Made by a program: the position numbers and the translations under genes. A stretch of DNA of 64,000 nucleotides from assembly GCA_015680685.1 (NCBI GenBank), contig MNCI01002616.1, positions 192,378-256,377 of the forward strand. Reading direction: 5' to 3'. Source of the DNA: Gnetum montanum (taxonomy: Eukaryota > Plantae > Gnetophyta). Below are positions 1-64,000 of the stretch, in pieces. The notes below the pieces were generated by a model. The model saw only the letters and a list, made by a program, of their open reading frames with translations, was not told the DNA's origin and made no database searches. How positions within the stretch are numbered: position 1 is the first letter of the stretch; every line of letters starts with the position of its first letter.

Positions 1-43
1 TACTTGAAGTCATACTATGTCTAATGCAGAAACAAGGTAAACA

Positions 44-405
44 TCAATAGTCCACTATGACTATAAATTGGCATTCATAGTCTGCTATGACTATAAACTG
101 ACATCCATAGTCCATTATGACTATAAACTAGCATAGATAGTCTGCCATGACTATAAACTAGCACAGATAGTATGCCATGATGTTAAACTGGCACAGATGA
201 TCTGCTATGATCTTAAACTGGCATAGACGGTCTGCTATGACCTTAAACTGGTCCATCCACTATCTGATACAATGATAAACTAGCATAGTGGTCTACTAGG
301 ACCTTAAACTAGCATAGTGGTCTGCTAGGACCTTAAACTAGCACATTGTAGTTTTCTGGGACCTTAAACCAGTACATCTGATGGTCTACCAAGACCTTAA
401 ATTGG
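44..405 (+). repeat. Post-pol ~30-bp tandem array (hairpin + TAAACTRGCA), element A
   Basis: About 12 units such as ATAGTCCACTATGACTATAAATTGGCA and GGTCTGCTAGGACCTTAAACTAGCA. Confidence 0.9.
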
Positions 406-1770
406 GTTTGTGGCATAACATTCCTAGCTTGCATCCATGACCCTTCAAACAAGCAAGTGTGCATAGTGTCAACATGGGGTAGGACATTGCAGTTCGAGAA
501 TGCAATTCACAATGCCAAGCAAGCACCCTCTAGAACATATGCAATGCCACTACCCCTGACATCTTGCTGATCCTCTAGAGATGTCATCTAACATCTTGCT
601 GACCTTCCAGAGCTACGACTACCATAGCCCATCACCTTGGTAGTAGCTCTTGTTGTTAGCACCTACCGTTGGAGTCCCAGCACTATTTTGGCCCAGCCAT
701 GAAGTTGCTACCCTACAGCCCCCACCACCATTCGAGCTCAAAAGATGTTTAACTATTAGGCCTCTCACCTTACAACTAAACTACATGATGTTTTCCTTGG
801 GCAAGAACTCCTAAGCACTTGCATTTCCACAACTCCTACCCTCCTCGATGCCAACCCCTTTAGCCTGTTGTTGCCAAAATTGTTGTCAGCCTACTTGCTT
901 TAGACGTCACATGCCTCAGCAGTAGTGCCTATCACTTCAGTGATGTCTAAAGCAAGTAAGACCTTTTTCTAACTACATTTCATGGTTACATTTCTCTGGT
1001 CTACTTTCTGTTGCACTTGCAGGATATGGGTTGAGATGGCGTCGGTCAGAGATGTGTTTTGCCAGAAGGACATGAACCCACACCGTTCTGAGATGACTGC
1101 TCTAACTAGCTTAGCTACTTGGGAGTGCACATCCTGCCCTCCCTCTTAACCTTTGTCATCTTACTTCTTAAAACTGTAGTTTCCCTTTTCACATCTCTTT
1201 TACAAGCTTTCTCGATGCGTGTAAAGCCCTCCCATATGCTCAACCGCAAAGTTCATGATGCGTGTAACGCATGGGAAGCATCTATAGATAGGCTAAAACC
1301 CCACATGGATGTAACACAACTCATCCTAGGGAGGAAACACTTGTATTGAAACAATAAGGTTTTTTGCAAATGAACATGGCTAAATAGCAAAAGAAAAGTG
1401 CAAAAGCATAACAGAGCTCGAAAAAAAAAGAGCACGTGCCCAAAACAAATGGCACACCAGCTATTTCACAATGACCATCTCTAAGTGTTCCAATGAGAGG
1501 TTAGAAGATAGTAAAAGAAAAGATGTCCATTCGGGCCAATTCCCTCACAAGCACTCCAACGAGGGACTGCACTAAGTTGCACCTTACCTTTTCGTGAACT
1601 TGTCCCCTCAAGTCCACCCTTTCCCCTTTCTCATGTACAACTATCCTATTACTCCCAAGCATAGAAAAGCAACATCTGAGCAACCATCGAAGAGTGATGT
1701 TGGCGGCTTGTCCATCATGGTATTTGTATTCTTTGTCAACATTTATTAGGAGGATCCTCCAGACATTGAC

Positions 1771-1783
1771 AAAGAGGGGCCAG
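1771..1783 (+). promoter_or_regulatory. Polypurine tract, element A
   Basis: AAAGAGGGGCCAG directly abutting the LTR start TGAAACA; the same motif occurs in B, C, D and F. Confidence 0.85.
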
Positions 1784-3571
1784 TGAAACACCATAAAATT
1801 TTAGGACCCTCATGCTTTAGCAGAGTCTTGAAATTTAGGCAAGGACTTCTACAAGTATAGCATCATGACAGATTGATAGGAAAATGTAGGCATTGAGTTT
1901 AGACTCTCTATTCTGGCAAGTTTTCTATCTCTAGAGCTAATAGGCCCGCTGGAGTCTCCAACTTGCCCAACTGGACAATTGATCCGGTTGACAGTCTACC
2001 CAGAAACTATACTAGGAGTTGTCGAAAGTGTTTGTGATGAGAAAAATAGTTTAGTAAGTTTTTTAGTAAAGAAGTCTGCTACGCTACGCTACATAGTGCA
2101 GCATAGCAAGCCTTGAAAGATAAATTCTCAAGCGTCCAAATGCAAATTGACAAAGTGATTACAAAGAGAAGTCAGGATTTAGCCAACACAAGGTGCTACG
2201 CTATGCTACACTATGTAGCATAGCACAGCATAGAAAAGGTAGAGCAAAAAGGCCCATCTTGCCAAGTGATTCCAATACAAAAATGACACTTTGGCAGGAC
2301 TTTGGCCTCTAAAACTCCTTACCCCACTTAGTCCTCAGGCCTCGAGCAAAGTTTCTTACTAGAAAATGGTGAATTAAACAAGGAAGCATGATACGCTAGC
2401 TTCTAGCCTTAGACAAATGCTCCTCAGCTCCTACACAAATTTTAGTCAAGACCAATGGCTATGCTATGCTATGCTACGTAGCATAACACAGTGTAGCAAG
2501 AAACTACTTACAATACACCAATGTGTTCAATAGTGTGAGTAGTGCAACGCTGGCATGGAAGCATCAAGACTTCTTTGGGTAACTCTAGAACTTATTGACA
2601 ACAATCTTTCTTAGTCTAGCATCTCCTTAGCAAGATCAGCAATTTCACTTCATTTTGCATACCCCTGGTTAGCTCCCAAAAAAAATATTGTTGCTACGCT
2701 TGACCTTGCTCATAAGAGTAGGGAAGACGTAGTCCTGGAGCATAGGCTCCATTTTGTTCACATTGTTAGCACACTAAATCTCGACACATGCAATTTCAAT
2801 GGTATAGTCACAACATAACAAAGTTCCATCCAACATCGTATACCTACACAGTATAGACATGTTAGCACCTTGTGGGGCCCAAGACACATGGCATCCATAC
2901 GACATTTCTCTCTTGCTCCTGGGCCTATAAATACCCCAGCAAATAATGCTCAAAGGGTTGGCTTTTTTGTGTTGGCTGGTTGGCTTCTTGATTGGCTTCT
3001 TGGTAAATAGAGTTGGCTTTTTGGTGTAGTTGGCTCCTAAGTTGGCTTTCAGAAGGCATAGTTGGCATTTTCCTTGAGCATTCTATTTACTTTTGAGTTC
3101 TCTAGTTGGCTCCAAACATCCCTTTGTGAGTCAAGCATTTTGACATCTTAGCAAACAAAGCAGCAAGCAGAAGACTTGTGACTATACCATTTAGTGTAAG
3201 CAGTGTCTCTTTGGTGTTGCATAACCTATTGTACACCTTTCAAACAAGGCAAAGAATCAAATCCATGACCTTGGGATAGTGCACTTTCTCACCTGAGTTG
3301 GTTTCGCTATTTCCTTACTATAATCGTTGTTTTGCATTATTGTCTCCATTCTGCATTTATTTATCATCGATTTATCTCGCGTGTCTCGCTTCTAAAACAA
3401 ACATTTACGTAAGGTTAAGATACATCGATTAAGTCCCTATTTGATTGACCAAACCGTTCAGGGTGCCCCACTTCCGTTTCTCCCCAGCACAGCCCTCAGA
3501 TGGATCCAGGGTTAAACTGTTTGCCTGAAAACCTCTTGATGTTCCAGCCACCAATGTTTTCAGTTGCTACA
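1784..3571 (+). repeat. 3' LTR of element A (~1.79 kb)
   Basis: Starts TGAAACACC after the PPT and ends ATGTTTTCAGTTGCTACA like the D and F LTR ends; TATAAATA at 2926-2933. Confidence 0.85.
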
Positions 3572-3606
3572 AGTGCTACTTGATATTCTTTCTAGTTGTT
3601 TTGTAG

Positions 3607-6600
3607 GATATATTGCAAGATTACATCATGAGTGCCTATGAGTTTTTTCATTTACCTCTAGTCCTCATTGGTTCTCACGATGACCTCATCCAATGCCTAG
3701 ACCTTGAGCCCACAACCTATGATGACTATGTAACATCCATAGAAGCATTCCTAATTGGCTTGACAATATAGTTAGGTCTCTCGATCTAGAGGCAAGTAAC
3801 ATCACTAAGGATCCCCTCATTGAAACCCCTGTAGCAACACTTAGAGGTGACGTAAAAACACTAAAATTTAGTATCTTGTTAAAGCCTCAACATGCCCAAA
3901 GCATCGCAAAGATGCTTAACAAAAACATCAAGGTATTTTCATGGTCCTAAGAGGACATGCCAAGCTTAGATCATTACATAGTGTAACATTACATCATCCT
4001 CAATCCCTACATAAAACCAATTAAACAAAAATCCCATAAGGTTAGGCCTGAGGTGGCATTGCTAGTTCATGATGAGATAATCAAGCTTTATAAGGTTGGT
4101 TTCATCTGGGTCATTGACTATGCAGACTAGGTCTCCAACATTGTGATTGTACCTAAGAAAAATAGAAGCATATGCATTTGCATAGACTTTTGGAACCTAA
4201 AAAAGGTGACCATCAAACATGACTGTTCATTACCTAGTATCAATTAATTGATTGATACCATGACTGGTCATGCTTTGTTATCCTTTATGGATGGGTTCTT
4301 TGGTTACAACTAGATTTAGATCAACTCAAAGCACTAGCTTAGTACCACCTTCATGACCCCTTAGGGTACATTTTGCTATATAATGATGTATATTAGACTA
4401 AAGAATGCAAGAGAAACCTACCAACACGCCATGATGTAAATCTTTAGTGATTACTTGTTAGACTTGCTCAACAACTACATTGATGACATAGCAGTTAAGT
4501 TCAAAATGGCAAACAATCACACAAATGACTTAGACCACACACTCAAATGCTGAATTAGACATGACATTAGGTTGGATCCTAGGAAGTGTGTCTTTGGTGT
4601 CAAGATGGGTTGCATGCTAGGTTTCATGGTATCAAAAAAAAGCATACGTGTAGACCCTGATAAGGTTAAGGCCATCATCAACTTAGCACTGCTAACTAAC
4701 CTTAAGAAGCTACATGGGTTATAAGGCAGATTGCAATTCATACATCAATTCATTGCATGGTTGACTAATAAGCTATATTCAATGCAACATCTACTCAAAA
4801 AGGAGCTCTACTTTGAGTGGATAGCTTAATGCTAAGAGTCAATTGATAGCCTCAAATAGGAGCTAGCTCAGCTTCCAAGAGATAAACCTTTTTACATCTA
4901 CCTTGCAACTTCTCACACTTCCATTGCTTCTTTGCTTTGCCAAAAGCAAGATGATGTCTTAGAGGTACTTTTATACTACCTAGGCCATGCATTAGTGGTC
5001 CATGAAGCAAAATACAATGATGTGGAAAATAACTACCTCACCTTAGTGTTTGCACTTAAGAAGTGAAGGCATTATCTCTTCTGCAACCAAGTAAACATCA
5101 TTTGCAAAAGCTATGTACTTCAAGCAATCACAATAAACATCTATGAAAGTAGTCAAATTACACAATGGAAAGTAATAGCTGTGGAGTTTGATCTACACTA
5201 CATAGTGCAAGAATCAACGAAAGGTCAAGCAATAGTTGCACAACTCATGGCTTCACCAATAAACAATCAAGCAACTAAAGATTCAAAATTCTTGGATGAG
5301 CATGTCAATAATACAAGTTAAGTGCCTACCATCTTTGATGTGATTCTACAGTTTGATGGTGATTCAACCTCTCATGAAGGTAGTGCTGCTACATTAATCA
5401 TGTTTCCCTCTAGGGATATCTAACTCTTTTCTTATCACTTTACATTTCCTTGCACTAACAATGTAGTAGAGTACAAACGTCTCCTTAGAGGTCTTATAGT
5501 AGCTTGTGACCTAGGAATTCAAAACCTAGCAATCCAAGGAAATTTGCAGCTAGTCATCAACCAAGTTATAAAGGTTAATGCTTGTAAACATAACATTTAC
5601 AATGTTATTGTGACTTGGAAAAGCACTTGCTCTAATGGTTTGCAACTATAAATATCCAACACATTCCCTGCAATGAGAATGTCATTGTTGATGCATTAGC
5701 CACATTAGCTTTAAGCATTGCACTTAACATGTTTTATGCCTTACCCACCTCAGTAACAAATTGCACCAAGCCTATCATGCAAGTAACTAACATCGCATCA
5801 ATATCCATAATAAGCATAGAAAATGCACAAGAGTGGTACGATGACATTAAGGCATACCTTCAATAGGGTGAGCCTTCACAACATCCAATCACCACCTAAA
5901 AGGATGCATTGCAAAAATGGTTGTGGTAGTACATCATTGTGGGTGATGGCATTCTTTGTCATAGATCCTATGATGGCACACTGCAAACCTACATTAGCGA
6001 CAACAAAGTGCAAATGATCATTGATCAGGTCCATGAGGGACTATGTATAGGTCACATAGCACTCAGGGTAATGGCATCAAAAATTAGACACCTAGGCTAC
6101 TATTGGCCTTATATGAAACATGATTATGTTTCTAAGATCAAGATGTGCAATGCATGTCAATGACTTAGCAACCTAATGCACGTGCCACCCACTGAACTAC
6201 ACATCACGCAGTTCACGTGGCTATTGCAACATTGGGGGTTGGATGTCATATAACCCATCACACCTAAATTCTCTATGGAATATAGTTTCATCACAACTAC
6301 AACTGAATATTTTACTAAGTGGGTTAAAGCTATTTCCCTTAGGAGGACCACATCATAGCAGGTTTGCAAGTTCATCCTTGACAATATAGTGATCTGATTT
6401 GGTCTACCCATGACCATAGTCATGGAAAATAGACCATAGTTTAGTAGTGTAGAAATCAAAGCCTTCTATGAATACCTTCGCATAAAACATTCCTTTTCAT
6501 TGCCATACTACCCATAGGTGAATGGCCGAGTGGAGGCCATAACCAAGGTCATCATCAACCTTCTGAAGAAGATGCTTAGTAGCAGGAAATAATAATGGCA

Positions 6601-7074
6601 TGAACAGTTGGTCTATGCACTATGGGCCTAAAGCACAACACATAGAACAACAACAAGTAAGATATCATATAGCCTTGTATATGGGTTTGAAGTGATTTTG
6701 CTCTTGAATTGTAGGTCCCATCGCTCCATGTGATCCTCTTGAGCTTCATCGATGAGGCTCAAAATAATGAGTTGAGAGTCATTGACCTCAACTTTATAGA
6801 GGAGGAGCACACGCAAATGCTTGATCAAATTGAACAGTGCCAAGAGAAGTAATGGAAAAAACACTCTCATAATTAGCACCATCACTAGAACAAGGAAGAG
6901 AACCTAGTCCTCAAGGTCATTCCTGAACATGTAGATAAATTCTTAGCCAATTTTAAAAGGACTTTCTTGTTCACTAAGGCCTATAATAATGGAGCATTCA
7001 AGTTCACTGATCTAGATAGTAATGAGTTTTCCAATTTGACCAATCATTCATACCTAAAGCTATATTACACCTAA
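3607..7074 (+). pseudogene. pol: pol (RT-RNaseH-archaeal RNaseH-integrase) of element B, many stops
   Basis: Collinear with D pol: SFMDGFFGY, YIDD, LQFDG / TNNVVEY (aRH), HEGLCIGH...CNACQ zinc finger, WGLD integrase core. Confidence 0.9.
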
Positions 7075-7104
7075 CATAAAATCCTACATCAACAACAAAG
7101 GTAA

Positions 7105-7520
7105 GAAAGAGTTTGCTATGGCTATAAACTAGCATAGATAGTTCACTATGACTATAAACTAGCACAGATAGTTTGCTATGACTATAAACTAGCATAGAAC
7201 ATCTGCTACTATGTTAAACTAGCACAAATTGTCCCTGGGCTATAACATTAAATTGGCACCCATAGCACACCCATCCACTATGATGTTAAATTAGCACAAC
7301 AAGTCTACTATGACTTTAAATTGGCACAACTTGACCTTGGGCTATGACACTAAACTAGCATCCATAGAATAATCTGCAATGACTTTAAACTAGCACAACT
7401 CATCCTTGCGTCATGACATTAAATTGGAACAACATCCACTATCTACTATGATGTTAAACTAGCACACAGTAATCTACTAGGATTATAAACTGGCACATCA
7501 TAGTTACCAAGACCTTAAAC
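7105..7520 (+). repeat. Post-pol tandem array, element B
   Basis: Repeated CTATGA(C/T)NNTAAACTAGCA units starting just after AAG|GTAAG at 7100/7101. Confidence 0.85.
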
Positions 7521-8294
7521 AGGGTTTGAAATTTAGCACTCATGGCTCAACATTCACAGTTCTATGAACAAGTGTGAATACTTTCCATCCTTCATCATCT
7601 ACCTAGCTCTTGATGGGCTAGGTGAGATAGGTTGTTGTGGTTCCAAAATTGAGTTCATGTAGTTAAGATAAATCCTCTAGAACATTTGTAGTGTCACCAC
7701 CCTTGACATTTTGTTGATCCTTCAAAAATGCCCTTGGGCATTTTGCTAACGTTCTGGAGCTACCACCACCATCACTAGTAGTACCACCCCTAGGCTATGC
7801 CAACAACAACGTCAGCCCTGGGTGTTTCATTAGTGGCTGGGGCTCTCACTGTCAGCACCACTCACTATTGTCCTAGTAGTACTATGGCCTAGCCATAGCA
7901 CTGCCATCCTATAGCCCTCACCATTGCATAGGCTTGGAAGTATCATCCTACTAGATTTCTAGGCTCCTGACCTTGGTGTGGAGTCTTAAGAACTTGCATC
8001 ATCATTTCCTTTGATCACCTTGTTGTCCCTCCTTGGGTGCTCACTTTCAGTATGGTTGGTAGAGCTTTTGTAGCCTTCTAGCTATAGCATCTACCCTAGC
8101 CTTCCCTACTTTGGCATTGCAAAATCTTGCAACTAGTCCAACACTTGCAGCACTTGTAGTCCCCTTGCAACTAGTAGTTTGCTTTTATCTCTCATGTTGT
8201 CTAGTTGTTTTCTTGTTTTCTATATGTTTGTTTTGTAGGAAGAAGCCCCAGAGGTGGTCATTCAAAGGCATGGTTCATCATAGCAACAAGGTAC

Positions 8295-9895
8295 TGAAAC
8301 ACCACTAATTTTGGCCTAGCACTTTTAGACAAGAATTAAGCTAAGTCATGCTGCTACCCAACATGAGTACAGCATGACCAAACTTGGAGCCTCCGAAACA
8401 GCACCTGATGGCCCATGATTCAATAGACAAGGTTCCCTTGGGGCCCACAAGCGACTGCACCAACTTCCATCATCTAGAATCAAGATTTTTGGGTTCAAAA
8501 TGTTTGGTTTTGGCTAAGTACACTTTGGTTACTTTTTCAGACATTGCACAACGTAAGGATCAGCTTCACCAACTTTTGGAGCTCCAAAATTGAGTCAAAA
8601 TAGGCCGAAATCGAGCACAAGGATCCCCCATGACCTTCACCAAGGTTCCCAGTAGCTCCTAGCCTCTAGAAAATCAAGATTTGGGCCTCAAATATGCCAT
8701 TTTGACTTGGTGACGCTAGGGTTACTTTTCAGACGCTACACATCGTAAGAATCAGCATCACCAATTTTTAGAGCCCTAAATTGAGCCAAAATGACTTGAT
8801 TTCAAGGGTGTAAGTCATCCTCAAGGTCCACTATTGATAACTATGGGTCCCAGCTTTTAGAAATTCTAGATTTCAACTCAAAATTACAAGTTTTGGAGGT
8901 CACATTACAGGTCACACTGCAGGTCACACTGCAGGTCATGCTGGGTAGTCAAATTTCTCTTATTATACATCTCATTATAAATCCCCATTTTTGGGCATGT
9001 CAATCCCTCATGGTCTAAATTAAATATACTTTCATGGGCTTGAATAACCTAGAAATTGTAAAATGCAATATACCTGGTCAAGAATGTAGCTTGCCAACAC
9101 ACATCCAACTCATGAACAACTATCCAACAGAGATACATTGAACCTAGTCAAAGAATGCAACTATCCAACACACATCCAACTTTTGCAAACTATCCATGAG
9201 ACACATGTCACTAGATTTTCTTTTCTCTCATCTCACAACCGTTGATTCCATTTTTAAATTTCATGCTCGAGCCCATCCCAACCCTATAAATACCCTATCA
9301 ATTCACATGAACTGGGGGCAAAAAAATTGTGCAGGCAAAAATTGGAGAGATTGGAAATTCTAAGAGAGGAGAGAACCTAAAATCCTTGGGCACTTGGCAC
9401 ACTTGACTTCTAGCATCTAAGCACTTCTCACCTTCATCATCACATCATCACATCATAGCGTAATATCATCCCGAGGCTAGGCGTTTGACTTACCATCCAC
9501 AGGTGTGCAACTATGCTTTGACTAGTGCACATTTATTTTAAAATAATATAATATAGTTTTATTATTTTTTCCCATTTACATTATTTACTTTGGTTTATGC
9601 TTTGTTTACAATATATCTCTGTTTACACTTTATTTATAATTCAGTACACTCTGTTTACATTTCGTACCACTGTTTGCATTCCATTTACATCCCTTTTACG
9701 ATAACCCCAACGCTAGCCATAGCTTACGCTCGAGGAAGTCCTTGGTTGATTTGCATGCAAACCATCCAAGGAACTCTACCTTCATTTACTTTTCTAGCTT
9801 GCCCTTAGGCGAAGGCAGGGTCAACTGTGGCTTCCCGATGATCTCTCGGTATCTATTTCCATTTCAGCCTTACACCAACGATTTAGGTCAATACA
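8295..9895 (+). repeat. 5' LTR of element C
   Basis: TGAAACACCACTAATTTT...GGTCAATACA; aligns with 16057-17076 plus 35519-36065; TATAAATA at 9285-9292. Confidence 0.92.
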
Positions 9896-9900
9896 GTTTT

Positions 9901-9917
9901 TGGCGCTAGAAGTAGGG
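9901..9917 (+). promoter_or_regulatory. Primer-binding site (tRNA-Asn), element C, copy 1
   Basis: TGGCGCTAGAAGTAGGG, complementary (1 mismatch) to the plant tRNA-Asn(GUU) 3' end CCCTCCTTCTAGCG-CCA as recalled. Confidence 0.8.
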
Positions 9918-10155
9918 CATGAAACATTTCTGTCTACATTTACATCTCGTTTACGATAACCCCAATGCTAGCCATAGCTTACGCTCGAGGAATTCCTTGG
10001 TTGATTTGCGTGCAAACCATCCAAGGCACTCTTCCTTCGTTTACTTTTCCAGCTTGCCCTCGAGTGAAGGCAGGGTTAGCTGTGGCTGCCCAACGATCTC
10101 TTGGTGTCTATTTCCATTCCAGCCTTACACCGATGATTTAGGTCAGTACAATTTT

Positions 10156-10172
10156 TGGCACTAGAAGGAGGG
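10156..10172 (+). promoter_or_regulatory. Second PBS (tRNA-Asn), element C
   Basis: TGGCACTAGAAGGAGGG following a duplicated LTR end GGTCAGTACA at 10150. Confidence 0.8.
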
Positions 10173-10486
10173 CATGAACCATTTCTGTCTACATTTTTGA
10201 TTAGCACCTAGTCAAAACTCTGGATGTTCTAGAGAGCATAACAAGTTCTTAGTGTATAGCAAGCTCCAACGTAGCGAGTGTAGCGCTAGAGTTGGCCATT
10301 TTTAGTAGTTTTCACACTTACCATTTTTTTCCCCTGCATTTTCATACTTAGCATTTTTTTTCTTTCATTTTTACACTTATCCATTTTCCTGCTACTGGTA
10401 TATTTAGTCATTTTTTTTCTTTTTTTTTCTTTTTCAAAGTTAGCCATTTTCTACAAATAGAAACTTTCACAACCCAATTTGTGAAT

Positions 10487-13400
10487 ATGAATCTAGATTA
10501 ACCTTCTACATCAATGCCTAACACGTTTGATACCACAATCCAACCAAAGTGAGCCACACTAAGCCTTGAACAATATAACTTCATTTGTGTAAAAATCCAA
10601 GCCAACTTGCCTATTGATCGTATAGAAAGGGAAGCAAAGCGAGAATATGAATTTATCAATAAAGGAGGATGTGAGTTTATCCCTTCAGCATTTGACATAA
10701 TCTCGATATCTGAAAACCATCATAAACTCATATCCCAGCTTCTTATGGCTAGAAGTAAAGCCTTACAGCTACCTCCAATAGAGCCTCAAGATGAGGAAGA
10801 TGATTTTGCAACCCAATCTGAACATGGAGATTCCTACCATACCGTTAGTTCCCATGCCTACACAAACCCATTGTTGCACCCTTTCTTGGAAGAAACTATG
10901 CTTCTTTTATCATCCACAAATACTCGAGCATTAGTTTCCCAGCAAGAGGTACCTACTTCCATTCCTATCTTCTCCGTACCCAATAATATTCACTCTGATG
11001 TATCCACTTCCATCATTCCTCCACAAGTTCAGTCCCAACAATTCCCTCCCCAAACTAATGCAGGGTCAATCTTTCGACCTCAAGTAATTAAAATGCCATC
11101 AGTCATACCAACTTCCACATCCATCCATTACATACCTCAAGTACAAATCCATGGAGCACCATTGATTACCCCAATCCAACATGTTCATGGTGTTACTCCA
11201 CAACTTTTGGCTAGGCAGTGGGTTCCACCAGTTGTAGTCTCAATCCAAAATACCATCCCACCGTAACCAATATTAACCCAAAAACCTCCCTTTCCAATGC
11301 AACAATTAAACCATTAGCATCCACAATCTGTGCAATCCATCAGTTTGCCTACTGCCTAAGAATGGGCAAACACAAAAAATGATGCACTCACTGGCAGAAT
11401 AATTTAAACGCCTTAAAACTTTGAACAATGAGGAAGTCAAAGTACTAGATTTCTATCAAGATGACCCAATTGACCCCTCAGTTCCACCCTTAACCTTGCC
11501 AAAGGAAGTCTCGGTACCTCAGCTAACCAAGTACAATGGAGAGGGAGACCCAATGCCCACCTAGTGACATTCCGAACCAAAAGTGTTTTGCTTCAGGCAT
11601 GGCCCCATGTAATTCTACATGTATTTGCTATGTCCTTAGCAGGAAGAGCCTTATAATGGTACCGAGCCTTGCCCCGTCGCTCTATATTTTCTCTAGAGGA
11701 TCTGTTGCATCAATTTGTCACCTGTTTCAAATACAATCTAAAACCTGAAGCCACGTTAGATAGCTTGATTTAAATTAAACAAGCGCCTTTAGAGCCAGCA
11801 CAGAAGTTTATCCAAAGATGGAGTGTTGCCCTAAATGAACTTCATGAACCTATTCCTGAAACATATCTACTTACCATCCTTAAGGCAACTGCAAATGACT
11901 TAATTAAATCAAAGATTTATTATCTAAAACCCCATACTTTGAGCCAAGCATTCGCACAAATTAAAGACATAGAGGAAGCAGCACAAGCTAGCAATGACCT
12001 AGCTTATGTGGTCTACAAAAACTAACATACTCGCAAGCAAAACACAACCGAGGCAATAGTAGCCGCAATCACAAAAGAAACCAACTAGGGTCCAAAGGCT
12101 AATCAGCCTAAAGCCCTAGCTAACAAAGCCGCCAACTTTGGCACCAACTCACCTATATCGCTAGGGGCCATCCCAAGGTCCAACTTTCAGTGCAAGCACT
12201 GCTCAAAGTATACACCACTACCGATGCAACCCTCTCAACTATTGGAGCAACTCTTGAAAGCTGGGCAAATCCAACACAAACACTTGTCAGAGATTACTTG
12301 CCAAAAGCATGATAAGTACTACGAGCTACTAAGGAACCCCACCTTAGCAGTACCAAATGAGCCCTCGGTCCCACAGCATTTTAAATTGGACCAATACTAT
12401 CATTACCATCAAATGGCTGGTCATAGTACAGACAACTATCACGCCTTGCAAGATGACCTGTAGGGAATGATAAAACAAGGCCAACTAGTGATTGACACGA
12501 CAAGTCAATCCAACACAAACGATGCCTCCTATGTCATAAACTCAATTAGCATAGGTGGAAAGCCCAAACTTGTGCAACAACCTTTTGTGATCTATGTACC
12601 TCCTAACAAGGCAAAGATCCCCTCATCCTCCATAAGCAAGAGGCCTTCCTTTGTTATCAAAGTGCCACCTTGGGCACCCACAACACCCTTTGTGGTCAAG
12701 GCTCCACAGCCATCGTCCACTAAGATGTTAAACTGGCATGATGCAACAACAATAACTACTAGGAAACCTTTCATTGTCAAGGTCCCACAATACGTTAGTC
12801 ACACAACAACCCCTACAACAACTACTAAGCCACCCTTTATCATAAGGGTACCACAATGTGATGGCCCCTCACCTACCCAAAGCCCAACAGTGGGCAACAT
12901 CTTGATCCCTCCTCCTTCAAGGGTTGATCCCACTAGCAACCCGAGTAGGCCCACCAAATGGGAACGCAAGAGGACAAAATAGCATCTCACAAATCCCATG
13001 GCCGAAGCAAAGGCCACAACTAGCAAACAACAACTAAACACTAGGGCCCCTACCCCCAAGCAAACCAAGCCTAAGTCCCCCTCTTGAGAGGTCTATCTCT
13101 CAAGCTTCATGGAGGAAGTCAAAGCCAACACAACAGCTAATGACAAGGACTTCATAGCTACACTAACCCAGGTAAAGCAAACGCTCAAGCAAAAGAACAC
13201 AACATTTAGCTTATACGACATAGTCATGACTTCAACCAGTCACCGCGAAGCCTTGGCTCAAACGTTAGCATCCATTCCTGTTATAGAGGACATCCCCACA
13301 AATGAAGAATCCATCTGTGCAATGATTTCGCAATAGACACCACAAGGATTGGGTTCAAATACCTTAGCCTTTCACGATGATGTAGTTAAAGTTAATCCCA

Positions 13401-13985
13401 AACAAGGGGAAGTCACTACAGCTCCACTATCCATTAGCATTCATGTTGGGCAGTGCATAATCTGCAGAGTGCATGTTGACGATGGTGCAACAACAAACAT
13501 AGTCCTATACTCCATCATCGACAAGCTAGGCCTGGCAGATGAAATTAGTCCAACCAAAATCACATGTCTAAAATTCTTCAATGGATCACATGTCACAGTC
13601 AAGGGTACAATCAACTTAGCCTTTGTAGTGGAAGAGAAATTCCCCGCTAGTGCAGATTTCACTATCATAGAGGAGATGCCAAGTTTCAACATGATTCTAG
13701 GCAGGCCTTGGCTAGCTCAACTAAGGGCCATCTCCTCTCCCATCCATCAAGAAATCCACCTTCCATACAAAGGTGGTCAAGTTATCATCCATGGTGATAA
13801 CGTTTCCTCTTCAACTATCCACGACATAGACATGGTGAAAGTTTTGGAAGAATAGTTTGTTAATGGTACACCTACAACAACTAATGCAATGCTTAAGGCT
13901 AACACACCCAAACAAGTGGTTGAAGCTGACAACCTCCCAGAGGATCCTAAGCCTTGCACACTCCCTAATCCATGCCCAGTTAGGA
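10487..13985 (+). pseudogene. gag: gag-protease of element C
   Basis: Gag capsid motif KYNGEGDPNAHL, knuckle YHYHQMAGHSTDNY, protease VHVDDGATTNIV...FNMILGRPWL; multiple stops. Confidence 0.88.
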
Positions 13986-14429
13986 AGCAACTACATGACC
14001 AAGACTTTCCCTTAGCCAAAAATGTGGTGGGTGCCTGCCTACCATTTGCCTCCACTTGCCATGCATTTTTGACTTCTGTTTACATTTCACTAGCCTATGT
14101 GTTTACATTTTTCCCACTCACTTAGATCATGCATTTTGCTTTATTTACACATTCATCAACTTAGTTTATACATTGCATTTGAAAAAAATCAAACATAAAA
14201 ACATAAAACTACAAAAACACATGGCCTGAAAAGGCCTTAAACTAGCATACAACCCAAAATGGCCTAAAACTATCACTTTTGCATTGCTTTTATTTCATTC
14301 ATACATTCCAACTCTATGTACAATAGGTGTCACTTGATGTTTCTTTCTTCCTAGTTGATTTTTGTAGGATCTTGTAGGCACGTAGCATGACTATGCATGC
14401 AACATCACACTTTACACAAGCAAGGTAAG

Positions 14430-14905
14430 CATCAGTCCGCTATGACTATAAATTGGCACAGAATAGTCCTGGCATCATGACTTAAAAATGATACCACAGA
14501 GTAGTCTTGAAATCATGACTTAAAACTAATACCATAGAATAGTCCTAGAATCATGACTTAAAACTAATACCACAGAATAGTCTTGGCATCATGACTTAAA
14601 ACTGATACCACAGAGTAGTCCTAGCATCATGACTTAAAACTGATATCACAGAATAGTCCTGGCATCATGACTTAAAACTGATACCACAAAATTCTATCTG
14701 GTATAATACTAAACTGCTACATCCATCCACCATGACATGAAACTAGCATCCAGGGTCCACTAAGACTATAAACTAGTTTGCCTCTTCATAGTTTTCTATG
14801 ACTATAAACTAGCAATGCACCATCTGCCATGATGCTAAACTGGCGTCGTCCAAGGGGTTATGATGTGAAACTAATCTACAATAGTCCTCTAAGACTATAA
14901 ACTGG
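14430..14905 (+). repeat. Tandem array of element C, including 6 x 38-bp units at 14461-14688
   Basis: Unit GAATAGTCCTGGCATCATGACTTAAAACTGATACCACA starting at 14461, 14499, 14537, 14575, 14613 and 14651, flanked by looser ~30-bp units. Confidence 0.9.
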
Positions 14906-16043
14906 TGACATCATCGATGACCAAGCAAAACTTGAAAAGATGTGTCGCTGCAATCAACTATTCATGTTCGACAAAGACTTGATGCATGATTCATCTCATG
15001 GGCCCTAATGAAACTGATGCTATTCATGATTCTGTCTACTTTGAAAATTGCATGTCGTGACTCCATCTCCTTGTTTAAAGTGTTTAGCTGACTGTTTCAT
15101 TTGTGGTTTTCTTGTCTTCTTGGAGTTGTGTTTGCAGGATGACACTTCTAAGGCATTCGTGCATAGATGCACTTCATCATGACGACAAGGTATCACATTT
15201 TTTCCTAACGCACACGACTGGGTTAATCAATCCATTCATAAGTACATTCCTAACTCCTAATACATTCCCTATTCCCCATCATGCTCCCTTATCCTATTCA
15301 ATTACATCCCCCTTGATACGTTCCACTCATCTCAAAACTCTTGATACACTATTGCACATTGTAGCTCTCTAAGAAGTTGCGATGCAAAACACATAGTACA
15401 TGATGCAAAATGCAAGTGCTCATACACAAGCACAACACAAAAAGCAAGCTCTTTCAAAAAATAAAAGAAAAAGAAAGACAAAGAAAGGAAAAAGAAAAAA
15501 GAAAAAAAAAGGTCAAAGAGCAAAATGCACAAAAAAGGTCTTCATGACCTCGTTGACATCATAAACAAAAGACTATTGGCCATTCTCATATAAGCCCTAG
15601 GTGAGAAGGCAATTGTATTGAAAAATAGTTATACTTGTGTCTCAAAGAGACCATGTTGCACATCACCACATGGCTTTGGCTGTTTACAACGGGCCTCGTA
15701 AACACTCTATAAGAGTCTCGTTTCTCCAAAGAATGCACTTTCTATGTCTTGGCTCTGAGTCTGCTGAATACTAGCTATGGACAAGGGCCAAAATACAGCT
15801 CATTCGCATGAGAGCACTCCTCTCCCACAATCTTGATAGCAATCATAACCCTTGATCAACTCCCAACTTATCTCAGTTACAATCCCTTGCATCTTGAACC
15901 ACATCCCCTCAATCCCATGTACTTTCAAAAATGGTGCAATAATATCCAGCCAAGGGCTGATCGTTAATGTTTGGTACTTGTTTGTTCATGGTGTTTGCAC
16001 TTTTTTATCAACGCCTCCTGGGTGAATTCCTCTAGACATCAAC

Positions 16044-16056
16044 AAAGAGGGGCCAA
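16044..16056 (+). promoter_or_regulatory. PPT, element C
   Basis: AAAGAGGGGCCAA followed by TGAAACA. Confidence 0.88.
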
Positions 16057-17076
16057 TGAAACACCACTAATTTTGGCCTAGCACTTTTAGGCAAGAATCA
16101 AGCTAAGTCATGCTGCTGCCCAACATGAGTACAGCATGATCAAACTTGGAGGCCTCCGAAACAGACCCCGATGGCCCATGATTCAATAGGCAAGGTTCCC
16201 TCGGGACCCACAAGCGACTGCACCAACTTCCATCATCCAGAATCAAAATTTTCGAGTTCAAAATGTTTCGTTTTAGCTAAGTACACTTTGGTTACTTTTT
16301 CAGATGCTGCACAGCGTAAGGATCAACGTCACCAACTTTTGGAGCCCCAAAATTAAGATAAAACAAGCTAAAATTGAGCACAAGGATCCCCCATGACCTT
16401 CACCAAGGTCCCCAGTAGCTCCCAGCCTCCAGAAAATCAAGATTTGGGCCTCAAATGTGCCATTTTAACTTGGTGACATTGGGGTTACTTTTTCAAACGC
16501 TGCACAGCGTAAGGATCAGCGTCACCTATTTTTAGAGCCCTAAAACTAAGCCAAAATGACTTGATTTCAAGGGTGTAAGTCATCCTCAGGGTCCACTATT
16601 GATAACTATGGGTCCCAACTTTCAGAAATTCTAGATTTCAGCTCAAAATTGCAAGTTTTGGAGGTCACACTGGGCAATCAAATTTCTCTTGTTGTACATC
16701 TCATTATAAATCCCCATTTGTGGGCATGTCAAGCCCTCATGGTCTAAATTAAATATACTTTCATGGGCTTGAATAACCTATAAATTGTAAAATGCAATGT
16801 ACCTGGTCAAAAATGTATCTTGCCAACACACATCCAACTCGTGCACAACTATCCAACATAGATACATTGAACCTGGTTAAAGAATGCAACTATTCAACAC
16901 ACATCCAACTCGTGCCAACTATCCATGGGACACATGTCGCTAGATCTTCTTTCCTCTCATCTCACAACCGTTGATTCCATTCTTGAATTTCGTGCCTAAG
17001 CCCAACCCAACCCTATAAATACCCTATCAATTCACATAAACTGGGGGAAAAAAATTGTAGAGGCAAAAATTTTAGA
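16057..17076 (+). repeat. 3' LTR of element C, left part (split by D)
   Basis: Highly similar to 8295-9350. Confidence 0.92.
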
Positions 17077-18784
17077 TGTAGCGACCGAAAACATCAACAG
17101 CTGGAAGAACGCCAAGGTCGACAAACACAACAGTTCCAACCCCATGCTCGCGGGAGAGCAGTGTTGGATGTGTGCGAACACGGGGTGCCCTAAACGGTCT
17201 GGTTGATCAGACAGAGACTTACATCGACGTCGATATAGCCTTTTGCAATATAAACTGTACAAGCTGCGAGATGGTGCTTATGGGTAATTACAGTGGGAAA
17301 AAGAAAGGGACTAAAAAAATGCAACAATAATGTGAAATAGTGAATAAACATAAGTGTGAAAATGATATGAGACGATGCTTGAAGGTAAACAAAAAAGAAA
17401 TAATACAAGGAAGCCAGATAGTAAAAAAGAGATAACAAAAGATATAGTTAGGAACATGCACCACTTCAAAGCTACAAATCTATCTAGTTAGGGCAAGGAA
17501 CATTCAACTGCATGATGTGACGAAGTGCAGAAAGTTTCGAGAGTGACCAAAGTGTACCGGGAAACAGGAATAGCTGTGCACTTGGGCACAGACTTCACGT
17601 GTATACAACACGGGCAAGATCCTACCAAGGTGGTAGAATGAGACCCTGGGCTTTACGCCAACTGAGAGAAGTTCCTTTTACAGATTGCTGGCCTCTCTTT
17701 TTCTTTCCCTTATTATGAGATTGCAGGTATTTCTCTTTGTTTGTTTCAATTCAGGAGACTTCCCTTTTCTCTTTCTTTTTTTCTTCGCGAACCCTTTTTG
17801 TGCTATTTCACAGGCTATTTATAGGACTGAAGATAAGCAAAGGTGACCGTTTGAATACTTTGTTGTTGTAGACTTGCACCAACTTACTAGCGTTACTCGA
17901 GTCATTTGTGACTGTTGAGCTTGCAAGACCGTTGTGATGCGAGCAATAACTGCGATCCTACCACGTTGTGATTATGCCGCTAGCTCCTAGAGGCATGTGC
18001 CAACGGTTTGATTGAGGTGGAGTGCATTTATGTTGCATGGCCACCTGCTTGTCGCACTACGTTTTGCAACGTGGCTTGCTTATTGTGGTGTAGCACCTTG
18101 CCGCGTGTCCTGCCGTACGTCACATACTTGCTACATGATGCTACGCCATGTAGCGTAGCGTAGTGTAGCGTAGCATAGCGAATGGGACAATTTTGTTGAT
18201 TTTTAGCTTATTCTTCCATAATGCAAGTTCTGTGGACTTCGCTAATTTTTCCTTTTGAACCCCTTCTGTTCCTTTCCGCAGGATTGCTACGCCTTGCTGC
18301 GCCATGTAGCTCAGTGTAGCGTAGTAGCAAACATGGTCCACCGCTTCCTGGTGAGAAGGAACATCATTGCAGAACTTAAGATTGGACAAGGGAGGTGAGT
18401 AGTGAAGTTGTTGCTATGCTACGCCATATGTCATTGCATAGCGTAACATCTCGTTCCGCCATTGTTTTCTGAGGATTGCTACGCTACAAATCGTAGCGTA
18501 GCAGGCTTTGTGACTTAGAAAACATGCTAAACTGCTTCTCCTGTGCACCTAGGCTACTGTCCCTGATTCTGGACATTATTTTTGAGTAGGCTACTGGTTG
18601 TTCAGACTACTTTGGTGGGTGAGTGGGTTGGTACGGAAACCGTCCATGCCTAATGTAGAGAATTTACTGAACTGGCCATCCTGGACCTAGAACGTTCTTT
18701 TCCTAATGGATTTTTGTGGTGTCGTGCGGTCTACAAGAGCCTGGTGAAGCCAAGATGACCCTGCATTTTATTTTAGGTGTTTCA
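17077..18784 (-). repeat. 3' LTR of element D
   Basis: TGTAGCGACC...TGTTTCA on the plus strand; direct repeat of 33805-35513. Confidence 0.95.
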
Positions 18785-18797
18785 TTGGCCCCTCTTT
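18785..18797 (-). promoter_or_regulatory. PPT, element D
   Basis: TTGGCCCCTCTTT = AAAGAGGGGCCAA on the minus strand. Confidence 0.9.
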
Positions 18798-19784
18798 GTT
18801 GACGTCTGGAGAACAAGCTCGATGGACATCGGTACAGAATACGAAACACTGCAGCAAGCGAAACATTGAGGTTATCACTTGGTGAGCACTGAGACGTTGC
18901 ATGGCTGTGCTTGAGGGTGTTGCATTGGTGCTATCAAGGTTAAGGCAGAGAACAGAGATGATGTTTAGTTGAGTCCCTTGTCAGAGCACTCTGAGGGGCT
19001 CGTTTGCATTTTCATCTCTAGCTGGCGCTGTTCTTCAACCTCCTGTAGGCGGTTGTCCCCTCCATAGAATGAGCTGTATTACATCCACAGAGGATCTTGA
19101 CCTACCTATCAGAGCCTTTCGCATAGTGAGCTATGTTACGCACGTGCTAGAATTTGCACTCTCAAACAACCATGTTAGTTAAGACACTCACTTTACGATG
19201 TTGTAGCGTTTGCTGCTGTAGAGGGATGTGTCTGCGGGGACAATGTCTAGCGGGCTGCTGGCATTATTACCGTTGGGCACCATCGCTGGTGTGAGATGCC
19301 CAAAGTAGGGTGGCCAGCAGCAATCTCAGTAGCACTACCCATGGAGGGAGCTATTCCCCAAGGCACCAGGGGCAAGGATGCACTGGGATTCCCACCAAAG
19401 ACATGCACACTGAGTTCAACTATGGGATCAGCTACCACATAGCCGAACACTGTGCAAGCCACAACCTTGACGAGGAATAGAAGCACAACAATATTGTGGC
19501 TGGGCCACAATACTGTCAGCACCTCAGAAGAAGGAACAGGCCCAAGAGATACCATCAAGGTGGTGAGTTGTAGCGATGGTAGGTTCAAAGGGCCCATGTG
19601 ACATCATACGATGTTTTCGAAGGGTTAGCATGACACCGGAGATGATGATGCATACACCCCAGACCGTGTTTTCCTTACGTCGGGAACTGCATCCTAGGGC
19701 GACGATGTCCCACCCGTGTGCTGGTATCATGCCACTTCGTTCGACATATGTTTGATGATGATGCATGGTGAGGATGCGACGCAA

Positions 19785-20065
19785 ACCCAGTTTAAGATCT
19801 TAGTAGACTAGGTGTTGGTTTAGGGTCCCAGCAGACCGCTGTGTCGGTTTGAGGTCCCAACGGACCGTACACACTAGTTTTACATCGTGGAGAACGTGCG
19901 ATGCCATTTTATAGTCATAGTGGACTAACAGTGCCATTTTTACATCGTGGCGGATAGTTGCTGCCAATTTACCATCGTAGCGGATGCTGTTTGGCGCTGC
20001 TAGTTTATCATCATTACGAACGCTGACCGGCATGGCTGCTAGTTTATCGTCATAGCGGACGGTGT
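19785..20065 (-). repeat. Post-pol tandem array, element D
   Basis: Minus-strand units such as CGTCCGCTATGACGATAAACTAGCA; also reads as ORF 19800-20078. Confidence 0.85.
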
Positions 20066-20084
20066 TTGGTGTTGTCATTATTCC

Positions 20085-23000
20085 TTAGATGTAGTATGGC
20101 TTGAGGTACATGTGGTTCACTAGGTTGGCAAACTCGTTGTTGTCCATGTCCGCCAATTTCAAAGCTCCATTCCCAAAGGCTTTAGCGACCATGTAAGGCC
20201 CTTCCAAGCTGGCTGAGAATTTACTCACATGCTCATGGGTGGCCTTGAGGACAAGATCTCCCTTCTGCACTTGTTGTCGATGCAGATCTGCACGATGCTT
20301 TTTCCGTTGTCTGTCTTGATAGTGCTTAATTTGTCTTAGTGTCTGCACGTGTTCCTTCTCCACTGAGTCGAGGTCGATGGCTCGCGATTCATTGTTCTGG
20401 GCTTCACTCACGACGTTGGACAGGATCATCTGGAGTGAGGGTACTTGTAACTCAAGAGGTAACATAGCTTCAGATCTGTAAAGGAGACTGTAAGGGGTCT
20501 TACTTGTCATGGTTTTGCAAGTTGTTCGATAGGCCCAGAGGACATAAAGTATTTTCTCGTGCCACCGCCTCTTGCTGTTGCTAAGCATCCACTTCAGTAA
20601 GTTGATGATGGATTTATTTGTAGCCTTCGCCTGTCCATTTGCCTACAGATAGTAAGGGGAATAAAATGATTGTTTAATGCCCAGGTTGCTACAGAAAGCC
20701 TGGGTTTCATTGTCAGTCAGTCACAATAGTCACAATAGTCATTGGTAACCCAAACCTAGTTACGATGTTATCGAGGATGAAGTGGCAGATTTGCTGGGAT
20801 GTCATTTTTCTTAGGGTAATAGCTTCCACCCACTTAGTAAAATACTCTGTGGTGGTGATAATGAAGCTATGCCCTGCGGAAGACTTAGGCATGATAGGCC
20901 CTATGAGGTCTAGTCCCCATCGTTGGAAAGGCCACGTAATTTTTGTAGGGTGTAGGTCTGTAGGCGCTATGTGTATGAGATTTTCATATCTCTGACATGT
21001 GTCACATGTCTTGACTTTCGACAGGCAGTCGCACTCCATGTAAGGCCAATAATACCCTAGGTGTCTAATTTTTGCTGCCATAGCCCTAATTGCTATGTGT
21101 CCGCTGCACAGTCCTTCATGAACCTCATTAGCTACCTTCTGTGCCTGCTCACCACCCACGCATGCCAGCAATATCCCATTGTAGGATCATTGGCATAGGG
21201 CATCATTTCCTATGAGCACGTATTGCTGGATGTGCTTGCAGATTACATCTCTATAACCCAATGTCAATTCACCTAGGAGTTCGCCATGCTGCAAATATGC
21301 TTTAATGTTATCGTACCATTCCGAGGTGTCTGCAGTGTCAACAGACACCACGTGTTCTGCTTGAGTGATAGGTTCTGCGCATTCTACGATCACAGTTGGC
21401 CAGTTTGCGAAGGAATGCGATGGGATGTTTAACGCAAGGGTAGCTAAGGCGTCTGCTATGCCATTCTTGCTGCGTGGCATGTGTTGCACATCAGTGATCG
21501 CGAATTATTTCAGTAAAACCTTTGCTAGGTAGCAGTAGGGTTGCAGATGCATAGCCTTATAGGTGTAAACTTCAGTGATTTGATTCACCACTAGTTGTGA
21601 ATATCCCCAGATCGCCAGGTGTTGTACATGCAGTGCGCGGGTCGTTGAGAGGCCTTTGAGTAGCCCCTCGTATTCCGCCACGTTGTTAGTGCATGGGAAT
21701 GCGAAGCAATAAGAGGATGGATACATTTCCCCAGAGAGGAATGTGATTACGGCAACGATGCTACCTCCTGCATGGTTGAGGCACCGTCGAAGTGTAGAAT
21801 TTCCTTGAAATGCGGTGGGATGATGGCGACATTGCTTACGTATTCGTCTAGGAACTTGGGATCGATGACTACCTGGTCATCGACTAGCGAGTCCGTAAGT
21901 TGGGTCGCTATGGCTTGGCCTTTTGTTGACGATTGGCTCACATAGTGTAGATCAAATTCTGTAGTTATGGCCTTCCATTGGGCTATCCTACTACTTTCGT
22001 ATAGGTTGTCGGTGATAGCCCGGAGTACATTGCTTTTGCAAATGATATTGGTTGTGCTGCGGAATAGGTAGTGCCTCCACCTTTTTAGTGCAAACACTAA
22101 GGCTAGGAAATTCCTTTTCACCTTGTTGTATTTTTCCTCATATGATATTAATGCATGGCTCAGGTAATACACTGGTATCTTAAAGCCATCATCTCGCTTC
22201 TGACATAGCAGTGCCGCTATGGATGCATCAGAGGTGGTGAGTTATATGAAGAAGGGCTTGTCCCTCTGCGGCAGGTACACTATTCGTAGGTGTGAGAGTT
22301 CTTTCTTTAGGTTGTCAAAGGCTTGTTGACATTGGATTGTCCACTTGAAGTCAACTCCTTTTCTCAGAAGGTGTTGCATGGGGTGTAACTTATCTGTCAG
22401 TCTTGCTATAAACCTTCAAATGAATTGCACTCTACCTTGTAGACCATGTAACTCTTTTAGGTTTGTGAGAGGTGCTAGGTTGATGATAGCCTTGGCTTTT
22501 TTTGGGTCCACCCATATTCTAGCCTCCGATACTACAAATCCTAACATGCGTCTGGTCTTTACTCTGAAGATGCATTTCTTAGGATTAAGATGCAAATCGT
22601 GCCTTTGAAAACACTTGAGAACTAATTCTATGTTGCGCAGGTGATGGGCCACCTCTTTAGACTTAACTGCTATATCGTCCACGTAATCATTAATCGTTTC
22701 TAGGATGTGGTTACTAAAAATGTATGTCATGGCTCGCTGGTATGTCGCCCTAGCATTCTTGAGCCCAAAGGGCATCATGGCATAGCAGAAGGTTCCCCAT
22801 GGAGTCATGAAGGTTATTGACAACTGGTGTTCCAGGTTGATGCAGATTTGGTTTTATCCAAAGAAGCCATCCATGAAGGATAGCAAAGCATGCCTAGTCG
22901 TGGTGTCGATGAGTTGATCGATGCTCAGTAGTGGAAAGTTATCCTTGATCGTTGCCTTGTTCAAATCTCGGAAATCTATACACATTCGTAGCCCTCCTAT

Positions 23001-23558
23001 TTTCTTTGAAACCACAATGATGTTGGACACCCATTCTGAATAGTCAACTGCACGGATGAAGCCTACTTGGTACAACTTAGTGATTTTGCCCTTCACGGCT
23101 AGCACAATTTCTGGCTTAATTTTACAAGCCTTTTGCTTGACTGCATTTACGTGGAGGTCTAGGATGATATTATGTTGAATCAACCATGGATCAAGACCTA
23201 GCATATCTTCATATGACCATGCGAAGACATCAATGTGTTCTTGCAAGGCTTTAACTATGCCCTCATGTATTTTTGCATCTAGGAGAGAGCTAAGTCTTAA
23301 TGTCTTTACCTCCCTTCTTGTAGTGGTTATGGGTATCTCGATGAGAGGATCCTCAGTTACATCCCCGGCCTCCAAATCTAGGATGTGGACCAAGTGTTTG
23401 GGCAAATCTGGGGATGCTTCTAAGGTTGCTATAGCATTAATCACGATCGACTCCCAATTAATCGCGTCGGGGTTTAATTGTCTTGCGAGCTTTCCTTGTG
23501 GCCCTATTAGTATTAGAGGTGCGGACAAGGCATGGTGGGTTTCCATTTCTTGCTTAAC
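20085..23558 (-). pseudogene. pol: pol (RT-RH-aRH-INT) of element D
   Basis: RMCIDFRDLNKA, MPFGLKNA, YVDD; LHFDGAS, TNNVAEYEGL, NGIADALA (aRH); HEGLCSGH/CDTCQ, WGLDLIGP, EGPY; several stops and frameshifts. Confidence 0.95.
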
Positions 23559-24272
23559 CTGCCATCACAAGATGAGAGCCTGGGTAAGGATAACGAGAGA
23601 TTGTGCAGAACATAAATCTGCAAAGCAACATCGAGATGCGACTTGCTAAATAAGGCGATGTAAAGATTAAGAGTTTGCTTGCTCGGGGGCGTGGCGTACC
23701 ACCCAAGTGCAGGGATCTAAGATAGTTGAAGAAATAGACATTGTTGATGTAAAGTGCAAAGTTGTATATGGATGCCGACCTACTAGTTGCCATTTTTGGG
23801 TTACCTTATTGTGACATGCAAAGCTTCACTGCACTAAAGAATGATAAAAGAGATGGAATTGTGAGTGCGAGACGTATCGTGCGGTCAATGTAGGAACAAA
23901 GGCATGAAATTGTTAGGGAATATTCTACTCTTATGTCGAGGCATGCCAGGTGATTGCTGATGTAAGAAGCGTAATTACTTCGTTTGACGTCATTGCGGAC
24001 TACGGCCATTACTAGTTGAAATTGTTGTCTTTGAGCCTTAAGGAATATAATGATGCTAGGTTGGTTAGCTTAAGGTCTTTTCTGACCTTTAATCGAAAAC
24101 AAATGTTATCATATTATTTTTATTTTTGAGAAGGTGAGTAACTGACTTGAAGCGTGCCAAGGTTTAAATGCTAATAGTGTCGTCATGTCGTGGTGAGCAT
24201 GCTACGTCGCACGCCGTGCCCTACCTTAATCGGAGAGAGAGAAAGGAAGTTTTTCCCATTTTGCTATTACTA

Positions 24273-24285
24273 CCATAAATAGGGG
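24273..24285 (+). promoter_or_regulatory. TATA-like box of the antisense gene in D
   Basis: CCATAAATAGGGG ~160 bp upstream of the ATG of MAPK; conserved at 53190-53201 in F with the same upstream GGAGAGAGAG. Confidence 0.6.
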
Positions 24286-24432
24286 TTGAATCCTAGTAAT
24301 TTCACTATTTTTACCCTAGAAGCACAGAATCCTGGTCAGAGCACTTCGGCGATTTTGGGTTGCGGAGTCACTATGTGAATCCACATCGAGGCAAATTTCT
24401 AAGGCGAAGGTGGTGAATCTGCTAGCAGGGCT

Positions 24433-27400
24433 ATGGCTCCTAAGACTCAGTTGGTGCTTGCGAAGGTCGGGGAGGTGAAGAAGACCTTGAGACATGGGCC
24501 ACGGGTGCGTGTTCCAGTGAGGGAGGGCACGCTATTGACCCAGTGAGTTTTTATGTCTCTTCCATTCCTTTCTCCTTGCATCTTCTTCCCTCTTTTGCTC
24601 TGGTTTTATGTCTCATTTGTTTTTCCACTGGTATTTTCTGCAGCTACGTCATTTTAGTTTTGGTGCTGTCACAGTCTTGCTTTCTTTCGGTCATTGCTAT
24701 TGTGCAAGGGTCTCGTTGCGGTTGCATGCAAGGCTATTACTACCGCAGTTGTTTCCGCGGCTACGAGGCCAAGGTCCTTTAAACTACTGAACCATGAAAC
24801 CTTCAGGAGGGGGGTTTAGTTACATATGACATAAGTGTGTATTCCGTTTGGGCCTACTATTAGTTATCTTATTGCTATGCCAAGTTATTCGCATGTTCTT
24901 GTTATGATAGGCTTTTGCATCTTTGTTATGCTATGATGAACCAGGGACCATGCTATGCTACACTTATGGTCGGCTAGGTGTTGTTATGTTGCGCACGTAT
25001 TATGTTCATATTTGATGTCACTATCTACTATTTCCGTTATGTAGAGTAGGGCCAAGGTCTAAATTGATCGTTTTGGATTTGGAAGGAGTCTTGTGTTATG
25101 TGGGCAAACCTATGACCAACATTCCCCCTCCCCCAATACGTTTGGGAGATCAAGCAGTTTGGTTTATGGATGGGGCACGAGACTTCTTGCAATTCCTCCT
25201 CAGCCATTTTAGTCTCATGGTATGGTCCTCCTCGAATGAGACACGAGCGTCTGACATAATATAGGCTTTGCTGCTAGGGGCAAATCGAGGCATCTTGAGA
25301 TATCATTCTGACGACGTGACTTCAAGCAGGCTAGGAGTAGGGTCTACCCAACACTCCATAGGGTTGAGGTGCTTGGCCTAGATTTGGGACATGCCAAAGT
25401 ACCAATGTTATCATCCTTACAACACATTGTACCTCACGCGCCATATGGTGACATACTTTCTAAACCCACAGGGGACTGTTTACTGTGTTGGCGGGTGAGT
25501 TTCATGTCTTTATTTTGCTGGGCGACATTGACTATGCTCGGTCGAGCATTAATAACATGAACTTGTCACCAGGTTCTATCTTAATGACGACGGGGTTCAT
25601 GATCAACCGGATGAATTGGCCACAGCACAACTAGCCCTGCAAAAATTTGCCTCGGCCAGGAGCCTACAGGCGGGCGTGATTGCTCTTTGCGGGGAAGGAT
25701 ACCATTCCCACCTATGCACACTCACCTCTTTCTATAGTACTTTCAAGACAAAGGGTTGGCTAGACAAGGAGTGGAGAGAACCTTTTAAGAAAGTTACACT
25801 CGACATAGTCTTAGCAGCGGAACTCCCCTATTCCCTTCATCGTATAGGTCTGGTGGGTTAACAAGTGGGTGTCATTGTTTTTTAAGATATGCTTTATGAT
25901 TATTGTCGCAGGAGCAAAGAAGCCCCGTGAAGTGATGGTGGTGACTACTAGAGGGTAAAGGGGAAACATCTACTTCAAATACGGTGAGGTATCGGCAAGC
26001 CAGAGCTGGTTGGAACGAGGGGCTCCGGGCCCCTTGCTTAGAAGAATCCAGATGGCTAGGCTTATGAATTTGTTTATGGCACCGAATCTAGGCATTATTG
26101 CTGCCGAGATGATTTCCCTGGTCAATTCCTTTTCTGGGCAGGCAAGTCGCTTTTGCACATACATGCAAGCTGTGTGGATGGTCATTGATATCAATGACTA
26201 GCTATTTGCATATTTTTTTGGCATTCCTAATTATGGCACCGATGTGATGTTGAAGGGAAAGTAGGAGTTGACCCTCCTTAAGCAGCATATTGAGGAGTGG
26301 CTGAGGCTCACCAAGGAGTGGAAAGGGTTCCCTATGGAAAAGCTTAAGGACAGTCCTGCCATGGGGATATACCTGGTCTTTCGTGCTTGTGCATTCCCTC
26401 AACTGCTCACCCAAGGAAAAGTCTTGGGGCTTGAGCAGGCTTGGGTAATGCGGGAAGTTGTGGAGGAGGGGGCCCATTATAATTGGGCCAAATTCCTCTG
26501 TAGTGTCTTGCAGGGGGAGATTTTTGGGCTCCGTGAGCAAACAAAGTCCCATTCTAACATACACTACGCCTTTTACATTGGCTATTTAAAGCACTTTGCA
26601 AAATTCCTGGTGGTCCAAGAGGATGGGGTCTAGTCTGAGCTAGACCATGATCAGATTCCTAAGCTGTGGATTCGACAAGTCTTTCGGATCATGCAAGCCC
26701 AGGCTCCCCCAAAGATGGTAGGGGATTTGTTTTCTGTAATGACTAAGGATCTGACAGTTCATAGCGCTTATGGACAAGACAGCGTAGGGGAGACTCCCCC
26801 TACCATACTTGGCAATGCGACCTAGGCTGATTGTCTTATGGCTGAGGCCATTCCTGCAGAGTTTCTGAGAAAGAGACCACCCCCTGCTAGGGAAAGCCCT
26901 CATGAAGAGGATCGACAACTGCGGTTCAAGTTGTGGCGAACGCAACCCCCCATTGGTGATCATTTAGAATGCCAACTATTCCATGCTTAGCTAAGTTATG
27001 CATTGTGGCATGATATTAGTTTTGAATTAATCAACTTTGCTTTATTGTGTGTATACCCTTTGCAGATAGCAGAAGAAGAAGGCAAAGAAGAAGGTGATGA
27101 GGAAGTGTCGGCCCTCAGACCGGGGGTGACAAATAAAGACACGAGGGGCCCAACTTTGGAAGAGAGGGCCCCGGCTAGGAATACTGGAGCTCTTGTCTCC
27201 GGGGTAGGGGCTCTTGTCACTAGAGAGCCTCTTCCTACCAACAAAGAGGTGTCTTCTCGAAATAAGGAGGACACTTCCCTCTTGAAAGAAAAAGCACCAG
27301 CACTTGAGGTAAGAGTTCCCACGAACTTGGCTAGGCCTTCTACAAAACCTACCGTGATTGTCTTGCACCAGCATAAATCAAGACAACAGCCGAATGCAGA

Positions 27401-28743
27401 TGAGTTTAGGCTTCGGATGTACTCTATGGTAATCCACTTCAGCTATTGTTGTCATACTAAATTGTGTAACGAGTGCTACTGCTAATGTATTAGGACCTTC
27501 TCTGCCCTAGACATAGTCGTGGACTGAAATTCCTGACAAGTTTATGTTTGTTCAGGGGTTAGTTGATGACATGATCAAACACCTTCAACAGGAGGATCCT
27601 CGTGTGGGTGAGTAGGAGTGTTGACAGCTCCTATGCTTCTATGCTACAACTCTTGGACATATTGATTTATATTTTGTTAACGTGATTGCTATACTTTCTA
27701 AGCCTCTCGGCTCAAATGGGACCTAGCTCGACCTATGGAAATTGGCGTGGTGCCCACACTCTCATCCGACATGACTGAAGTGTCTCGTTGTGTATTTGAC
27801 AAGGCTTACAAATGCATCTTGCACTCGATGTGCTCCCTATGGGAATGTAGACATACCAACAAGGAATTGTGGAAGCAGGCCCATAGAAGCAAGAAAAGAG
27901 AGACAGAACTAGCTACCGAGGTGGGGAACCTCAAGTCAGGGATCGATTTCCTCTTAAACCGTAGTCCTAACCCTGTGGAGCTGTAAAGGGCTATGGCCGA
28001 TCACACCAGATTTTGGATTGTTGTCCATCAAAATGTAGAATCCACTCATGAAATAGTCGAATAACAGATGAAGATGGATTTGCTAGCCCAGAAGTGCCAA
28101 GACATGAAGGACATCAGTGCCAAGATCTTCGAATGGGGGAAGGCCCAGAGAGACCACAAGTATACATACAAGCAAGAAAATGAAACCCATCGAAGGCTGT
28201 ATAAAGATGCTATTGTGGAGGCATTCTCGTACAAGGCGTTTGTGAAGGCCATCGGCACTTCTGAGGCTTATGCCAAATTTAAAGAGTGGGTGGAGGTCAC
28301 GAAGTCTCCAGATTTGGGGGTTACCCTTCCTACAGGGGAGACCGCCATCACCTCCCTTTCCCTAGGGTCTCTAAAATGGACAACTTTGGAAAAGGAGAAG
28401 GTTGCCACTACGAATGCTAAACCTAATGATAGGCCTTGGATGAATATTTCAATGGAGGAGATTAAGCATCGTCTCAGGCTTGGTCTAGACCAGATACCTC
28501 TTGCGACGAACGCAGGCTCCCCTCAAGTTAGTCACTTTGATGCTTTGCTACAACTGTCCTTTATCGCATTTGTTGTCCCCACTAACTACTTTATCTTCTG
28601 GGGCGTAGGCTCTTAACGAGGATGTGAGGCCTATGGAGGGAAGGAACGAGGTGTCGACGGGGGACAATATGGAAGCTGACGATGTACAAGTGGATGAGGT
28701 AGAGACAAACGGTGAAGGCAATGTGAACAGGGATCGCTTGTGA
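24433..28743 (+). pseudogene. Antisense ~8-exon accessory gene of D: NIF/FCP1-like HAD domain, PMD/Transposase_32-like domain, acidic linker, coiled coil (~1,100 aa predicted)
   Basis: Predicted exons 24433-24542, 25045-25494, 25573-~25850, 25912-26955, 27066-27399, 27494-27607, 27703-28526, 28609-28743. The first two junctions were checked and are in frame. Splice positions are shared with the F copy. Confidence 0.8.
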
Positions 28744-28894
28744 GAGCATGAGGGTGGGCCCCCCCTCTCTCTCTCTCTTTTTGGAAGAATTTACAGACAC
28801 TGCCGATAGGCGAAAAAATTTGACTGAAATGCATTACTTCAGAAAGGAAAATGATCTCGTATTTTCATGCATGTTATGTAAAGTTTTCGTACTC

Positions 28895-29095
28895 TCGTAT
28901 GCCAGTTTTGGGCCATTTTGGGTCTTTTACGTAGTTTTAGGCCATTTCAGGCTATTGTATAGTGAATAAATTGAAAGGTGATAATGCTAGTTTTAGGCCA
29001 TTTCAGGCCGTTTGTTGGTTTCAGGCCATTTCGGGCTATTACGTAGTGAATAAAGTGAAAGGTGATAATGTTAGTTTTAGGCCATTTTGGGCTGT
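28895..29095 (-). repeat. GGCC-N6-GGCC-TAAAACTAGCA array downstream of protease in D
   Basis: Plus-strand GCTAGTTTTAGGCCATTTCAGGC-like units, ~5 copies. Confidence 0.75.
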
Positions 29096-29240
29096 TTGCA
29101 TATTATGCCAAAAAAATGACACTCTGGCGGGCTAAGTAGAGAGCGAATATGTGAGGATGGAAACTGGGTGAGAGGTCACAAAGTTGCTATGCTACACGTA
29201 GTTGTCTCCTGACCTTTCATGGGTTGAAAGGGACGTAAGG

Positions 29241-32200
29241 TCAAGGAATTTCACTAGGGCCTTCGCTCGTGCTACCGTCCTCTGCTTGAAAGGGCATCTC
29301 CACCCAAACGTTTTCTACCTGAGGGTCGCTTTGTTGGGCCGATCCCTTCACTGTACAATTAGTGCATGCATGAACAGGCACTTCATCTTCAGAGGTTGTA
29401 ACCTCTGAACCTTGCTCTGTGTTTAGATTACTAATTTCTTGCGTTACCACCCCGTCGCCATGGATTATCACCTCTCTACCCTCGTATGGTAAATGGATTT
29501 CCTGGTGTATATGCGAGGAGACTATCCTAAGTTGTGCTAACCATGATCTCCCCAAGATTAGGTTAAACTCGGGCATTTCTTCGACTACAAAAATGTTGTG
29601 TCTGTGGGGAGCTCATTCCATGCTATGAAGTTTACATGAACTGTGCCTTTTACTAGGACACATGCCCCGTTGAAGGACTGTAGGCACGGCATCACTGTTG
29701 GTTTGATCTGGTCGACCAATCCTAGTTTCTCTATGATAGGCAAAGAGATGACATTTGTGGCTGCCCCATCATCAACATGCACCCTTCGGATTTGGTACTG
29801 ACCAACCTGAATTGTGATGAAGAGTTCCGGGATCTTGCTTAATGGCTTTGTTGCTGAAAGTTAGTGGAGGTGCGGACTCCATGGGTACGAAGGGAAGTAT
29901 GACTGAGTGGATTGTATTCTCGTCTGTTGGCATGTTTTCATCGATCGAGATTGCCGTTAACATGCAGACCAAAGCCTCACGGTGAGGGGTTGATGTTATG
30001 ACTAAGTTATATAGGCTTAGCATGGTATTATTTTGCCTTAGGGCTTGCCTAGCCTGGGTGAGGGCGTTCAAGAATTCTTGGTCGCCCATCTGTTTGACCC
30101 CCTCCTCCTCGATTCGTCCTAGAAGACAAATCTCCTGAGGAGAGACTACCCCAGACCCAGGTTCAAATGTTTTGTGAGAGGATGTCACAGGTTGTGTGCT
30201 TGCATCGACCTTCGTCCTTGGTGATGAAGGTATAAATTCAAATGGTGAAGGCATAGTTTTGGAGATGCTTTTAATAGTATTCCTCTTCGATGCCTTGCCC
30301 ACCAGGTAGGTTTATCGCGTTGTAGGATGAGGGGGTCATTTAATGTTGTTGCATGGAATGGGGGCTGTCAAATACGTTGGTCTCCTAATGACGAATGGAG
30401 CTAGAGGTGTTAGTGGACGGGGTTGCACAACCCCGCCAACGGGTGGTGCAAAGGCAAATGCTCATGGTGGGACTTTCAGGATGAAGGGCGACCACGGGCT
30501 TGGGCCAGCCATTGGTGGCGTTGGAACACTACGCTGAGGCACGTGAATCAAAAATGGCTAGAAGGGTGGAGTGGGATCATTGTTAATACTGATGGCATTG
30601 ATGATGTAACTGGCATTGTTTGCATTGAGGGGGTCGGTATAGACATACATGGATTGGTTTTCAGGACATACTAGGCTACTTTCATCTAGCACCAACTGCC
30701 CTAGGTCAATCAATCTTTTGATATCGTCTTGCAAAGATAGACAATAATCTATGGTATGACCACATAGTTGATGGTAATTGTAAAACCTGTCTAGCCTAAA
30801 ACCTTTAGGAACTGGAGGTTCGTTGGGCAGGGCTAAAGAGGGATTTCTAAGGAGCTCGCAGTAGCATCAATTCCTCATGTTTGCTTCTTCTGACATCCAT
30901 TTGTGTTGAATGTATCCCACTGCCAATAGTTGCTTCAGGAGTTCTGAAGGTTTGAGGGGCAGCAGAGTATATTTTGAATGATCTTTATGTTTGAGGTTAG
31001 GTTTAGTGTATGCAGATGTCCTGGGTGTGGGCGCGGCAGGTTGTAACGCTTGGCCAGGCCTAGGCCCTGTGTCGGCTGTAGGTACGGTTTGTTTCTTGTT
31101 ATTCTTGTTTCCGTTGTTGCCATGTTTGGGCTTAGCCTTAGCTTCCACAGTAGCCACCATGGTCTTTGTGGCTTTACCCTTGTCCTTCTTTGCAAAACTA
31201 TTCCTGTAAGTGATATAAGGCAGGTCTTTACTTACCTCGGCAACATCTTGTATGCTTTTCATCTAAGCAAAATCTTGACTAAGTGAGCATGGAGCAAGGT
31301 AATATAGTTTTGACTTAATGAAGTCATTCACTACACTCTTAAAGATGGCTAACAAATGAGCCTCTGCGATAGGTTCACGGATTTTGTTAAGGGTTGCGCT
31401 CCATCGTTGAATGAATTTTTGGACTAGTTCTAGTGGGTCTTACTTCATGCTCATCAGCTGATCCAACATGTTTTCTGGCTTCAAGTTATACTTGAAGCGT
31501 GTCACAAACTGGGTCAAGAGTTCTTCCAAAGCCAAAATGGATGAACGTGGCAATGCGTGATACCAATCTAGGGCTTTCCCGGCTAGGGACATGGCGAAGA
31601 CGCGAATGATCATATGCGGCCATTGTTGTAGTAACAAAGATTCTGACCGGAAAGTGATAAGATGTGTATTGGGATCTCCTTCCCCATCGTACTTCATGAA
31701 GTGTGGGAGAGACATCCCCGGTGGTAATATCAAGGCAGGGATTGCAGGGTTGATGGGGTCATCTTGGTAACAATCCATGACTTGTACCATATTGGACCCA
31801 ATAGCTTTGAGGTGTTTTACTTCCTCGATTAGGGTTTGAATAAGCTGAAATGCTTGGTCCAGACCTGGGGATGTTGTAGACGGCTGAGGGATTGTAGAGG
31901 CAACCCCTGCAGGTGGCATGGTAATAGTGGCAATTTGACCCATCGGCTATGCCATTGGGGCCACCCCTACTAAAGGTGTTGTTTGCGTTGTCCACCATCT
32001 GGTGGATGGTATCACCGGAGCGGTAATAGCAGGTTGAGCTACCGGGTAGGCTGTTTGGATCATCGGTGGGACCCCCCATGGCCCCATGTCAGTTTGTGCC
32101 ATTTGGGGGGTCAAGTAGACCTAAGGGCGAGTGTAATGAGACATCTGCAATGGTTACGGAACAGACAAAGAGGTAGACAGAGGCCACCACATGGATGGGC

Positions 32201-32978
32201 CTGGGCCCATCACAGTGGGTGGGATGGTCACATATGTAGGAATTGGTATGGGAGTTAGGTGCGGTTGTACAGTAGGTATAGTGTGGACATGCGGTAGAGT
32301 AGCCATGATAGGTGTGTTGCATGTTGCGGTAGCATGCTGATAAACGACTTGCCATGGCATAGTTGCTGCGAGTGCAACCACGTGATAGGGGTGATGAGGT
32401 GCTAGGAACGTAGCATGGCTACCCACTGTAGTTGCAGTTGTAGACTACTGAAGCGTAGGTGCGATGGCGAAGGGAGTGGCGATAGGTAGTGGGTTGGCTC
32501 AGAAGGAATGGGTAGGCGGGACAGGGATGGGGTTGGCTAGGCCTCCCTCATCAAATTGGAAGTCGAGTTCCTCATGCCCATCTTGAAAGGCATCATCCTG
32601 GTTGGACGTTGTGTCTTGTTGCCCCCTAAGCCTTGTCAATTGGATTAGTTGATCTATAAGCCTTTGGCTTGCTTGTGTCAAAGGCAGGGAAATGCCCTCG
32701 TTAGGAACGAATTCCTCCCTATTGCAGTAAGCAAACTAGAAGGTACATTTTTCTTTGAGTTCATGTAAATCTAAGGGTAGGTTAGCCTGCACCTTCATGC
32801 AAAGGAAATTTTAATGCTCGTGTTGCTGGGCTAGGCCCTCAGGTCCTTGGTTTTGGATCCTGAGAGACCAACATGTTTCTGGTGTTGGATTCAACCGTTC
32901 TTCGACACTAGTAGTGCCTCGGGCTACGAAGGGCACCTCCATGTTGGGAATATCGACAACGGTGGTAGTAGAAGTCAT
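29241..32978 (-). pseudogene. gag: gag-protease of element D
   Basis: ATG at 32978; KYDGEGDPNTHL...ALDWY; YHQLCGHTIDYC knuckle; HVDDGAATNV...NLILGRSWL protease. Confidence 0.9.
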
Positions 32979-33054
32979 TGTTAAGCAAGTTATTATGCGA
33001 AAATGCTAGAAAATGTGGAAGAACATAAGGATAAACAAAAATGAAAATGGGTGG

Positions 33055-33720
33055 CTTTTCGTCTTGCAGGATCCCGAAGGGACCATCTAGGCGACCGACT
33101 TACACCACACAAGATGGAAACAACCTCAAAGGGTGTCACGTTTTCTCCTATGCTAGTCAGGGCACAGGGCGCATGCGGGACTACTATAGAAGGAGCAAGT
33201 TAAATCACCATCAGAAGGCCTATTGTCTCATAGGGTCCTGGAGGAACCGTCAAGGCGACCGATCCACACCGCACGATGCGCAAACAACCGCAAAGGGTGT
33301 TGAGTTTATGCTAATGCAAATCGGGGTGTGGAAGGCATACAAGACTACCGTAAGATGAGAAAATTAACTAGTGACCAGGTAAGTTTCATATCTCATAGGA
33401 TCCCAGAGGGACCGTCGAGGCAACCGGTCTGTGCCATAGGAATGAGGTATAGAACACAGGCGAGACAACCGTAGGATGGGCAAGTTAATTAGCGATCAAG
33501 TAGGTTTTGTCTCGCAGGGTCCCGGAGGCACCGTCTAAGTGACCAATCTGCACCACATGGGGCGGGGTGCAGTACACATGTAAGAAAACTGTAGAATGAG
33601 CTAGTTAACTGGAAATCAGAGGCCTTGTGTTCTGTGGGGCTCCGAAGGAACCGTCGGGGTGACTGATCTATGCCGCATAGAACATAAACAACCGCAAGAG
33701 AGTGTTGTGTCTACGCTCCT
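33055..33720 (-). repeat. 5' UTR degenerate tandem repeat (5 copies, 120-165 bp period), element D
   Basis: Core TCTCRYAGGRTCCYRRAGGRACCGTC near 33060, 33226, 33390, 33510 and 33630. Confidence 0.75.
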
Positions 33721-33781
33721 ATGTATTAGGACACAGAAGGCTCACAGAACTATCTTGACATGTAGCAAAGGCACCAAGAGG

Positions 33782-33798
33782 CCCTCCTTCTAGCGTCA
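33782..33798 (-). promoter_or_regulatory. PBS (tRNA-Asn), element D
   Basis: Plus-strand CCCTCCTTCTAGCGTCA, 6 nt from the LTR end. Confidence 0.85.
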
Positions 33799-33804
33799 AA
33801 AAAT

Positions 33805-35513
33805 TGTAGCAACCGAAAACATCGATGGCTGTAAGAACGCCAAGGTCGGCGGACACAATAGCTCCAACCCCGTGCCCATGGGAGAGCGGTGTTGGGTGTG
33901 TCTGAACATGGGGTGCCCTGAATAGTTTGGTCGATCAGACAGGGACTTACATCAATGTCGATATAGCCTTTTGCAATATAAACTATACAAGCTACGAGAT
34001 GGTGCTTATGGGTAATTACAACGAGAAAAAGAAAGGGACTAAAAAAATGCAACAATAATGCGAAATAGTGAATAAACGTAAATGCGATAATGATATGAGA
34101 CGATGCTTGAAGGTAAACAAAATAGAAATAATACAAGGAAGTTAGATACTAAAAAAGAGGCAACAGAAGATATAGTTAGGAACATGCACCACTTCAGAGC
34201 TACAAATCTATCTGGTCAAGGCGTGGCACAATCGGTTGCATGACGTGACAGAGTGTAGAAAGTTCCGAGAGTGACCAAAGTGTACTGGGAAATAGGAATA
34301 GCTGTGCACTTGGGCACAAACTTCACATGTATACAACATAGGTGTGATCCTACCAAGGTGGTAGAATGAGACCCTAGACTTTACGCTAGCCAATAGAAGT
34401 TCCTTTTACAGATTGTTGGCCTCTCCTTTTCTTTCCCCTATTGTGAGATTGCAAGTATTTCTCTTTGTTTGTTTCAGTTTAGGAGACTTCCCTTTTCTCT
34501 TTCTTTTTTTTTCGTAGACCCTTTTTGTGCTATTTGATAGGCTATTTATAGGGCTGAAGGTAAGCAAAGATGACTGTTTGAATACTTTGTTGTTGTAGAC
34601 TTGTGCCAACTTACTAGCGTTACTCGAGTCATTTGTGACTGTTGAGCTTGCAAGACCGTTGTGATGCAAGCAATAACTACGATCCTACCACATTGTGACT
34701 GCACCACCAGCTCCTAGAGACATGTGTCAATGGTCCAATTGAGGTGGAGTGCATTGATGTCGCACGGCCACCTGCCTGTCGCGCTGTGTTTTGCAATGTG
34801 GCTTGCTTATCGTGGCATAGCACCTTGCCACGTGTCTTGCCGTACATCACATACTTGCTACATGATGCTACACTACGTAGTGTAGTGTAGCATAGCATAG
34901 CATAGCGACTGGGACAGTTTTGCTAATTTTCAGCTTATTCTGCCATAATGCAAGTTCTGTGGACTTCGCTAATTTTTCCTTTCGAACCGCCTTCTGTTCC
35001 TTTCTGCAGGATTGCTACACCTTGCTGCGCCATGTAGCTCAGCATAGCGTAGCAACAGACATGGTCCACTACTTCCTAGTGAGAAGGGACATGACTGCAG
35101 AACTCGAGATTGGATGAGGGAGGTGAGTAGTGAAGTTGTTGCTATGCTACACCATATGTCATCGCGTAGCGTAACATCTCATTTCTCCATTGTTTTCTAA
35201 GGCTTGCTATGCTACACATCATAGCGTAGCAGGCTTTGTGAATTAGAAAACTTGCTGAACTACTTCTCCTATGCACCTAGGCTACTGTCGCTGATTCTGG
35301 ACATCATTTCTGAGCAGGCTGCCGGCTATTCAGACTACTTTGGCGGGCGAGTGGGTTGGTACGGAACCCGTCCATGCCTAAAGTAGAGAATTTACGAAAC
35401 CGGCCATCCTGGACCCAGAACATTCTTTTCCCAATGGACTACTATGGTGCCATATGGTCTACAAGAGCCTGGTGAAGCCAAGATGACCCCGCATTTTCTT
35501 TTAGGATGTTTCA
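33805..35513 (-). repeat. 5' LTR of element D
   Basis: Direct repeat of 17077-18784; TATA on the minus strand at 34543-34550. Confidence 0.95.
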
Positions 35514-36065
35514 GTAGAGATTGGCAATTCTGAGAGAGGAGAGAACCTACAATCCTTGGGCGCTCAGTACACTTGACTCTTGGCATCCAAGCACTTCTCA
35601 CCTTCATCATCACATCATTACATCATCATGTAATATCATCCCAGAGCTAGGCGTTTGACTTGCCATCCACACGTGTGCAACTACGCTTTGGCCGGTGCAC
35701 ATTTATTTTAAAAAAATATAATAAAGTTTCATTATTGCCTCTCATTTACATTATTTACTTTGGTTTATGCTTTGTTTACAATATATCTCTATTTACGCTT
35801 TATTTATAATTCAGTATGCTCTGTTTACATTTCGTATCACTATTTGCATTCTGTTTACATCCCATTTATGATAACCCCAGTGATAGCCATAGCTTACGCT
35901 CAGGGAAGTCCTTGGTTGATTTGTGTGCAAACCATCCAAGGCACCCTACCTTCGTTTACTTTTCTAGCTTACCCTTGGGCGAAGGCAGGGTCAGCTGTGG
36001 CTGCTCAACGATCTCTCGGTGTCTGTTTCCATTCCAGCCTTACACTGACAATTTAGGTTAGTATA
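35514..36065 (+). repeat. 3' LTR of element C, right part
   Basis: Matches 9345-9895; ends GTTAGTATA (CA>TA) followed by TSD GGTAC. Confidence 0.92.
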
Positions 36066-36932
36066 GGTACCACATTACTCTAGTGTGCTTGGTTGGACTC
36101 ACCAAGTCGATCAAGAGTGCATATTCTTATTACCTTGCTATAGCCCACTTGCATTTACCCCTTTACCTTACATTTTCCTACATTTCCTACAAGCTTCTTT
36201 GATGCATATGGGACCCTTCTTTTAGTCGAATGTAGAACCCATGATGGACGTAATGCAACTCATCCCATGTGGAGCCTCTATGGGATAGTCAAAGCTTAAG
36301 AAAATGTAATGCAACTCATCCCAGAGAGAAAACACCTATGGTACAGAGGCAACATAATTACCTCTAAGAAAAAGCTGTTGAGTAGCATATAATCCACTTG
36401 ATTAAAAGCATCTTGCAACTAGCATTTTGCAAAGAAAAAAAATTCAAAAACTCAAAGAAAAAAAAGAGAAGCAAAAGTGGGGTAAAACATATCCCCAAGA
36501 AAGATCTAGCTAAGCTGTAATTTTGCAACTGGTCCAACCATGAATTTGCAATGGCCTTCTCATAAGCACTTTGATGAGGGCCCAACATGTCAGTGGTAAG
36601 CCAGTCTGGTACTATGGATGATGGCTCTCTCACAAGCACTCTAATGAGAGGCCATCGTTTCAACAACGAGCCACCCTAGTGTTGTGATCATAGTTAGCCA
36701 TGTTGACTTTGCATCTTGTAGTACAATATATCATTTGCATCTCATTTCTCTATTGCTATCCACAAGCCAATTCCCTACATCCATTACCCACAACATACCA
36801 TTTTCTTTAGCACTCCTGAGCCTAGCAAAGCATCATCCAATTAGATATTGATGAGCGATGTTGGTGTCATATCTATTATGGTATTTAGGGTTCTTTGTTA
36901 ACGTCTCTTGGGCCACTCCTCCAAATGTCAAT

Positions 36933-36945
36933 AAAGAGGAGCCAG
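36933..36945 (+). promoter_or_regulatory. PPT, element B
   Basis: AAAGAGGAGCCAG followed by TGAAACACC. Confidence 0.82.
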
Positions 36946-38620
36946 TGAAACACCACCAAATTCAGGGAACAACATTGCAATAGCAAATTTATCTAAGTGA
37001 TTGGTCCATGATCCCACTATTGGGGTTATGCTCTAGAGCGTAGCTAGTGTAGCATGCAACACGACCAAATTTGCAAAATTTTCTAAGTGCCAAATAGCAA
37101 CTATAGAAATTTTTCTAACTACCTTGTTATGCTCACATCCCTCTTGCTATGCTCTCTAGCATAGCAGCACTATAATGACTAATTTGCATGTGCCAAGATA
37201 GAAGTTGTCAAGCTAGCTCTGCATGGAAGAGGCATTTGGCAGATCTTCTAACTCTTGAAGCTACCCTTTCTGCTATGATCTCGAGCATAGCTAGCATAGC
37301 AAGAACAAGGACTACAATTTTTTATAGATTTTTCAAGTATCTATGCTACACTCTATTCCATCCTACTACACTCTCTATCATAGTAAGTGTAGTAGCACTA
37401 GACTTCAATTTTTGCAAGAATTGCCTAACTATTATGCTACGCTCCTGAGTGTAGCTAGCATAGCAACAAGAAACTACCTTCAAAATCTTCTCTTGCCTAG
37501 CATAGGCCTTCATTCTAACTCTATCACTCCTCTAGAAAGTTGAATCAACAAATAGCACTCTTTTTGTACCTCCCCCTATGTCTCAAAATTGTACATATGC
37601 TCAATCCCCTTTGAAAGAGGGAAGAATGTAGTCCTAGAGTGTAGCCTCTAAATTGCACTATTTTGCACTATTTGCAGGTACATTGTGGCCTTGGCACATG
37701 TATTCTTAGTAGCATAGCTAGTTTGGTAGTCTCCCAATGTCTAATGAACCATATCAAGGCATAGCACTAGTTGTTTCACTAGGAGCATAGCAAAGGTTAG
37801 TATAGCCCCACCTACCCCTTTGCCACATGGCACTTAATCTACACTTCATGCTAACCTTAAGCCTATAAATACACCTTCATTTCATACTTTAGGGGTCAAC
37901 ATTTCATTCTAGTAGTGGCCAGTAGCATCTTAGAGCACCATTTGGCACCTAAAGCACCTTGAGCACCCTGTAGACTGGAGCATATCAGCATCTTCGCAAC
38001 ACCTTTGCATACCACTTAGCACTACAGTAGACCACAAGCTTGCAGGACACCATGGTAGCCAACCAGTAGGCATGGATCTCGTAGTGGATGTTAGTATTTA
38101 CCCTAAGACAACTCAAAGACTTTGGCAATGCTACTAATACACCTATCTGTACCATTGTGTACCTTAATAAAGCTCATTTGTAATGCTACACTTCCCATCC
38201 AAGGTGGTATCATCCTTTCTTTCTCCTAAACTTATTTGCATTTTAAGCATTTTCTCCATTGCATTTTAAGCATTTTCTTTAACATCATCATCTCATTCAC
38301 ACCTTTTCATTATTTCACATACTTTTTACACACTTGCACTACTATTCTCATGTTGTGAGACCCCGCTACGCTCAAGCTAAGTTGGCCTCAATATTGCTGA
38401 GAACACCATTAACGCTTGCAATTTTGACTGACCACGCCACACCCACCACCGCTTATGCTTGATACCTCAATTGTAGTTAATAAAGTTCCTATTCAATTGA
38501 CAAGATCATCTAGGGTTCTTTCCCTACAATTTCCAACAAGGCCCTTGTGCAAATGTTGGTTTAGATTGTACATCCATGAACCCCTCAATGTTCTAGCTGC
38601 CAATGTTTTCTGTCATCACA
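36946..38620 (+). repeat. 3' LTR of element B (~1.67 kb)
   Basis: TGAAACACC start, TATAAATA at 37864-37871, end AATGTTTTCTGTCATCACA; gag sequence of another element follows directly with no PBS. Confidence 0.8.
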
Positions 38621-40390
38621 ACTATCATTAAAACCATCAAAGATGTTACACCATCTTTTGAAATAGATTTTTGAAGCTTTCTAAAATAATCATGATAGGT
38701 TTTATGAAATAATAAAGGATCCCACTTGGACAACAAAAGATTACCTATAACTGTCCAAGTACTTCAAGTTAGACTAATTTTGTGATTCTCACTAATTGCT
38801 TGGTCATGACATAGAATTCTACCTTATGCTGAAGGATGACTTGTAGAAAATGATAGATAGGGAAGAGTTGATTCTAGATGTATCCATCCTTTTCCAAACT
38901 TAAAACCAATTAATGTAGGTTTACAAAGACCCATTGAACACTAACAACATTGGATATATCATATTGGCATTCAATGTGGATGAGAATCGGAGATCCATAA
39001 GAGAGTCATTAATGATCCAAGTATCCCCTCATGATGAAAGGAATTCTCCAAATTCCACCAACTCAAGATCCTCCTTTTTCATGAGAGTACCATCATGAGT
39101 GCCTCTAAGGGAACCTTTTGTCATTAGGATGCTCTAGCACACTGTAACCCAACTAGCCATAGCCCAACCAACTAATATACCGATCTAACAACCTCCCATG
39201 GTGGCCAATGCTATAGCATCTTCCTCATAACCAACAAATGACAACCAAAAGGCTCCAACTAAGTAGAGGAAGAATCACAAAAAAAGACATAATGACAAGG
39301 GTGATAACTAGATTAAGGCATGAAAGGAATTTTGTCCACCAAATCCCACTCCCATATCAACTATACCCATGACATCCTCTACCCAACCAACTTCAACTAA
39401 CAAACCATGGAAGGGCATAAAAATCCATAGCCAGAAGAATGAGAAGAATTCTCATCAACAACAACCTAAGGTCAAGGTTCACATTTTTGGATGCATGGAG
39501 GAAGTGAAGCATAATCATGGTGACAAGTCCATGGCCAATGACAAAATATTCCTCGATACAATGTATCAAGTTAGATAGTCCCTCAAGAAAAAAAATACAA
39601 CTCTAAGCTTGTATGACTTGATCATGACTTCTGTCATGCATTGTGAGATGTTAGTCAGAATGATAACTTTCATCCCCATTAATGAGGACATCCCTACTAA
39701 TGAGGAATCTATCCATGCAATGATGGTTCCTCCATTACCAAAGGAGGAGACATCAACATCCCTAGTATTTTGTAATAGAGAAATCAAGGCCAATCCCCAA
39801 AATGGCAAGGTAACTAGTGCTTCTTTGTTCATAACTATACACATAGGATAGTTTAAGATGCATCAAGTACATGTAGATGATGGGGTTGTAAGAAATGTTA
39901 TCCAATGCACCATCATTAAGTGATTAGGACTAATAGAGTAGATACAATCCATGCCAATGGCAACTCTCAAGTGATTCAATAGATCAAGGGTTGCTATCAA
40001 GGGGTCTATGTCCTTGGATTTTGTGGCAATGGACCAATTCCCCATGACCAAATCTTTCTTAGTGATGGAAGAGACTCTAGGACTTAATCTTATTCTAGGA
40101 AGGCCTTGGCTAGCTTAATTATGAGCCATATCCTCATCCATACATAAAGAGGTTCAGCTTCCTTATTAGGGAGGTGAAATCATCATTCACAGTGACAACA
40201 CAATGCCCCTAGCCATTAACAATGTGGACATACAATAGGGGTCTAAAGTAGAGCTTCCCAAAGAAGTTCCTAGTCACAAAATCCAACAACTCAAGGGAGA
40301 GCAGAAAGCCAAGAATGACAATGATGGGTAGCATACACATTCTGGATGAACTTCCTTTTAACCTCATTAGCGAAGATGATGGTGAATAAA
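38621..40390 (+). pseudogene. gag: gag C-terminus and protease of element E
   Basis: HDRFYEIIKDPT, SLYDLIMTS...DIPTNEESI, VHVDDGVVRNV, NLILGRPWL. Confidence 0.8.
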
Positions 40391-40764
40391 AACTTATGTA
40401 GAATACATCTTACTCATTTCCTAATCTTTTAAAGATTAGGAAGAGTTTACACAAGTGAAGTGCATCCTAACCCTTCTACCCCATGCCCTTATAACCATAT
40501 GACTGATAATCATAGAGCCTAACATTTCTTTTTCAACTTGTTATGCCTTTTTTATATACTTTATTTTACTCTTTGTGCATATAGCCTAAGTTTCTAGTTT
40601 CATTTACATTTTTACTTATTTATTACAATATTTTTTTTTTACTTTTATGCATGTTGTAGGCATCAAAAACATTAACAAAATTTTAAAACTACAAAAAGCC
40701 ATACAAATTTTGAGAATAGAAAATTATCAAAAATATATAAATTTCCTTTTATGGTAGGTCTCAC

Positions 40765-41000
40765 CATTACCTAAAACTAGCAAACCTATGGCCTATTGAA
40801 GTATTAAACTAGCATCACGGCCTACCAAGGCCTTAAATTGGCACTATAGTCTACTAAGACTTTAAACTGACGTCGTAATCCTCTAAGACTCTAAAATAGC
40901 ATTGCGGCTTACCACAACCTTAAAATAGTGATAAATCTATGGCCTACCATGGCTTAAAACTGGCAAGTAACCCTAATCCTATGGCCATTCATAGTTTAAA
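40765..41000 (+). repeat. Hairpin + TAAAACTRGCA array after protease, element E
   Basis: GGCCTACCAAGGCCTTAAATTGGCA, AGTCTACTAAGACTTTAAACTGA, GGCCTACCATGGCTTAAAACTGGCA. Confidence 0.75.
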
Positions 41001-41289
41001 TTTTTTCAACATAGCCAACATAGCCATTCTCCACATAATTATTTTCAACATTTAACCTTAAAACCTTAAAGCAACAAAGCCATAAACAACATATATAGCC
41101 AAAACTCAAGCTGAAAATTAAAAAATTTTAAAGTGATATAGCCATGGACACACTATGTGGCATAAATATTAAGACAATAAACCAAAAATGTTAAAATGTC
41201 TAGAACTCAAGTATTGGCCAATATGGGTCATACAACATCCAAACATAAACTAAAAGAAAACATCAACAATGACTATCACATCAAGCATT

Positions 41290-44200
41290 AGGTGGTGCCA
41301 AGGGGACATCCAGAGGGGGAGGAGATGGTGCATCATCATCATTGCCTACACCATTGGAACCTCCAATATCATATGGTGCCTATGACATAACAACACCAAC
41401 CAATCAGTAACTAGCATAACTAAAACCATGACATAAAATCAGGTAAGACAAAAATTTAAAATATAAAACATAAATGTCATTAAACCTATGGGAAATCTAG
41501 CTCTACAAACTCTTTAGCAAGAAAGTGAAGGTTAGTCTCCAAATTTTTGAGAAACTAGTCTTCTATCATGTTTTCCTAGTTAATGTTTTAAAAATTAATG
41601 TCCATGTAGATGTTGGTCCTATCTACATGTATCCATGATGGAGGCTCCCATGAGACTATAGCTATAGACACCTCATCCATAGTTGTAGTAATATATGGGG
41701 TAGGATAATTAACTACTATTAGAGTTCTTTTAAAGAGGTTGAAAACACTCTCATCCTAGATGCCTTGGATAAATAGATCTCTCTTCTATTGTTTAATTAT
41801 CTTCCTCTTTATCCAGTTTAGGTATCCCTCTCAATCAACCTTATACTTATGCTTGTGATTCTTTTGTTTCTTACCCCACTCTAGGATCCAAGCACTATAA
41901 TCCTTCCAATCATGGGTCTTTTAGAAGATCAAGTCCATCAATATCTACTTCTCATGAAACTCCTTAGAGAGGGAAACCTTGTCATGGATAGCATGCTAGT
42001 AGTAGGCCCACGTGATCTCCTTACTCTTAAAGATCCCTAAGTTATTCACTTGTGCTTTTGCAAAGGCCCTATGATCCTTTAGATCTTGGATCTTCTTGGC
42101 TTACTTTTTATTATCCTTCTTCAAGGCCATAACCTATTTCTATAGAGATTCATTGGACATCTAAATCTCCTATGAAGCTTTTGTGCATGACACTACTAGA
42201 TCAATGGTAGGTTCATACAACTTCAAGGGAACATGTGGGATGTTAGGAGGAAGGTTAGGTAAAGAGTCAAACTCCATGTCTTTGGATAGGTTCCACATAA
42301 CTAATGGCACTAAAAACAACAAAAATATAACCATAAACATGATGTACAACCTAAGGTAGCCATAGCATAAAAATATAACTCATAGCAATATAACTAAGGC
42401 ATAGAAAAACATAGTTCTTACCAATCTCCGGTGTAACCTATTGTAACTAACAAATGATTTCCTTTGCCATCTTGTGCATGAATTCCATCTTGTTTGAGAC
42501 CTCTACCCATGGTTTCATCTGAAATGTGGATGTAGAGGCCTCTACTAGTGGCTCAAGAACTACAATAAGCATAACAATTGTTAGTTAAGTAAGAAACTAC
42601 GATGTTAAAAATAAAACCATAGACAACAAAGAGTAGATAATAGGTATACCTATGTTCTTGTTCTTATTCTCATTCTCATACTCATTATCATTACAAATAT
42701 CAATTGAAGGCTTCCTAGGTAGTGACTCACCGAATAAGGTGTCAAGATCATCCATATCTTGTTGCAAGAGTGCCTCCTCTACATGCCTTTTTTCCTCCTC
42801 TACCTTAGTGGCTATGCAACTCTGCTCCTCCTCCTCAACATGTGTGTGTGCCTCCTCCACTTTCCTATGTTCTTCTTTTGCAATGGCAACTTGGGCTGCC
42901 AAGTTCCATCACTTATCTATAGCCGTAACCCATTAGACAAGTTAGCACATATAGCCATAGGACATAACTAGTCTAAAACATACTTAAAATGTACTTCTGA
43001 TTACCTGATATATGGGTGGGATCTTGAAGATAATCCATTGCTTGGAGGATGGCTCTTTTACTAGTGGTGCTTTCACTGCTAGCCATTTCAAATTAGTCTT
43101 GGTAGCCTAGTTTTCCTTTACACATAACCATTGGATCCCCTTGATGTTTTTTGGAACATAAGAGGTGCCTCCCCCATGCTATCAAGGGATTCACACCAAT
43201 TAACACCAAGGTTCTTGATGGTCATAGATAAAAAATTATCCATGTCCTTTGGTGGGTTCTGAGCCTACATTGTTCAATAAAGATGTTTTATTCAAGTCTA
43301 GAAGAGTTGTTTTGGGTCCTAGAACATCCATGATCAATTCCTCTTCACCACCAAGAATTTTTTGAACCTCTTTGGATAGCCTAAAAAAATGCATAGTGCA
43401 TGTGGACTATCATAGAAGTGTCCATGCAAAGTTTGAGGATTTTCTCTTTGAGGCCCATAGCTAAGGAAGTAGCCTAGTTGAAATGAGTCTCCTATGTCAA
43501 AACCTTCTTAAGGGTCCATCCTTATGTAATGCTAACTACCTTCTTTTACAATAACAATTTAGGGAAAGGCTAAGATCTAAAAAAATAATAGGACCACTTT
43601 GCTATCAAGGACAAGTCTGGAGTAACCTTTCTAGCACCAAACCACTCCTCAAATTTTACACAATGGCCAACCTCCTTCATTGGTTTGGTAGCAACTACTA
43701 TCCCATCAGCAGGATCATCAAATAAGTAGCAAAAGGTGGACACACTAATGGCAATGGTAATTGGCATGCTTCACACTATGATGTGGAACACATCAACTTC
43801 TGCATCAAAGGTGTCGATGAAGTTCTCCATCTTTGTAGAAGGAATGATAGGGCTAGGAACCATGAATACCTCAAGAAAACCTATACACACGATGTTTTCT
43901 TGAATGTTCTTAGGCACCTGCCTCCTCAACCACTCCTGCACTAGTCCCACCTCACTGAACGTTAGGATGAAAGTTTTCACAATACATCTGATAAGGGATA
44001 TGGTGACATCAATAGAAGTGGAAGGCCCTGTAAGTAAAAGACAAGTGGTTAGCATCAGTATAGCCTTATTTAGACTATAGAACACTTAAGACCCAAGTAG
44101 CCATAAAACCTTAGTTATAATATAGAAGGCCATTTCTTTTCTTACGTTTCTTCTTCTTGTTTAGAGAAGCTTGTGCATGGCTCTCAATAGTGATATCAAT

Positions 44201-44990
44201 ATCTCTAATGGACTTGGGAGGCACCCACCAACTATGTACTATTTTGGTAGCCACACACTTCTTGTAAACATGGTTAAATGTTAAATCTGGTGAGGTTTCC
44301 TCTTAGCTATTCAAAAATAGCATGTCTAATCTTGGGTCCTTTCATGAATTCACTCAACGTAGTGTGGGTTACTACCAATGTTTGATCATTCATAATCCAA
44401 ACTTGCTCATTAACCTTGTACTTGTAAGATGTATCTAAAATCAACAAGTTAGGAATTAGGACCAAATTAAATAAAGCCAAAACATTTAAACATATAGTAG
44501 CCATGCTTACCCCTATAATCAACACATGGTGCCTCAAGGATTCTAGAATAAGGAGTGGGCTCTTTGTGCCACCATTAAAGTATTATTCATGTTGTATCAT
44601 AAATACTCTAGCATCATCCAAATGTTTGAGAGGTACCGTGCACTAATGTTATTTGCTGGCTCTCCTACCACTCGAGTCTATGGATCATCGATTATGAACT
44701 AAGTAATCATATGTGTAGACCTAGGTAGTAGGGTCTTCACTATGATCGCAACCACCTCCTTAGACAAATGTGACCACATCATCACACTAAAATTCTAAAG
44801 AATATAGGCAAGAAAATACATTGCCCTTGGGCAGAATGATAGTGACCCCTTTTCTAGGTCCATGTTAAGAAGGGGGGTGTGGGTCATGGGTTGTTTGATA
44901 CAACATAAAATGCTAACCAGCTTGATCATGATGAGGACTAGGTTTAGTAGGACCTTGCAGTGGGAAGACATCAATACTATTAGAACCACA
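41290..44990 (-). pseudogene. Divergent antisense accessory gene of element E (NIF-like, PMD-like, coiled coil)
   Basis: LIMIKLVSILCCIKQPM...FLAYIL.NFSVMMWS and NIWMMLEY.YNMNNTLMV...NP match D exon 2; VQEWLRR...FMVPSP matches D exon 4. The 5' end was not resolved. Confidence 0.7.
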
Positions 44991-46043
44991 TTTCAACACT
45001 TAGGATTTCTTGACAAGTTTTATACATCCTACTCAGGGGTGAAATTAGCCTCCATAAAAATATCTAAGATGTTTATTCATATTTGCTTAAGAAATTCTAC
45101 AAAAAACATTATTATAATATTTCATAGCCTTTTACTCTATATCCAAAATATTATAGCCAAAACTTCATAGCCAAAATTATGCCTTAGTGCAAACCATGAT
45201 TTAACTTAGAAAAAGCATTAAGATAGGGAAAAATGGACATAGTAAAAATTTACTAAAAATAGTTAAAAACTATTTTTTCTCATAGAAACAACTTTAAAGC
45301 ATGGTGTACATTTTTAGGCATCCCCAAGGACATGGAAATTGACAAGAGAAATCTCTAAGCAAGTCAGTAACATCCATCCCCAAAGGAGTAAAGTGCTACA
45401 ACCAAAATCAAGCCTTATTGACATAAAATTAATCAAAAATTTACTAAAAATCCATCCTAGCTCCAATTTTAGTGATTCAACCATGGAAAGAATTATAAAA
45501 TCACAATATTTTCAGCTATGGTCATTACAACCAAAAACACATAACCATTTTTACACAAAACATAGCAAAACCATAGTTGTCACCCTTAACCCCCTTTCAT
45601 GCAAGGTTGGGAGAAAATTCATCAAAAATCCATTTGACTTCCAAACATAGTGATTTCACCACTATTTAGAAGCTTGAATCAAGCCCTATGTACAAACATT
45701 TAACAAAAGTTCAAACTCCTAGATTCGTATTCAGAAAAAATTCATTAATTTGAATGAAAATTTGAAAAATGGCACAAACCTCAATTACACAACCAAATTA
45801 AAATATCCATAACTTAATCATTTCAAATCCAAATCAAATGCAAACATAGCCATTAAAAAGCTTAAATGTATCATTAAAAACCCATAACTTTAAATTTTTA
45901 AAATATTGAGCCATTTACTTAATAAAAAATACATAACATTACCTTCTTTTTGTATCAAAAAAGCATCAAAAAGCATAAGACCTATGAAACCTAACTTGTT
46001 TTAGGCATATATTACAACCAAAATGGTCAAACCAACCTTTACT

Positions 46044-47750
46044 TGTAGTGACCGAAAACATCGATGGCTGGAAAGCACTGAGAGGTTGTCGATCATTGAC
46101 AGTCTTAACCCCATTTCCACGGGAGGGCCATGCTATAGATAGAATCGAAATGGGGTGCCCTGAACAGTCTGGTCGATCAGACAGGGACTTAGTCGGTGTT
46201 AATATAACCTTTTGCAACGTGTGATTTGAAAATGAGGCTGATAGCATGAAGTAATGCTTGAATGTAAAAAAGGCAAAAAATAGTGTAAAATGTAATAATA
46301 AATAGGAGACAAAGTAAAATGTAGTTAGAAAAATGCACCTCTTCGAAGCAACAACTTCACTCTATTAAGATGGATACAATCGATTGCACAACACTGAGAA
46401 GTGTAGAGGTCTCAAGAGTGATTAAGATGTGTAAAGCAAGATGGTTGTGTGCTTGAATGCGGACTCAAGTGCTAACAATGTGAAGTGCCACTAAGGTGGT
46501 AGAAAAGAGTAGAACAAAATTCCAACTGAGAATGCTAACTATTTACAATGTCAAACAGAAAGCTTACAATGCCCAAGGTAGCAATGCTAACTTTTTTTTT
46601 TCTTGTTAGCCAACAAAATTCTTAGCCGACCAAATTGCTAGAACTAGACCAAATTGCCAAAAATAAGAAGAAGCCGACCCATCGAGCGTTGCTCATTGGG
46701 GTATTTATAGGACCAAGGGCACACGAAAGATGTGGTTTGGATGTCACATGCCCTGGGTTTGCGTTGACCTATCTATGCTGCACATGCCTGCATGACCGTT
46801 GGGTGAGTCTGCCATGCCGTAATTACAAGCCTGCCACATTGTAATTGCACTGTTAAAGCAACGATGCAGTTAGGTGAAGTGCATTGATGTAGCGTAACTG
46901 CTTGTCATGCTCTGCTATGCTTTGTAGCATAGCATGTTTCTCATGGCGTAGCATCTTGTTACGTTATGCTACGCTATGTAGCATAGCGTAGTGTAGCGTA
47001 GCTACCAATTCAAAACAAGGATTTGCATTGTGTCCTATTGCATGCATTGGAAGCATTTGAAGCGCATTGTCTGTTTATTGCGTATTTGCTAGGCTATGCT
47101 ACACTATGTAGTGTATCATAGCGTAGCAGCTGTCCTTAGTCGCAAAAAATGTCACTAGTCTACAAACTTTTCCTTTTGCATGTGAAGCTTGAGAACTTGC
47201 TGATCTGGCCCTTTGAGATGCCTTTTGTCACCTTCGTAGAATTGCTACACCTCATTGCACCATGTAGCTTAGCGTAGCATAGCAGCCAACATGGCCTGTT
47301 TCTGGCCAAGTTCATTGCTTTCTGCAAGGGAACATTGCTGAAGGACTTGAGTTGCGCGAGGGGACTAATCATCTAGCTTCTGCTACATTGTGCTACGTTG
47401 TGTAGCATGGATCTATGCTTCTGGAAACATCTACTGGAGTTTGCTATACTATATAGCGTATCGTAGCATAGCAAAACTCCTTGACTTAGAAAACTTGTTG
47501 AGGCGTTTTGTGCTTTCTGAGCGTTACCAACAATTCCATGCACCGCTCCTAAGTGCGCTGTCAGCTAGATGAACTACCTAGGTGGGCAAGCTAGAGAATC
47601 TGTTTAGCCTGTTGACACCTAGGGTAGAAAACTTGCTAAACTGGACAGCCTAAACATTAGAGCATCCATCTCCTGAAGAACTACTGTAACACTGCGCAAA
47701 TTGTGAAGACTTGGTGAAGCAAGTGTGCCTTCAAATTTTGGGGTGTTTCA
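46044..47750 (-). repeat. 3' LTR of element F
   Basis: TGTAGTGACC...GTGTTTCA; direct repeat of 62695-64000. Confidence 0.92.
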
Positions 47751-47763
47751 TTGGTCCCTCTTT
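47751..47763 (-). promoter_or_regulatory. PPT, element F
   Basis: TTGGTCCCTCTTT = AAAGAGGGACCAA on the minus strand. Confidence 0.85.
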
Positions 47764-48834
47764 ATCAACCTTTGGAGAATGAGCTTGAGAGATGTTGACA
47801 AAGAATATGAAATACCACGGAAGGCATAATGCTAATGTTGCTACTCGGTGATCGTCAGGACATCGCTTGGCTACACTTGAGAGTGTTGCATTGATTTATG
47901 CAGGAAGAAAGGATGAAGCAAGGAGGAAGGAGGCTCAGGAAAAAAGGTAAAGATGAGGTTTAGTAGAGTCCCTCATTGGAGTGCTCATGAGGGAGTCGTT
48001 TGCGTTTTCATGTTTACTTTCGTCGACCTTCGACCTCTTGTAGGATAGGTGTTTCTTTTCTTGGATGAGTTGTGTTACATCCATGTGGGGTTTTGACCTA
48101 CCTACAGAAACTTCACATGTGGCGAGATATGTTACACACATCATGGAATCTGCACTTTGAAGTGGCCAAGCTAGTTGAGGTACTCACTTCGCGACACCGT
48201 AGCATTTGCTGCTATGCTAAGACATGCTTCCGGCTGCACCCTGTAAGCACAACAGAGAGCGAAATAGCCATGATGCAAAGAAAGGACAGAGGTCTTGCTT
48301 GCTATAGATGTTGTTGAAGCTCTTGGACACCTTTGCTAGTGTTTGGTATCCAAAGAAGGAAGGCCAATAGCAGCCTTGGTAGCACCAGGGTGGAGTAGCT
48401 AGCGTCGAAGGAACAGGGAGCTACTGTGAATGCAGATGCTCTGGAATCCCTACCAAGGGCATGCATTCTTAGTTCAACTATGGGATTAGCTACCATATAG
48501 CTAAACGTCATGCAAGCCTAGGCATCGGTAGGGAGCTAGAGGGTAACAATATTGTGGCTGGTCCACAATACTGCCAAAAATCCAGCCGCAAGCACTGACC
48601 AAGGAACTACCATCAAGGTGGTGGGCCATGGCGAAGATAGGTCCAGAGGGCCAGTGTGATGTCATACAACATCTTCGAAGGGTTAGCACAATACCAAGGG
48701 TGACATCGTTACATACGTTCTCATTGCGTCGTGAACTGCATTATGAAGCTTCAACATCTATCCCCCACGTTGGCATTGCGCACACTTGTTCAATGTGTAC
48801 TTGGTGCAGATGCACGCTAGGGATGTGACGCAAA

Positions 48835-49110
48835 CCCAGTTTAAGGTCCTGGTAGACCGTGTGCTGGTTTAGGGTCCCAGTAGACCATTGTGCTGGTTTA
48901 AGGTCCCAACAGACCGTAAATGCTAGTTTAGTATCATAGCAAATGTGTTGCACCAGTTTACAATCATAGTGAACTAGTTGTATTGGCTTAAGGTCCTAGC
49001 AGACCCTACATGCCAGTTTAATGTCATAGCGGATGATCGTCGCTAGTTTAACTTCATAGCGGATGTTGCTTGTTGTTGCCAGTTTAACATCATAGTAAAC
49101 ACTGCTTGTT
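48835..49110 (-). repeat. Post-pol tandem array, element F
   Basis: Plus-strand GC(T/C)AGTTTAANNTC(A/C)TAGC units, ~9 copies. Confidence 0.85.
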
Positions 49111-49121
49111 GTCGTCATGCT

Positions 49122-52100
49122 TTAGATGTAGTATGACTTGAGCTATGAGTGATTCACTGGGTTGGCAAACCCATTGCCATCCATGTCCGCCAACTTAAAG
49201 GCTCCATTCCAAAAGACTTTGGTGACCATGTATGGTCCTTCCCAGTTGGCTGAGAATTTGCTCACATGCTCGCAGATAGCTTTGAGGACAAGGTCTCCCT
49301 TCTGTACTAGCCGTCGATGCAAGTCTACATGGTTCTTTCACTGTTTCTTGCTCTGGTAGCGCTCTATGAGGCTCAACATCTACGCTTGCTCCTCCTCTAT
49401 TGAGTCAAGGTTGATAATCTATGACTCATTGTTCTGGGATTTGCTCACAACATTAGAGAGGATCATCTGGAGTGATGGTACTTGCAACTCAAGAGGCAAC
49501 AAAGCTTTAGATCCATAAACGAGATTATAATGGGTCTTACTTGTTGTGGTTCTTCACATCATCCTATAGGCCCATAGAATGTAGAGGGTTTGCTCATGCC
49601 ACCACCTATTACTATTGCTAAGCATCCACTTCAGCAAGTTGATGATGGACTTATTTGTAGCTTCAGCCTACCTGTTCACCTACGGCTAATACGGGGAAGA
49701 GAATGATTGCCTGATGCCTAGATCGCTGCAGAAGGTTTGGGTTTCTATACTACTAAATTGTGGTCCATTTTTGGTTACAATAGTCATCAGAAGCCCAAAT
49801 TTTGTCATAATGTTGTCTAGGATGAAGTGGTAGATTTGTTGAGATTTCATCTTCCTCAGGGGATAGCTTCCACCCACTTAGTAAAATACTCAATGGCAGT
49901 GATAATGAAGCTATTCCCTATGGAGGACTTAGGTGTGATAGTTCCTATGAGGTCTAGTCCCCATCATTGGAAAGGCCATGTGATTTGCGTCGGGTGCAGG
50001 TCCGTAGGTGAGACATGTATAAGATTTGCATGTCTCTGGCATGTGTCACACGTCTTGACTTTTGACATGTAGTCATGCTTCATATGGGGCCAGTAGTACC
50101 CTAGGCGTTTAATTTTCATAGACATAGCCCTAGGTGCTATGTTTCCACCACATAGTCCTTCATGCACTTCATTAACTACCCTCTACGCCTGCTCCTTACC
50201 CATGCATGCTAGCAATATCCCGTCATAGGAGCGTCTACACAGGGCATCATTTCCCATGAGCGTATATTGCCAAGCATGCTTACGGATTGCATCTCTCTAG
50301 GTAGATGTTAGTCCTCTTGGGGGTTCACCGTGTTGTAGGTAGGCTTTAATGTTAGTGTACCACTCCTGAGTATCCGTAGCACTGATAGGCTCAGTACATT
50401 CAACAATCAAAGTTGGAAAATTTACGAACGAGTGTGGTGGAATATTTAAAGCAAGGGTGGCTCAAGCATCTACTACAGTGTTATCGTTGCATGGCACGTG
50501 TTGCACATTTGTGGTTGCAAATTGCTTAAGCAGGCTTTTTGCTAGATCACGATAGGGTTGTAGGTGTGTAGCTTTGCAGGTGTAGACCTCAGTGATTTGA
50601 TTCACAACTAGCTGTGAATCACCATAGATTGCCAAGTGTTGTATGAATAGTGTTTGGGTAGTTGAGAGGCCTCTGAGTAGCCCCTCATACTCTGCCATGT
50701 TTTTGATGTAGGGGAAAACAAAATGATAAGCAAACAGGTGCATTTCCCCAGAGGGAAACGTAATGACGGCAGCTGCACTACCTCCTCACATGGTTGAGGA
50801 AATGTCAAAGTGTAAAGTAGCTTCCAAGTGCGATGGGACGATGTTGATAATGCCAACATGCTCGTCCAGGAATCTAGGATCTATGGTTGCACGGTCGTCG
50901 ACAAGTGAGGCCGTGAGTTGTGTTTCTATGGCTTGACCCTTAGTCGATGACTAGCTTACATAGTGTAGGTTGAACTCTGTAGTTACTGCTTTCTATCAAG
51001 CTATCTGACTACTTTCATATAGGTTGTTAGTGATAGCCCTGAGTATGTTGCTTTTTCAAATGATGTTAATCATACTACAAAACAAGTACTACCTCCACTT
51101 TTTTAACACGAACACTAAGGCTAGGCAATTCCTCTTCACTTCATTTTATTTTTCCTTATGTGCTATTAATGTGTGACTTAGATAATACACTGGTATCTCT
51201 AAACCATCATCTTTTTTCTAACATAGAAGTGCTAGGAGGTGGCAAGGTGGCAAGGTAGATGAAGAAAGGCTTATCCCTCTATGGCGGATGCACAGTTGGG
51301 ATGTGCAAAAGCCCTTCCTTCAAGTTATCGAAGGCTTGTTGACACTAGGTTGTCCACTCGAAGTTAACCCCTCTCTTCAGAAGATGTTGCATGGGTTGTA
51401 ACTTGTCAGTCAACTTTACTATAAACCTTTGGATGAACTGTACCCTACCTTGCAAACTGCGCAACTCTTTAAGATTTGCAGGAGGTGCTAGGTTGACGAT
51501 GGCCTTAACCTTGTCAAGGTCCATCCATATTCTAGCCTTCGATACCACGAACCCTAACATGCATCTAGTTTTTACTCCAAAGACACACTTCTTAGGATTA
51601 AGGCACAAATCATGCATTTGACAACACTTGAGGACTACCCCTAGATTGCGTGGGTGATTAGTGGCTTCTTTGGACTTGATTGCTATATCATCCATGTAGT
51701 CGTTTAATGTTTCTAGGATGTAGGCACTAAAGATGTAAGTCATGGTTTGTTGGTAGGTTGCTCTGATGTTCTTAATCCCAAAAGGCATCATGGTGTAGCA
51801 AAAGGTCCCCCATGGGGTCATGAAGGTTGTTGTTAGCTGATGCTGCAGGTTGATGCGAATTTTGTTGTAGCCGGAGAAACTATCCATGAAGGATAGCAGG
51901 GCATGGCCAGTCATAGTGTCGATGAGTTGATCAATGCTTGGAAGTGGAAAATCATCCTTGATCATTGCTTTTTTAGATCCTAGAAATCTATACAAATTTG
52001 TATTCATCTCGATTTCTTAGGAACCACAACGATGTTGAACACCCATTCCGAATAATCAATTGTGCAAATGAAACCAGCTTGGTATAACTTTGTGATTTCG

Positions 52101-52570
52101 TCCCTTCTGACTAGTGCAATTTTGTGTCTAACCTTATGAGATTTCTACTTGATGACCTTCATGCGTAGGTTTAGGATAATGTTGTGTTGTATCAGCCTTG
52201 GATCTAAACCCAGCATGTCACTGTATGACCATGTGAAGACTTTGATGTTGTCTTGCAGAATCCTGGCTATGTTTTCATGCGTCTGCATGTCTAGGAGGGA
52301 GCTATGTTTTAACATTTCTACTTCTCCCTTGGATGTGATCATAGGCATCTCGACGAGAGGGTCCTTAGTTACATCTCCAGCCTCTAAATCTAGAGTTTGG
52401 ACCAAATGCTCGGGCCAGTCTGGGGATGTTTCTAAAAATGCTATGATGCTAGCTGTGGTTGACCCCAAGTCAATCAGGTTGGGGTTCAATTTTCTTGTGA
52501 GCTTGCCATGTGGACCTCTTAAAGCTAAAGGCATGGAGAGATCATGATGGATTTCCATTTTTTGCTTAAC
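49122..52570 (-). pseudogene. pol: pol (RT-RH-aRH-INT) of element F
   Basis: KDDFPLPSIDQL, MPFGIKN, YMDD, AEYEGLL / GDSQLVVNQ (aRH), HEGLCGG/CDTCQ, WEGPY. Confidence 0.93.
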
Positions 52571-52779
52571 CTATCAAAATGAGATGAAAGCATGATCAAG
52601 AGGCACCTATTGGTAGTAATCGTGTATAACGAAAACTTGCAAAGCAATGCCAAGATGTAACTAGCGAAGTATGATGTAAAGATTAAAATTTTACCAATTT
52701 AAAGTTATGGCAAACTGATATGGCATGGAGATGTAGAGTTGCTAAATGGTGAATGTAAAACTATCGATGTGAAAATGTG

Positions 52780-53012
52780 AAGCTGCTAGTTTAGCGTCAT
52801 TGTGGACTGTGAATGTACAATAGATCAAAAATGCTAGTTTAGGTCTTTTTGGACCATTAAAGTCACTTCCACGTTAGGATTTCTAGTTTAAGGTCTTTTC
52901 AGACTAGCAACGAGAGTGGAATGCTACGCTAAAAATGCTAGTTTAAGGTCTTTTCGGACCGCGAAACTTGCAACTGTGTTGGGGTTGCTAGTTTAAGGTC
53001 TTTACAGACCAG
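52780..53012 (-). repeat. GGTC-N6-GACC-TTAAACTAGCA array upstream of the pol acceptor, element F
   Basis: About 5 spaced copies of plus-strand GCTAGTTTAAGGTCTTTTC(A/G)GACC. Confidence 0.8.
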
Positions 53013-53351
53013 TAACGAAAATTATGTATTTTTTTCATTTTTTTTGGAAAGCGAGAAGTTAGCTTGAAGCATGTCAAGGTTTTAATGCCAACAGTGCTAT
53101 GGTGTCATGGCAAGCATGCTACGCTATACGGCACACTCCGCATTAAATGGAGAGAGAGAGCACCAAGTTTCCCTTTTTCACCATTACGACCATAAATAGG
53201 GATTAAACCTTGGTAAGCTTGTCATTCTCACCGTAAGACTGCAGAGCCCATATTAGGAGCACAAAGAGATTTCAGAGCATGGAGTGATTATGCTAATTAG
53301 TGAGCAAGGCAATTGTTTGCATAGTGATGAGGGAAGTCTGCAAGCAGGACG

Positions 53352-56300
53352 ATGGCTCCAAAGAAGGAACGTACCCACTTGGCACTTGCAAAGGTTGAGG
53401 AGGTGAAGAAAACCCTAGGGTGCATGACATAAGCATGCATTGAAGCACAGGAGGACATGCCATTGACTTGGTAGGCCACTATGCTTTCTCTACTTCTTTG
53501 TTATTCTATTATCATTTTTTGTATTTGTTTTCTTCTTTGTATCCTAGTCTTAGTCATCTATGTTTTTTGTCATCATGTTGTTTTGGCCTTTAGATCGCCG
53601 CTGCCATTTTGGCCATGGTAGATGCCTAAGCGCTATGCTATCTTTGCATGTAAGGTTGCTTAAATTGCCACCACCACAGTTGTCATAACCGTGGGGGTTT
53701 AGAAATTTTAAGTTACTTGGCTTTTGAATGACATAGTGTAGGATCCTTATGAGGGTTGGGCCATGCATAATGTGATAGTGAGACATGTGTTCTATCGGGG
53801 CATATCATTAATTTCCCTGTTAGGGTTAATTTCTTTGTTGCTACGCTAGGCTATTTTCGTTGCACTATTGCTTTCATGTTCTTGCTACGCTATGTGTGGG
53901 AAGAGGGTTATGCCATGCTATATGCATGAAATGCTAGGTATTGCTATGTTGCGTGTGCATTGCATTTAGACATGATGCTGATACTTGCTGGTTGTGTTGC
54001 GCAAGATGGGGCTAAGGCCAATTTTGATTATCTTAGAAATTGTAGGGGTCCTGTGTTATGTAGGAAAACCTATGGCTGATGTTCCTCCTCCCCGTATACG
54101 TGTAGGAGAGTGGGGTGTCTGCTTCAAGAAAGAAGCACAGGAATTCCTACATTACCTCCTCCGACACTTCAGTGTGATCATTTGGTCATACCTAGAAGAG
54201 GAAGAGGCGACTGTCATAACATAAGCCATATTCCCTAGGGCAAGTCGAGGCATCCTGAGGTTTTTGACGAATGGGGCAATCATTAGCAGGCAGGGAGAAG
54301 GATCTAGTTAATACCCCACAAGGTTAAGGCGTTTAACCTAGATCTACGATATGCCTGAGTATGGTTACTACCATTCTTATAACACACTATTCGTTGCACA
54401 TTATATGGAAATGTGCTTCCAAAACCCACCAGAAACTATCTACTGTGTTGGTAGGTGAGTTTTTTGTAGTCTTGTTCCACTGTGTTGTGCGACGCTTACC
54501 ATATTGGCTAGATGCTAATGGTATTTTTTTGTTACTAGGTTCTACATTAACAAGGAAGGGCTTCATGACCAACTGGGTCTGCTAACTATAGCATAGATGG
54601 CCTTGCAAGAGTTCTCTTCTGCTAAGAACCTGTAGGTGGTGTGATTGGTCAATGCGAGGGTGAATACCACACCTACCCAGAACTATACCCCATTCCCTAT
54701 GATCAATGCAAGGGGTCTAGTTGGCTGGATGATGGGTGGGTGCAAGCTTTCAAACCAATCACTATTGACCAAGTTCTAGTTAGTCTTCTGTCGTTCCCGT
54801 TACCGTATAGGCCCAGTAGGCCAAATAGTAAGTGTTGCATGCTTAAGTGTCTTTGCAATCCTTGGATTTTCTATGTTTCTATGCTAAACGTTTTTCGTGA
54901 AAACTATTATAGGGACAAAAATGCCCCAGGAGATGATAGTGGTGATCGTCGAGACACAGAAGGCAAACATCTACTTCAATTATGGAGAAGTAGATGTGAG
55001 CCAATGCTAGATAAACGGTATGGCTTCTGACTCCTTGGTCCAGAATATCCAAAAGGCTAGGCTCATAGATCTATTCTTAGCTCCAAATTCAAGCATTCCT
55101 ATAGCTGAGATGCTCTCCCTGATCAGCTCCTTTTCTGACAAGGCCGACGGCTTTCACATGTGCATACGGGGCATGCGGGTGGTCCTTGAAATCAATGACT
55201 AGCTATTCATGGACCTCTTTGGTGTCCCCGTCCATGGCATTCTCATAGGGTCAAAGTCCAAGAGGGAGCTGACCTTTTAGAAGAAGGACATTCAGGAGTG
55301 GTTAGGGATTGCCAAGGAGCAAAAGGGGCTCCCCATGGAGAAGCTTAAAGAAGGACCCACCAGGGAGGTTTACCCTATCTTCCATGCTTGCACATTCCCC
55401 CAACTTCTTTCCCAAGGGAAGGTCCTAGGGATTGAGCAGGCCTGAGGTCATGGAGGAGGGGGCCCATTACAACTGGGTCATGTTTTTATGTAAAGGCTTG
55501 CAAACTGAAATCTTGGAGCTCCATAAGAAACTAGAGTCCCATTCCAATATACATTATGCCTTTTACATAGCCTATCTGAAGTGTTTTGCATAGTTTCTAG
55601 TGGTTCACAAGAATGGAGCCTGGGTCATGCAAAATCATGGCCAAATTTCTAGACCATGGATTCGCTAGATCCTCTAGACCACTCGAGCCCAAGATTCCGC
55701 AGAGATAATTAGGGAGTCTTTCTCTCTGATGACTAAGGATCGGGTGGCCCGCAACTTTCACGGCCAAGATAGCATAGGAGAGATGCCCCCTACTGTAGTT
55801 GGTAGTGTGTCATGGGGGGAACGTCTCATAGCCAAGACTATGGCCAGTAAGTTGTAGCAGAAGAGTCCTTCTCCAGCTAAAGAAACCCTTCGCATGGAGG
55901 AAGAGGAGGGGCAGAGACTGCAGCTTAAACTATAGAGGATGCAACCCCCCATTGGTAAATGCTTTTGTTTAATGCCCATTTTGTTATTGCCTACTATGCT
56001 AGGCATCATAGCGTAGCATAGCACCTGCTTTAAGCTAACTTATTTTGGACTAATGAAAACATGTCTCTTGACTGGCAAAGGAGGAAGAAGAAGAAGAAGA
56101 AAGCAATGAAGAGGTGTCAGCCCCTAAGATAGGGGTGACGAATAAAGACTCGAAGGCCCCAGTCTTAGAGAGAAGGGTCTCGGTCAAGAAGGGAAGAACT
56201 CCTATCGCTAAGGCAGGGGCTCTTGTTATCAGGAAAAATCCTCCTACTGACAAGGAGAGAATTTTTAAAGATGAAGAAGTGTCTCCCTTGAATAAAAAGG

Positions 56301-57773
56301 ATGCTATTCTCTCAAAAGGAAAGGCACCAATGCATGAAGAAGAGACCCGTACAGACTTGGCAGGGACTTCTACCAAGGCTTCCACCATTGTTTTGCATAA
56401 GTAAGAGGGAAGACCACAATTGGATGCTGGTGAGTTCAGCAACATGTCTACCTTGTCATACCCATTCTGGCCATTGCTAATATGTTTAATTATTTGATAG
56501 GCATCATTGTTGATACTGCAGGACCCCCTCTGACTTGTGCGGAATCATGGTCCAAGATCCTTGATAAGTTTATGTTCATGTAGGGAATCGTTGATGACAT
56601 GATTAGCTGCCTTCAGTAGGTGGACCCTGACGTGGGTAAGTAGTAGTGTTAGGTGCTCTCATGTTCCTATACTAGAATTTCTTGGTCTTGCTAATCTTGC
56701 TATGCTAACGTGACTACTATGCTCTTTGTGTCATGGCAGCCTCTCGGCTCAAATGGGACCTAGCACAACCTTTGAAAGTTGTTGCCATGCCTACAGTCTT
56801 ACTTGAACTGACCAAGGTGTCTCGTTGTGCATACAACGAGATCTGCAAATGCTCTTTGCACTTGGCATGCTCCTTGTGGGAGTATAAGCACATCAATGAG
56901 GACCTATGTAAATGGCTCCAAAAAGCTGAGCAAGAGAAGGCCGACCTGAGCACTGAGGTGGAGGATCTCAAGTCAAGGAATGAATTCCTTATAGCCCGTG
57001 ACACTAATAATGAGGACTGGTGCATGACTGTGATAGATTATGCTAGATTTTGGAGAGTCACACATTAAAGCATCGAAGCCACCCATGAAATAATAGAACA
57101 ATAGATGCAAATGGACTTGTTGGACTAGAAGTGTCAGGATTTGAAAGATTTCAATGCCAAGGTTTACGAATGGGGGCAGTCCCAGAAAAACCATAAACAT
57201 ATGTATAAACTGGAACATGCCACTACTCGTAAACTGTACAAGGACGTTTTTGTGAAGGTGTTTACGTATAAATCATTCATAAATTCCATTGACACTTCTG
57301 AGGCCTATGCCAAGTTTAAAGAGTAGGTAAAGGTTACAGAATCTCATGATTGGAAAGTGGACCTTCCCACAAGAGAAACCACAACCACCTCCTTTTCTCT
57401 AGGACCATTGAGGTGGACAACCACCGAGAGGGAGAGAGCTACTACAGACGTTGAACCAGGCAACAAGCGTTGGGTGGACATCACGGTAGAGGAGGTCTAG
57501 CACGGCCTTGGGCTTAGTTTAGACTGGATACCCTTCAAAGCCCTTCTTAGGTTAGTTGCTTTCTACTATATTAATGCTTATGCTCTATTGTAGCTTGCGT
57601 GTGTTGCTTTAGCTGACCACTTCATTCCTACGTTGTAGGCTCCAGATGAGGACGTAGGGCTCATAGAGGGAAGGACTGAAGGATTAGTGGAATACAATGC
57701 CAAGGAAGGTGATGCAAAAGGAAATGATGCAGAAATGAATGGTGAAGATGATGCAAACAAGGAGAACCCATGA
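53352..57773 (+). pseudogene. Antisense ~8-exon accessory gene of element F
   Basis: MAPKK start, phase-2 first intron as in D; LIILEIVGVLCYV...EFLHYLLRHFSVIIWS; YHSYNTLFV...QNPPET; HYNWVMFL; last exon the same length as in D (132 nt + TGA). Confidence 0.8.
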
Positions 57774-57937
57774 TAGCATGGGATTTTTAAAATTTTGAAT
57801 TTTTGTAAAATTTTTGCAAATGTTGCCCAAAAGGCAGAAATTTTGAATGAAGAAGATAATTTTAGAAAGGAAATTTATTTTGCGTTAACTTGTGCATTGT
57901 TTACATGCTACATTTTGTGTAAAATTTTCATGCTTGC

Positions 57938-58315
57938 ATGTGCTAGTTTTAGGCCATTTCGGGCCATTACTAGTTTTAAGCCGTTTTGGGCCATTACATA
58001 GTTTTAGGTCATTTTGGGCCATAGCATAGCATTCCATAGAGATAATACATTAACAACTTGAACATTGCTAATTTTAGGAAATTTTGGGCCATTGCTAGTT
58101 TTAGGCCATTTCAGGCCATTGCTACTTTTAGGCCATTTCGGGCTATAGCATAGTTTTAGGCCATTTTGGGCCATTGCTAGTTTTAGTCCATTTCATGCCA
58201 TAGCGTAGTTTTAGGCCATTTCAGGCCATAGCATAGTTTTAGGACATTTAGGGCCATAGCATAGTTTTAGGCCATTTCATGCCATAGCATAATTTTAGGC
58301 CATTTCAGGCCACAA
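57938..58315 (-). repeat. ~24-29-bp tandem array GGCC-N6-GGCC-TAAAACT, element F
   Basis: About 12 plus-strand units TAGTTTTAGGCCATTT(C/T)(A/G)GGCCAT. Confidence 0.9.
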
Positions 58316-58479
58316 CGTTGACAACTTGAACATTGCCAACTGGTAACTTATGTAGACAGATGGATTGTAAACAACGCAAGATGGTAATGTGCGAAGAATA
58401 ATCACTAGGCAGGAAGCAGTGGGGTTGCTATGCTATGCATAGCTACTTCTTGATCCATCGTGGATTGAGTGGAGCGTAA

Positions 58480-61400
58480 GGCCAGGGCACTTTGCCAGGG
58501 CCTTTTTTTGCATCATTTTCCCTCACTTGGAAGGGCAACTAAACCCATGTGCTTTCGTTTTGGAAACTAACCTACTGAGTCGATTCTCTTGCTAGATGGT
58601 TAGTGTGTGTGTAAGCAGGTGCTTCATTCTCAAAGGTTACGACCTCTAAGCCCTGCTCTATGTCTACATTACTGATAGCCTATGCTACTACCTCATCACC
58701 ATGGATCACCACCTCCTTGCCTACGTATGGTAGGTGGATTTCTTGGTGTATAGGTGAGGAGACAACCCTAATTTGTGCTAACCACGATCTCCCCAAGATT
58801 AGGTTAAACCTGGGCATTTCCTCAACCACGATGAATGTTGCGTTTGTGGGGAACTGGTCCCCTGCCATGAAGTCTATGTGGGCTGTGCCCTTCACCAGGA
58901 CATGTGCCCCATTGAATGACTTCAAGCATGATGTCATTGTGGGTTTGACCTCGTCGACCAAGCCCAATTTTTCCACAATAGGGAATGGGATGACATTCGT
59001 GGCAACCCCATCATCAACATGTACCCTTTGGATCTGATGTTAACTGACCCGAATTATGATGAAAAGGGGTGTTGTAGTCACCTGGCCCCTTTCGGGATCT
59101 TCCCTAATGGCATCGTCGCGGAAGGTTAGTTGAGGCAGTTCTGGCTCTACAAGTGCAGAGGGGAGCATGATCAAGTAGATCACTTCCTCTTCCATTGGCA
59201 TGTCTTCATTGATTGGAGTCACTATCAACATGCAAATCAGAGCCTCATGGTGTGATATGGACATCATGATTAGGTCATACAAGCTCAAAGTAGTGTTTTT
59301 CTATTTTAGAGCTTGCTTAACCTAAGTGAAGGCATCCAAGAGATCTTGTTTGTCCCCCTCTTTAATGCTTTCCTCCTCTTCTATTCATCCCAAAAGATAA
59401 ATTTCCCGAGGAGGGGCGATTTCGGGTCTAGGTTCAGGCCCATTTTGGTAGGGTAGCACGGATTGTACAGTTATAGCGACGTTCCTCTTTGGTGACAAGG
59501 GCGTGGACATAGAGGGTGAAGACATAGGCTTGGAAATACTAGGGACAGTACTTCTTCTCAATGTCTCTCTTACGAAACACACTTCTCATTTTTTAGGACA
59601 AGAAGGTTGTTCAGCTATCTTATGTTGGACGGGGGCTGTCAAAGGAGTAGCCCCTTGATGATGAAAGGAGCTAACAGTGTTAACAGGCTAAGTAGCTCGA
59701 TTTTGCTAACAGGTGGCATGGAGATGGATGCTCGTGGAGGGACTCTCAGAATGAACGGCTATTGCAAGCTTCGGCCAACTGCTGGTGGTGTTGGTGCACT
59801 ACGTTGAGGCACACGGACCACGAATGGCTGCTGGGGTGACCTAGGATCACTATCAATACCGATGGCATTGATGATGTAACCGACATTGTTGGTGTTGAGG
59901 GGGTCTATGTAGACATGCATAGATTGGTTCTTAGGGCGTACTGGGTTATTTTCATCCAATACCAGGTTTCCCTGATCGATCAATCTCTAGATGTCATCCT
60001 ACAACACCAGACAGTAATCTGTGTTGTGACCACACTATTGGTGATAGTCACAAAATCTATCTAGCCTGAAATCCTTAGGAATTGGGAGCTCATTAGGCAG
60101 GGCCAAAGAGGGGTTCCTATGGAGCTCACAGTAGTGTTGATGTCTCCTGATTGCTTCTTCTGACATCTTCTTCTATTGGATGTGCCCCATTGCTAATAGC
60201 TTCTTCAGAAGTTCTGAAGGCTTGAGAGGTAGTGGGATGTACTTTAAGTGATCTTTACACTCAAAGATATTTTTGGGTTGCACAGATGTCTTACGTGCAA
60301 GTATTGGGGGTTGCGGTGCATTGCCCTGCTTGGGCACAGGGTTAGCTACAGGTATGGCTGATTTCTTATTGTTCTTGTTACCATTGTTACTAGGTTTAGG
60401 CTTTGTCTCGGTTTCCACAACAGCCACTATGGTTGTTGGGGCCTTACCCTTGTCCTTCTTTGTTAACATGTTTTTGTATCCAGTGTAGGCTAGGTCTTTT
60501 CTTGCCTCAACCATGTCATATATACTCTTAGTCTGAGCAAAGGCTTGACTAAGAGTGCAAAGGGTGAGGTAGTACAGTTTAGACTGGATAAAGTCATTCA
60601 CTACACCCTTAAAGATAGCTAGTAGGTGGGCCTCCACAATGGGCTCATGGATTTTATTAAGGGTTACACTCCATCACTGGATGAACTTCTGGACTGGGTC
60701 CAAAGGATCTTACTTCACACTCATCAACTGGTCTAGCGTGCTTCCCGCCTTCAAGTTATACTTGAAGCACATCACAAACTGGGTCAAAATCTCTTCTAGA
60801 GTTAAAATGGATGAGTGTGGTAGCACTTGGTACCAATCCAGGGCTTTCCTAGCTAAGGACATAGCAAAGACATGAATAATCGTGTGCAGCCATTGTTGCA
60901 ACAGAAGGGATTCAGACCTAAAGGTAACAAGATGTGCATTGGGATCTCCCTTCCCATCGTACTTCATGAAGTGGGGGAGGGACATCCCTGGGGGTAACGT
61001 CAGATCAAGGATTACAGAGCTGATGGGATCATCCTAGTAAAAGTCCATGACTTGTACCATGTCAAACCCAATAGCTTTGAGGCATTTTATTTCCTCAGTG
61101 AGGGTTTCGATAAGCTAGAATGCTTGGTCTAGACCCTGCAATGTTGTGGATGGTTGGGAAACTACCGAGGTAGCTCCCATCTATGGAATGGCAGGGGTGG
61201 CGGTATGACCTATCAGCAGTACCGTTGGGATAGCCCCTGCAAACGATGTTGCTTGCACTATCCACCATCCAGCAAGTGGTGCTGTTGGAGTAGCAACCAT
61301 AGGTTGAGCTACTAGATAGACTGCTTATGTCATCGACGACATAGACCATAGCCCCGTATTGGGTTGTATCATTTGCGGGGTTTGGTAGGTTTGAGAATGA

Positions 61401-62242
61401 ACATAATGAGACATCTGCGATGGTTGTGGGATAGGTGAAGAAGTGAATGGGGTCCACCATGTGGATGGGCCTGGGCTTGCCATGGTGAGTGGAACAGACG
61501 TGAATGTAGGAATGGAAACGAAAGTTGTGTACGAATGTGAAGTAGGTACAATATGCGGCAGGGTAGTCATGATTGGTGTGTGATGTGCTATAGGAATTGG
61601 CTGATGAACAGTTTGCGGAGGCATCATTGCTGTAAATGAAACAAGGGAATAAGTGCATTGATACGCTAGGAGGGTGACACGGCTACCCATTACAGTTATG
61701 ATTGTAGGCTGTGGGAGTGTAGGCATGATCACAAAGGGAGTGGTGATAGACAACAAATTGGCCTAGAAGGACTGGGTAGGAGGGACAAGAACGGGGTTGG
61801 TTTGACCTCCCTCATCAGATTGGAAATTGAGTTCCTCCTATCCATCCTAGAAGGTGTCATCTTCGTTAGACACTGTGTCCTATTACTCCCTAAGCCTAGC
61901 CAACTGGATTAGCTAGTCTATAAGCCTTTGATTTGCCTATGTCAAAGGTATGGAAGCATCAGGATTGGGAACAGACTCCTTCTCATCATAGTAAGCAAAC
62001 TCGAAGCTACGTTTGCCTTCAAATTCATGTACATCCAAGGGAAGGTTTTCTTGAACCTTTTCATAGACGAAATTATAGCACTCATGTTGCTGGGCCAAGC
62101 CCTTAGGTCCCCAGTTTTGGATCCTGAGCGATCGATGTGTTTCCAGCATCAGGTTAAGCTATTGTTCGGCATCAGCGATGCCTTGAACTGTGATGGGAAC
62201 TTCAACATTAAAGGTGTTAGCAACGGTGCTTGGGGAAGCCAT
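58480..62242 (-). pseudogene. gag: gag-protease of element F
   Basis: ATG at 62242; KYDGKGDPNAHL, FCDYHQ.CGHNTDYC, HVDDGVATNV, NLILGRSWL. Confidence 0.9.
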
Positions 62243-62671
62243 TGTTAAGCTAAATAGTTTTGCAAATGGGAAGAAGCAAAGAAATTGGAAAGCTAAACAG
62301 TTTTGCAAATGGGAAAAAGCAAAGAAGTTGGGAAGCAATCAAAAAGGCTTTATGTCTCGCAGGGTTCCCAAGGAATTGTTGAAGCGACCGATCTATACCA
62401 CACGATGCTTAAAAAACTGCAAAAGGATGTCACGTTTACACTAGTGTGTGATAGGGTACAAAGCACGTGCAAGACTACCATAAGATAGGCAAGTTAGCTG
62501 GCGACTAGAGGCTTTATGTCCTATAGGGTTCTCGAGGAACTGTCGAGGCAACCGATCTACACTGCATGACGTGTAAACAACCACAGATGGGTGTCAAGTT
62601 TACGCTAATGGAAATCAGGGTGCAGAAGGCTTACAGGGCTACAATGACATGTAGAAAAAGGCACCAAAATG

Positions 62672-62688
62672 CCCTCCTTCGAATGCCA
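62672..62688 (-). promoter_or_regulatory. Degenerate PBS (tRNA-Asn), element F
   Basis: Plus-strand CCCTCCTTCGAATGCCA adjacent to the LTR. Confidence 0.7.
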
Positions 62689-62694
62689 GAAAAC

Positions 62695-64000
62695 TATAGC
62701 AACTAAAAATGTCAACAGCTGGAAAGCACCGAGAGGTCGTTGATCGTTGATAGTCTTAACCCTGTCTCCATGGGAGGGCCATTTTGGATAGAATGGAAAT
62801 GAGGTGCCTTGAATGGTCTAGTCGATTAGATAGGGACCTAGTCGATGTTAATATAAACTTTTGCAATGTGTGATTTGAAAATGAGGTTGATAGCACGAAG
62901 TAATTCTTGAATGTAAAAAAGGTAGAAAATAGTGTAAAATGTAATAATAAGTAGGAGACAAAGTAAAATGAACCACTTCGAAGCAACGACTTCACTCTAT
63001 TAAGATGGAAACAATCGGTTACACAACACTGAGAAGTGCAGAGGTCTTGAGAGTAACCAAGATGTGTAGAGCAAAATGGCTATGTGCTTGAACGCGGACT
63101 CAGGCGCTAACAATGAAAAGTGCTACCAAGGTGGTAGAAAAGAGCAGAACAAAATGCCAACTAAGAATGCTAACTATTTACAATGTTAAACAAAAATCTT
63201 ACAATGCCCAAGGTAACAATGCTAACTTTTTTTTTGCTTGTTAACCAAAAAAATTGGTAGCTGACCAAATTGCCAAAACCGAACTAGATTACCAAAAAAA
63301 AGAACAAGCTAACCCTTTGAGCATTTCTCATTGGGGTATTTATAGAACCGAGGGAATGCAAAAGATGCGGTTTGGATGCCACGTGCCCTGGGCTTACGTT
63401 GACCTATCTATGTTGTACGTGCCTGCATGATCGTTGGGTGAGTCTGCCATGCCGTAATTACAAGCCTGCCATGTTGTAATTACGTTGTCAGAGAAATGGT
63501 GTAATTAGGTGAAGTGCATTGATGTAGCATAACTTCTTTCCATGCTCTGCTATGCTTTGTAGCATAGCATGTTTAGCATGGCATAGCATCTTGTTACGCT
63601 ACACAGCGTAGCGTAGTGTAGCGTAGCCACCGATTAGAAAAAAGGATTTGCGTTGTGTCCTGCTACATGCATTGGAAGCCTTTGAAGTGCGTTGTTTGTT
63701 TATTGCACATTTTTTATGCTATGCTATGCTACGTAGCATAGCAGTTGTCCTTAGTCGCAAAAAATGTCACCAATCCTCAAACTTTGCCTTTTGCACTGCG
63801 CAGCTTGCGAACTTGCTGATCCAACCCTTTGAGATGCCTCCTGCCAACTTCGCAGAATTGCTATGCCTTGTTGTGCCATGTAGCTTAGCGAAGCAGCCAA
63901 CATGGCCTATTTCTAGCCAAGTTCGCTTCTTTCTGGAATGGGACATTGCTAAAGGACTTGAAGTTAGGCAAGGGGACTAATCGTCTAGCTTCTGGTACAC
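62695..64000 (-). repeat. 5' LTR of element F (truncated by the window)
   Basis: Direct repeat of 46044-47390; TATA on the minus strand at 63337-63344. Confidence 0.9.

Follow-up and report, generated by a model that had tools for sequence, protein, structure and literature searches.

The locus raises the question of what lies between the protease (PR) and the reverse transcriptase (RT) of a Gnetum montanum LTR retrotransposon, and what it does there. The window analyzed, 64,000 nt of contig MNCI01002616.1, is a nest of related elements: D lies within the 3' LTR of C, F lies within E, and an LTR sits just before the pol acceptor of B. D and F are Ty3/gypsy elements with a Tat-type RT-RH-aRH-INT order. 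In D, an aRH is present besides the native RH (RT_RNaseH, E=9e-21; RVT_3, E=1e-12), followed by the integrase, and the element is flanked by a putative 5-bp TSD (TTAGA and GTAGA, alike at four of five positions). A PBS, which we tentatively take to be of the tRNA-Arg type, was seen in D, F, and C. No extra ORF of at least 120 aa was found between the gag start and the 5' LTR of D, and none of that length occurs in the 1.3-kb region between pol and the 3' LTR. On the protease side, the ORF of D stops at 29241; the pol frame picks up again, on the minus strand, at a conserved AG acceptor at 23558. These ends had been proposed in an earlier, sequence-only reading, which put the gap at about 5.7 kb, and both were borne out; the spacer measures 5.8 to 6.0 kb in D and F. 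The D, E, and F copies are all dead pseudogenes.

Table 1 Features of elements D, F, and E, with positions in the window
Feature	Position	Strand	Remarks
TATA-like box of D antisense gene, CATAAATAGGG	24274..24284	+	Same 11-mer at 53191 in F; putative promoter
Exon 1 of D	24433..24542	+	ATG-GCT-CCT-AAG (MAPK) start at 24433; phase-2 donor
Exon 2 of D	25045..25494	+	NIF/FCP1-type HAD domain, N-terminal part; without conserved catalytic aspartates
Exon 3 of D	25573..25864	+	Likely remainder of HAD domain; frameshift near 25815
Exon 4 of D	25912..26955	+	Conserved 347-residue domain; identity 50% D-F, 27% D-E
Exon 5 of D	27070..27399	+	Charged low-complexity linker; donor decayed, reads AT
Exon 6 of D	27473..27607	+	Start set by F and RNA; acceptor decayed
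Exon 7 of D	27703..28526	+	Heptad-repeat helices and conserved C-terminal helical part
Exon 8 of D	28609..28743	+	Acidic tail, stop
Antisense gene of F, 8 exons	53352..57773	+	RNA joints at introns 2 and 5
Antisense gene of E, exons 2-8	41281..44954	-	By comparison with D and F
Predicted sense PR-RT intron of D, 5,760 nt	23559..29318	-	Contains whole antisense gene
pol of D (RT, RH, aRH, INT order)	20085..23558	-	Pfam RVT_1, RT_RNaseH, RVT_3, Integrase_H2C2, rve
gag-pro of D	29241..32978	-	Retrotrans_gag E=7e-6; putative start; protease region 60-66% identical to F
5' LTR of D, then PBS	33805..35513	-	88.2% over 1,710 nt vs 3' LTR
3' LTR of D, PPT just before	17077..18784	-	By LTR pair comparison

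The spacer of D and F carries, on the opposite strand, what is very probably a spliced eight-exon antisense gene of this Tat-type family (Table 1). A gene with a TATA-like box, a MAPK start, about eight exons, and some 1,100 aa had been predicted here, and the prediction held: the eight exons of D sum to 3,320 nt, about 1,107 codons, and the same eight in F to 3,332 nt. The non-coding block around the TATA-like box is 70.6% alike between D (24066-24299) and F (52989-53216). The gene had also been placed at the same position in F and E. This stands for F; for E, whose RT lies outside the window (its pol-type acceptor, 46003-46004, is followed after 40 nt by the insertion of F) and in which exon 1 and the TATA were looked for and not found, the position is presumed.

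All seven introns agree in position and phase (2, 2, 1, 1, 1, 1, 0) between D and F, which includes the exon 1-2 and 2-3 joins expected to be in frame (phases 2 and 2). Introns 2 to 7 of E lie at matching places, the intron 4 donor junction being off by phase. Intron starts read GT in 6 of 7 cases in D, 7 of 7 in F, and 6 of 6 in E, and ends read AG in 6 of 7, 5 of 7, and 5 of 6, respectively; these counts are not a blind test because the junctions were picked by comparing the copies. The GT-AG introns proposed earlier are thus seen at most ends in the three copies and, for introns 2 and 5, in RNA, while some ends have decayed. Intron 3 of D measures only 47 nt, and D has a second in-frame AG at 27492-27493, near the start of exon 6. 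An intron 5 acceptor 21 nt further downstream was ruled out by an RNA contig; exon 6 of E has 138 nt vs 135. An extra small exon at approximately 24644-24780 was dropped, given many non-triplet indels relative to F and a phase clash. Donor-like hexamers common to the copies number eight on the plus strand and two on the minus strand, a weak signal.

The independent tests of the gene model are RNA joints and dN/dS. Introns 2 and 5 are skipped at GT-AG, on the antisense strand, in contigs of one transcriptome run (X7) that come from relatives 80-90% alike. In one contig, the end of exon 5 is followed directly by 56501 of F, so that GT..AG 56430-56500 is skipped. A second leaves F at the intron 2 donor and continues with 23 further letters, 16 of which match the start of exon 3 by eye, vs 6 for intron 2 (exon 3 match, P=2.5e-5 for one named place). 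The RNA support covers two of the seven introns, by one contig each, in one of eight runs, and X7 itself is only guessed to be RNA. No splice joints were found in six raw-read runs of low depth, with reads mostly <90% alike. Loose read ends at 27068-27107 (X4) look like an unrelated low-complexity match, and one at 25568 is an unspliced relative. The X7 depth of 3-27 over exons 4-7, vs about 1 at the pol start, is a poor measure and was not counted. The first-mate strand bias of X1 was set aside because it extends to pol and gag as well, and the library type is unclear.

Between D and F, dN/dS of the antisense gene equals 0.26 (0.21-0.32) over 1,047 codons and 0.10-0.33 for each of the eight exons (exon 1, 0.27, with a 9-nt in-frame indel). 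The other plus-strand frames give 0.82 and 1.17, and pol gives 0.13-0.20. One minus-strand frame, which shares third positions, is also low at 0.35 and holds 34 and 41 stops, compared with 12 and 24 for the antisense frame. Over the 1,047 aligned codons, the antisense frame contains 11 internal stops in D and 23 in F, three of them common to both, plus frameshifts; exon 3 is frameshifted in all three copies, at different places. Amino acid identity of the antisense gene is 51% overall between D and F (range, 49-58%) and 26-34% between E and D/F. This divergence ranks in step with that of the protease (60-66% for D-F, 45-48% for E vs the others). Inheritance and selection of the gene within the family are supported by these data. 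The common intron positions and the D-F ratio agree with the claim of an inherited family part rather than a chance insertion, and the ratio is below the value near 1 that the sequence-only reading had named as counterevidence.

The same data bear on the idea that the ancestral spacer received a DNA transposon or host gene, whose relic now rides along without benefit to the retrotransposon. The seven introns and own TATA of the antisense gene point to the capture, at the DNA level, of a gene of the cell or of a DNA transposon. Extra ORFs of the PMD type are related to genes of MULEs (PMC4408406), and element C, whose protease is closer to D/F than that of E, lacks both the antisense gene and pol. 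The gene may have originated as a captured DNA-transposon or host gene. However, a dN/dS of 0.26 between two retrotransposon copies sharing the insertion largely refutes neutrality, and the gene was kept through divergence to 26-33% identity with its introns in place. No terminal inverted repeat pair, a further feature named beforehand as counterevidence, recurs in all three spacers, where the longest arms span 23-27 nt and match at 70-78%, and no transposase family matched the antisense-gene pieces scanned. The TA-rich arms on either side of the gene in D (24233/28764) form a simple repeat that F does not have. We consider a passive relic very improbable.

The spacer itself is, judging from its splice sites, likely an enlarged Ogre-type sense intron. 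The predicted intron of D has a CAG/GTAGAA donor and a CAG/GTTAAGCAA acceptor; relative to the protease and RT frames, each of the two sites is in phase 0. A pol-type acceptor with a pyrimidine tract is present in D, F, E, and B. Against this reading, the sense donor candidate of D is offset by 12 nt from that of F, and four low-depth runs gave no spliced sense read. By analogy to Ogre and from the in-frame splice sites, the LTR promoter would yield an unspliced RNA, serving as Gag-PR message and reverse transcription template, and a spliced RNA for Gag-PR-RT-RH-aRH-INT. An internal promoter near 24274 would give a third, opposite-strand mRNA from a putative start site, and the strand and the splicing of introns 2 and 5 of this antisense mRNA are shown in relatives. 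Its seven introns would outlast every retrotransposition cycle, since in the genomic RNA they are in the wrong orientation for splicing. Location within the intron would also exclude the gene from the pol message and avoid overlap with the reading frames of gag and pol.

This arrangement brings in the possibility that the gene sets the balance of spliced and unspliced RNA, either by a Rev-like protein or by transcription of the 5.8-kb intron in antisense, and so ensures export of the long unspliced genome. The gene lies wholly inside the predicted sense intron, with its candidate promoter about 0.7 kb from the pol acceptor in D. Ogre removes its PR-RT intron from only part of its transcripts (PMC6317226), and for antisense ORFs a review proposes dsRNA effects as well as Tat- or Rev-like functions (PMC7264820). 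However, Ogre achieves partial splicing with a spacer averaging 274 bp (PMC6317226), the Pfam scans of the antisense gene revealed no RNA-binding domain, and no spliced sense PR-RT read was seen in four low-depth runs. We regard such a role as rather unlikely.

The phosphatase-like domain foreseen in the gene was confirmed. By sequence matches, exon 2 encodes a NIF/FCP1-type HAD domain nearest to UBLCP1. Exon 2 of D matches Pfam PF03031 (NIF; E=8e-5, 22.8 bits vs a cut-off of 21.8), with the matches of F and E below cut-off (E=0.0096 and 0.059). Exon 2 of E matches TIGR02245 HAD_IIID1 (E=0.0042), a profile search against the PDB gave UBLCP1 3shq (E=0.016), and all 30 Atlas matches are NIF. NIF/FCP1-type HAD phosphatases have the catalytic motif DxDx(T/V) and motif-IV aspartates. 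Motif I reads DLEG in D, EIVG and KLVS in the other copies, so that D alone keeps the first aspartate. The DD of the UBLCP1 FDD, seen in 3shq, is replaced in all three copies (LT, VA, VA), and the neighboring residues (NT, NP) are invariant. The domain is therefore predicted to be catalytically dead, with decay of old copies as an alternative source of the missing aspartates. The missing aspartates, like the likely identity of the spacer as a sense intron, go beyond the sequence-only reading.

If decay were the source, the protein could be an active phosphatase on a host protein, such as the RNA polymerase II CTD or the proteasome. The first aspartate of D and the many post-insertion changes in the copies fit this idea, and in an Ogre-like family of orchids an enzyme of captured origin has stayed active (PMC9289625). 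The motif I variants and the loss of DD in every copy next to invariant neighbors argue against it and make it improbable.

The remaining exons are less readily assigned. For the PMD-like domain suggested earlier, no support was obtained: exon 4 matches no Pfam family at E up to 10 in any of five pieces, although a remote link to PMD (PF10536) may exist, as the copies compared with these single profiles are decayed. A search with exon 4 gave no PDB match, and its AlphaFold2 model (pLDDT 30.8) is uninformative as to fold. Its sole match among 1.84 billion representative proteins, a repetitive protein aligned over 32 residues, was judged to be chance. The acidic linker is partly right, as exon 5 contains 16-26% D+E and also 12-19% K+R, and the coiled coil agrees with coiled-coil-like heptads seen in exon 7. 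Atlas showed low recognition of an exon 7 piece, with no named family. Homologues numbered 0 of 1,047 candidates (longer proteins) for exon 7 and 0 of 162 for exon 2, or 0 of 335 with the exon-2 alignment. TRP28 (PF04195) matched none of the antisense-gene pieces scanned, and no clear nuclear signal is common to the three copies.

HAD domains of the NIF/UBLCP1 class bind phosphorylated peptides. The protein would join a HAD fold, shown by the matches above and putatively phosphopeptide binding, to a helical domain of no assigned family, a linker with many charged residues, and a coiled coil. Several systems offer precedents. Gene23 of Grande is nuclear and has its own antisense promoter (PMC7264820), and Tat extra ORFs consist of a PMD and a coiled coil (PMC4408406). 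MAIN, a PMD protein, has structural homologues in VANC, a group of anti-silencing proteins (PMC13547354), and an Arabidopsis module pairs a PMD with a phosphatase-family domain, PPP and not HAD (PMC7156037). By analogy, our leading reading, with a probability of roughly 40%, is that the product is a dead phosphatase-like adaptor acting in the nucleus and in trans to keep family copies expressed in the face of silencing, i.e., an anti-silencing or chromatin role.

Alternatively, the same protein could be an integration-targeting or particle factor that anchors the integration complex at a mark on chromatin or polymerase and directs copies into other repeats. Its class of HAD domain, the nested elements of the window, and the absence of a chromodomain from the integrase pieces scanned are consistent with this. 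However, nesting is common in large plant genomes without a targeting factor, and the argument draws on one window only. We hold integration targeting to be unlikely, if the foremost of the alternatives.

D and F resemble Ogre of pea and Medicago in their large size, RT-RH-aRH-INT order, probably (in D) a 5-bp TSD, and a spacer that splits Gag-PR from RT-RH-aRH-INT, which Ogre splices from part of its transcripts (PMC6317226, PMC4408406). The domain order is also known from clubmosses, hornworts, ferns, gymnosperms, and angiosperms (PMC10508981), and the Ogre PBS is tRNA-Arg (PMC9289625). However, the short Ogre spacer is non-coding, and the Ogre extra ORF (PMD-coiled coil) lies on the sense strand at the 5' side. 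Retand, Grande gene23, RIRE2 aORF-3R, and the Tat III/V antisense PMD ORFs share the antisense orientation, family-wide occurrence, internal promoter, and coiled coil (PMC7264820, PMC11963269, PMC4408406). Unlike the gene of D and F, with its PR-RT position, seven introns, and NIF domain, all of these are placed downstream of pol, before the 3' LTR, and encode TRP28 or a PMD. They are described as ORFs, and the word "intron" is absent from PMC11963269. An antisense extra gene in Ty3/gypsy is also represented by brtn of Boty-like elements (PMC8365987), which is fungal and unrelated in sequence. These antisense precedents are closer than HTLV-1 HBZ, with which the sequence-only reading had drawn a loose comparison.

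The orchid Ogre-like elements are likewise Tat elements with a host-derived enzyme domain fixed in an extra ORF; theirs is a catalytically intact AlkB demethylase, with Gag and Pol in one ORF (PMC9289625). Compared with UBLCP1/HAD-IIID and NIF (FCP1/SCP) phosphatases, the domain in D and F lacks conserved aspartate motifs and a ubiquitin-like domain and is fused to element-specific domains. VANC of VANDAL and MAIN/MAIL1-PP7L are functional analogies only, as chromatin factors carried by or derived from transposons, with a coiled coil or a phosphatase-family partner (PMC13547354, PMC7156037). They reside in DNA transposons or host genes, and PP7L is a PPP, not a HAD. Antisense extra ORFs 3' of pol are thus known, while the combination of PR-RT position, seven introns, and NIF domain was not found in the literature searched. 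This agrees with the expectation that the architecture is not yet catalogued, although the REXdb supplements or Steinbauerova 2011 (Genetica) could hold a related case.

A nested, antisense eight-exon gene in the PR-RT spacer is a layout that ORF-based surveys cannot see, and it shows a route for carrying intron-rich cargo through retrotransposition. It adds NIF/HAD to the domains fixed by plant retroelements and provides a transcribed candidate for the question of what plant retrotransposon antisense accessory genes do. In addition, nested antisense genes of this kind may be called as host genes during annotation. Tentatively, and with less confidence than in the anti-silencing role as such, we propose that a Tat lineage came to use the Ogre PR-RT intron as a cargo hold for a seven-intron, 1,100-codon antisense gene. 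Its product would be an anti-silencing factor specific to the retrotransposon, combining a coiled coil with a UBLCP1-type domain that was captured and inactivated. If true, VANC would have its first counterpart among LTR retrotransposons, one preserved since the deep divergence of the family and invisible to searches based on ORFs.

The spacer between protease (PR) and reverse transcriptase (RT) of element D, a decayed Ty3/gypsy Tat-type LTR retrotransposon, holds an eight-exon gene opposite to gag-pol, and all eight exons recur in the related copy F. The antisense gene proposed by the sequence-only reading, with a TATA-like box, a MAPK start and approximately eight exons, is real. The TATA word and the intron phases (2,2,1,1,1,1,0) are identical in D and F, and T content is 35 to 47% in introns versus 16 to 30% in exons. 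In a third copy, E, the gene lies on the opposite window strand to those of D and F, yet it is likewise antisense to E's own gag-pro. E retains exons 2 to 8 at 26 to 34% identity, with introns 2 to 7 at matching places and one junction, the intron-4 donor, out of phase. Exon 1 was searched for in E and not found, and the recurrence previously claimed for both copies is complete in F and partial in E. Introns begin with GT in 6/7 (D), 7/7 (F) and 6/6 (E) cases and end with AG in 6/7, 5/7 and 5/6, counts that are not blind because junctions were chosen through comparison of the copies.

Self-comparison and six-frame comparison revealed related LTR retrotransposons nested within the window, at least six Tat-type elements or parts in all. 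Element D has a 5-bp target duplication (TTAGA/GTAGA), a site for primer binding (PBS) as well as a PPT. A Pfam scan of 22 pieces gave the pol order RT, RH, aRH (RVT_3), integrase in D, with Retrotrans_gag upstream. This is the "retrovirus-like" order of Tat elements from clubmosses, hornworts, ferns, gymnosperms and angiosperms (PMC10508981; PMC13468544). The element is filed under the Tat clade, sub-lineage unplaced. The observed/expected CpG ratio falls from 0.49 in the D gene to 0.34 in F and 0.11 in E, in line with age. Element C, into whose 3' LTR D is inserted, has no pol, and tblastx returned no trace of the antisense gene in it; it is likely an internal-deletion derivative. Its protease (64% versus D, 54% versus F) is nearer to those of D and F than E's is. 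Short exon-like units (pyrimidine tract AG ... CAAG/GTA) in the 3' regions of C and of another relative, B, are possibly spliced non-coding 3' exons of the sense strand.

Elements, antisense genes and other features (window coordinates)
Feature	Position	Strand	Details
Element D LTRs	33805-35513 and 17077-18784	minus	88.2% alike over 1,710 nt
Element F	46044 to window end	minus	LTR parts 83% alike
Element E	from about 36950, interrupted by F at 46044	plus	RT outside window
Element C	8295-36066	plus	Non-autonomous relative: LTR, PBS, gag-pro (10553-13855), 3' repeats, LTR
D antisense gene	TATA-like word 24274, MAPK start 24433, end 28743	plus	Eight exons, 3,320 nt in total
F antisense gene	53352-57773	plus	Eight exons as in D, 3,332 nt
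C 5' LTR end including PBS	9682-9941 and 9937-10196	plus	Tandem duplication, 89%; two PBS copies
Exon-like units, B and C	8240-8291, 14369-14423, 15138-15187	plus	
Branch-point or pyrimidine tract with AG acceptor before pol	E 45985-46044, B 3586-3610	plus	
Short tandem repeat, kind 1	28900-29100, 57940-58320, 14200-14280		Directly behind protease (3' end of antisense gene)
Short tandem repeat, kind 2	47-410, 7110-7528, 14457-14720, 19780-20060, 48840-49110		Behind integrase

The antisense gene was under selection while inside the element. D and F are 51% identical, with a dN/dS of 0.26 (bootstrap 0.21 to 0.32) over 1,047 codon pairs, from which the last part of exon 3 and 7 exon-6 codons were excluded. 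This is not near 1, and values for all eight exons individually range from 0.10 to 0.33. In the two remaining plus frames dN/dS is 0.82 and 1.17, and in the minus frames 0.77, 0.35 and 1.13; the minus frame at 0.35 shares third positions and contains 34 and 41 stops, versus 12 and 24 in the gene's frame. For comparison, dN/dS is 0.13 to 0.20 for RT, RH and integrase, 0.09 for gag and 0.31 for protease. Divergence of the antisense gene ranks with that of the protease (D-F identity 60 to 66%, E 45 to 48%), as co-inheritance predicts, although with three copies the test is weak. The D, E and F spacers have no inverted-repeat pair in common. The claim that the gene is an inherited part of the family was thus borne out, and we regard a mere passenger as very improbable.

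All copies are dead, with 11 internal stops in D and 23 in F. Four and 13 of these, respectively, stand opposite Gln or Trp codons in the partner copy, the pattern that methyl-C decay would give. Three stops are common to D and F; by a rough estimate, about three would be shared by chance if stops come mainly from the approximately 85 Gln, Trp and Arg codons. Exon 3 is frameshifted at differing sites in D (25815), F (54637) and E (44300), probably through independent decay, and the F frameshift is absent from an RNA contig.

RNA partly confirms that relatives are expressed in the antisense orientation and undergo splicing. Eight runs under the same species label were compared, none listed for D's own locus. 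Among 65 contigs of one run, X7, that aligned to F (we presume X7 to be RNA), two show splice joints. Contig 4 follows exon 5 and picks up again at 56500-56631. Since the seven intervening letters agree with the final bases of exon 5, the skipped segment is 56430-56500, GT to AG. This acceptor lies 21 nt upstream of the initial pick, leaves the phase unchanged and agrees with E's 138-nt exon 6. A second contig departs from F at the intron-2 donor, and its next 23 letters match the exon 3 start at 16 positions (P=2.5e-5) and intron 2 at 6, counted by eye. Because GT-AG falls on the plus strand, the spliced RNA is antisense to gag-pol. The source loci are relatives closer to F than D is. A further contig spans the promoter and intron 1, representing unspliced RNA or DNA. 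Support thus covers 2/7 introns, with one contig each, in 1/8 runs. Raw reads gave no joint on D (four runs, 53 to 219 reads each, mostly <90% alike) or on F (two runs), and one contig set yielded nothing on F.

On the sense strand, the spacer itself is likely an Ogre-type intron, judging from its splice-like sites. According to PMC6317226 and PMC4408406, the Gag-PR to RT region of Ogre is an intron, averaging 274 bp, spliced from a subset of transcripts. An acceptor, AG followed by GTTAAGCAA, is common to D and F at the RT frame start, and a donor-like phase-0 site lies at the protease end (position 29318 in D and 58571 in F, offset by 12 nt when aligned). Similar acceptors precede pol in E and B. 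The F insertion lies 40 nt behind E's acceptor, an LTR ends approximately 35 nt before B's, and E 45882-45924 matches F 52670-52710 at 79% of 43 nt. Sense splicing would join PR and RT in one frame and take out 5,760 nt, the entire antisense gene included; no read in the four low-coverage raw-read runs on D displays this joint. The element would make three RNAs: unspliced sense, a presumed spliced sense and the spliced antisense RNA seen in part. The seven introns survive retrotransposition because they face away from the copied RNA. That the product controls splicing or export is unlikely.

Matches place exon 2 among the NIF/FCP1-type HAD domains. PF03031 is above cut-off in D and weaker in F and E, the sole PDB match of a three-copy profile is UBLCP1 (E=0.016), E's exon 2 matches HAD_IIID1 (E=0.0042; one of three members), and NIF appears in 30/30 Atlas matches. 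Motif I reads DLEG, EIVG and KLVS in the three copies, and the DD of UBLCP1's FDD, which together with motif I we take to be catalytic, is replaced in all three, with the adjoining NT and NP invariant. The enzyme is therefore likely dead, and an active phosphatase appears distinctly improbable. Exon 4 encodes a conserved 347-residue domain without family or relative in Pfam, PDB and protein database searches, and its predicted fold is uninformative (pLDDT 30.8); a by-eye resemblance to plant mobile domains (PMD) may serve as a lead. A charged linker is encoded by exon 5, and the tail in exon 8 is acidic. Heptad repeats are present in exon 7, which matches coiled coils weakly and no family. Of the originally proposed layout, the phosphatase-like part is confirmed and coiled-coil-like heptads are seen; the acidic linker holds in part, and the PMD-like part is unconfirmed.

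The product may work in trans on family copies as an adaptor in the nucleus, and an anti-silencing or chromatin role is the favored, still tentative, reading (probability about 0.4). It draws on analogy with Grande gene23, which is nuclear with its own antisense promoter (PMC7264820), Tat extra ORFs in which PMD and a coiled coil are paired (PMC4408406), VANC, whose structure resembles MAIN (PMC13547354), and a PMD acting with a phosphatase-family partner (PMC7156037). Integration targeting is a less probable role. Other reports describe antisense extra ORFs as common 3' of pol (PMC11963269, PMC7264820), an active AlkB enzyme fixed by an Ogre-like orchid family (PMC9289625) and the antisense gene brtn of fungal Boty elements (PMC8365987). 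An antisense gene in the PR-RT spacer, or an NIF domain in a retrotransposon, did not appear in the literature searched, mostly papers open without subscription. The element resembles Ogre in its predicted in-frame PR-RT intron, but lacks the 5' extra ORF of Ogre and the 3' TRP28 of Retand. The antisense gene is real, inherited, selected and partly RNA-confirmed; it belongs to a known kind, accessory genes that Tat elements carry in antisense, and its position, intron number and domain content are new relative to the literature searched.

Follow-up and report, generated by a model that had tools for sequence, protein, structure and literature searches.

A degenerate NIF-type phosphatase domain, probably inactive, in an antisense gene of Tat-clade retrotransposons from Gnetum montanum

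Why would a retrotransposon carry a phosphatase-like domain with degenerate catalytic residues? The question is raised by a 64,000-nucleotide stretch of Gnetum montanum DNA (contig MNCI01002616.1), which is called the window here at its full length. A sequence-only reading had placed an exon with a NIF-like scaffold at 25045..25494. We found the quoted peptide at 25046-25495 on the + strand, and the coordinates do match an exon, bounded by AG at 25043-44 and GT at 25495-96. The accessory gene to which it belongs, as the second of eight exons, runs antisense to a Ty3/gypsy element, named D below. On balance, we consider the exon 2 domain likely to be a dead NIF-type, phosphate-recognising N-terminal binding module of an element protein.

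The host element and its antisense gene

The window holds a set of old Ty3/gypsy elements (LTR K2P 0.13-0.16) that are related and nested in one another. Element D is complete, and its domains follow the order gag, protease (PR), long spacer, reverse transcriptase (RT), RNase H (RH), additional RNase H (aRH), and integrase (INT; Table 1). The additional RNase H, by which the Tat clade is recognised, is seen as an RT_RNaseH match followed by RVT_3 in D, and RVT_3 reaches E 2e-15 in the related element F. Two features used to recognise Ogre/Retand, the position of aRH between RH and INT and a 5-bp target duplication, are also found in D; the duplication reads TTAGA/GTAGA, with four of five bases matching. 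The aspartyl-protease Pfam matches, in F and in element X, are weak (E 0.07-0.17). D, F, and X each have a PBS-like motif, which we take to resemble tRNA-Asn; in Ogre the type is mostly tRNA-Arg, and in Retand Lys, Arg, or Asn. The LTR pair of D gives a K2P of 0.131 over 1,707 sites, with 173 transitions and 26 transversions (199 differences). The transitions are concentrated at CG (67/173) and CHG (49/173), contexts that account for 122 and 120 of the 756 C+G in one LTR. This concentration suggests CG and CHG methylation in the host plant.

Table 1. Positions in the window of element D, of its antisense gene, and of the gene copies in elements F and E
Feature	Position	Strand	Remarks
Element D	17077-35513	-	old, complete Tat-clade Ty3/gypsy element
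5' LTR of D	33805..35513	-	TG...CA ends
PBS-like motif of D	33798-33782	-	next to 5' LTR
gag of D	30867..31946	-	Retrotrans_gag E 0.0024, below cut-off
Protease region of D	29442..29794	-	61-73% identical to that of F
Candidate intron of element strand	23559..29213	-	5,655 nt, phase 0, GT-AG, PR to RT
pol of D	20085..23558	-	RT to about 22338; RH 22241-21747; additional RNase H 21876-21505; integrase 21186-20085
3' LTR of D	17077..18784	-	LTRs 1.7 kb
Antisense gene of D	24433-28743	+	eight exons
Exon 1	24433..24542	+	ATG, short basic peptide; donor GTGAGT
Exon 2	25045..25494	+	NIF/FCP-SCP-type HAD domain; 2 internal stops
Exon 3	25573..25868	+	exon bounds in joined gene model
Exon 4	25912..26955	+	347 codons; domain without Pfam match
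Exon 5	27073..27399	+	charged low-complexity linker
Exon 6	27494..27607	+	exon bounds from gene model
Exon 7	27703..28526	+	274 codons, charged; possible short coiled coil (crude heptad count only)
Exon 8	28609..28743	+	acidic tail, then stop
Antisense gene, copy F	53353..57773	+	between RT of F (from 52568 down) and PR of F (58683-59036)
NIF exon, copy F	about 54005-54454	+	within antisense gene of F
Antisense gene, copy E	41280..44957	-	downstream of + strand PR of element E (39855-40205)
NIF exon, copy E	about 44954-44511	-	within antisense gene of element E

The spacer between PR and RT has intron-like borders on the element strand. Its RT-side acceptor, pyrimidine-rich and ending in AG, is present in D, F, and A. 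The PR-side donor is GT in D and X and AT in F and E, that is, in two of the four elements. The whole antisense gene is likely nested in a gag-pol intron, judging by these signals; for Ogre, an intron between gag-PR and pol is reported (PMC4408406). The sequence-only reading gave this placement too little weight.

The eight exons of the antisense gene join in phase in D. They give 3,300 nt (1,100 codons), free of frameshifts but with 12 internal stops. GT-AG borders are found in six of the seven introns; the exception is intron 5, whose donor is AT in D but GT in F. At 43 nt, intron 3 of D is about half as long as that of F (about 80 nt). The splice signals lie at matching places in F and E. 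A TATA-like CCATAAATAGGG is found about 160 nt 5' of exon 1 in D and is common to D and F; a prokaryotic promoter scan, irrelevant to plant DNA, gave chance levels only. Exons 3-8 have no Pfam match of note. For a piece of exon 4, the Atlas leads (below 0.9) were plant hypothetical clusters, Transposase_32 (12% of members), and DUF1985 (13%).

No RNA run was listed as containing the stretch itself. RNA reads cover the gene thinly, with 101, 67, 79, and 31 in four runs. No read is 99% alike to D, so the reads come from other copies. None of the 278 aligned RNA reads is spliced within the antisense gene, and the ends of the PR-RT junction lie outside the aligned stretch. In one RNA run (X9) most first mates are on the - strand, which fits transcription in the direction of the gene, and in another (X10) they are mixed; the counts are low in both.

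The antisense gene occupies the same PR-RT position in all three elements in which the spacer is present (D, F, and E). Its exon 2 is carried by Tat-clade Ty3/gypsy elements, as had been proposed when the exon was described as borne by a transposable element. The peptide matches that of D at 54006-54452 (+) in F and at 44935-44525 (-) in E. A tblastx comparison with the gene of D matches exons 2-8 in F and exons 2, 4, and 7 in E; exon 1 of copy E was not found. F and D are 61-73% identical in PR and 48% in the NIF exon; for F and E, the values are 46% and 32%. The two regions rank alike in divergence, as expected if they were inherited together. Between D and E, the NIF domain is only 30% identical. 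Element E is interrupted by F, which is inserted at 46044. Where exon 1 and the promoter of E would be expected, at 44960-46043, the sequence is AT-rich (29% GC) and has no match within the window.

NIF homology and catalytic state of exon 2

Pfam NIF (PF03031) matches the exon of D with 23.0 bits against a curated cut-off of 21.8 (E 7e-5) and is the sole family listed. NIF ranks first for F (E 0.0098) and for element E (E 0.055) as well, with both scores below the cut-off. A metagenome scan gave 92 pattern matches, of which one was confirmed. This is L001 (positions 122-772), an intact NIF protein (Pfam NIF E 1e-19) with DLNGT as motif I and with the DD and the motif III Lys kept. When L001 was compared with 858 six-frame chunks of the window, only the D, F, and E copies matched (E 1e-4 to 2e-3), and the next best chunk had E 1.2. 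Aligned to intact L001 with hhalign, the profile of the three copies reached 96.7% (E 4e-10). The same profile matched only UBLCP1 (3shq) in the PDB, with E 0.016; with L001 added, UBLCP1 reached E 2.5e-5 over profile positions 35-144. SCP and Fcp1 chains were absent from these PDB profile searches up to E 10. Exon 2 is almost certainly homologous to NIF/FCP-SCP-type domains, as the sequence-only reading had supposed, and the nearest relatives that sequence comparison points to are UBLCP1 and the DLNG-type protein L001. Between motif I and the N-P that follows motif IV, both are colinear with exon 2. The start of exon 3 may carry the last helix of the domain; its alignment to L001 is weak, with 11% identity.

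The Atlas neighbours of L001 are mostly fungal, and the automatic Atlas names are TIM50. We rejected L001 as an element-borne copy and regard it as a fungal-type cellular NIF gene. DLNG-type NIF genes also exist as a plant subfamily, for which a literature look-up via Arabidopsis and S. pombe identifiers found no paper. A match to Trm5a (E 0.03, profile with L001) covers 50 residues of another fold and was rejected as chance. The PDB search with a single copy returned two matches, both irrelevant. Word-index protein searches with the NIF exon (10 and 6,041 candidates), which are weak given the divergence and the stops, returned none at E 0.01. Among viral contigs, there was no relative of the NIF exon or of the RT.

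The structure models, for which the sequence-only reading had suggested a comparison with SCP1/FCP1/UBLCP1, add little. Model 1 (pLDDT 40.8) had no Foldseek match. Model 2 (pLDDT 50.5), which is not independent of the sequence search since L001 was in its alignment, gave SCP2, SCP1, CTDNEP1, SCP3, Fcp1, and Tim50 among the top rows, none of them better than E 1e-3. SCP1 and FCP1 belong to the same Pfam family as exon 2 and stand in those top rows. However, exon 2 is without DxDxT and DD, and its sequence profile gives no match to them.

In HAD phosphatases, the DD of motif IV and the second Asp of motif I serve Mg2+ binding and turnover. In exon 2, motif I is DLEGV (D), EIVGV (F), or KLVSI (E), none of which follows DxDx(T/V); the first Asp is present only in D and is Glu in F. 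The Ser of motif II is kept in all three copies, in a W-S context, and aligns with that of L001 and UBLCP1. The motif III Lys is replaced by Arg in all three (codons AGG, AGG, and CGG). The DD of motif IV has become TR in D, AH in F, and AQ in E. UBLCP1 and L001 both keep DD and the motif III Lys, and UBLCP1 keeps DxDxT, whereas exon 2 has neither motif. From these residues, the domain is very probably catalytically dead. The earlier statement that the catalytic residues are degenerate in all copies stands for DD and needs qualification for motif I, where D retains the first Asp. As L001 already has DLNGT and not DxDxT, part of the "degeneration" of motif I may come from the donor, and the DLEG of D may differ little from what the donor had.

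The loss of DD is not accounted for by transition decay after insertion. All six DD-site codons are one to three substitutions away from an Asp codon, each requiring at least one transversion, and decay in D consists mostly of transitions (173 of the 199 LTR differences). We also looked at DNA runs. In four of them, 1,938, 2,116, 1,965, and 1,460 contigs, at least 80% like D, align on exon 2. The exon belongs to a high-copy family, with about 1,500-2,100 matching contigs per run. Majority differences from D were called at a 45% threshold, below which minority copies do not show. Among the 40 of 55 rows listed, one such difference falls in the DD codons (25436) and does not give Asp, and none falls in the motif I codons for D, E, G, and V or in the motif III Arg codon. 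Five loose-end cells cover the DD site among the 24 of 672 listed, and none has an Asp codon at either position.

Selection and possible function

Between D and F, exon 2 is under purifying selection, like gag. Its dN/dS is 0.196 in frame, compared with 0.80 and 0.84 in the shifted frames and 0.38 in the mirror frame, values that are rough because dS is near saturation (1.6). The differences fall 42/39/76 on the three codon positions, and pN/pS is 0.39 (bootstrap 0.30-0.49). Four other blocks of the antisense gene have dN/dS of 0.15-0.24, and dS exceeds 1.3 in the five blocks. The main gag-PR block has 0.21 and the smaller ones 0.23-0.82. Of seven pol blocks, four lie at 0.11-0.21 and one is saturated; the remaining two, at 0.84 and 0.93 with 45-50% identity, are probably off-frame. 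Since the loss of DD predates the D-F split and dN/dS covers the change since then, the fold would have been under selection after DD was lost. The idea of a conserved inactive fold is borne out in this respect.

If active copies of the family encoded a working or atypical phosphatase, the motif loss seen here would be the decay of old copies. D indeed keeps the first Asp in DLEG, close to the DLNG of L001, and the copies are old by their LTRs and, in D, by the 12 internal stops. However, DD is absent from three of three copies through changes that include transversions, and the five listed loose-end cells that cover the site in the four DNA runs show no Asp codon there. We give this explanation hardly any credence. 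Scarcely more probable is that the gene is a passenger: a host gene, or a gene of some other element such as a DNA transposon, that was inserted once and hitchhiked without serving the retrotransposon. Seven introns and the antisense orientation fit an insertion at the DNA level, and the Atlas leads for exon 4 lean toward plant transposon-type families. Against a passenger speak the constraint, which equals that of gag over a dS above 1.3 in five blocks, the shared position in all three spacer-bearing elements, and the co-divergence with PR. Nor is there an inverted-repeat pair around the gene common to D and F. The passenger scenario may describe the origin of the gene but not its retention.

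Under the reading that we prefer, that of a dead binding module, the antisense gene would have a promoter of its own and be transcribed in the opposite direction to the element, and its seven introns would survive reverse transcription for this reason. On the element strand, the PR-RT spacer would be spliced out, joining gag-PR to RT, and the unspliced RNA would be copied, as reported for Ogre. Without DD and the second Asp of motif I, the exon 2 domain would neither bind Mg2+ nor turn over a substrate. A phosphorylated host protein could be held in a basic pocket made up of the kept Ser, the Arg found in place of Lys in each of the copies, and, in D, the Arg at the second DD position. F has His and E has Gln at that last position, which means that the basic pocket rests on D and its relatives. 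The bound host protein would be recruited to the remaining parts of the accessory protein, which is likely nuclear and likely acts on the expression or silencing of the element itself. Phosphate-dependent binding, taken by itself, is a serious but tentative proposal from the pattern of residues.

The dead fold could also serve a phosphate-independent contact, much as the NIF fold of Tim50 does, by acting as a scaffold, a dimer, or a partner surface. The whole domain is constrained, yet motif I and the second DD position (R, H, or Q) vary, which would suit such a role. On the other hand, all three copies retain the Ser of motif II and a basic residue in motif III though D and E have so little identity, and we consider this use of the fold rather unlikely. 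The sequence-only reading went further in naming a partner: the domain would read, or act as a decoy for, the phosphorylated CTD of Pol II and so shift transcription, splicing, or silencing of the element. The FCP/SCP-type proteins in the top Foldseek rows agree with this, and the element likely must balance spliced pol RNA against unspliced genomic RNA. However, these rows mirror the shared fold and the content of the PDB and come from a low-confidence model with a NIF protein in its alignment. UBLCP1 was matched by sequence and SCP and Fcp1 were not, and the W-S context of motif II is that of UBLCP1 and L001. Because the sequence points to UBLCP1 and the DLNG type and not to SCP/FCP1, the Pol II CTD is an improbable partner, and we do not retain this part of the proposal. 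A broader scheme is slightly less improbable, though still a long shot. In it, an undescribed Tat lineage would have a Rev-like regulator in its gag-pol intron, and the captured phosphatase would be a phospho-reader of a host transcription or splicing factor (the Pol II CTD among the candidates), setting the balance of spliced pol and unspliced genomic RNA or shielding the element from silencing.

Relation to known accessory genes and elements

D resembles Ogre in the RT-RH-aRH-INT order, the 5-bp target duplication, the large size, and the spacer between gag-PR and RT (PMC4408406, PMC6317226). In Ogre, extra ORFs are reported on the sense strand 5' of gag or on the antisense strand 3' of pol, and most carry a PMD (PMC6317226). 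In contrast, the gene of D, F, and E lies in the PR-RT spacer, has eight exons, and contains a NIF domain; it shows no Pfam match to PMD or Transposase_28, and is not of the 5' or 3' extra-ORF type of Ogre/Retand. The REXdb survey scored extra ORFs solely 5' or 3' of the polyprotein (PMC6317226), and the position of this gene is outside its categories. Neither NIF nor HAD figures in the REXdb table of extra-ORF domains, which is based on CD-search at E 1e-10 in at least five elements (PMC6317226). Screens for stop-to-stop ORFs of at least 250 codons would miss most exons of the gene.

Retand and Grande also have an antisense gene that is conserved across copies. Such accessory genes (Transposase_28, GENE23) are reported to have their own promoter and a nuclear product, with no function established (PMC7264820, PMC11963269); nuclear localisation and own-promoter transcription are described for GENE23 of maize Grande (PMC7264820). 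PMC7264820 remarks that a clear similarity to other proteins had not been described for antisense accessory genes. The origin and function of these genes in the Tat clade is a stated open question, and one of them now has a domain of recognisable host type whose catalytic state can be read, which gives a direct biochemical handle.

Host domains in large Gypsy elements have a precedent in Phalaenopsis, where an extra ORF encodes an AlkB demethylase that is catalytically active in vitro (PMC9289625). There, too, a host enzyme domain is fixed in the extra ORF of a large Gypsy family; the NIF domain of exon 2 differs in being without catalytic residues. If a retrotransposon keeps a pseudoenzyme, this would stand in contrast to the active capture in orchids. 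The orchid screen covered 121 angiosperm genomes and 15 extra domains, and NIF is not among the domains named in the available text (PMC9289625). A further comparison, by analogy only, is with modules in which a domain derived from transposable elements is paired with a phosphatase domain. One such phosphatase, PP7L, is inactive. The modules MAIN/MAIL1-PP7L and MAIL3 combine a PMD with a phosphatase and act on the silencing of transposable elements (PMC7156037). Theirs are host-encoded PPP-family phosphatases, not HAD, and exon 4 has no demonstrated PMD. The full texts that we searched, few of them from subscription journals, contained no NIF domain in a retrotransposon and no antisense gene in a PR-RT intron. 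The D/F/E gene is likely an undescribed variant of the Tat-clade accessory gene, with an unreported place and a captured, probably inactive NIF domain. The family is abundant in at least four organisms (DNA runs), so the module accompanied a large amplification.

The named RT matches are from Ginkgo, Taxus, and Trifolium, with 43-53% identity, and the best-scoring of them is Ginkgo. A quick tree groups the RTs of D, F, and A in a clade of their own whose stem is long (0.75, SH-aLRT 100), away from the 62 retrieved RTs, that of Trifolium among them. These 62 were taken from 120 by coverage (at least 190 residues) or source name, the REXdb reference set was not part of the tree, and the branch lengths of D, F, and A are inflated by decay. 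Ogre and Retand are reported from angiosperms (PMC6317226). The RH-aRH-INT order is reported only for these angiosperm elements, whereas the RTs of the window do not group with the Trifolium match. By their RTs, D, F, and A may represent a separate Tat lineage.

Other members of the nest show related rearrangements. D is inserted in the 3' LTR of X (8295-17071 and 35516-36066, + strand), a related element with gag and PR. In X, the PR donor region runs straight into 3'-type tandem repeats and the LTR, and both the antisense gene and pol are missing; X is possibly a non-autonomous deletion derivative. The end of its 5' LTR has a 255-nt duplication (9682-10196), resulting in two PBS-like motifs (9901 and 10156). 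The PR-RT spacer of A is interrupted. Just upstream of the RT acceptor of A (about 3,600) lies an LTR-like stretch (about 1270-3574) that belongs to another related element; this points to an insertion into the spacer of A. Tandem repeats of 27-105 nt occur at the ends of PR-RT spacers (28900-29098, 57941-58312, 14457-14692, and 52827-53018), and arrays of 29-30 nt in the 3' internal regions (47-410, 7110-7330, 19812-19867, and 48839-49059). Repeats at both places are like those reported for Tat-clade elements.

Follow-up and report, generated by a model that had tools for sequence, protein, structure and literature searches.

Plant LTR retrotransposons are generally without introns, according to the relevant part of PMC12786077. 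Ogre elements carry an intron between GAG-PROT and RT, with a mean length of 274 bp, and splicing there is documented by experimental work cited in the same paper (PMC6317226). This source also places an aRH between RH and INT in Retand and records extra ORFs (eORFs) of Ogre at 5' forward (21%), 3' forward (6%) and 3' reverse positions (60%), most of them with a plant mobile domain (PMD). Antisense accessory genes are already known in Tat elements; gene23 of maize Grande has its own promoter and encodes a nuclear protein (PMC7264820). In the sections that describe them, the antisense ORFs of Tat elements are placed either 5' of gag or 3' of pol. The PMDs of Tat are reported as close to those of MULEs (PMC4408406, in the part concerned), and PMC11963269 does not use the word 'intron' in its main text. 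The literature searched, which took in PMC6317226 apart from its large supplements, describes no spliced antisense gene that lies between gag-pro and RT. This position is the main finding here.

We characterized such a gene in the window, by which we mean the whole 64,000-nt stretch of Gnetum montanum contig MNCI01002616.1 that was analysed. Two elements, D and F, are assigned to the Tat type of Ty3/gypsy from their paired LTRs with TG...CA ends, PBS, domain order and aRH, and in D also from the PPT. The Pfam order on the minus strand was Retrotrans_gag (a weak match, E 0.0024), RVT_1, RT_RNaseH, RVT_3, Integrase_H2C2 and rve, with the aRH between RH and INT and a protease motif, VDDGAA, read in the gag-pro translation. 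The LTRs of D are 88% alike (K2P 0.131), and its 5-bp flanks match at four of five positions. In element F (LTR pair K2P 0.167), INT-aRH-RH-RT occupies ~49.1–52.57 kb and gag-pro ~58.43–62 kb; a PBS-like site adjoins the 5' LTR, which runs off the window, so that the right end of the element is outside it. The PBS of these elements presumably resembles tRNA-Asn. In both, gag-pro ends at a conserved stop (29187 in D, 58428 in F) and RT lies in a separate frame after a spacer of 5.6–5.9 kb. The gene sits in this spacer, antisense to the element.

Table. Positions of the elements, the gene copies and their parts in the window
Feature	Position	Strand	Description
Host element D	17077–35513	-	Full length, 18.4 kb; LTRs 17077–18784 and 33805–35513, PBS, PPT
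Host element F	46044–64000	-	Tat-type Ty3/gypsy; 3' LTR from 46044, 5' LTR from 62695
Spacer of element F	52570–58428	-	Gag-pro stop to RT frame, 5.86 kb; predicted Ogre-type intron
Upstream region of F	52989–53351	+	TATA-like box CCATAAATAGGG at 53190 and predicted 5' UTR
Gene copy F	53352–57773	+	8 exons, in the gag-protease/RT spacer of element F
F exon 1	53352–53470	+	119 nt, phase 2; counterpart in D 24433–24542
F exon 2	54005–54454	+	450 nt, FCP/SCP (NIF) HAD-like domain; acceptor non-canonical
F exon 3	54539–54827	+	289 nt, 1 frameshift, phase 1 at end
F exon 4	54913–55954	+	~347 codons, 1 frameshift, conserved domain
F exon 5	56076–56429	+	Charged low-complexity linker; acceptor non-canonical, start +/- few nt
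F exon 6	56522–56635	+	114 nt, phase 1-1; length equal in D
F exon 7	56740–57550	+	Predicted long helices (coiled-coil-like); frameshift close to end
F exon 8	57639–57773	+	135 nt, acidic tail and stop; length equal in D
Gene copy D	24433–28743	+	8 exons, in the gag-protease/RT spacer of element D
D exons 1–4	24433–24542, 25045–25494, 25573–25864, 25912–26955	+
D exons 5–8	~27070–27399, 27494–27607, 27703–28526, 28609–28743	+
Gene copy E	41281–44954	-	Exons 2–8, far more diverged; tblastn E 1e-12 to 1e-22

Canonical dinucleotides were present at 25 of the 28 splice sites of D and F, which have seven introns each. The introns contain 40% T and the exons 24%, and the frame shifts from exon to exon exactly as in a GT-AG model, also in the third copy, E. 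The original prediction, that F conserves the intron positions and phases of D, was borne out in its particulars: exon 1 is 119 nt in F and 110 nt in D, with phase 2 in both, the last exon has the same length (135 nt), and each junction motif that had been listed was found at the homologous place in the two copies. The 'MAPK start' that had also been reported is present, as ATG-GCT-CCN-AAR at 24433 and 53352, but it denotes only Met-Ala-Pro-Lys and not a MAP kinase.

The claim of a shared box ahead of the gene also held: it is conserved and TATA-like, and constitutes a candidate promoter. The window holds exactly two occurrences of CCATAAATAGGG, 160 nt (24273 to 24433) and 162 nt (53190 to 53352) upstream of the start of the gene. 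Positions 52989–53216 of F are 70.6% identical to 24066–24299 of D (blastn), and the whole upstream segment of F is 61% alike to D, as compared with 47% immediately further upstream. The candidate antisense promoter would lie back to back with the RT start, at a distance of ~0.6–0.7 kb. The LTR boxes read CTATAAATA, in flanks unrelated to those of the gene's box. An LTR as the source of the gene's promoter was unsupported; blastn likeness is limited to the box and tandem repeats.

The exons of D and F are 64.6% identical (2119 of 3279 aligned columns, 8 gap openings) and the introns 54.4% (539 of 990 columns, 20 gap openings), a contrast with a Fisher p of 1e-8 that shrinks to 67% versus 61% with a pairwise aligner. 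It had been stated that exons align while introns do not. The exons are indeed more alike, but the introns align too, so the statement was too strong; six of the seven intron cores beat shuffles (z 2.1–8.1), the exception being intron 3 (z 0.2). Identity was not uniform, and third positions were in excess: over 1076 codon pairs, mismatch at codon positions 1, 2 and 3 was 0.33, 0.27 and 0.46 (chi2 p=1.6e-20). The dN/dS of the gene was 0.26 (NG86; bootstrap 0.21–0.32), with values of 0.25, 0.10 and 0.21 in exons 4, 6 and 7, and amino-acid identity in exon 4 was 49%. K2P distance rose from 0.36 at 0-fold sites to 0.76 at 4-fold sites and 0.87 in introns, and K0/K4 was 0.48 in the gene, compared with 0.51 in gag-pro and 0.33 in pol. 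The third-position excess, the dN/dS of 0.26, the 0-fold rates below those of introns and the same phases in copy E together argue for purifying selection on a spliced plus-strand gene, as had been proposed. The LTR distances allow only ~0.15 of neutral change between D and F since insertion (0.131/2 + 0.167/2), so that most of their divergence stems from replicating lineages. Selection operated during the replication of these lineages, and the copies present now are dead.

All three copies are broken. The aligned codons of F hold 23 in-frame stops and those of D 11. F has frameshifts in exons 3, 4 and 7 and non-canonical acceptors in introns 1 and 4; D has a single frameshift and a single non-canonical donor. 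The exon 3 frameshift is private to each of the two. Every stop in D and F (34 of 34) is TAG or TAA, which would fit methyl-C decay following insertion. The disrupted state of F had gone unmentioned in the first account of the sequence.

Copy E lies antisense to a plus-strand gag-pro (~38.5–40.5 kb), which it adjoins just downstream; the pol of its element is outside the window, and element F starts at 46044. Its amino-acid identity to the D and F copies is 22–31% (24–26% in exon 4), and the gag-pro beside it is only 40–42% identical to that of D. Eleven of the 12 junctions placed are canonical, with unchanged intron phases; where junctions were fixed by gap-free homology to D, six of seven are canonical, against AG and GT backgrounds of 7.6% and 5.7%. 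Exon 7 has the same length, 824 nt, in D as in E. At intron 2 of E the acceptor is out of phase with the model, and exon 1 was looked for in this copy and not found.

Exon 2 encodes a degenerate HAD domain of FCP/SCP type. It matched PF03031 (NIF) in D with 23.0 bits (E 7e-5), above the cut-off of 21.8, and under the gathering score in copies F (E 0.0096) and E (E 0.054); in the PDB, UBLCP1 (3shq) was matched at E 0.016. Motif I reads DLEGV in D, EIVGV in F and KLVSI in E, and motif IV reads TRH, AHY and AQR. The corresponding motifs are DLNGT and DDS in L001, an ordinary intact NIF protein that was the single match of 92 metagenome candidates in an exon 2 scan and serves as comparator only. 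Since all three copies lack the DD pair of motif IV and only D retains the first Asp of motif I, the domain is predicted to be inactive through loss of its catalytic aspartates.

Exon 4 gave no Pfam family in D, E or the first half of F and nothing in a PDB profile search, and its AlphaFold model (pLDDT 32) was unusable; its motifs may resemble those of a PMD (PF10536). Exons 2 and 4 of D, compared with longer proteins, and the exon 7 alignment, compared with proteins of similar length, had no match at E<=0.001 in word-based searches, which are weak on decayed sequence. None of 273 candidate stretches was retained in a metagenome scan with exon 7, PDB profile searches with this exon gave at best E 0.16–0.95, and in the ESM Atlas recognition of the exon 7 stretch stayed under threshold, with no family. 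No homolog of the gene beyond the window appeared in protein-database or exon 7 metagenome searches, and none of six viral contigs examined with the RT was a relative. The scanned exon translations had no Pfam hit to TRP28 (PF04195) at E up to 1, and domain searches found no transposase domain. AlphaFold predicted helices at residues 25–86, 96–118 and 122–173 of exon 7 (mean pLDDT 46.7; 65–81 over residues 51–120), and exon 8 is ~30% D+E.

Raw sequencing runs from the same species were aligned to D (480 reads) and F (1,235 reads). Two poly(A) reads, from related copies, cross the joint of exons 2 and 3; spliced reads were thus seen for one of seven introns, and fall below the three-read threshold for listing. 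Thirteen reads of run X1 span the 3' end of intron 1 unspliced. The plus-strand bias of this run extends over gag-pro and pol and hence is not specific to the gene. The PR-RT splice joint was found in none of the 480 reads on D and none of the 1,235 on F, at low depth. The reads stem from relatives: 991 of the 1,235 are less than 90% alike to F and four are at least 99% alike.

The results establish an eight-exon gene, once subject to purifying selection, in antisense orientation between gag-protease and RT of a Tat-type LTR retrotransposon; in our judgement it was probably an accessory gene driven by a promoter of its own. Transcription by Pol II would be directed by the TATA-like box and run antisense to the element, and the transcript would then be spliced into mRNA. 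The product, of ~1,100 aa, would comprise a pseudo-phosphatase, the exon 4 domain (possibly PMD-like), a charged linker, a coiled coil and an acidic tail. The introns would survive reverse transcription because they are on the strand opposite the packaged genomic RNA. As for the spacer, it is likely an Ogre-type intron that has grown ~20-fold, and an acceptor-like AG ahead of RT in three elements (see below) is compatible with this. Gag-PR would be made from unspliced RNA, which would also be packaged together with the gene, and Gag-PR-Pol from the minority that is spliced. The protein is most likely a nuclear, non-catalytic phospho-protein-binding or chromatin factor, and would favour the element's own transcription or ease its silencing. 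Against this reading stand the failure to identify a conserved donor near the gag-pro end or a PR-RT joint in the reads, the thin RNA support for splicing of the gene, the misfitting acceptor and missing exon 1 of copy E, the absence of the gene from two derivative elements, X and A, and the negative homolog searches beyond the window.

It is somewhat unlikely that the gene is real and selected but that pol, instead of depending on Ogre-type splicing, has a separate RNA and starts translation there at an AUG of its own. In foamy viruses the pol RNA is spliced from the 5' leader; here it could arise in this way or from a bidirectional promoter common to the antisense gene. The position of the candidate promoter, back to back with the RT start, agrees with this reading. 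Ahead of RT in D, F and A, a derivative with pol only, a pyrimidine-rich tract is followed by an acceptor-like AG and, 4–7 codons on, by an in-frame ATG from which such a pol could start. From AG to ATG, however, the frame of each of the three is open and in phase 0, which a fusion would require. Two further observations agree with a separate pol: element A retains the acceptor and RT without gag-pro, and a search near the end of gag-pro in D, F, E and X, a derivative with gag-pro only, gave no conserved minus-strand donor. Against it, Ogre splicing is documented at this very position (PMC6317226).

An improbable alternative derives the cassette from another mobile element (e.g. a DNA transposon of MULE type with a spliced PMD gene), which inserted once into the ancestral intron and whose remnant was conserved as a selfish hitch-hiker or for its antisense RNA, and not for any benefit of the protein to the retrotransposon. 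In its favour, the host-type introns indicate a DNA-level origin, Tat and MULE PMDs are reportedly close (PMC4408406, as above), and X and A are without the gene; X, having paired LTRs, apparently moved without it in cis. The protein-level constraint nevertheless equals that on gag-pro and persists to copy E, the domain searches gave no transposase domain, and a passenger copied through RNA would keep its protein only if the protein aids copying.

The codon signal is hardly credible as a shadow of minus-strand coding or as chance alignment with an over-read exon model, a reading that appears already largely refuted. One minus-strand frame has a dN/dS of 0.38 because third positions are held in common, and the identity gap between introns and exons is modest, but that frame has 36 and 43 stops versus 11 and 23 and a BLOSUM score of 1.86 versus 2.45, dN/dS is 0.74–1.11 in the four remaining alternative frames, the Pfam match is on the plus strand, and the frame changes between exons fit the GT-AG model, in copy E too. 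Ordinary duplicated host genes among repeats, a scarcely tenable reading for which the plant-typical intron sizes and base composition and the host-derived HAD domain might speak, are refuted by the LTR context, D and F lying between paired LTRs at the same internal site on the strand opposite gag-pol, with copy E in the same relation to gag-pro and all three decayed like the rest of the elements.

Held antisense, a seven-intron gene would thus have been kept by an RNA-replicating element across deep divergence. The host-derived FCP/SCP-like pseudo-phosphatase domain makes the role of Tat antisense proteins more testable. Such cassettes may be annotated as host genes and can part gag from pol in repeat classifiers. 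A wider proposal, rather unlikely as a whole, is that of an overlooked Tat lineage in which the Ogre intron became a 6-kb cargo bay for a complete host-style gene with seven introns. The pseudo-phosphatase, diverged PMD and coiled coil would act together as a decoy, either for PMD-phosphatase silencing complexes of the host or for Pol II CTD phospho-sites; the retrotransposon would thereby encode an anti-silencing factor, whose expression would share a single internal promoter with pol, the two reading away from each other.

The elements resemble Ogre, as described in PMC6317226, in a GAG-PROT that ends in a stop and is followed by a spacer and then RT-RH-aRH-INT, in their large size (18.4 kb here, 7.7–24.1 kb in Ogre) and in a 5-bp target duplication. 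They differ in a spacer of 5.6–5.9 kb that holds a gene and is ~20 times the Ogre mean of 274 bp, and in the presumed likeness of their PBS to tRNA-Asn, compared with tRNA-Arg in 89% of Ogre (PMC6317226). With the antisense ORFs of Retand, Grande and RIRE2 (aORF-3R; TRP28, PMD-CC; gene23), the gene shares an orientation antisense to gag-pol, conservation like that of the element's own genes, a promoter of its own (known in Grande, predicted here), a coiled-coil C-terminal part and flanking tandem repeats (PMC7264820; PMC11963269; PMC4408406, in the sections on these ORFs). Those sections place them between pol and the 3' LTR and call them ORFs, whereas the gene here lies between gag-pro and RT and has seven introns, a HAD-like domain and no Pfam TRP28 or PMD match. 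The likeness to FCP/SCP proteins (PF03031; UBLCP1) is in the order and spacing of core motifs (hydrophobic strand with D, F-L-x-F, W-S, L-x-x-I-W, N-T-L, N-P); the domain here differs in being fused to unrelated domains, carried by a retroelement and predicted inactive. Similarly, the orchid Ogre-like elements with a captured AlkB demethylase are a Tat/Ogre-related family in which the domain of a host enzyme became fixed within an additional ORF; as far as that part of PMC9289625 describes them, cofactor-binding residues are kept and gag and pol form one ORF. By contrast, the enzyme of the elements described here is apparently dead, and its gene is a spliced one, nested in the spacer that separates gag-pro from pol.

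Elements D and F are full-length minus-strand LTR elements (D 17077-35513; F 46044 to beyond 64000) with a mutual likeness of 65-73% in a self-comparison and LTR distances of 0.131 and 0.167, respectively. Element D has 5-bp flanks that match at 4/5 positions, a PBS and a PPT, and its Pfam matches run from gag (31.4-31.9 kb) to RT, RH, aRH and INT (from 23.6 down to 20.1 kb). The gag-pro frame, which carries a protease motif, terminates in a stop codon conserved at D 29187 and F 58428, and RT starts in a separate frame after a pyrimidine-rich AG (D 23558, F 52570); the gene described here therefore lies antisense inside a 5.6-5.9 kb protease-RT spacer. Tandem repeats of related sequence with units of 27-30 bp (TAGTTT..GGCC/GGTC type), confined to one strand per element, flank both spacer ends and recur in the elements' 3' UTR, possibly as signals for packaging or recombination. 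PBS-like sites carrying AGAAGGAGGG or a near variant were seen in D, F and the gag-pro-only element X, and we take these to match tRNA-Asn, presumably a minority type among Tat subclades.

The original prediction held that the gene copy in F conserves the promoter, intron positions and phases of that in D. The shared upstream box and start were confirmed: the 12-mer CCATAAATAGGG occurs at 24273 and 53190 only, with Met-Ala-Pro-Lys starts downstream at 24433 and 53352, and every junction motif listed for the pair occupies a homologous place in both copies. The eight-exon model has intron phases 2,2,1,1,1,1,0. Canonical splice dinucleotides were found at 25 of 28 positions in D and F together, a count that is partly circular, as sites were initially chosen by motif; the diverged copy E provides a more independent test.

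Positions of features in and around the antisense gene
Feature	Position	Strand	Remarks
F exon 1	53352-53470	+	gene model
F exon 2	54005-54454	+	gene model
F exon 3	54539-54827	+	gene model
F exon 4	54913-55954	+	gene model
F exon 5	about 56076-56429	+	gene model
F exon 6	56522-56635	+	gene model
F exon 7	56740-57550	+	gene model
F exon 8	57639-57773	+	gene model
Copy E of gene	41281-44954	-	in older element, very diverged
Element X	about 8295-16057 plus 35516-36066	+	LTR, PBS, gag-pro 10.5-14.1 kb, spacer-repeat start, 3' UTR-type repeats, 3' LTR
Element A	about 1270-7770	+	LTR-like region, TATA at 2925, acceptor-like AG, RT-RH-aRH-INT from about 3600
27-30 bp tandem repeats	52827-53018, 57941-58312, 48839-49059; 28900-29098; 47-410; 7110-7495; 14221-14275		
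PBS-like sites	D 33788-33804, F 62678-62694, X 10155-10175		
In-frame ATG after acceptor-like AG, upstream of RT	D 23545-23560, F 52557-52572, A about 3600-3625		

Exons 2, 4 and 7 were matched again at 44.9-41.6 kb on the minus strand (tblastn, E 1e-12 to 1e-22), defining copy E. Ahead of it lies a gag-pro on the + strand (38.5-40.5 kb; 40-42% identity with that of D), and thus here too the gene is antisense and immediately behind gag-pro. Exons 2, 4, 6 and 7 share 22-32% identity with D and F. The positions of twelve junctions could be assigned, and 11 are canonical, with phases as in D and F; where a gap-free alignment or an equal exon length fixes the junction, 6/7 were canonical, as compared with a 6-8% background. 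The intron-2 acceptor is out of step with the phase. No exon 1 was found in copy E; upstream of exon 2 of E lies the start of element F, at 46044. Exon 3 closes with the basic stretch KKKKRK, which could be a nuclear localisation signal. Compared with F, the gag of this element apparently lacks about 0.9 kb internally (38490-38620; the tblastx match jumps from F 61137 to 60217).

Purifying selection on the exons, with introns that do not align, had also been proposed. The selection was upheld. D/F identity was 64.6% in exons (8 gap openings in 3345 columns) as compared with 54.4% in introns (20 in 1125), and mismatch at codon positions 1, 2 and 3 was 0.33, 0.27 and 0.46 (1076 codon pairs), highest at the third. 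The introns nevertheless proved homologous, six of the seven scoring above shuffles. Over the same codon pairs, dN/dS (NG86) was 0.26 (0.21-0.32), against 0.74-1.11 in four alternative frames; the minus frame with common third positions gave 0.38, yet had two to three times as many stops. Because NG86 has transition bias, site classes were compared too: K2P rose from 0.36 at 0-fold sites to 0.76 at 4-fold sites and 0.87 across introns, and introns treated as codons gave 0.85-0.91 at nominal 0-fold sites. K0/K4 was 0.48 in the antisense gene; the controls gag-pro and pol, represented by stop-free ORFs of D, gave 0.51 and 0.33. The gene was therefore constrained about as tightly as gag-pro.

Both gene copies, D and F, are dead. 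Aligned codons contain 11 stops in D and 23 in F, every one TAG or TAA; D has one frameshift and F three, and three splice sites are damaged over both copies. Three stop positions are common to the two copies, which would fit independent decay at mutable codons.

Same-species reads were mapped to F at 80% likeness (n=1,235). Since 991 were below 90% alike (4 were at 99% or more), the reads derive from relatives of F. The exon 2-exon 3 junction was joined as predicted by two poly(A) reads, below the 3-read threshold. Over the damaged intron-1 acceptor of F, the relatives' reads have a canonical acceptor but are unspliced there. No spliced joints were listed among 480 reads on D. The strand bias of one sequencing run, X1, extends over gag-pro and pol, so that the gene is not singled out.

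Exon 2 of D scored 23.0 bits against Pfam NIF, above the cut-off of 21.8, with F and E matching more weakly, and a PDB search with a three-sequence exon 2 profile returned UBLCP1 as sole match (E 0.016). Comparison with an intact NIF protein revealed that the DD motif is absent in 3/3 copies, the first Asp being present in D only. The comparator, a 257-aa NIF/FCP1-like HAD protein on a metagenome contig (L001:2-775), is unrelated to the element and presumably of fungal source. Exon 4 went unmatched in Pfam, in PDB and in the protein database, and gave no usable fold model; its pattern may resemble that of plant mobile domains. Exon 8 has an acidic share of about 30%. Long helices are predicted, with modest confidence, for exon 7, similar to the coiled coil alongside PMD or TRP28 in eORFs (extra ORFs) of Tat-type elements, as described in PMC4408406.

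These data establish the anatomy of the gene, the selection on it, its presence in three copies and its degenerate HAD domain. By analogy with Grande gene23, which has its own promoter (PMC7264820), the gene would be driven by a promoter of its own. Its introns would survive since genomic RNA carries them on the opposite strand, where the spliceosome is blind to them; the reverse of this logic is exploited in reporter cassettes (PMC12786077). The spacer likely serves as an enlarged Ogre intron. A search for a conserved donor found none, and no PR-RT splice was seen among reads on D and F, where depth was low, mostly 0-10. A live alternative to such Ogre-type splicing is that pol is made from a separate RNA, which is favoured by the in-frame ATG behind an AG in D, F and the pol-only element A; this arrangement would permit Gag-independent Pol translation.

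The protein is most likely a non-catalytic nuclear factor that would aid element expression or ease silencing. A host PMD-phosphatase complex, MAIN/MAIL1-PP7L, cited in PMC9289625, reportedly has a role in silencing, and is a lead for a decoy or anti-silencing reading rather than evidence. The protein could work in trans, and this would account for the absence of the gene from both X and A. Element X has gag-pro and the beginning of the spacer and lacks pol; it is likely a non-autonomous, Gag-PR-only derivative. Its 3' LTR is interrupted by the D insertion, the LTR halves being 88% alike. The X deletion joins two 27-30 bp repeat arrays; X also has a 38-bp tandem array (6.2 copies, 14457-14692) and a 255-bp duplication at its 5' LTR end (9682-10196). 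Element A retains the acceptor-like site and pol, lacks gag-pro and the spacer gene, and is a pol-only deletion derivative.

According to PMC6317226, aRH between RH and INT is a hallmark shared by Ogre and Retand; Ogre is marked by a GAG-PROT/RT spacer (mean 274 bp), a proven intron in pea and Medicago. D and F are candidate Ogre members, with a structure that fits and a PBS that looks different; their Tat-type architecture points to a land plant as host. The gene works much as antisense accessory genes do in Grande, Retand and Ogre, but falls outside the Retand aORF-3R class: its position differs and TRP28 is absent. Published eORF classes in PMC6317226, PMC7264820 and PMC11963269 flank the polyprotein region on its 5' or 3' side, and searches of the freely accessible literature, two large supplements excepted, brought up no account of a gene with several introns in the gag-pro/RT interval. 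We conclude that the antisense gene is real and that, against the antisense accessory genes covered by these sources, it stands apart in its introns and in its place between protease and RT.
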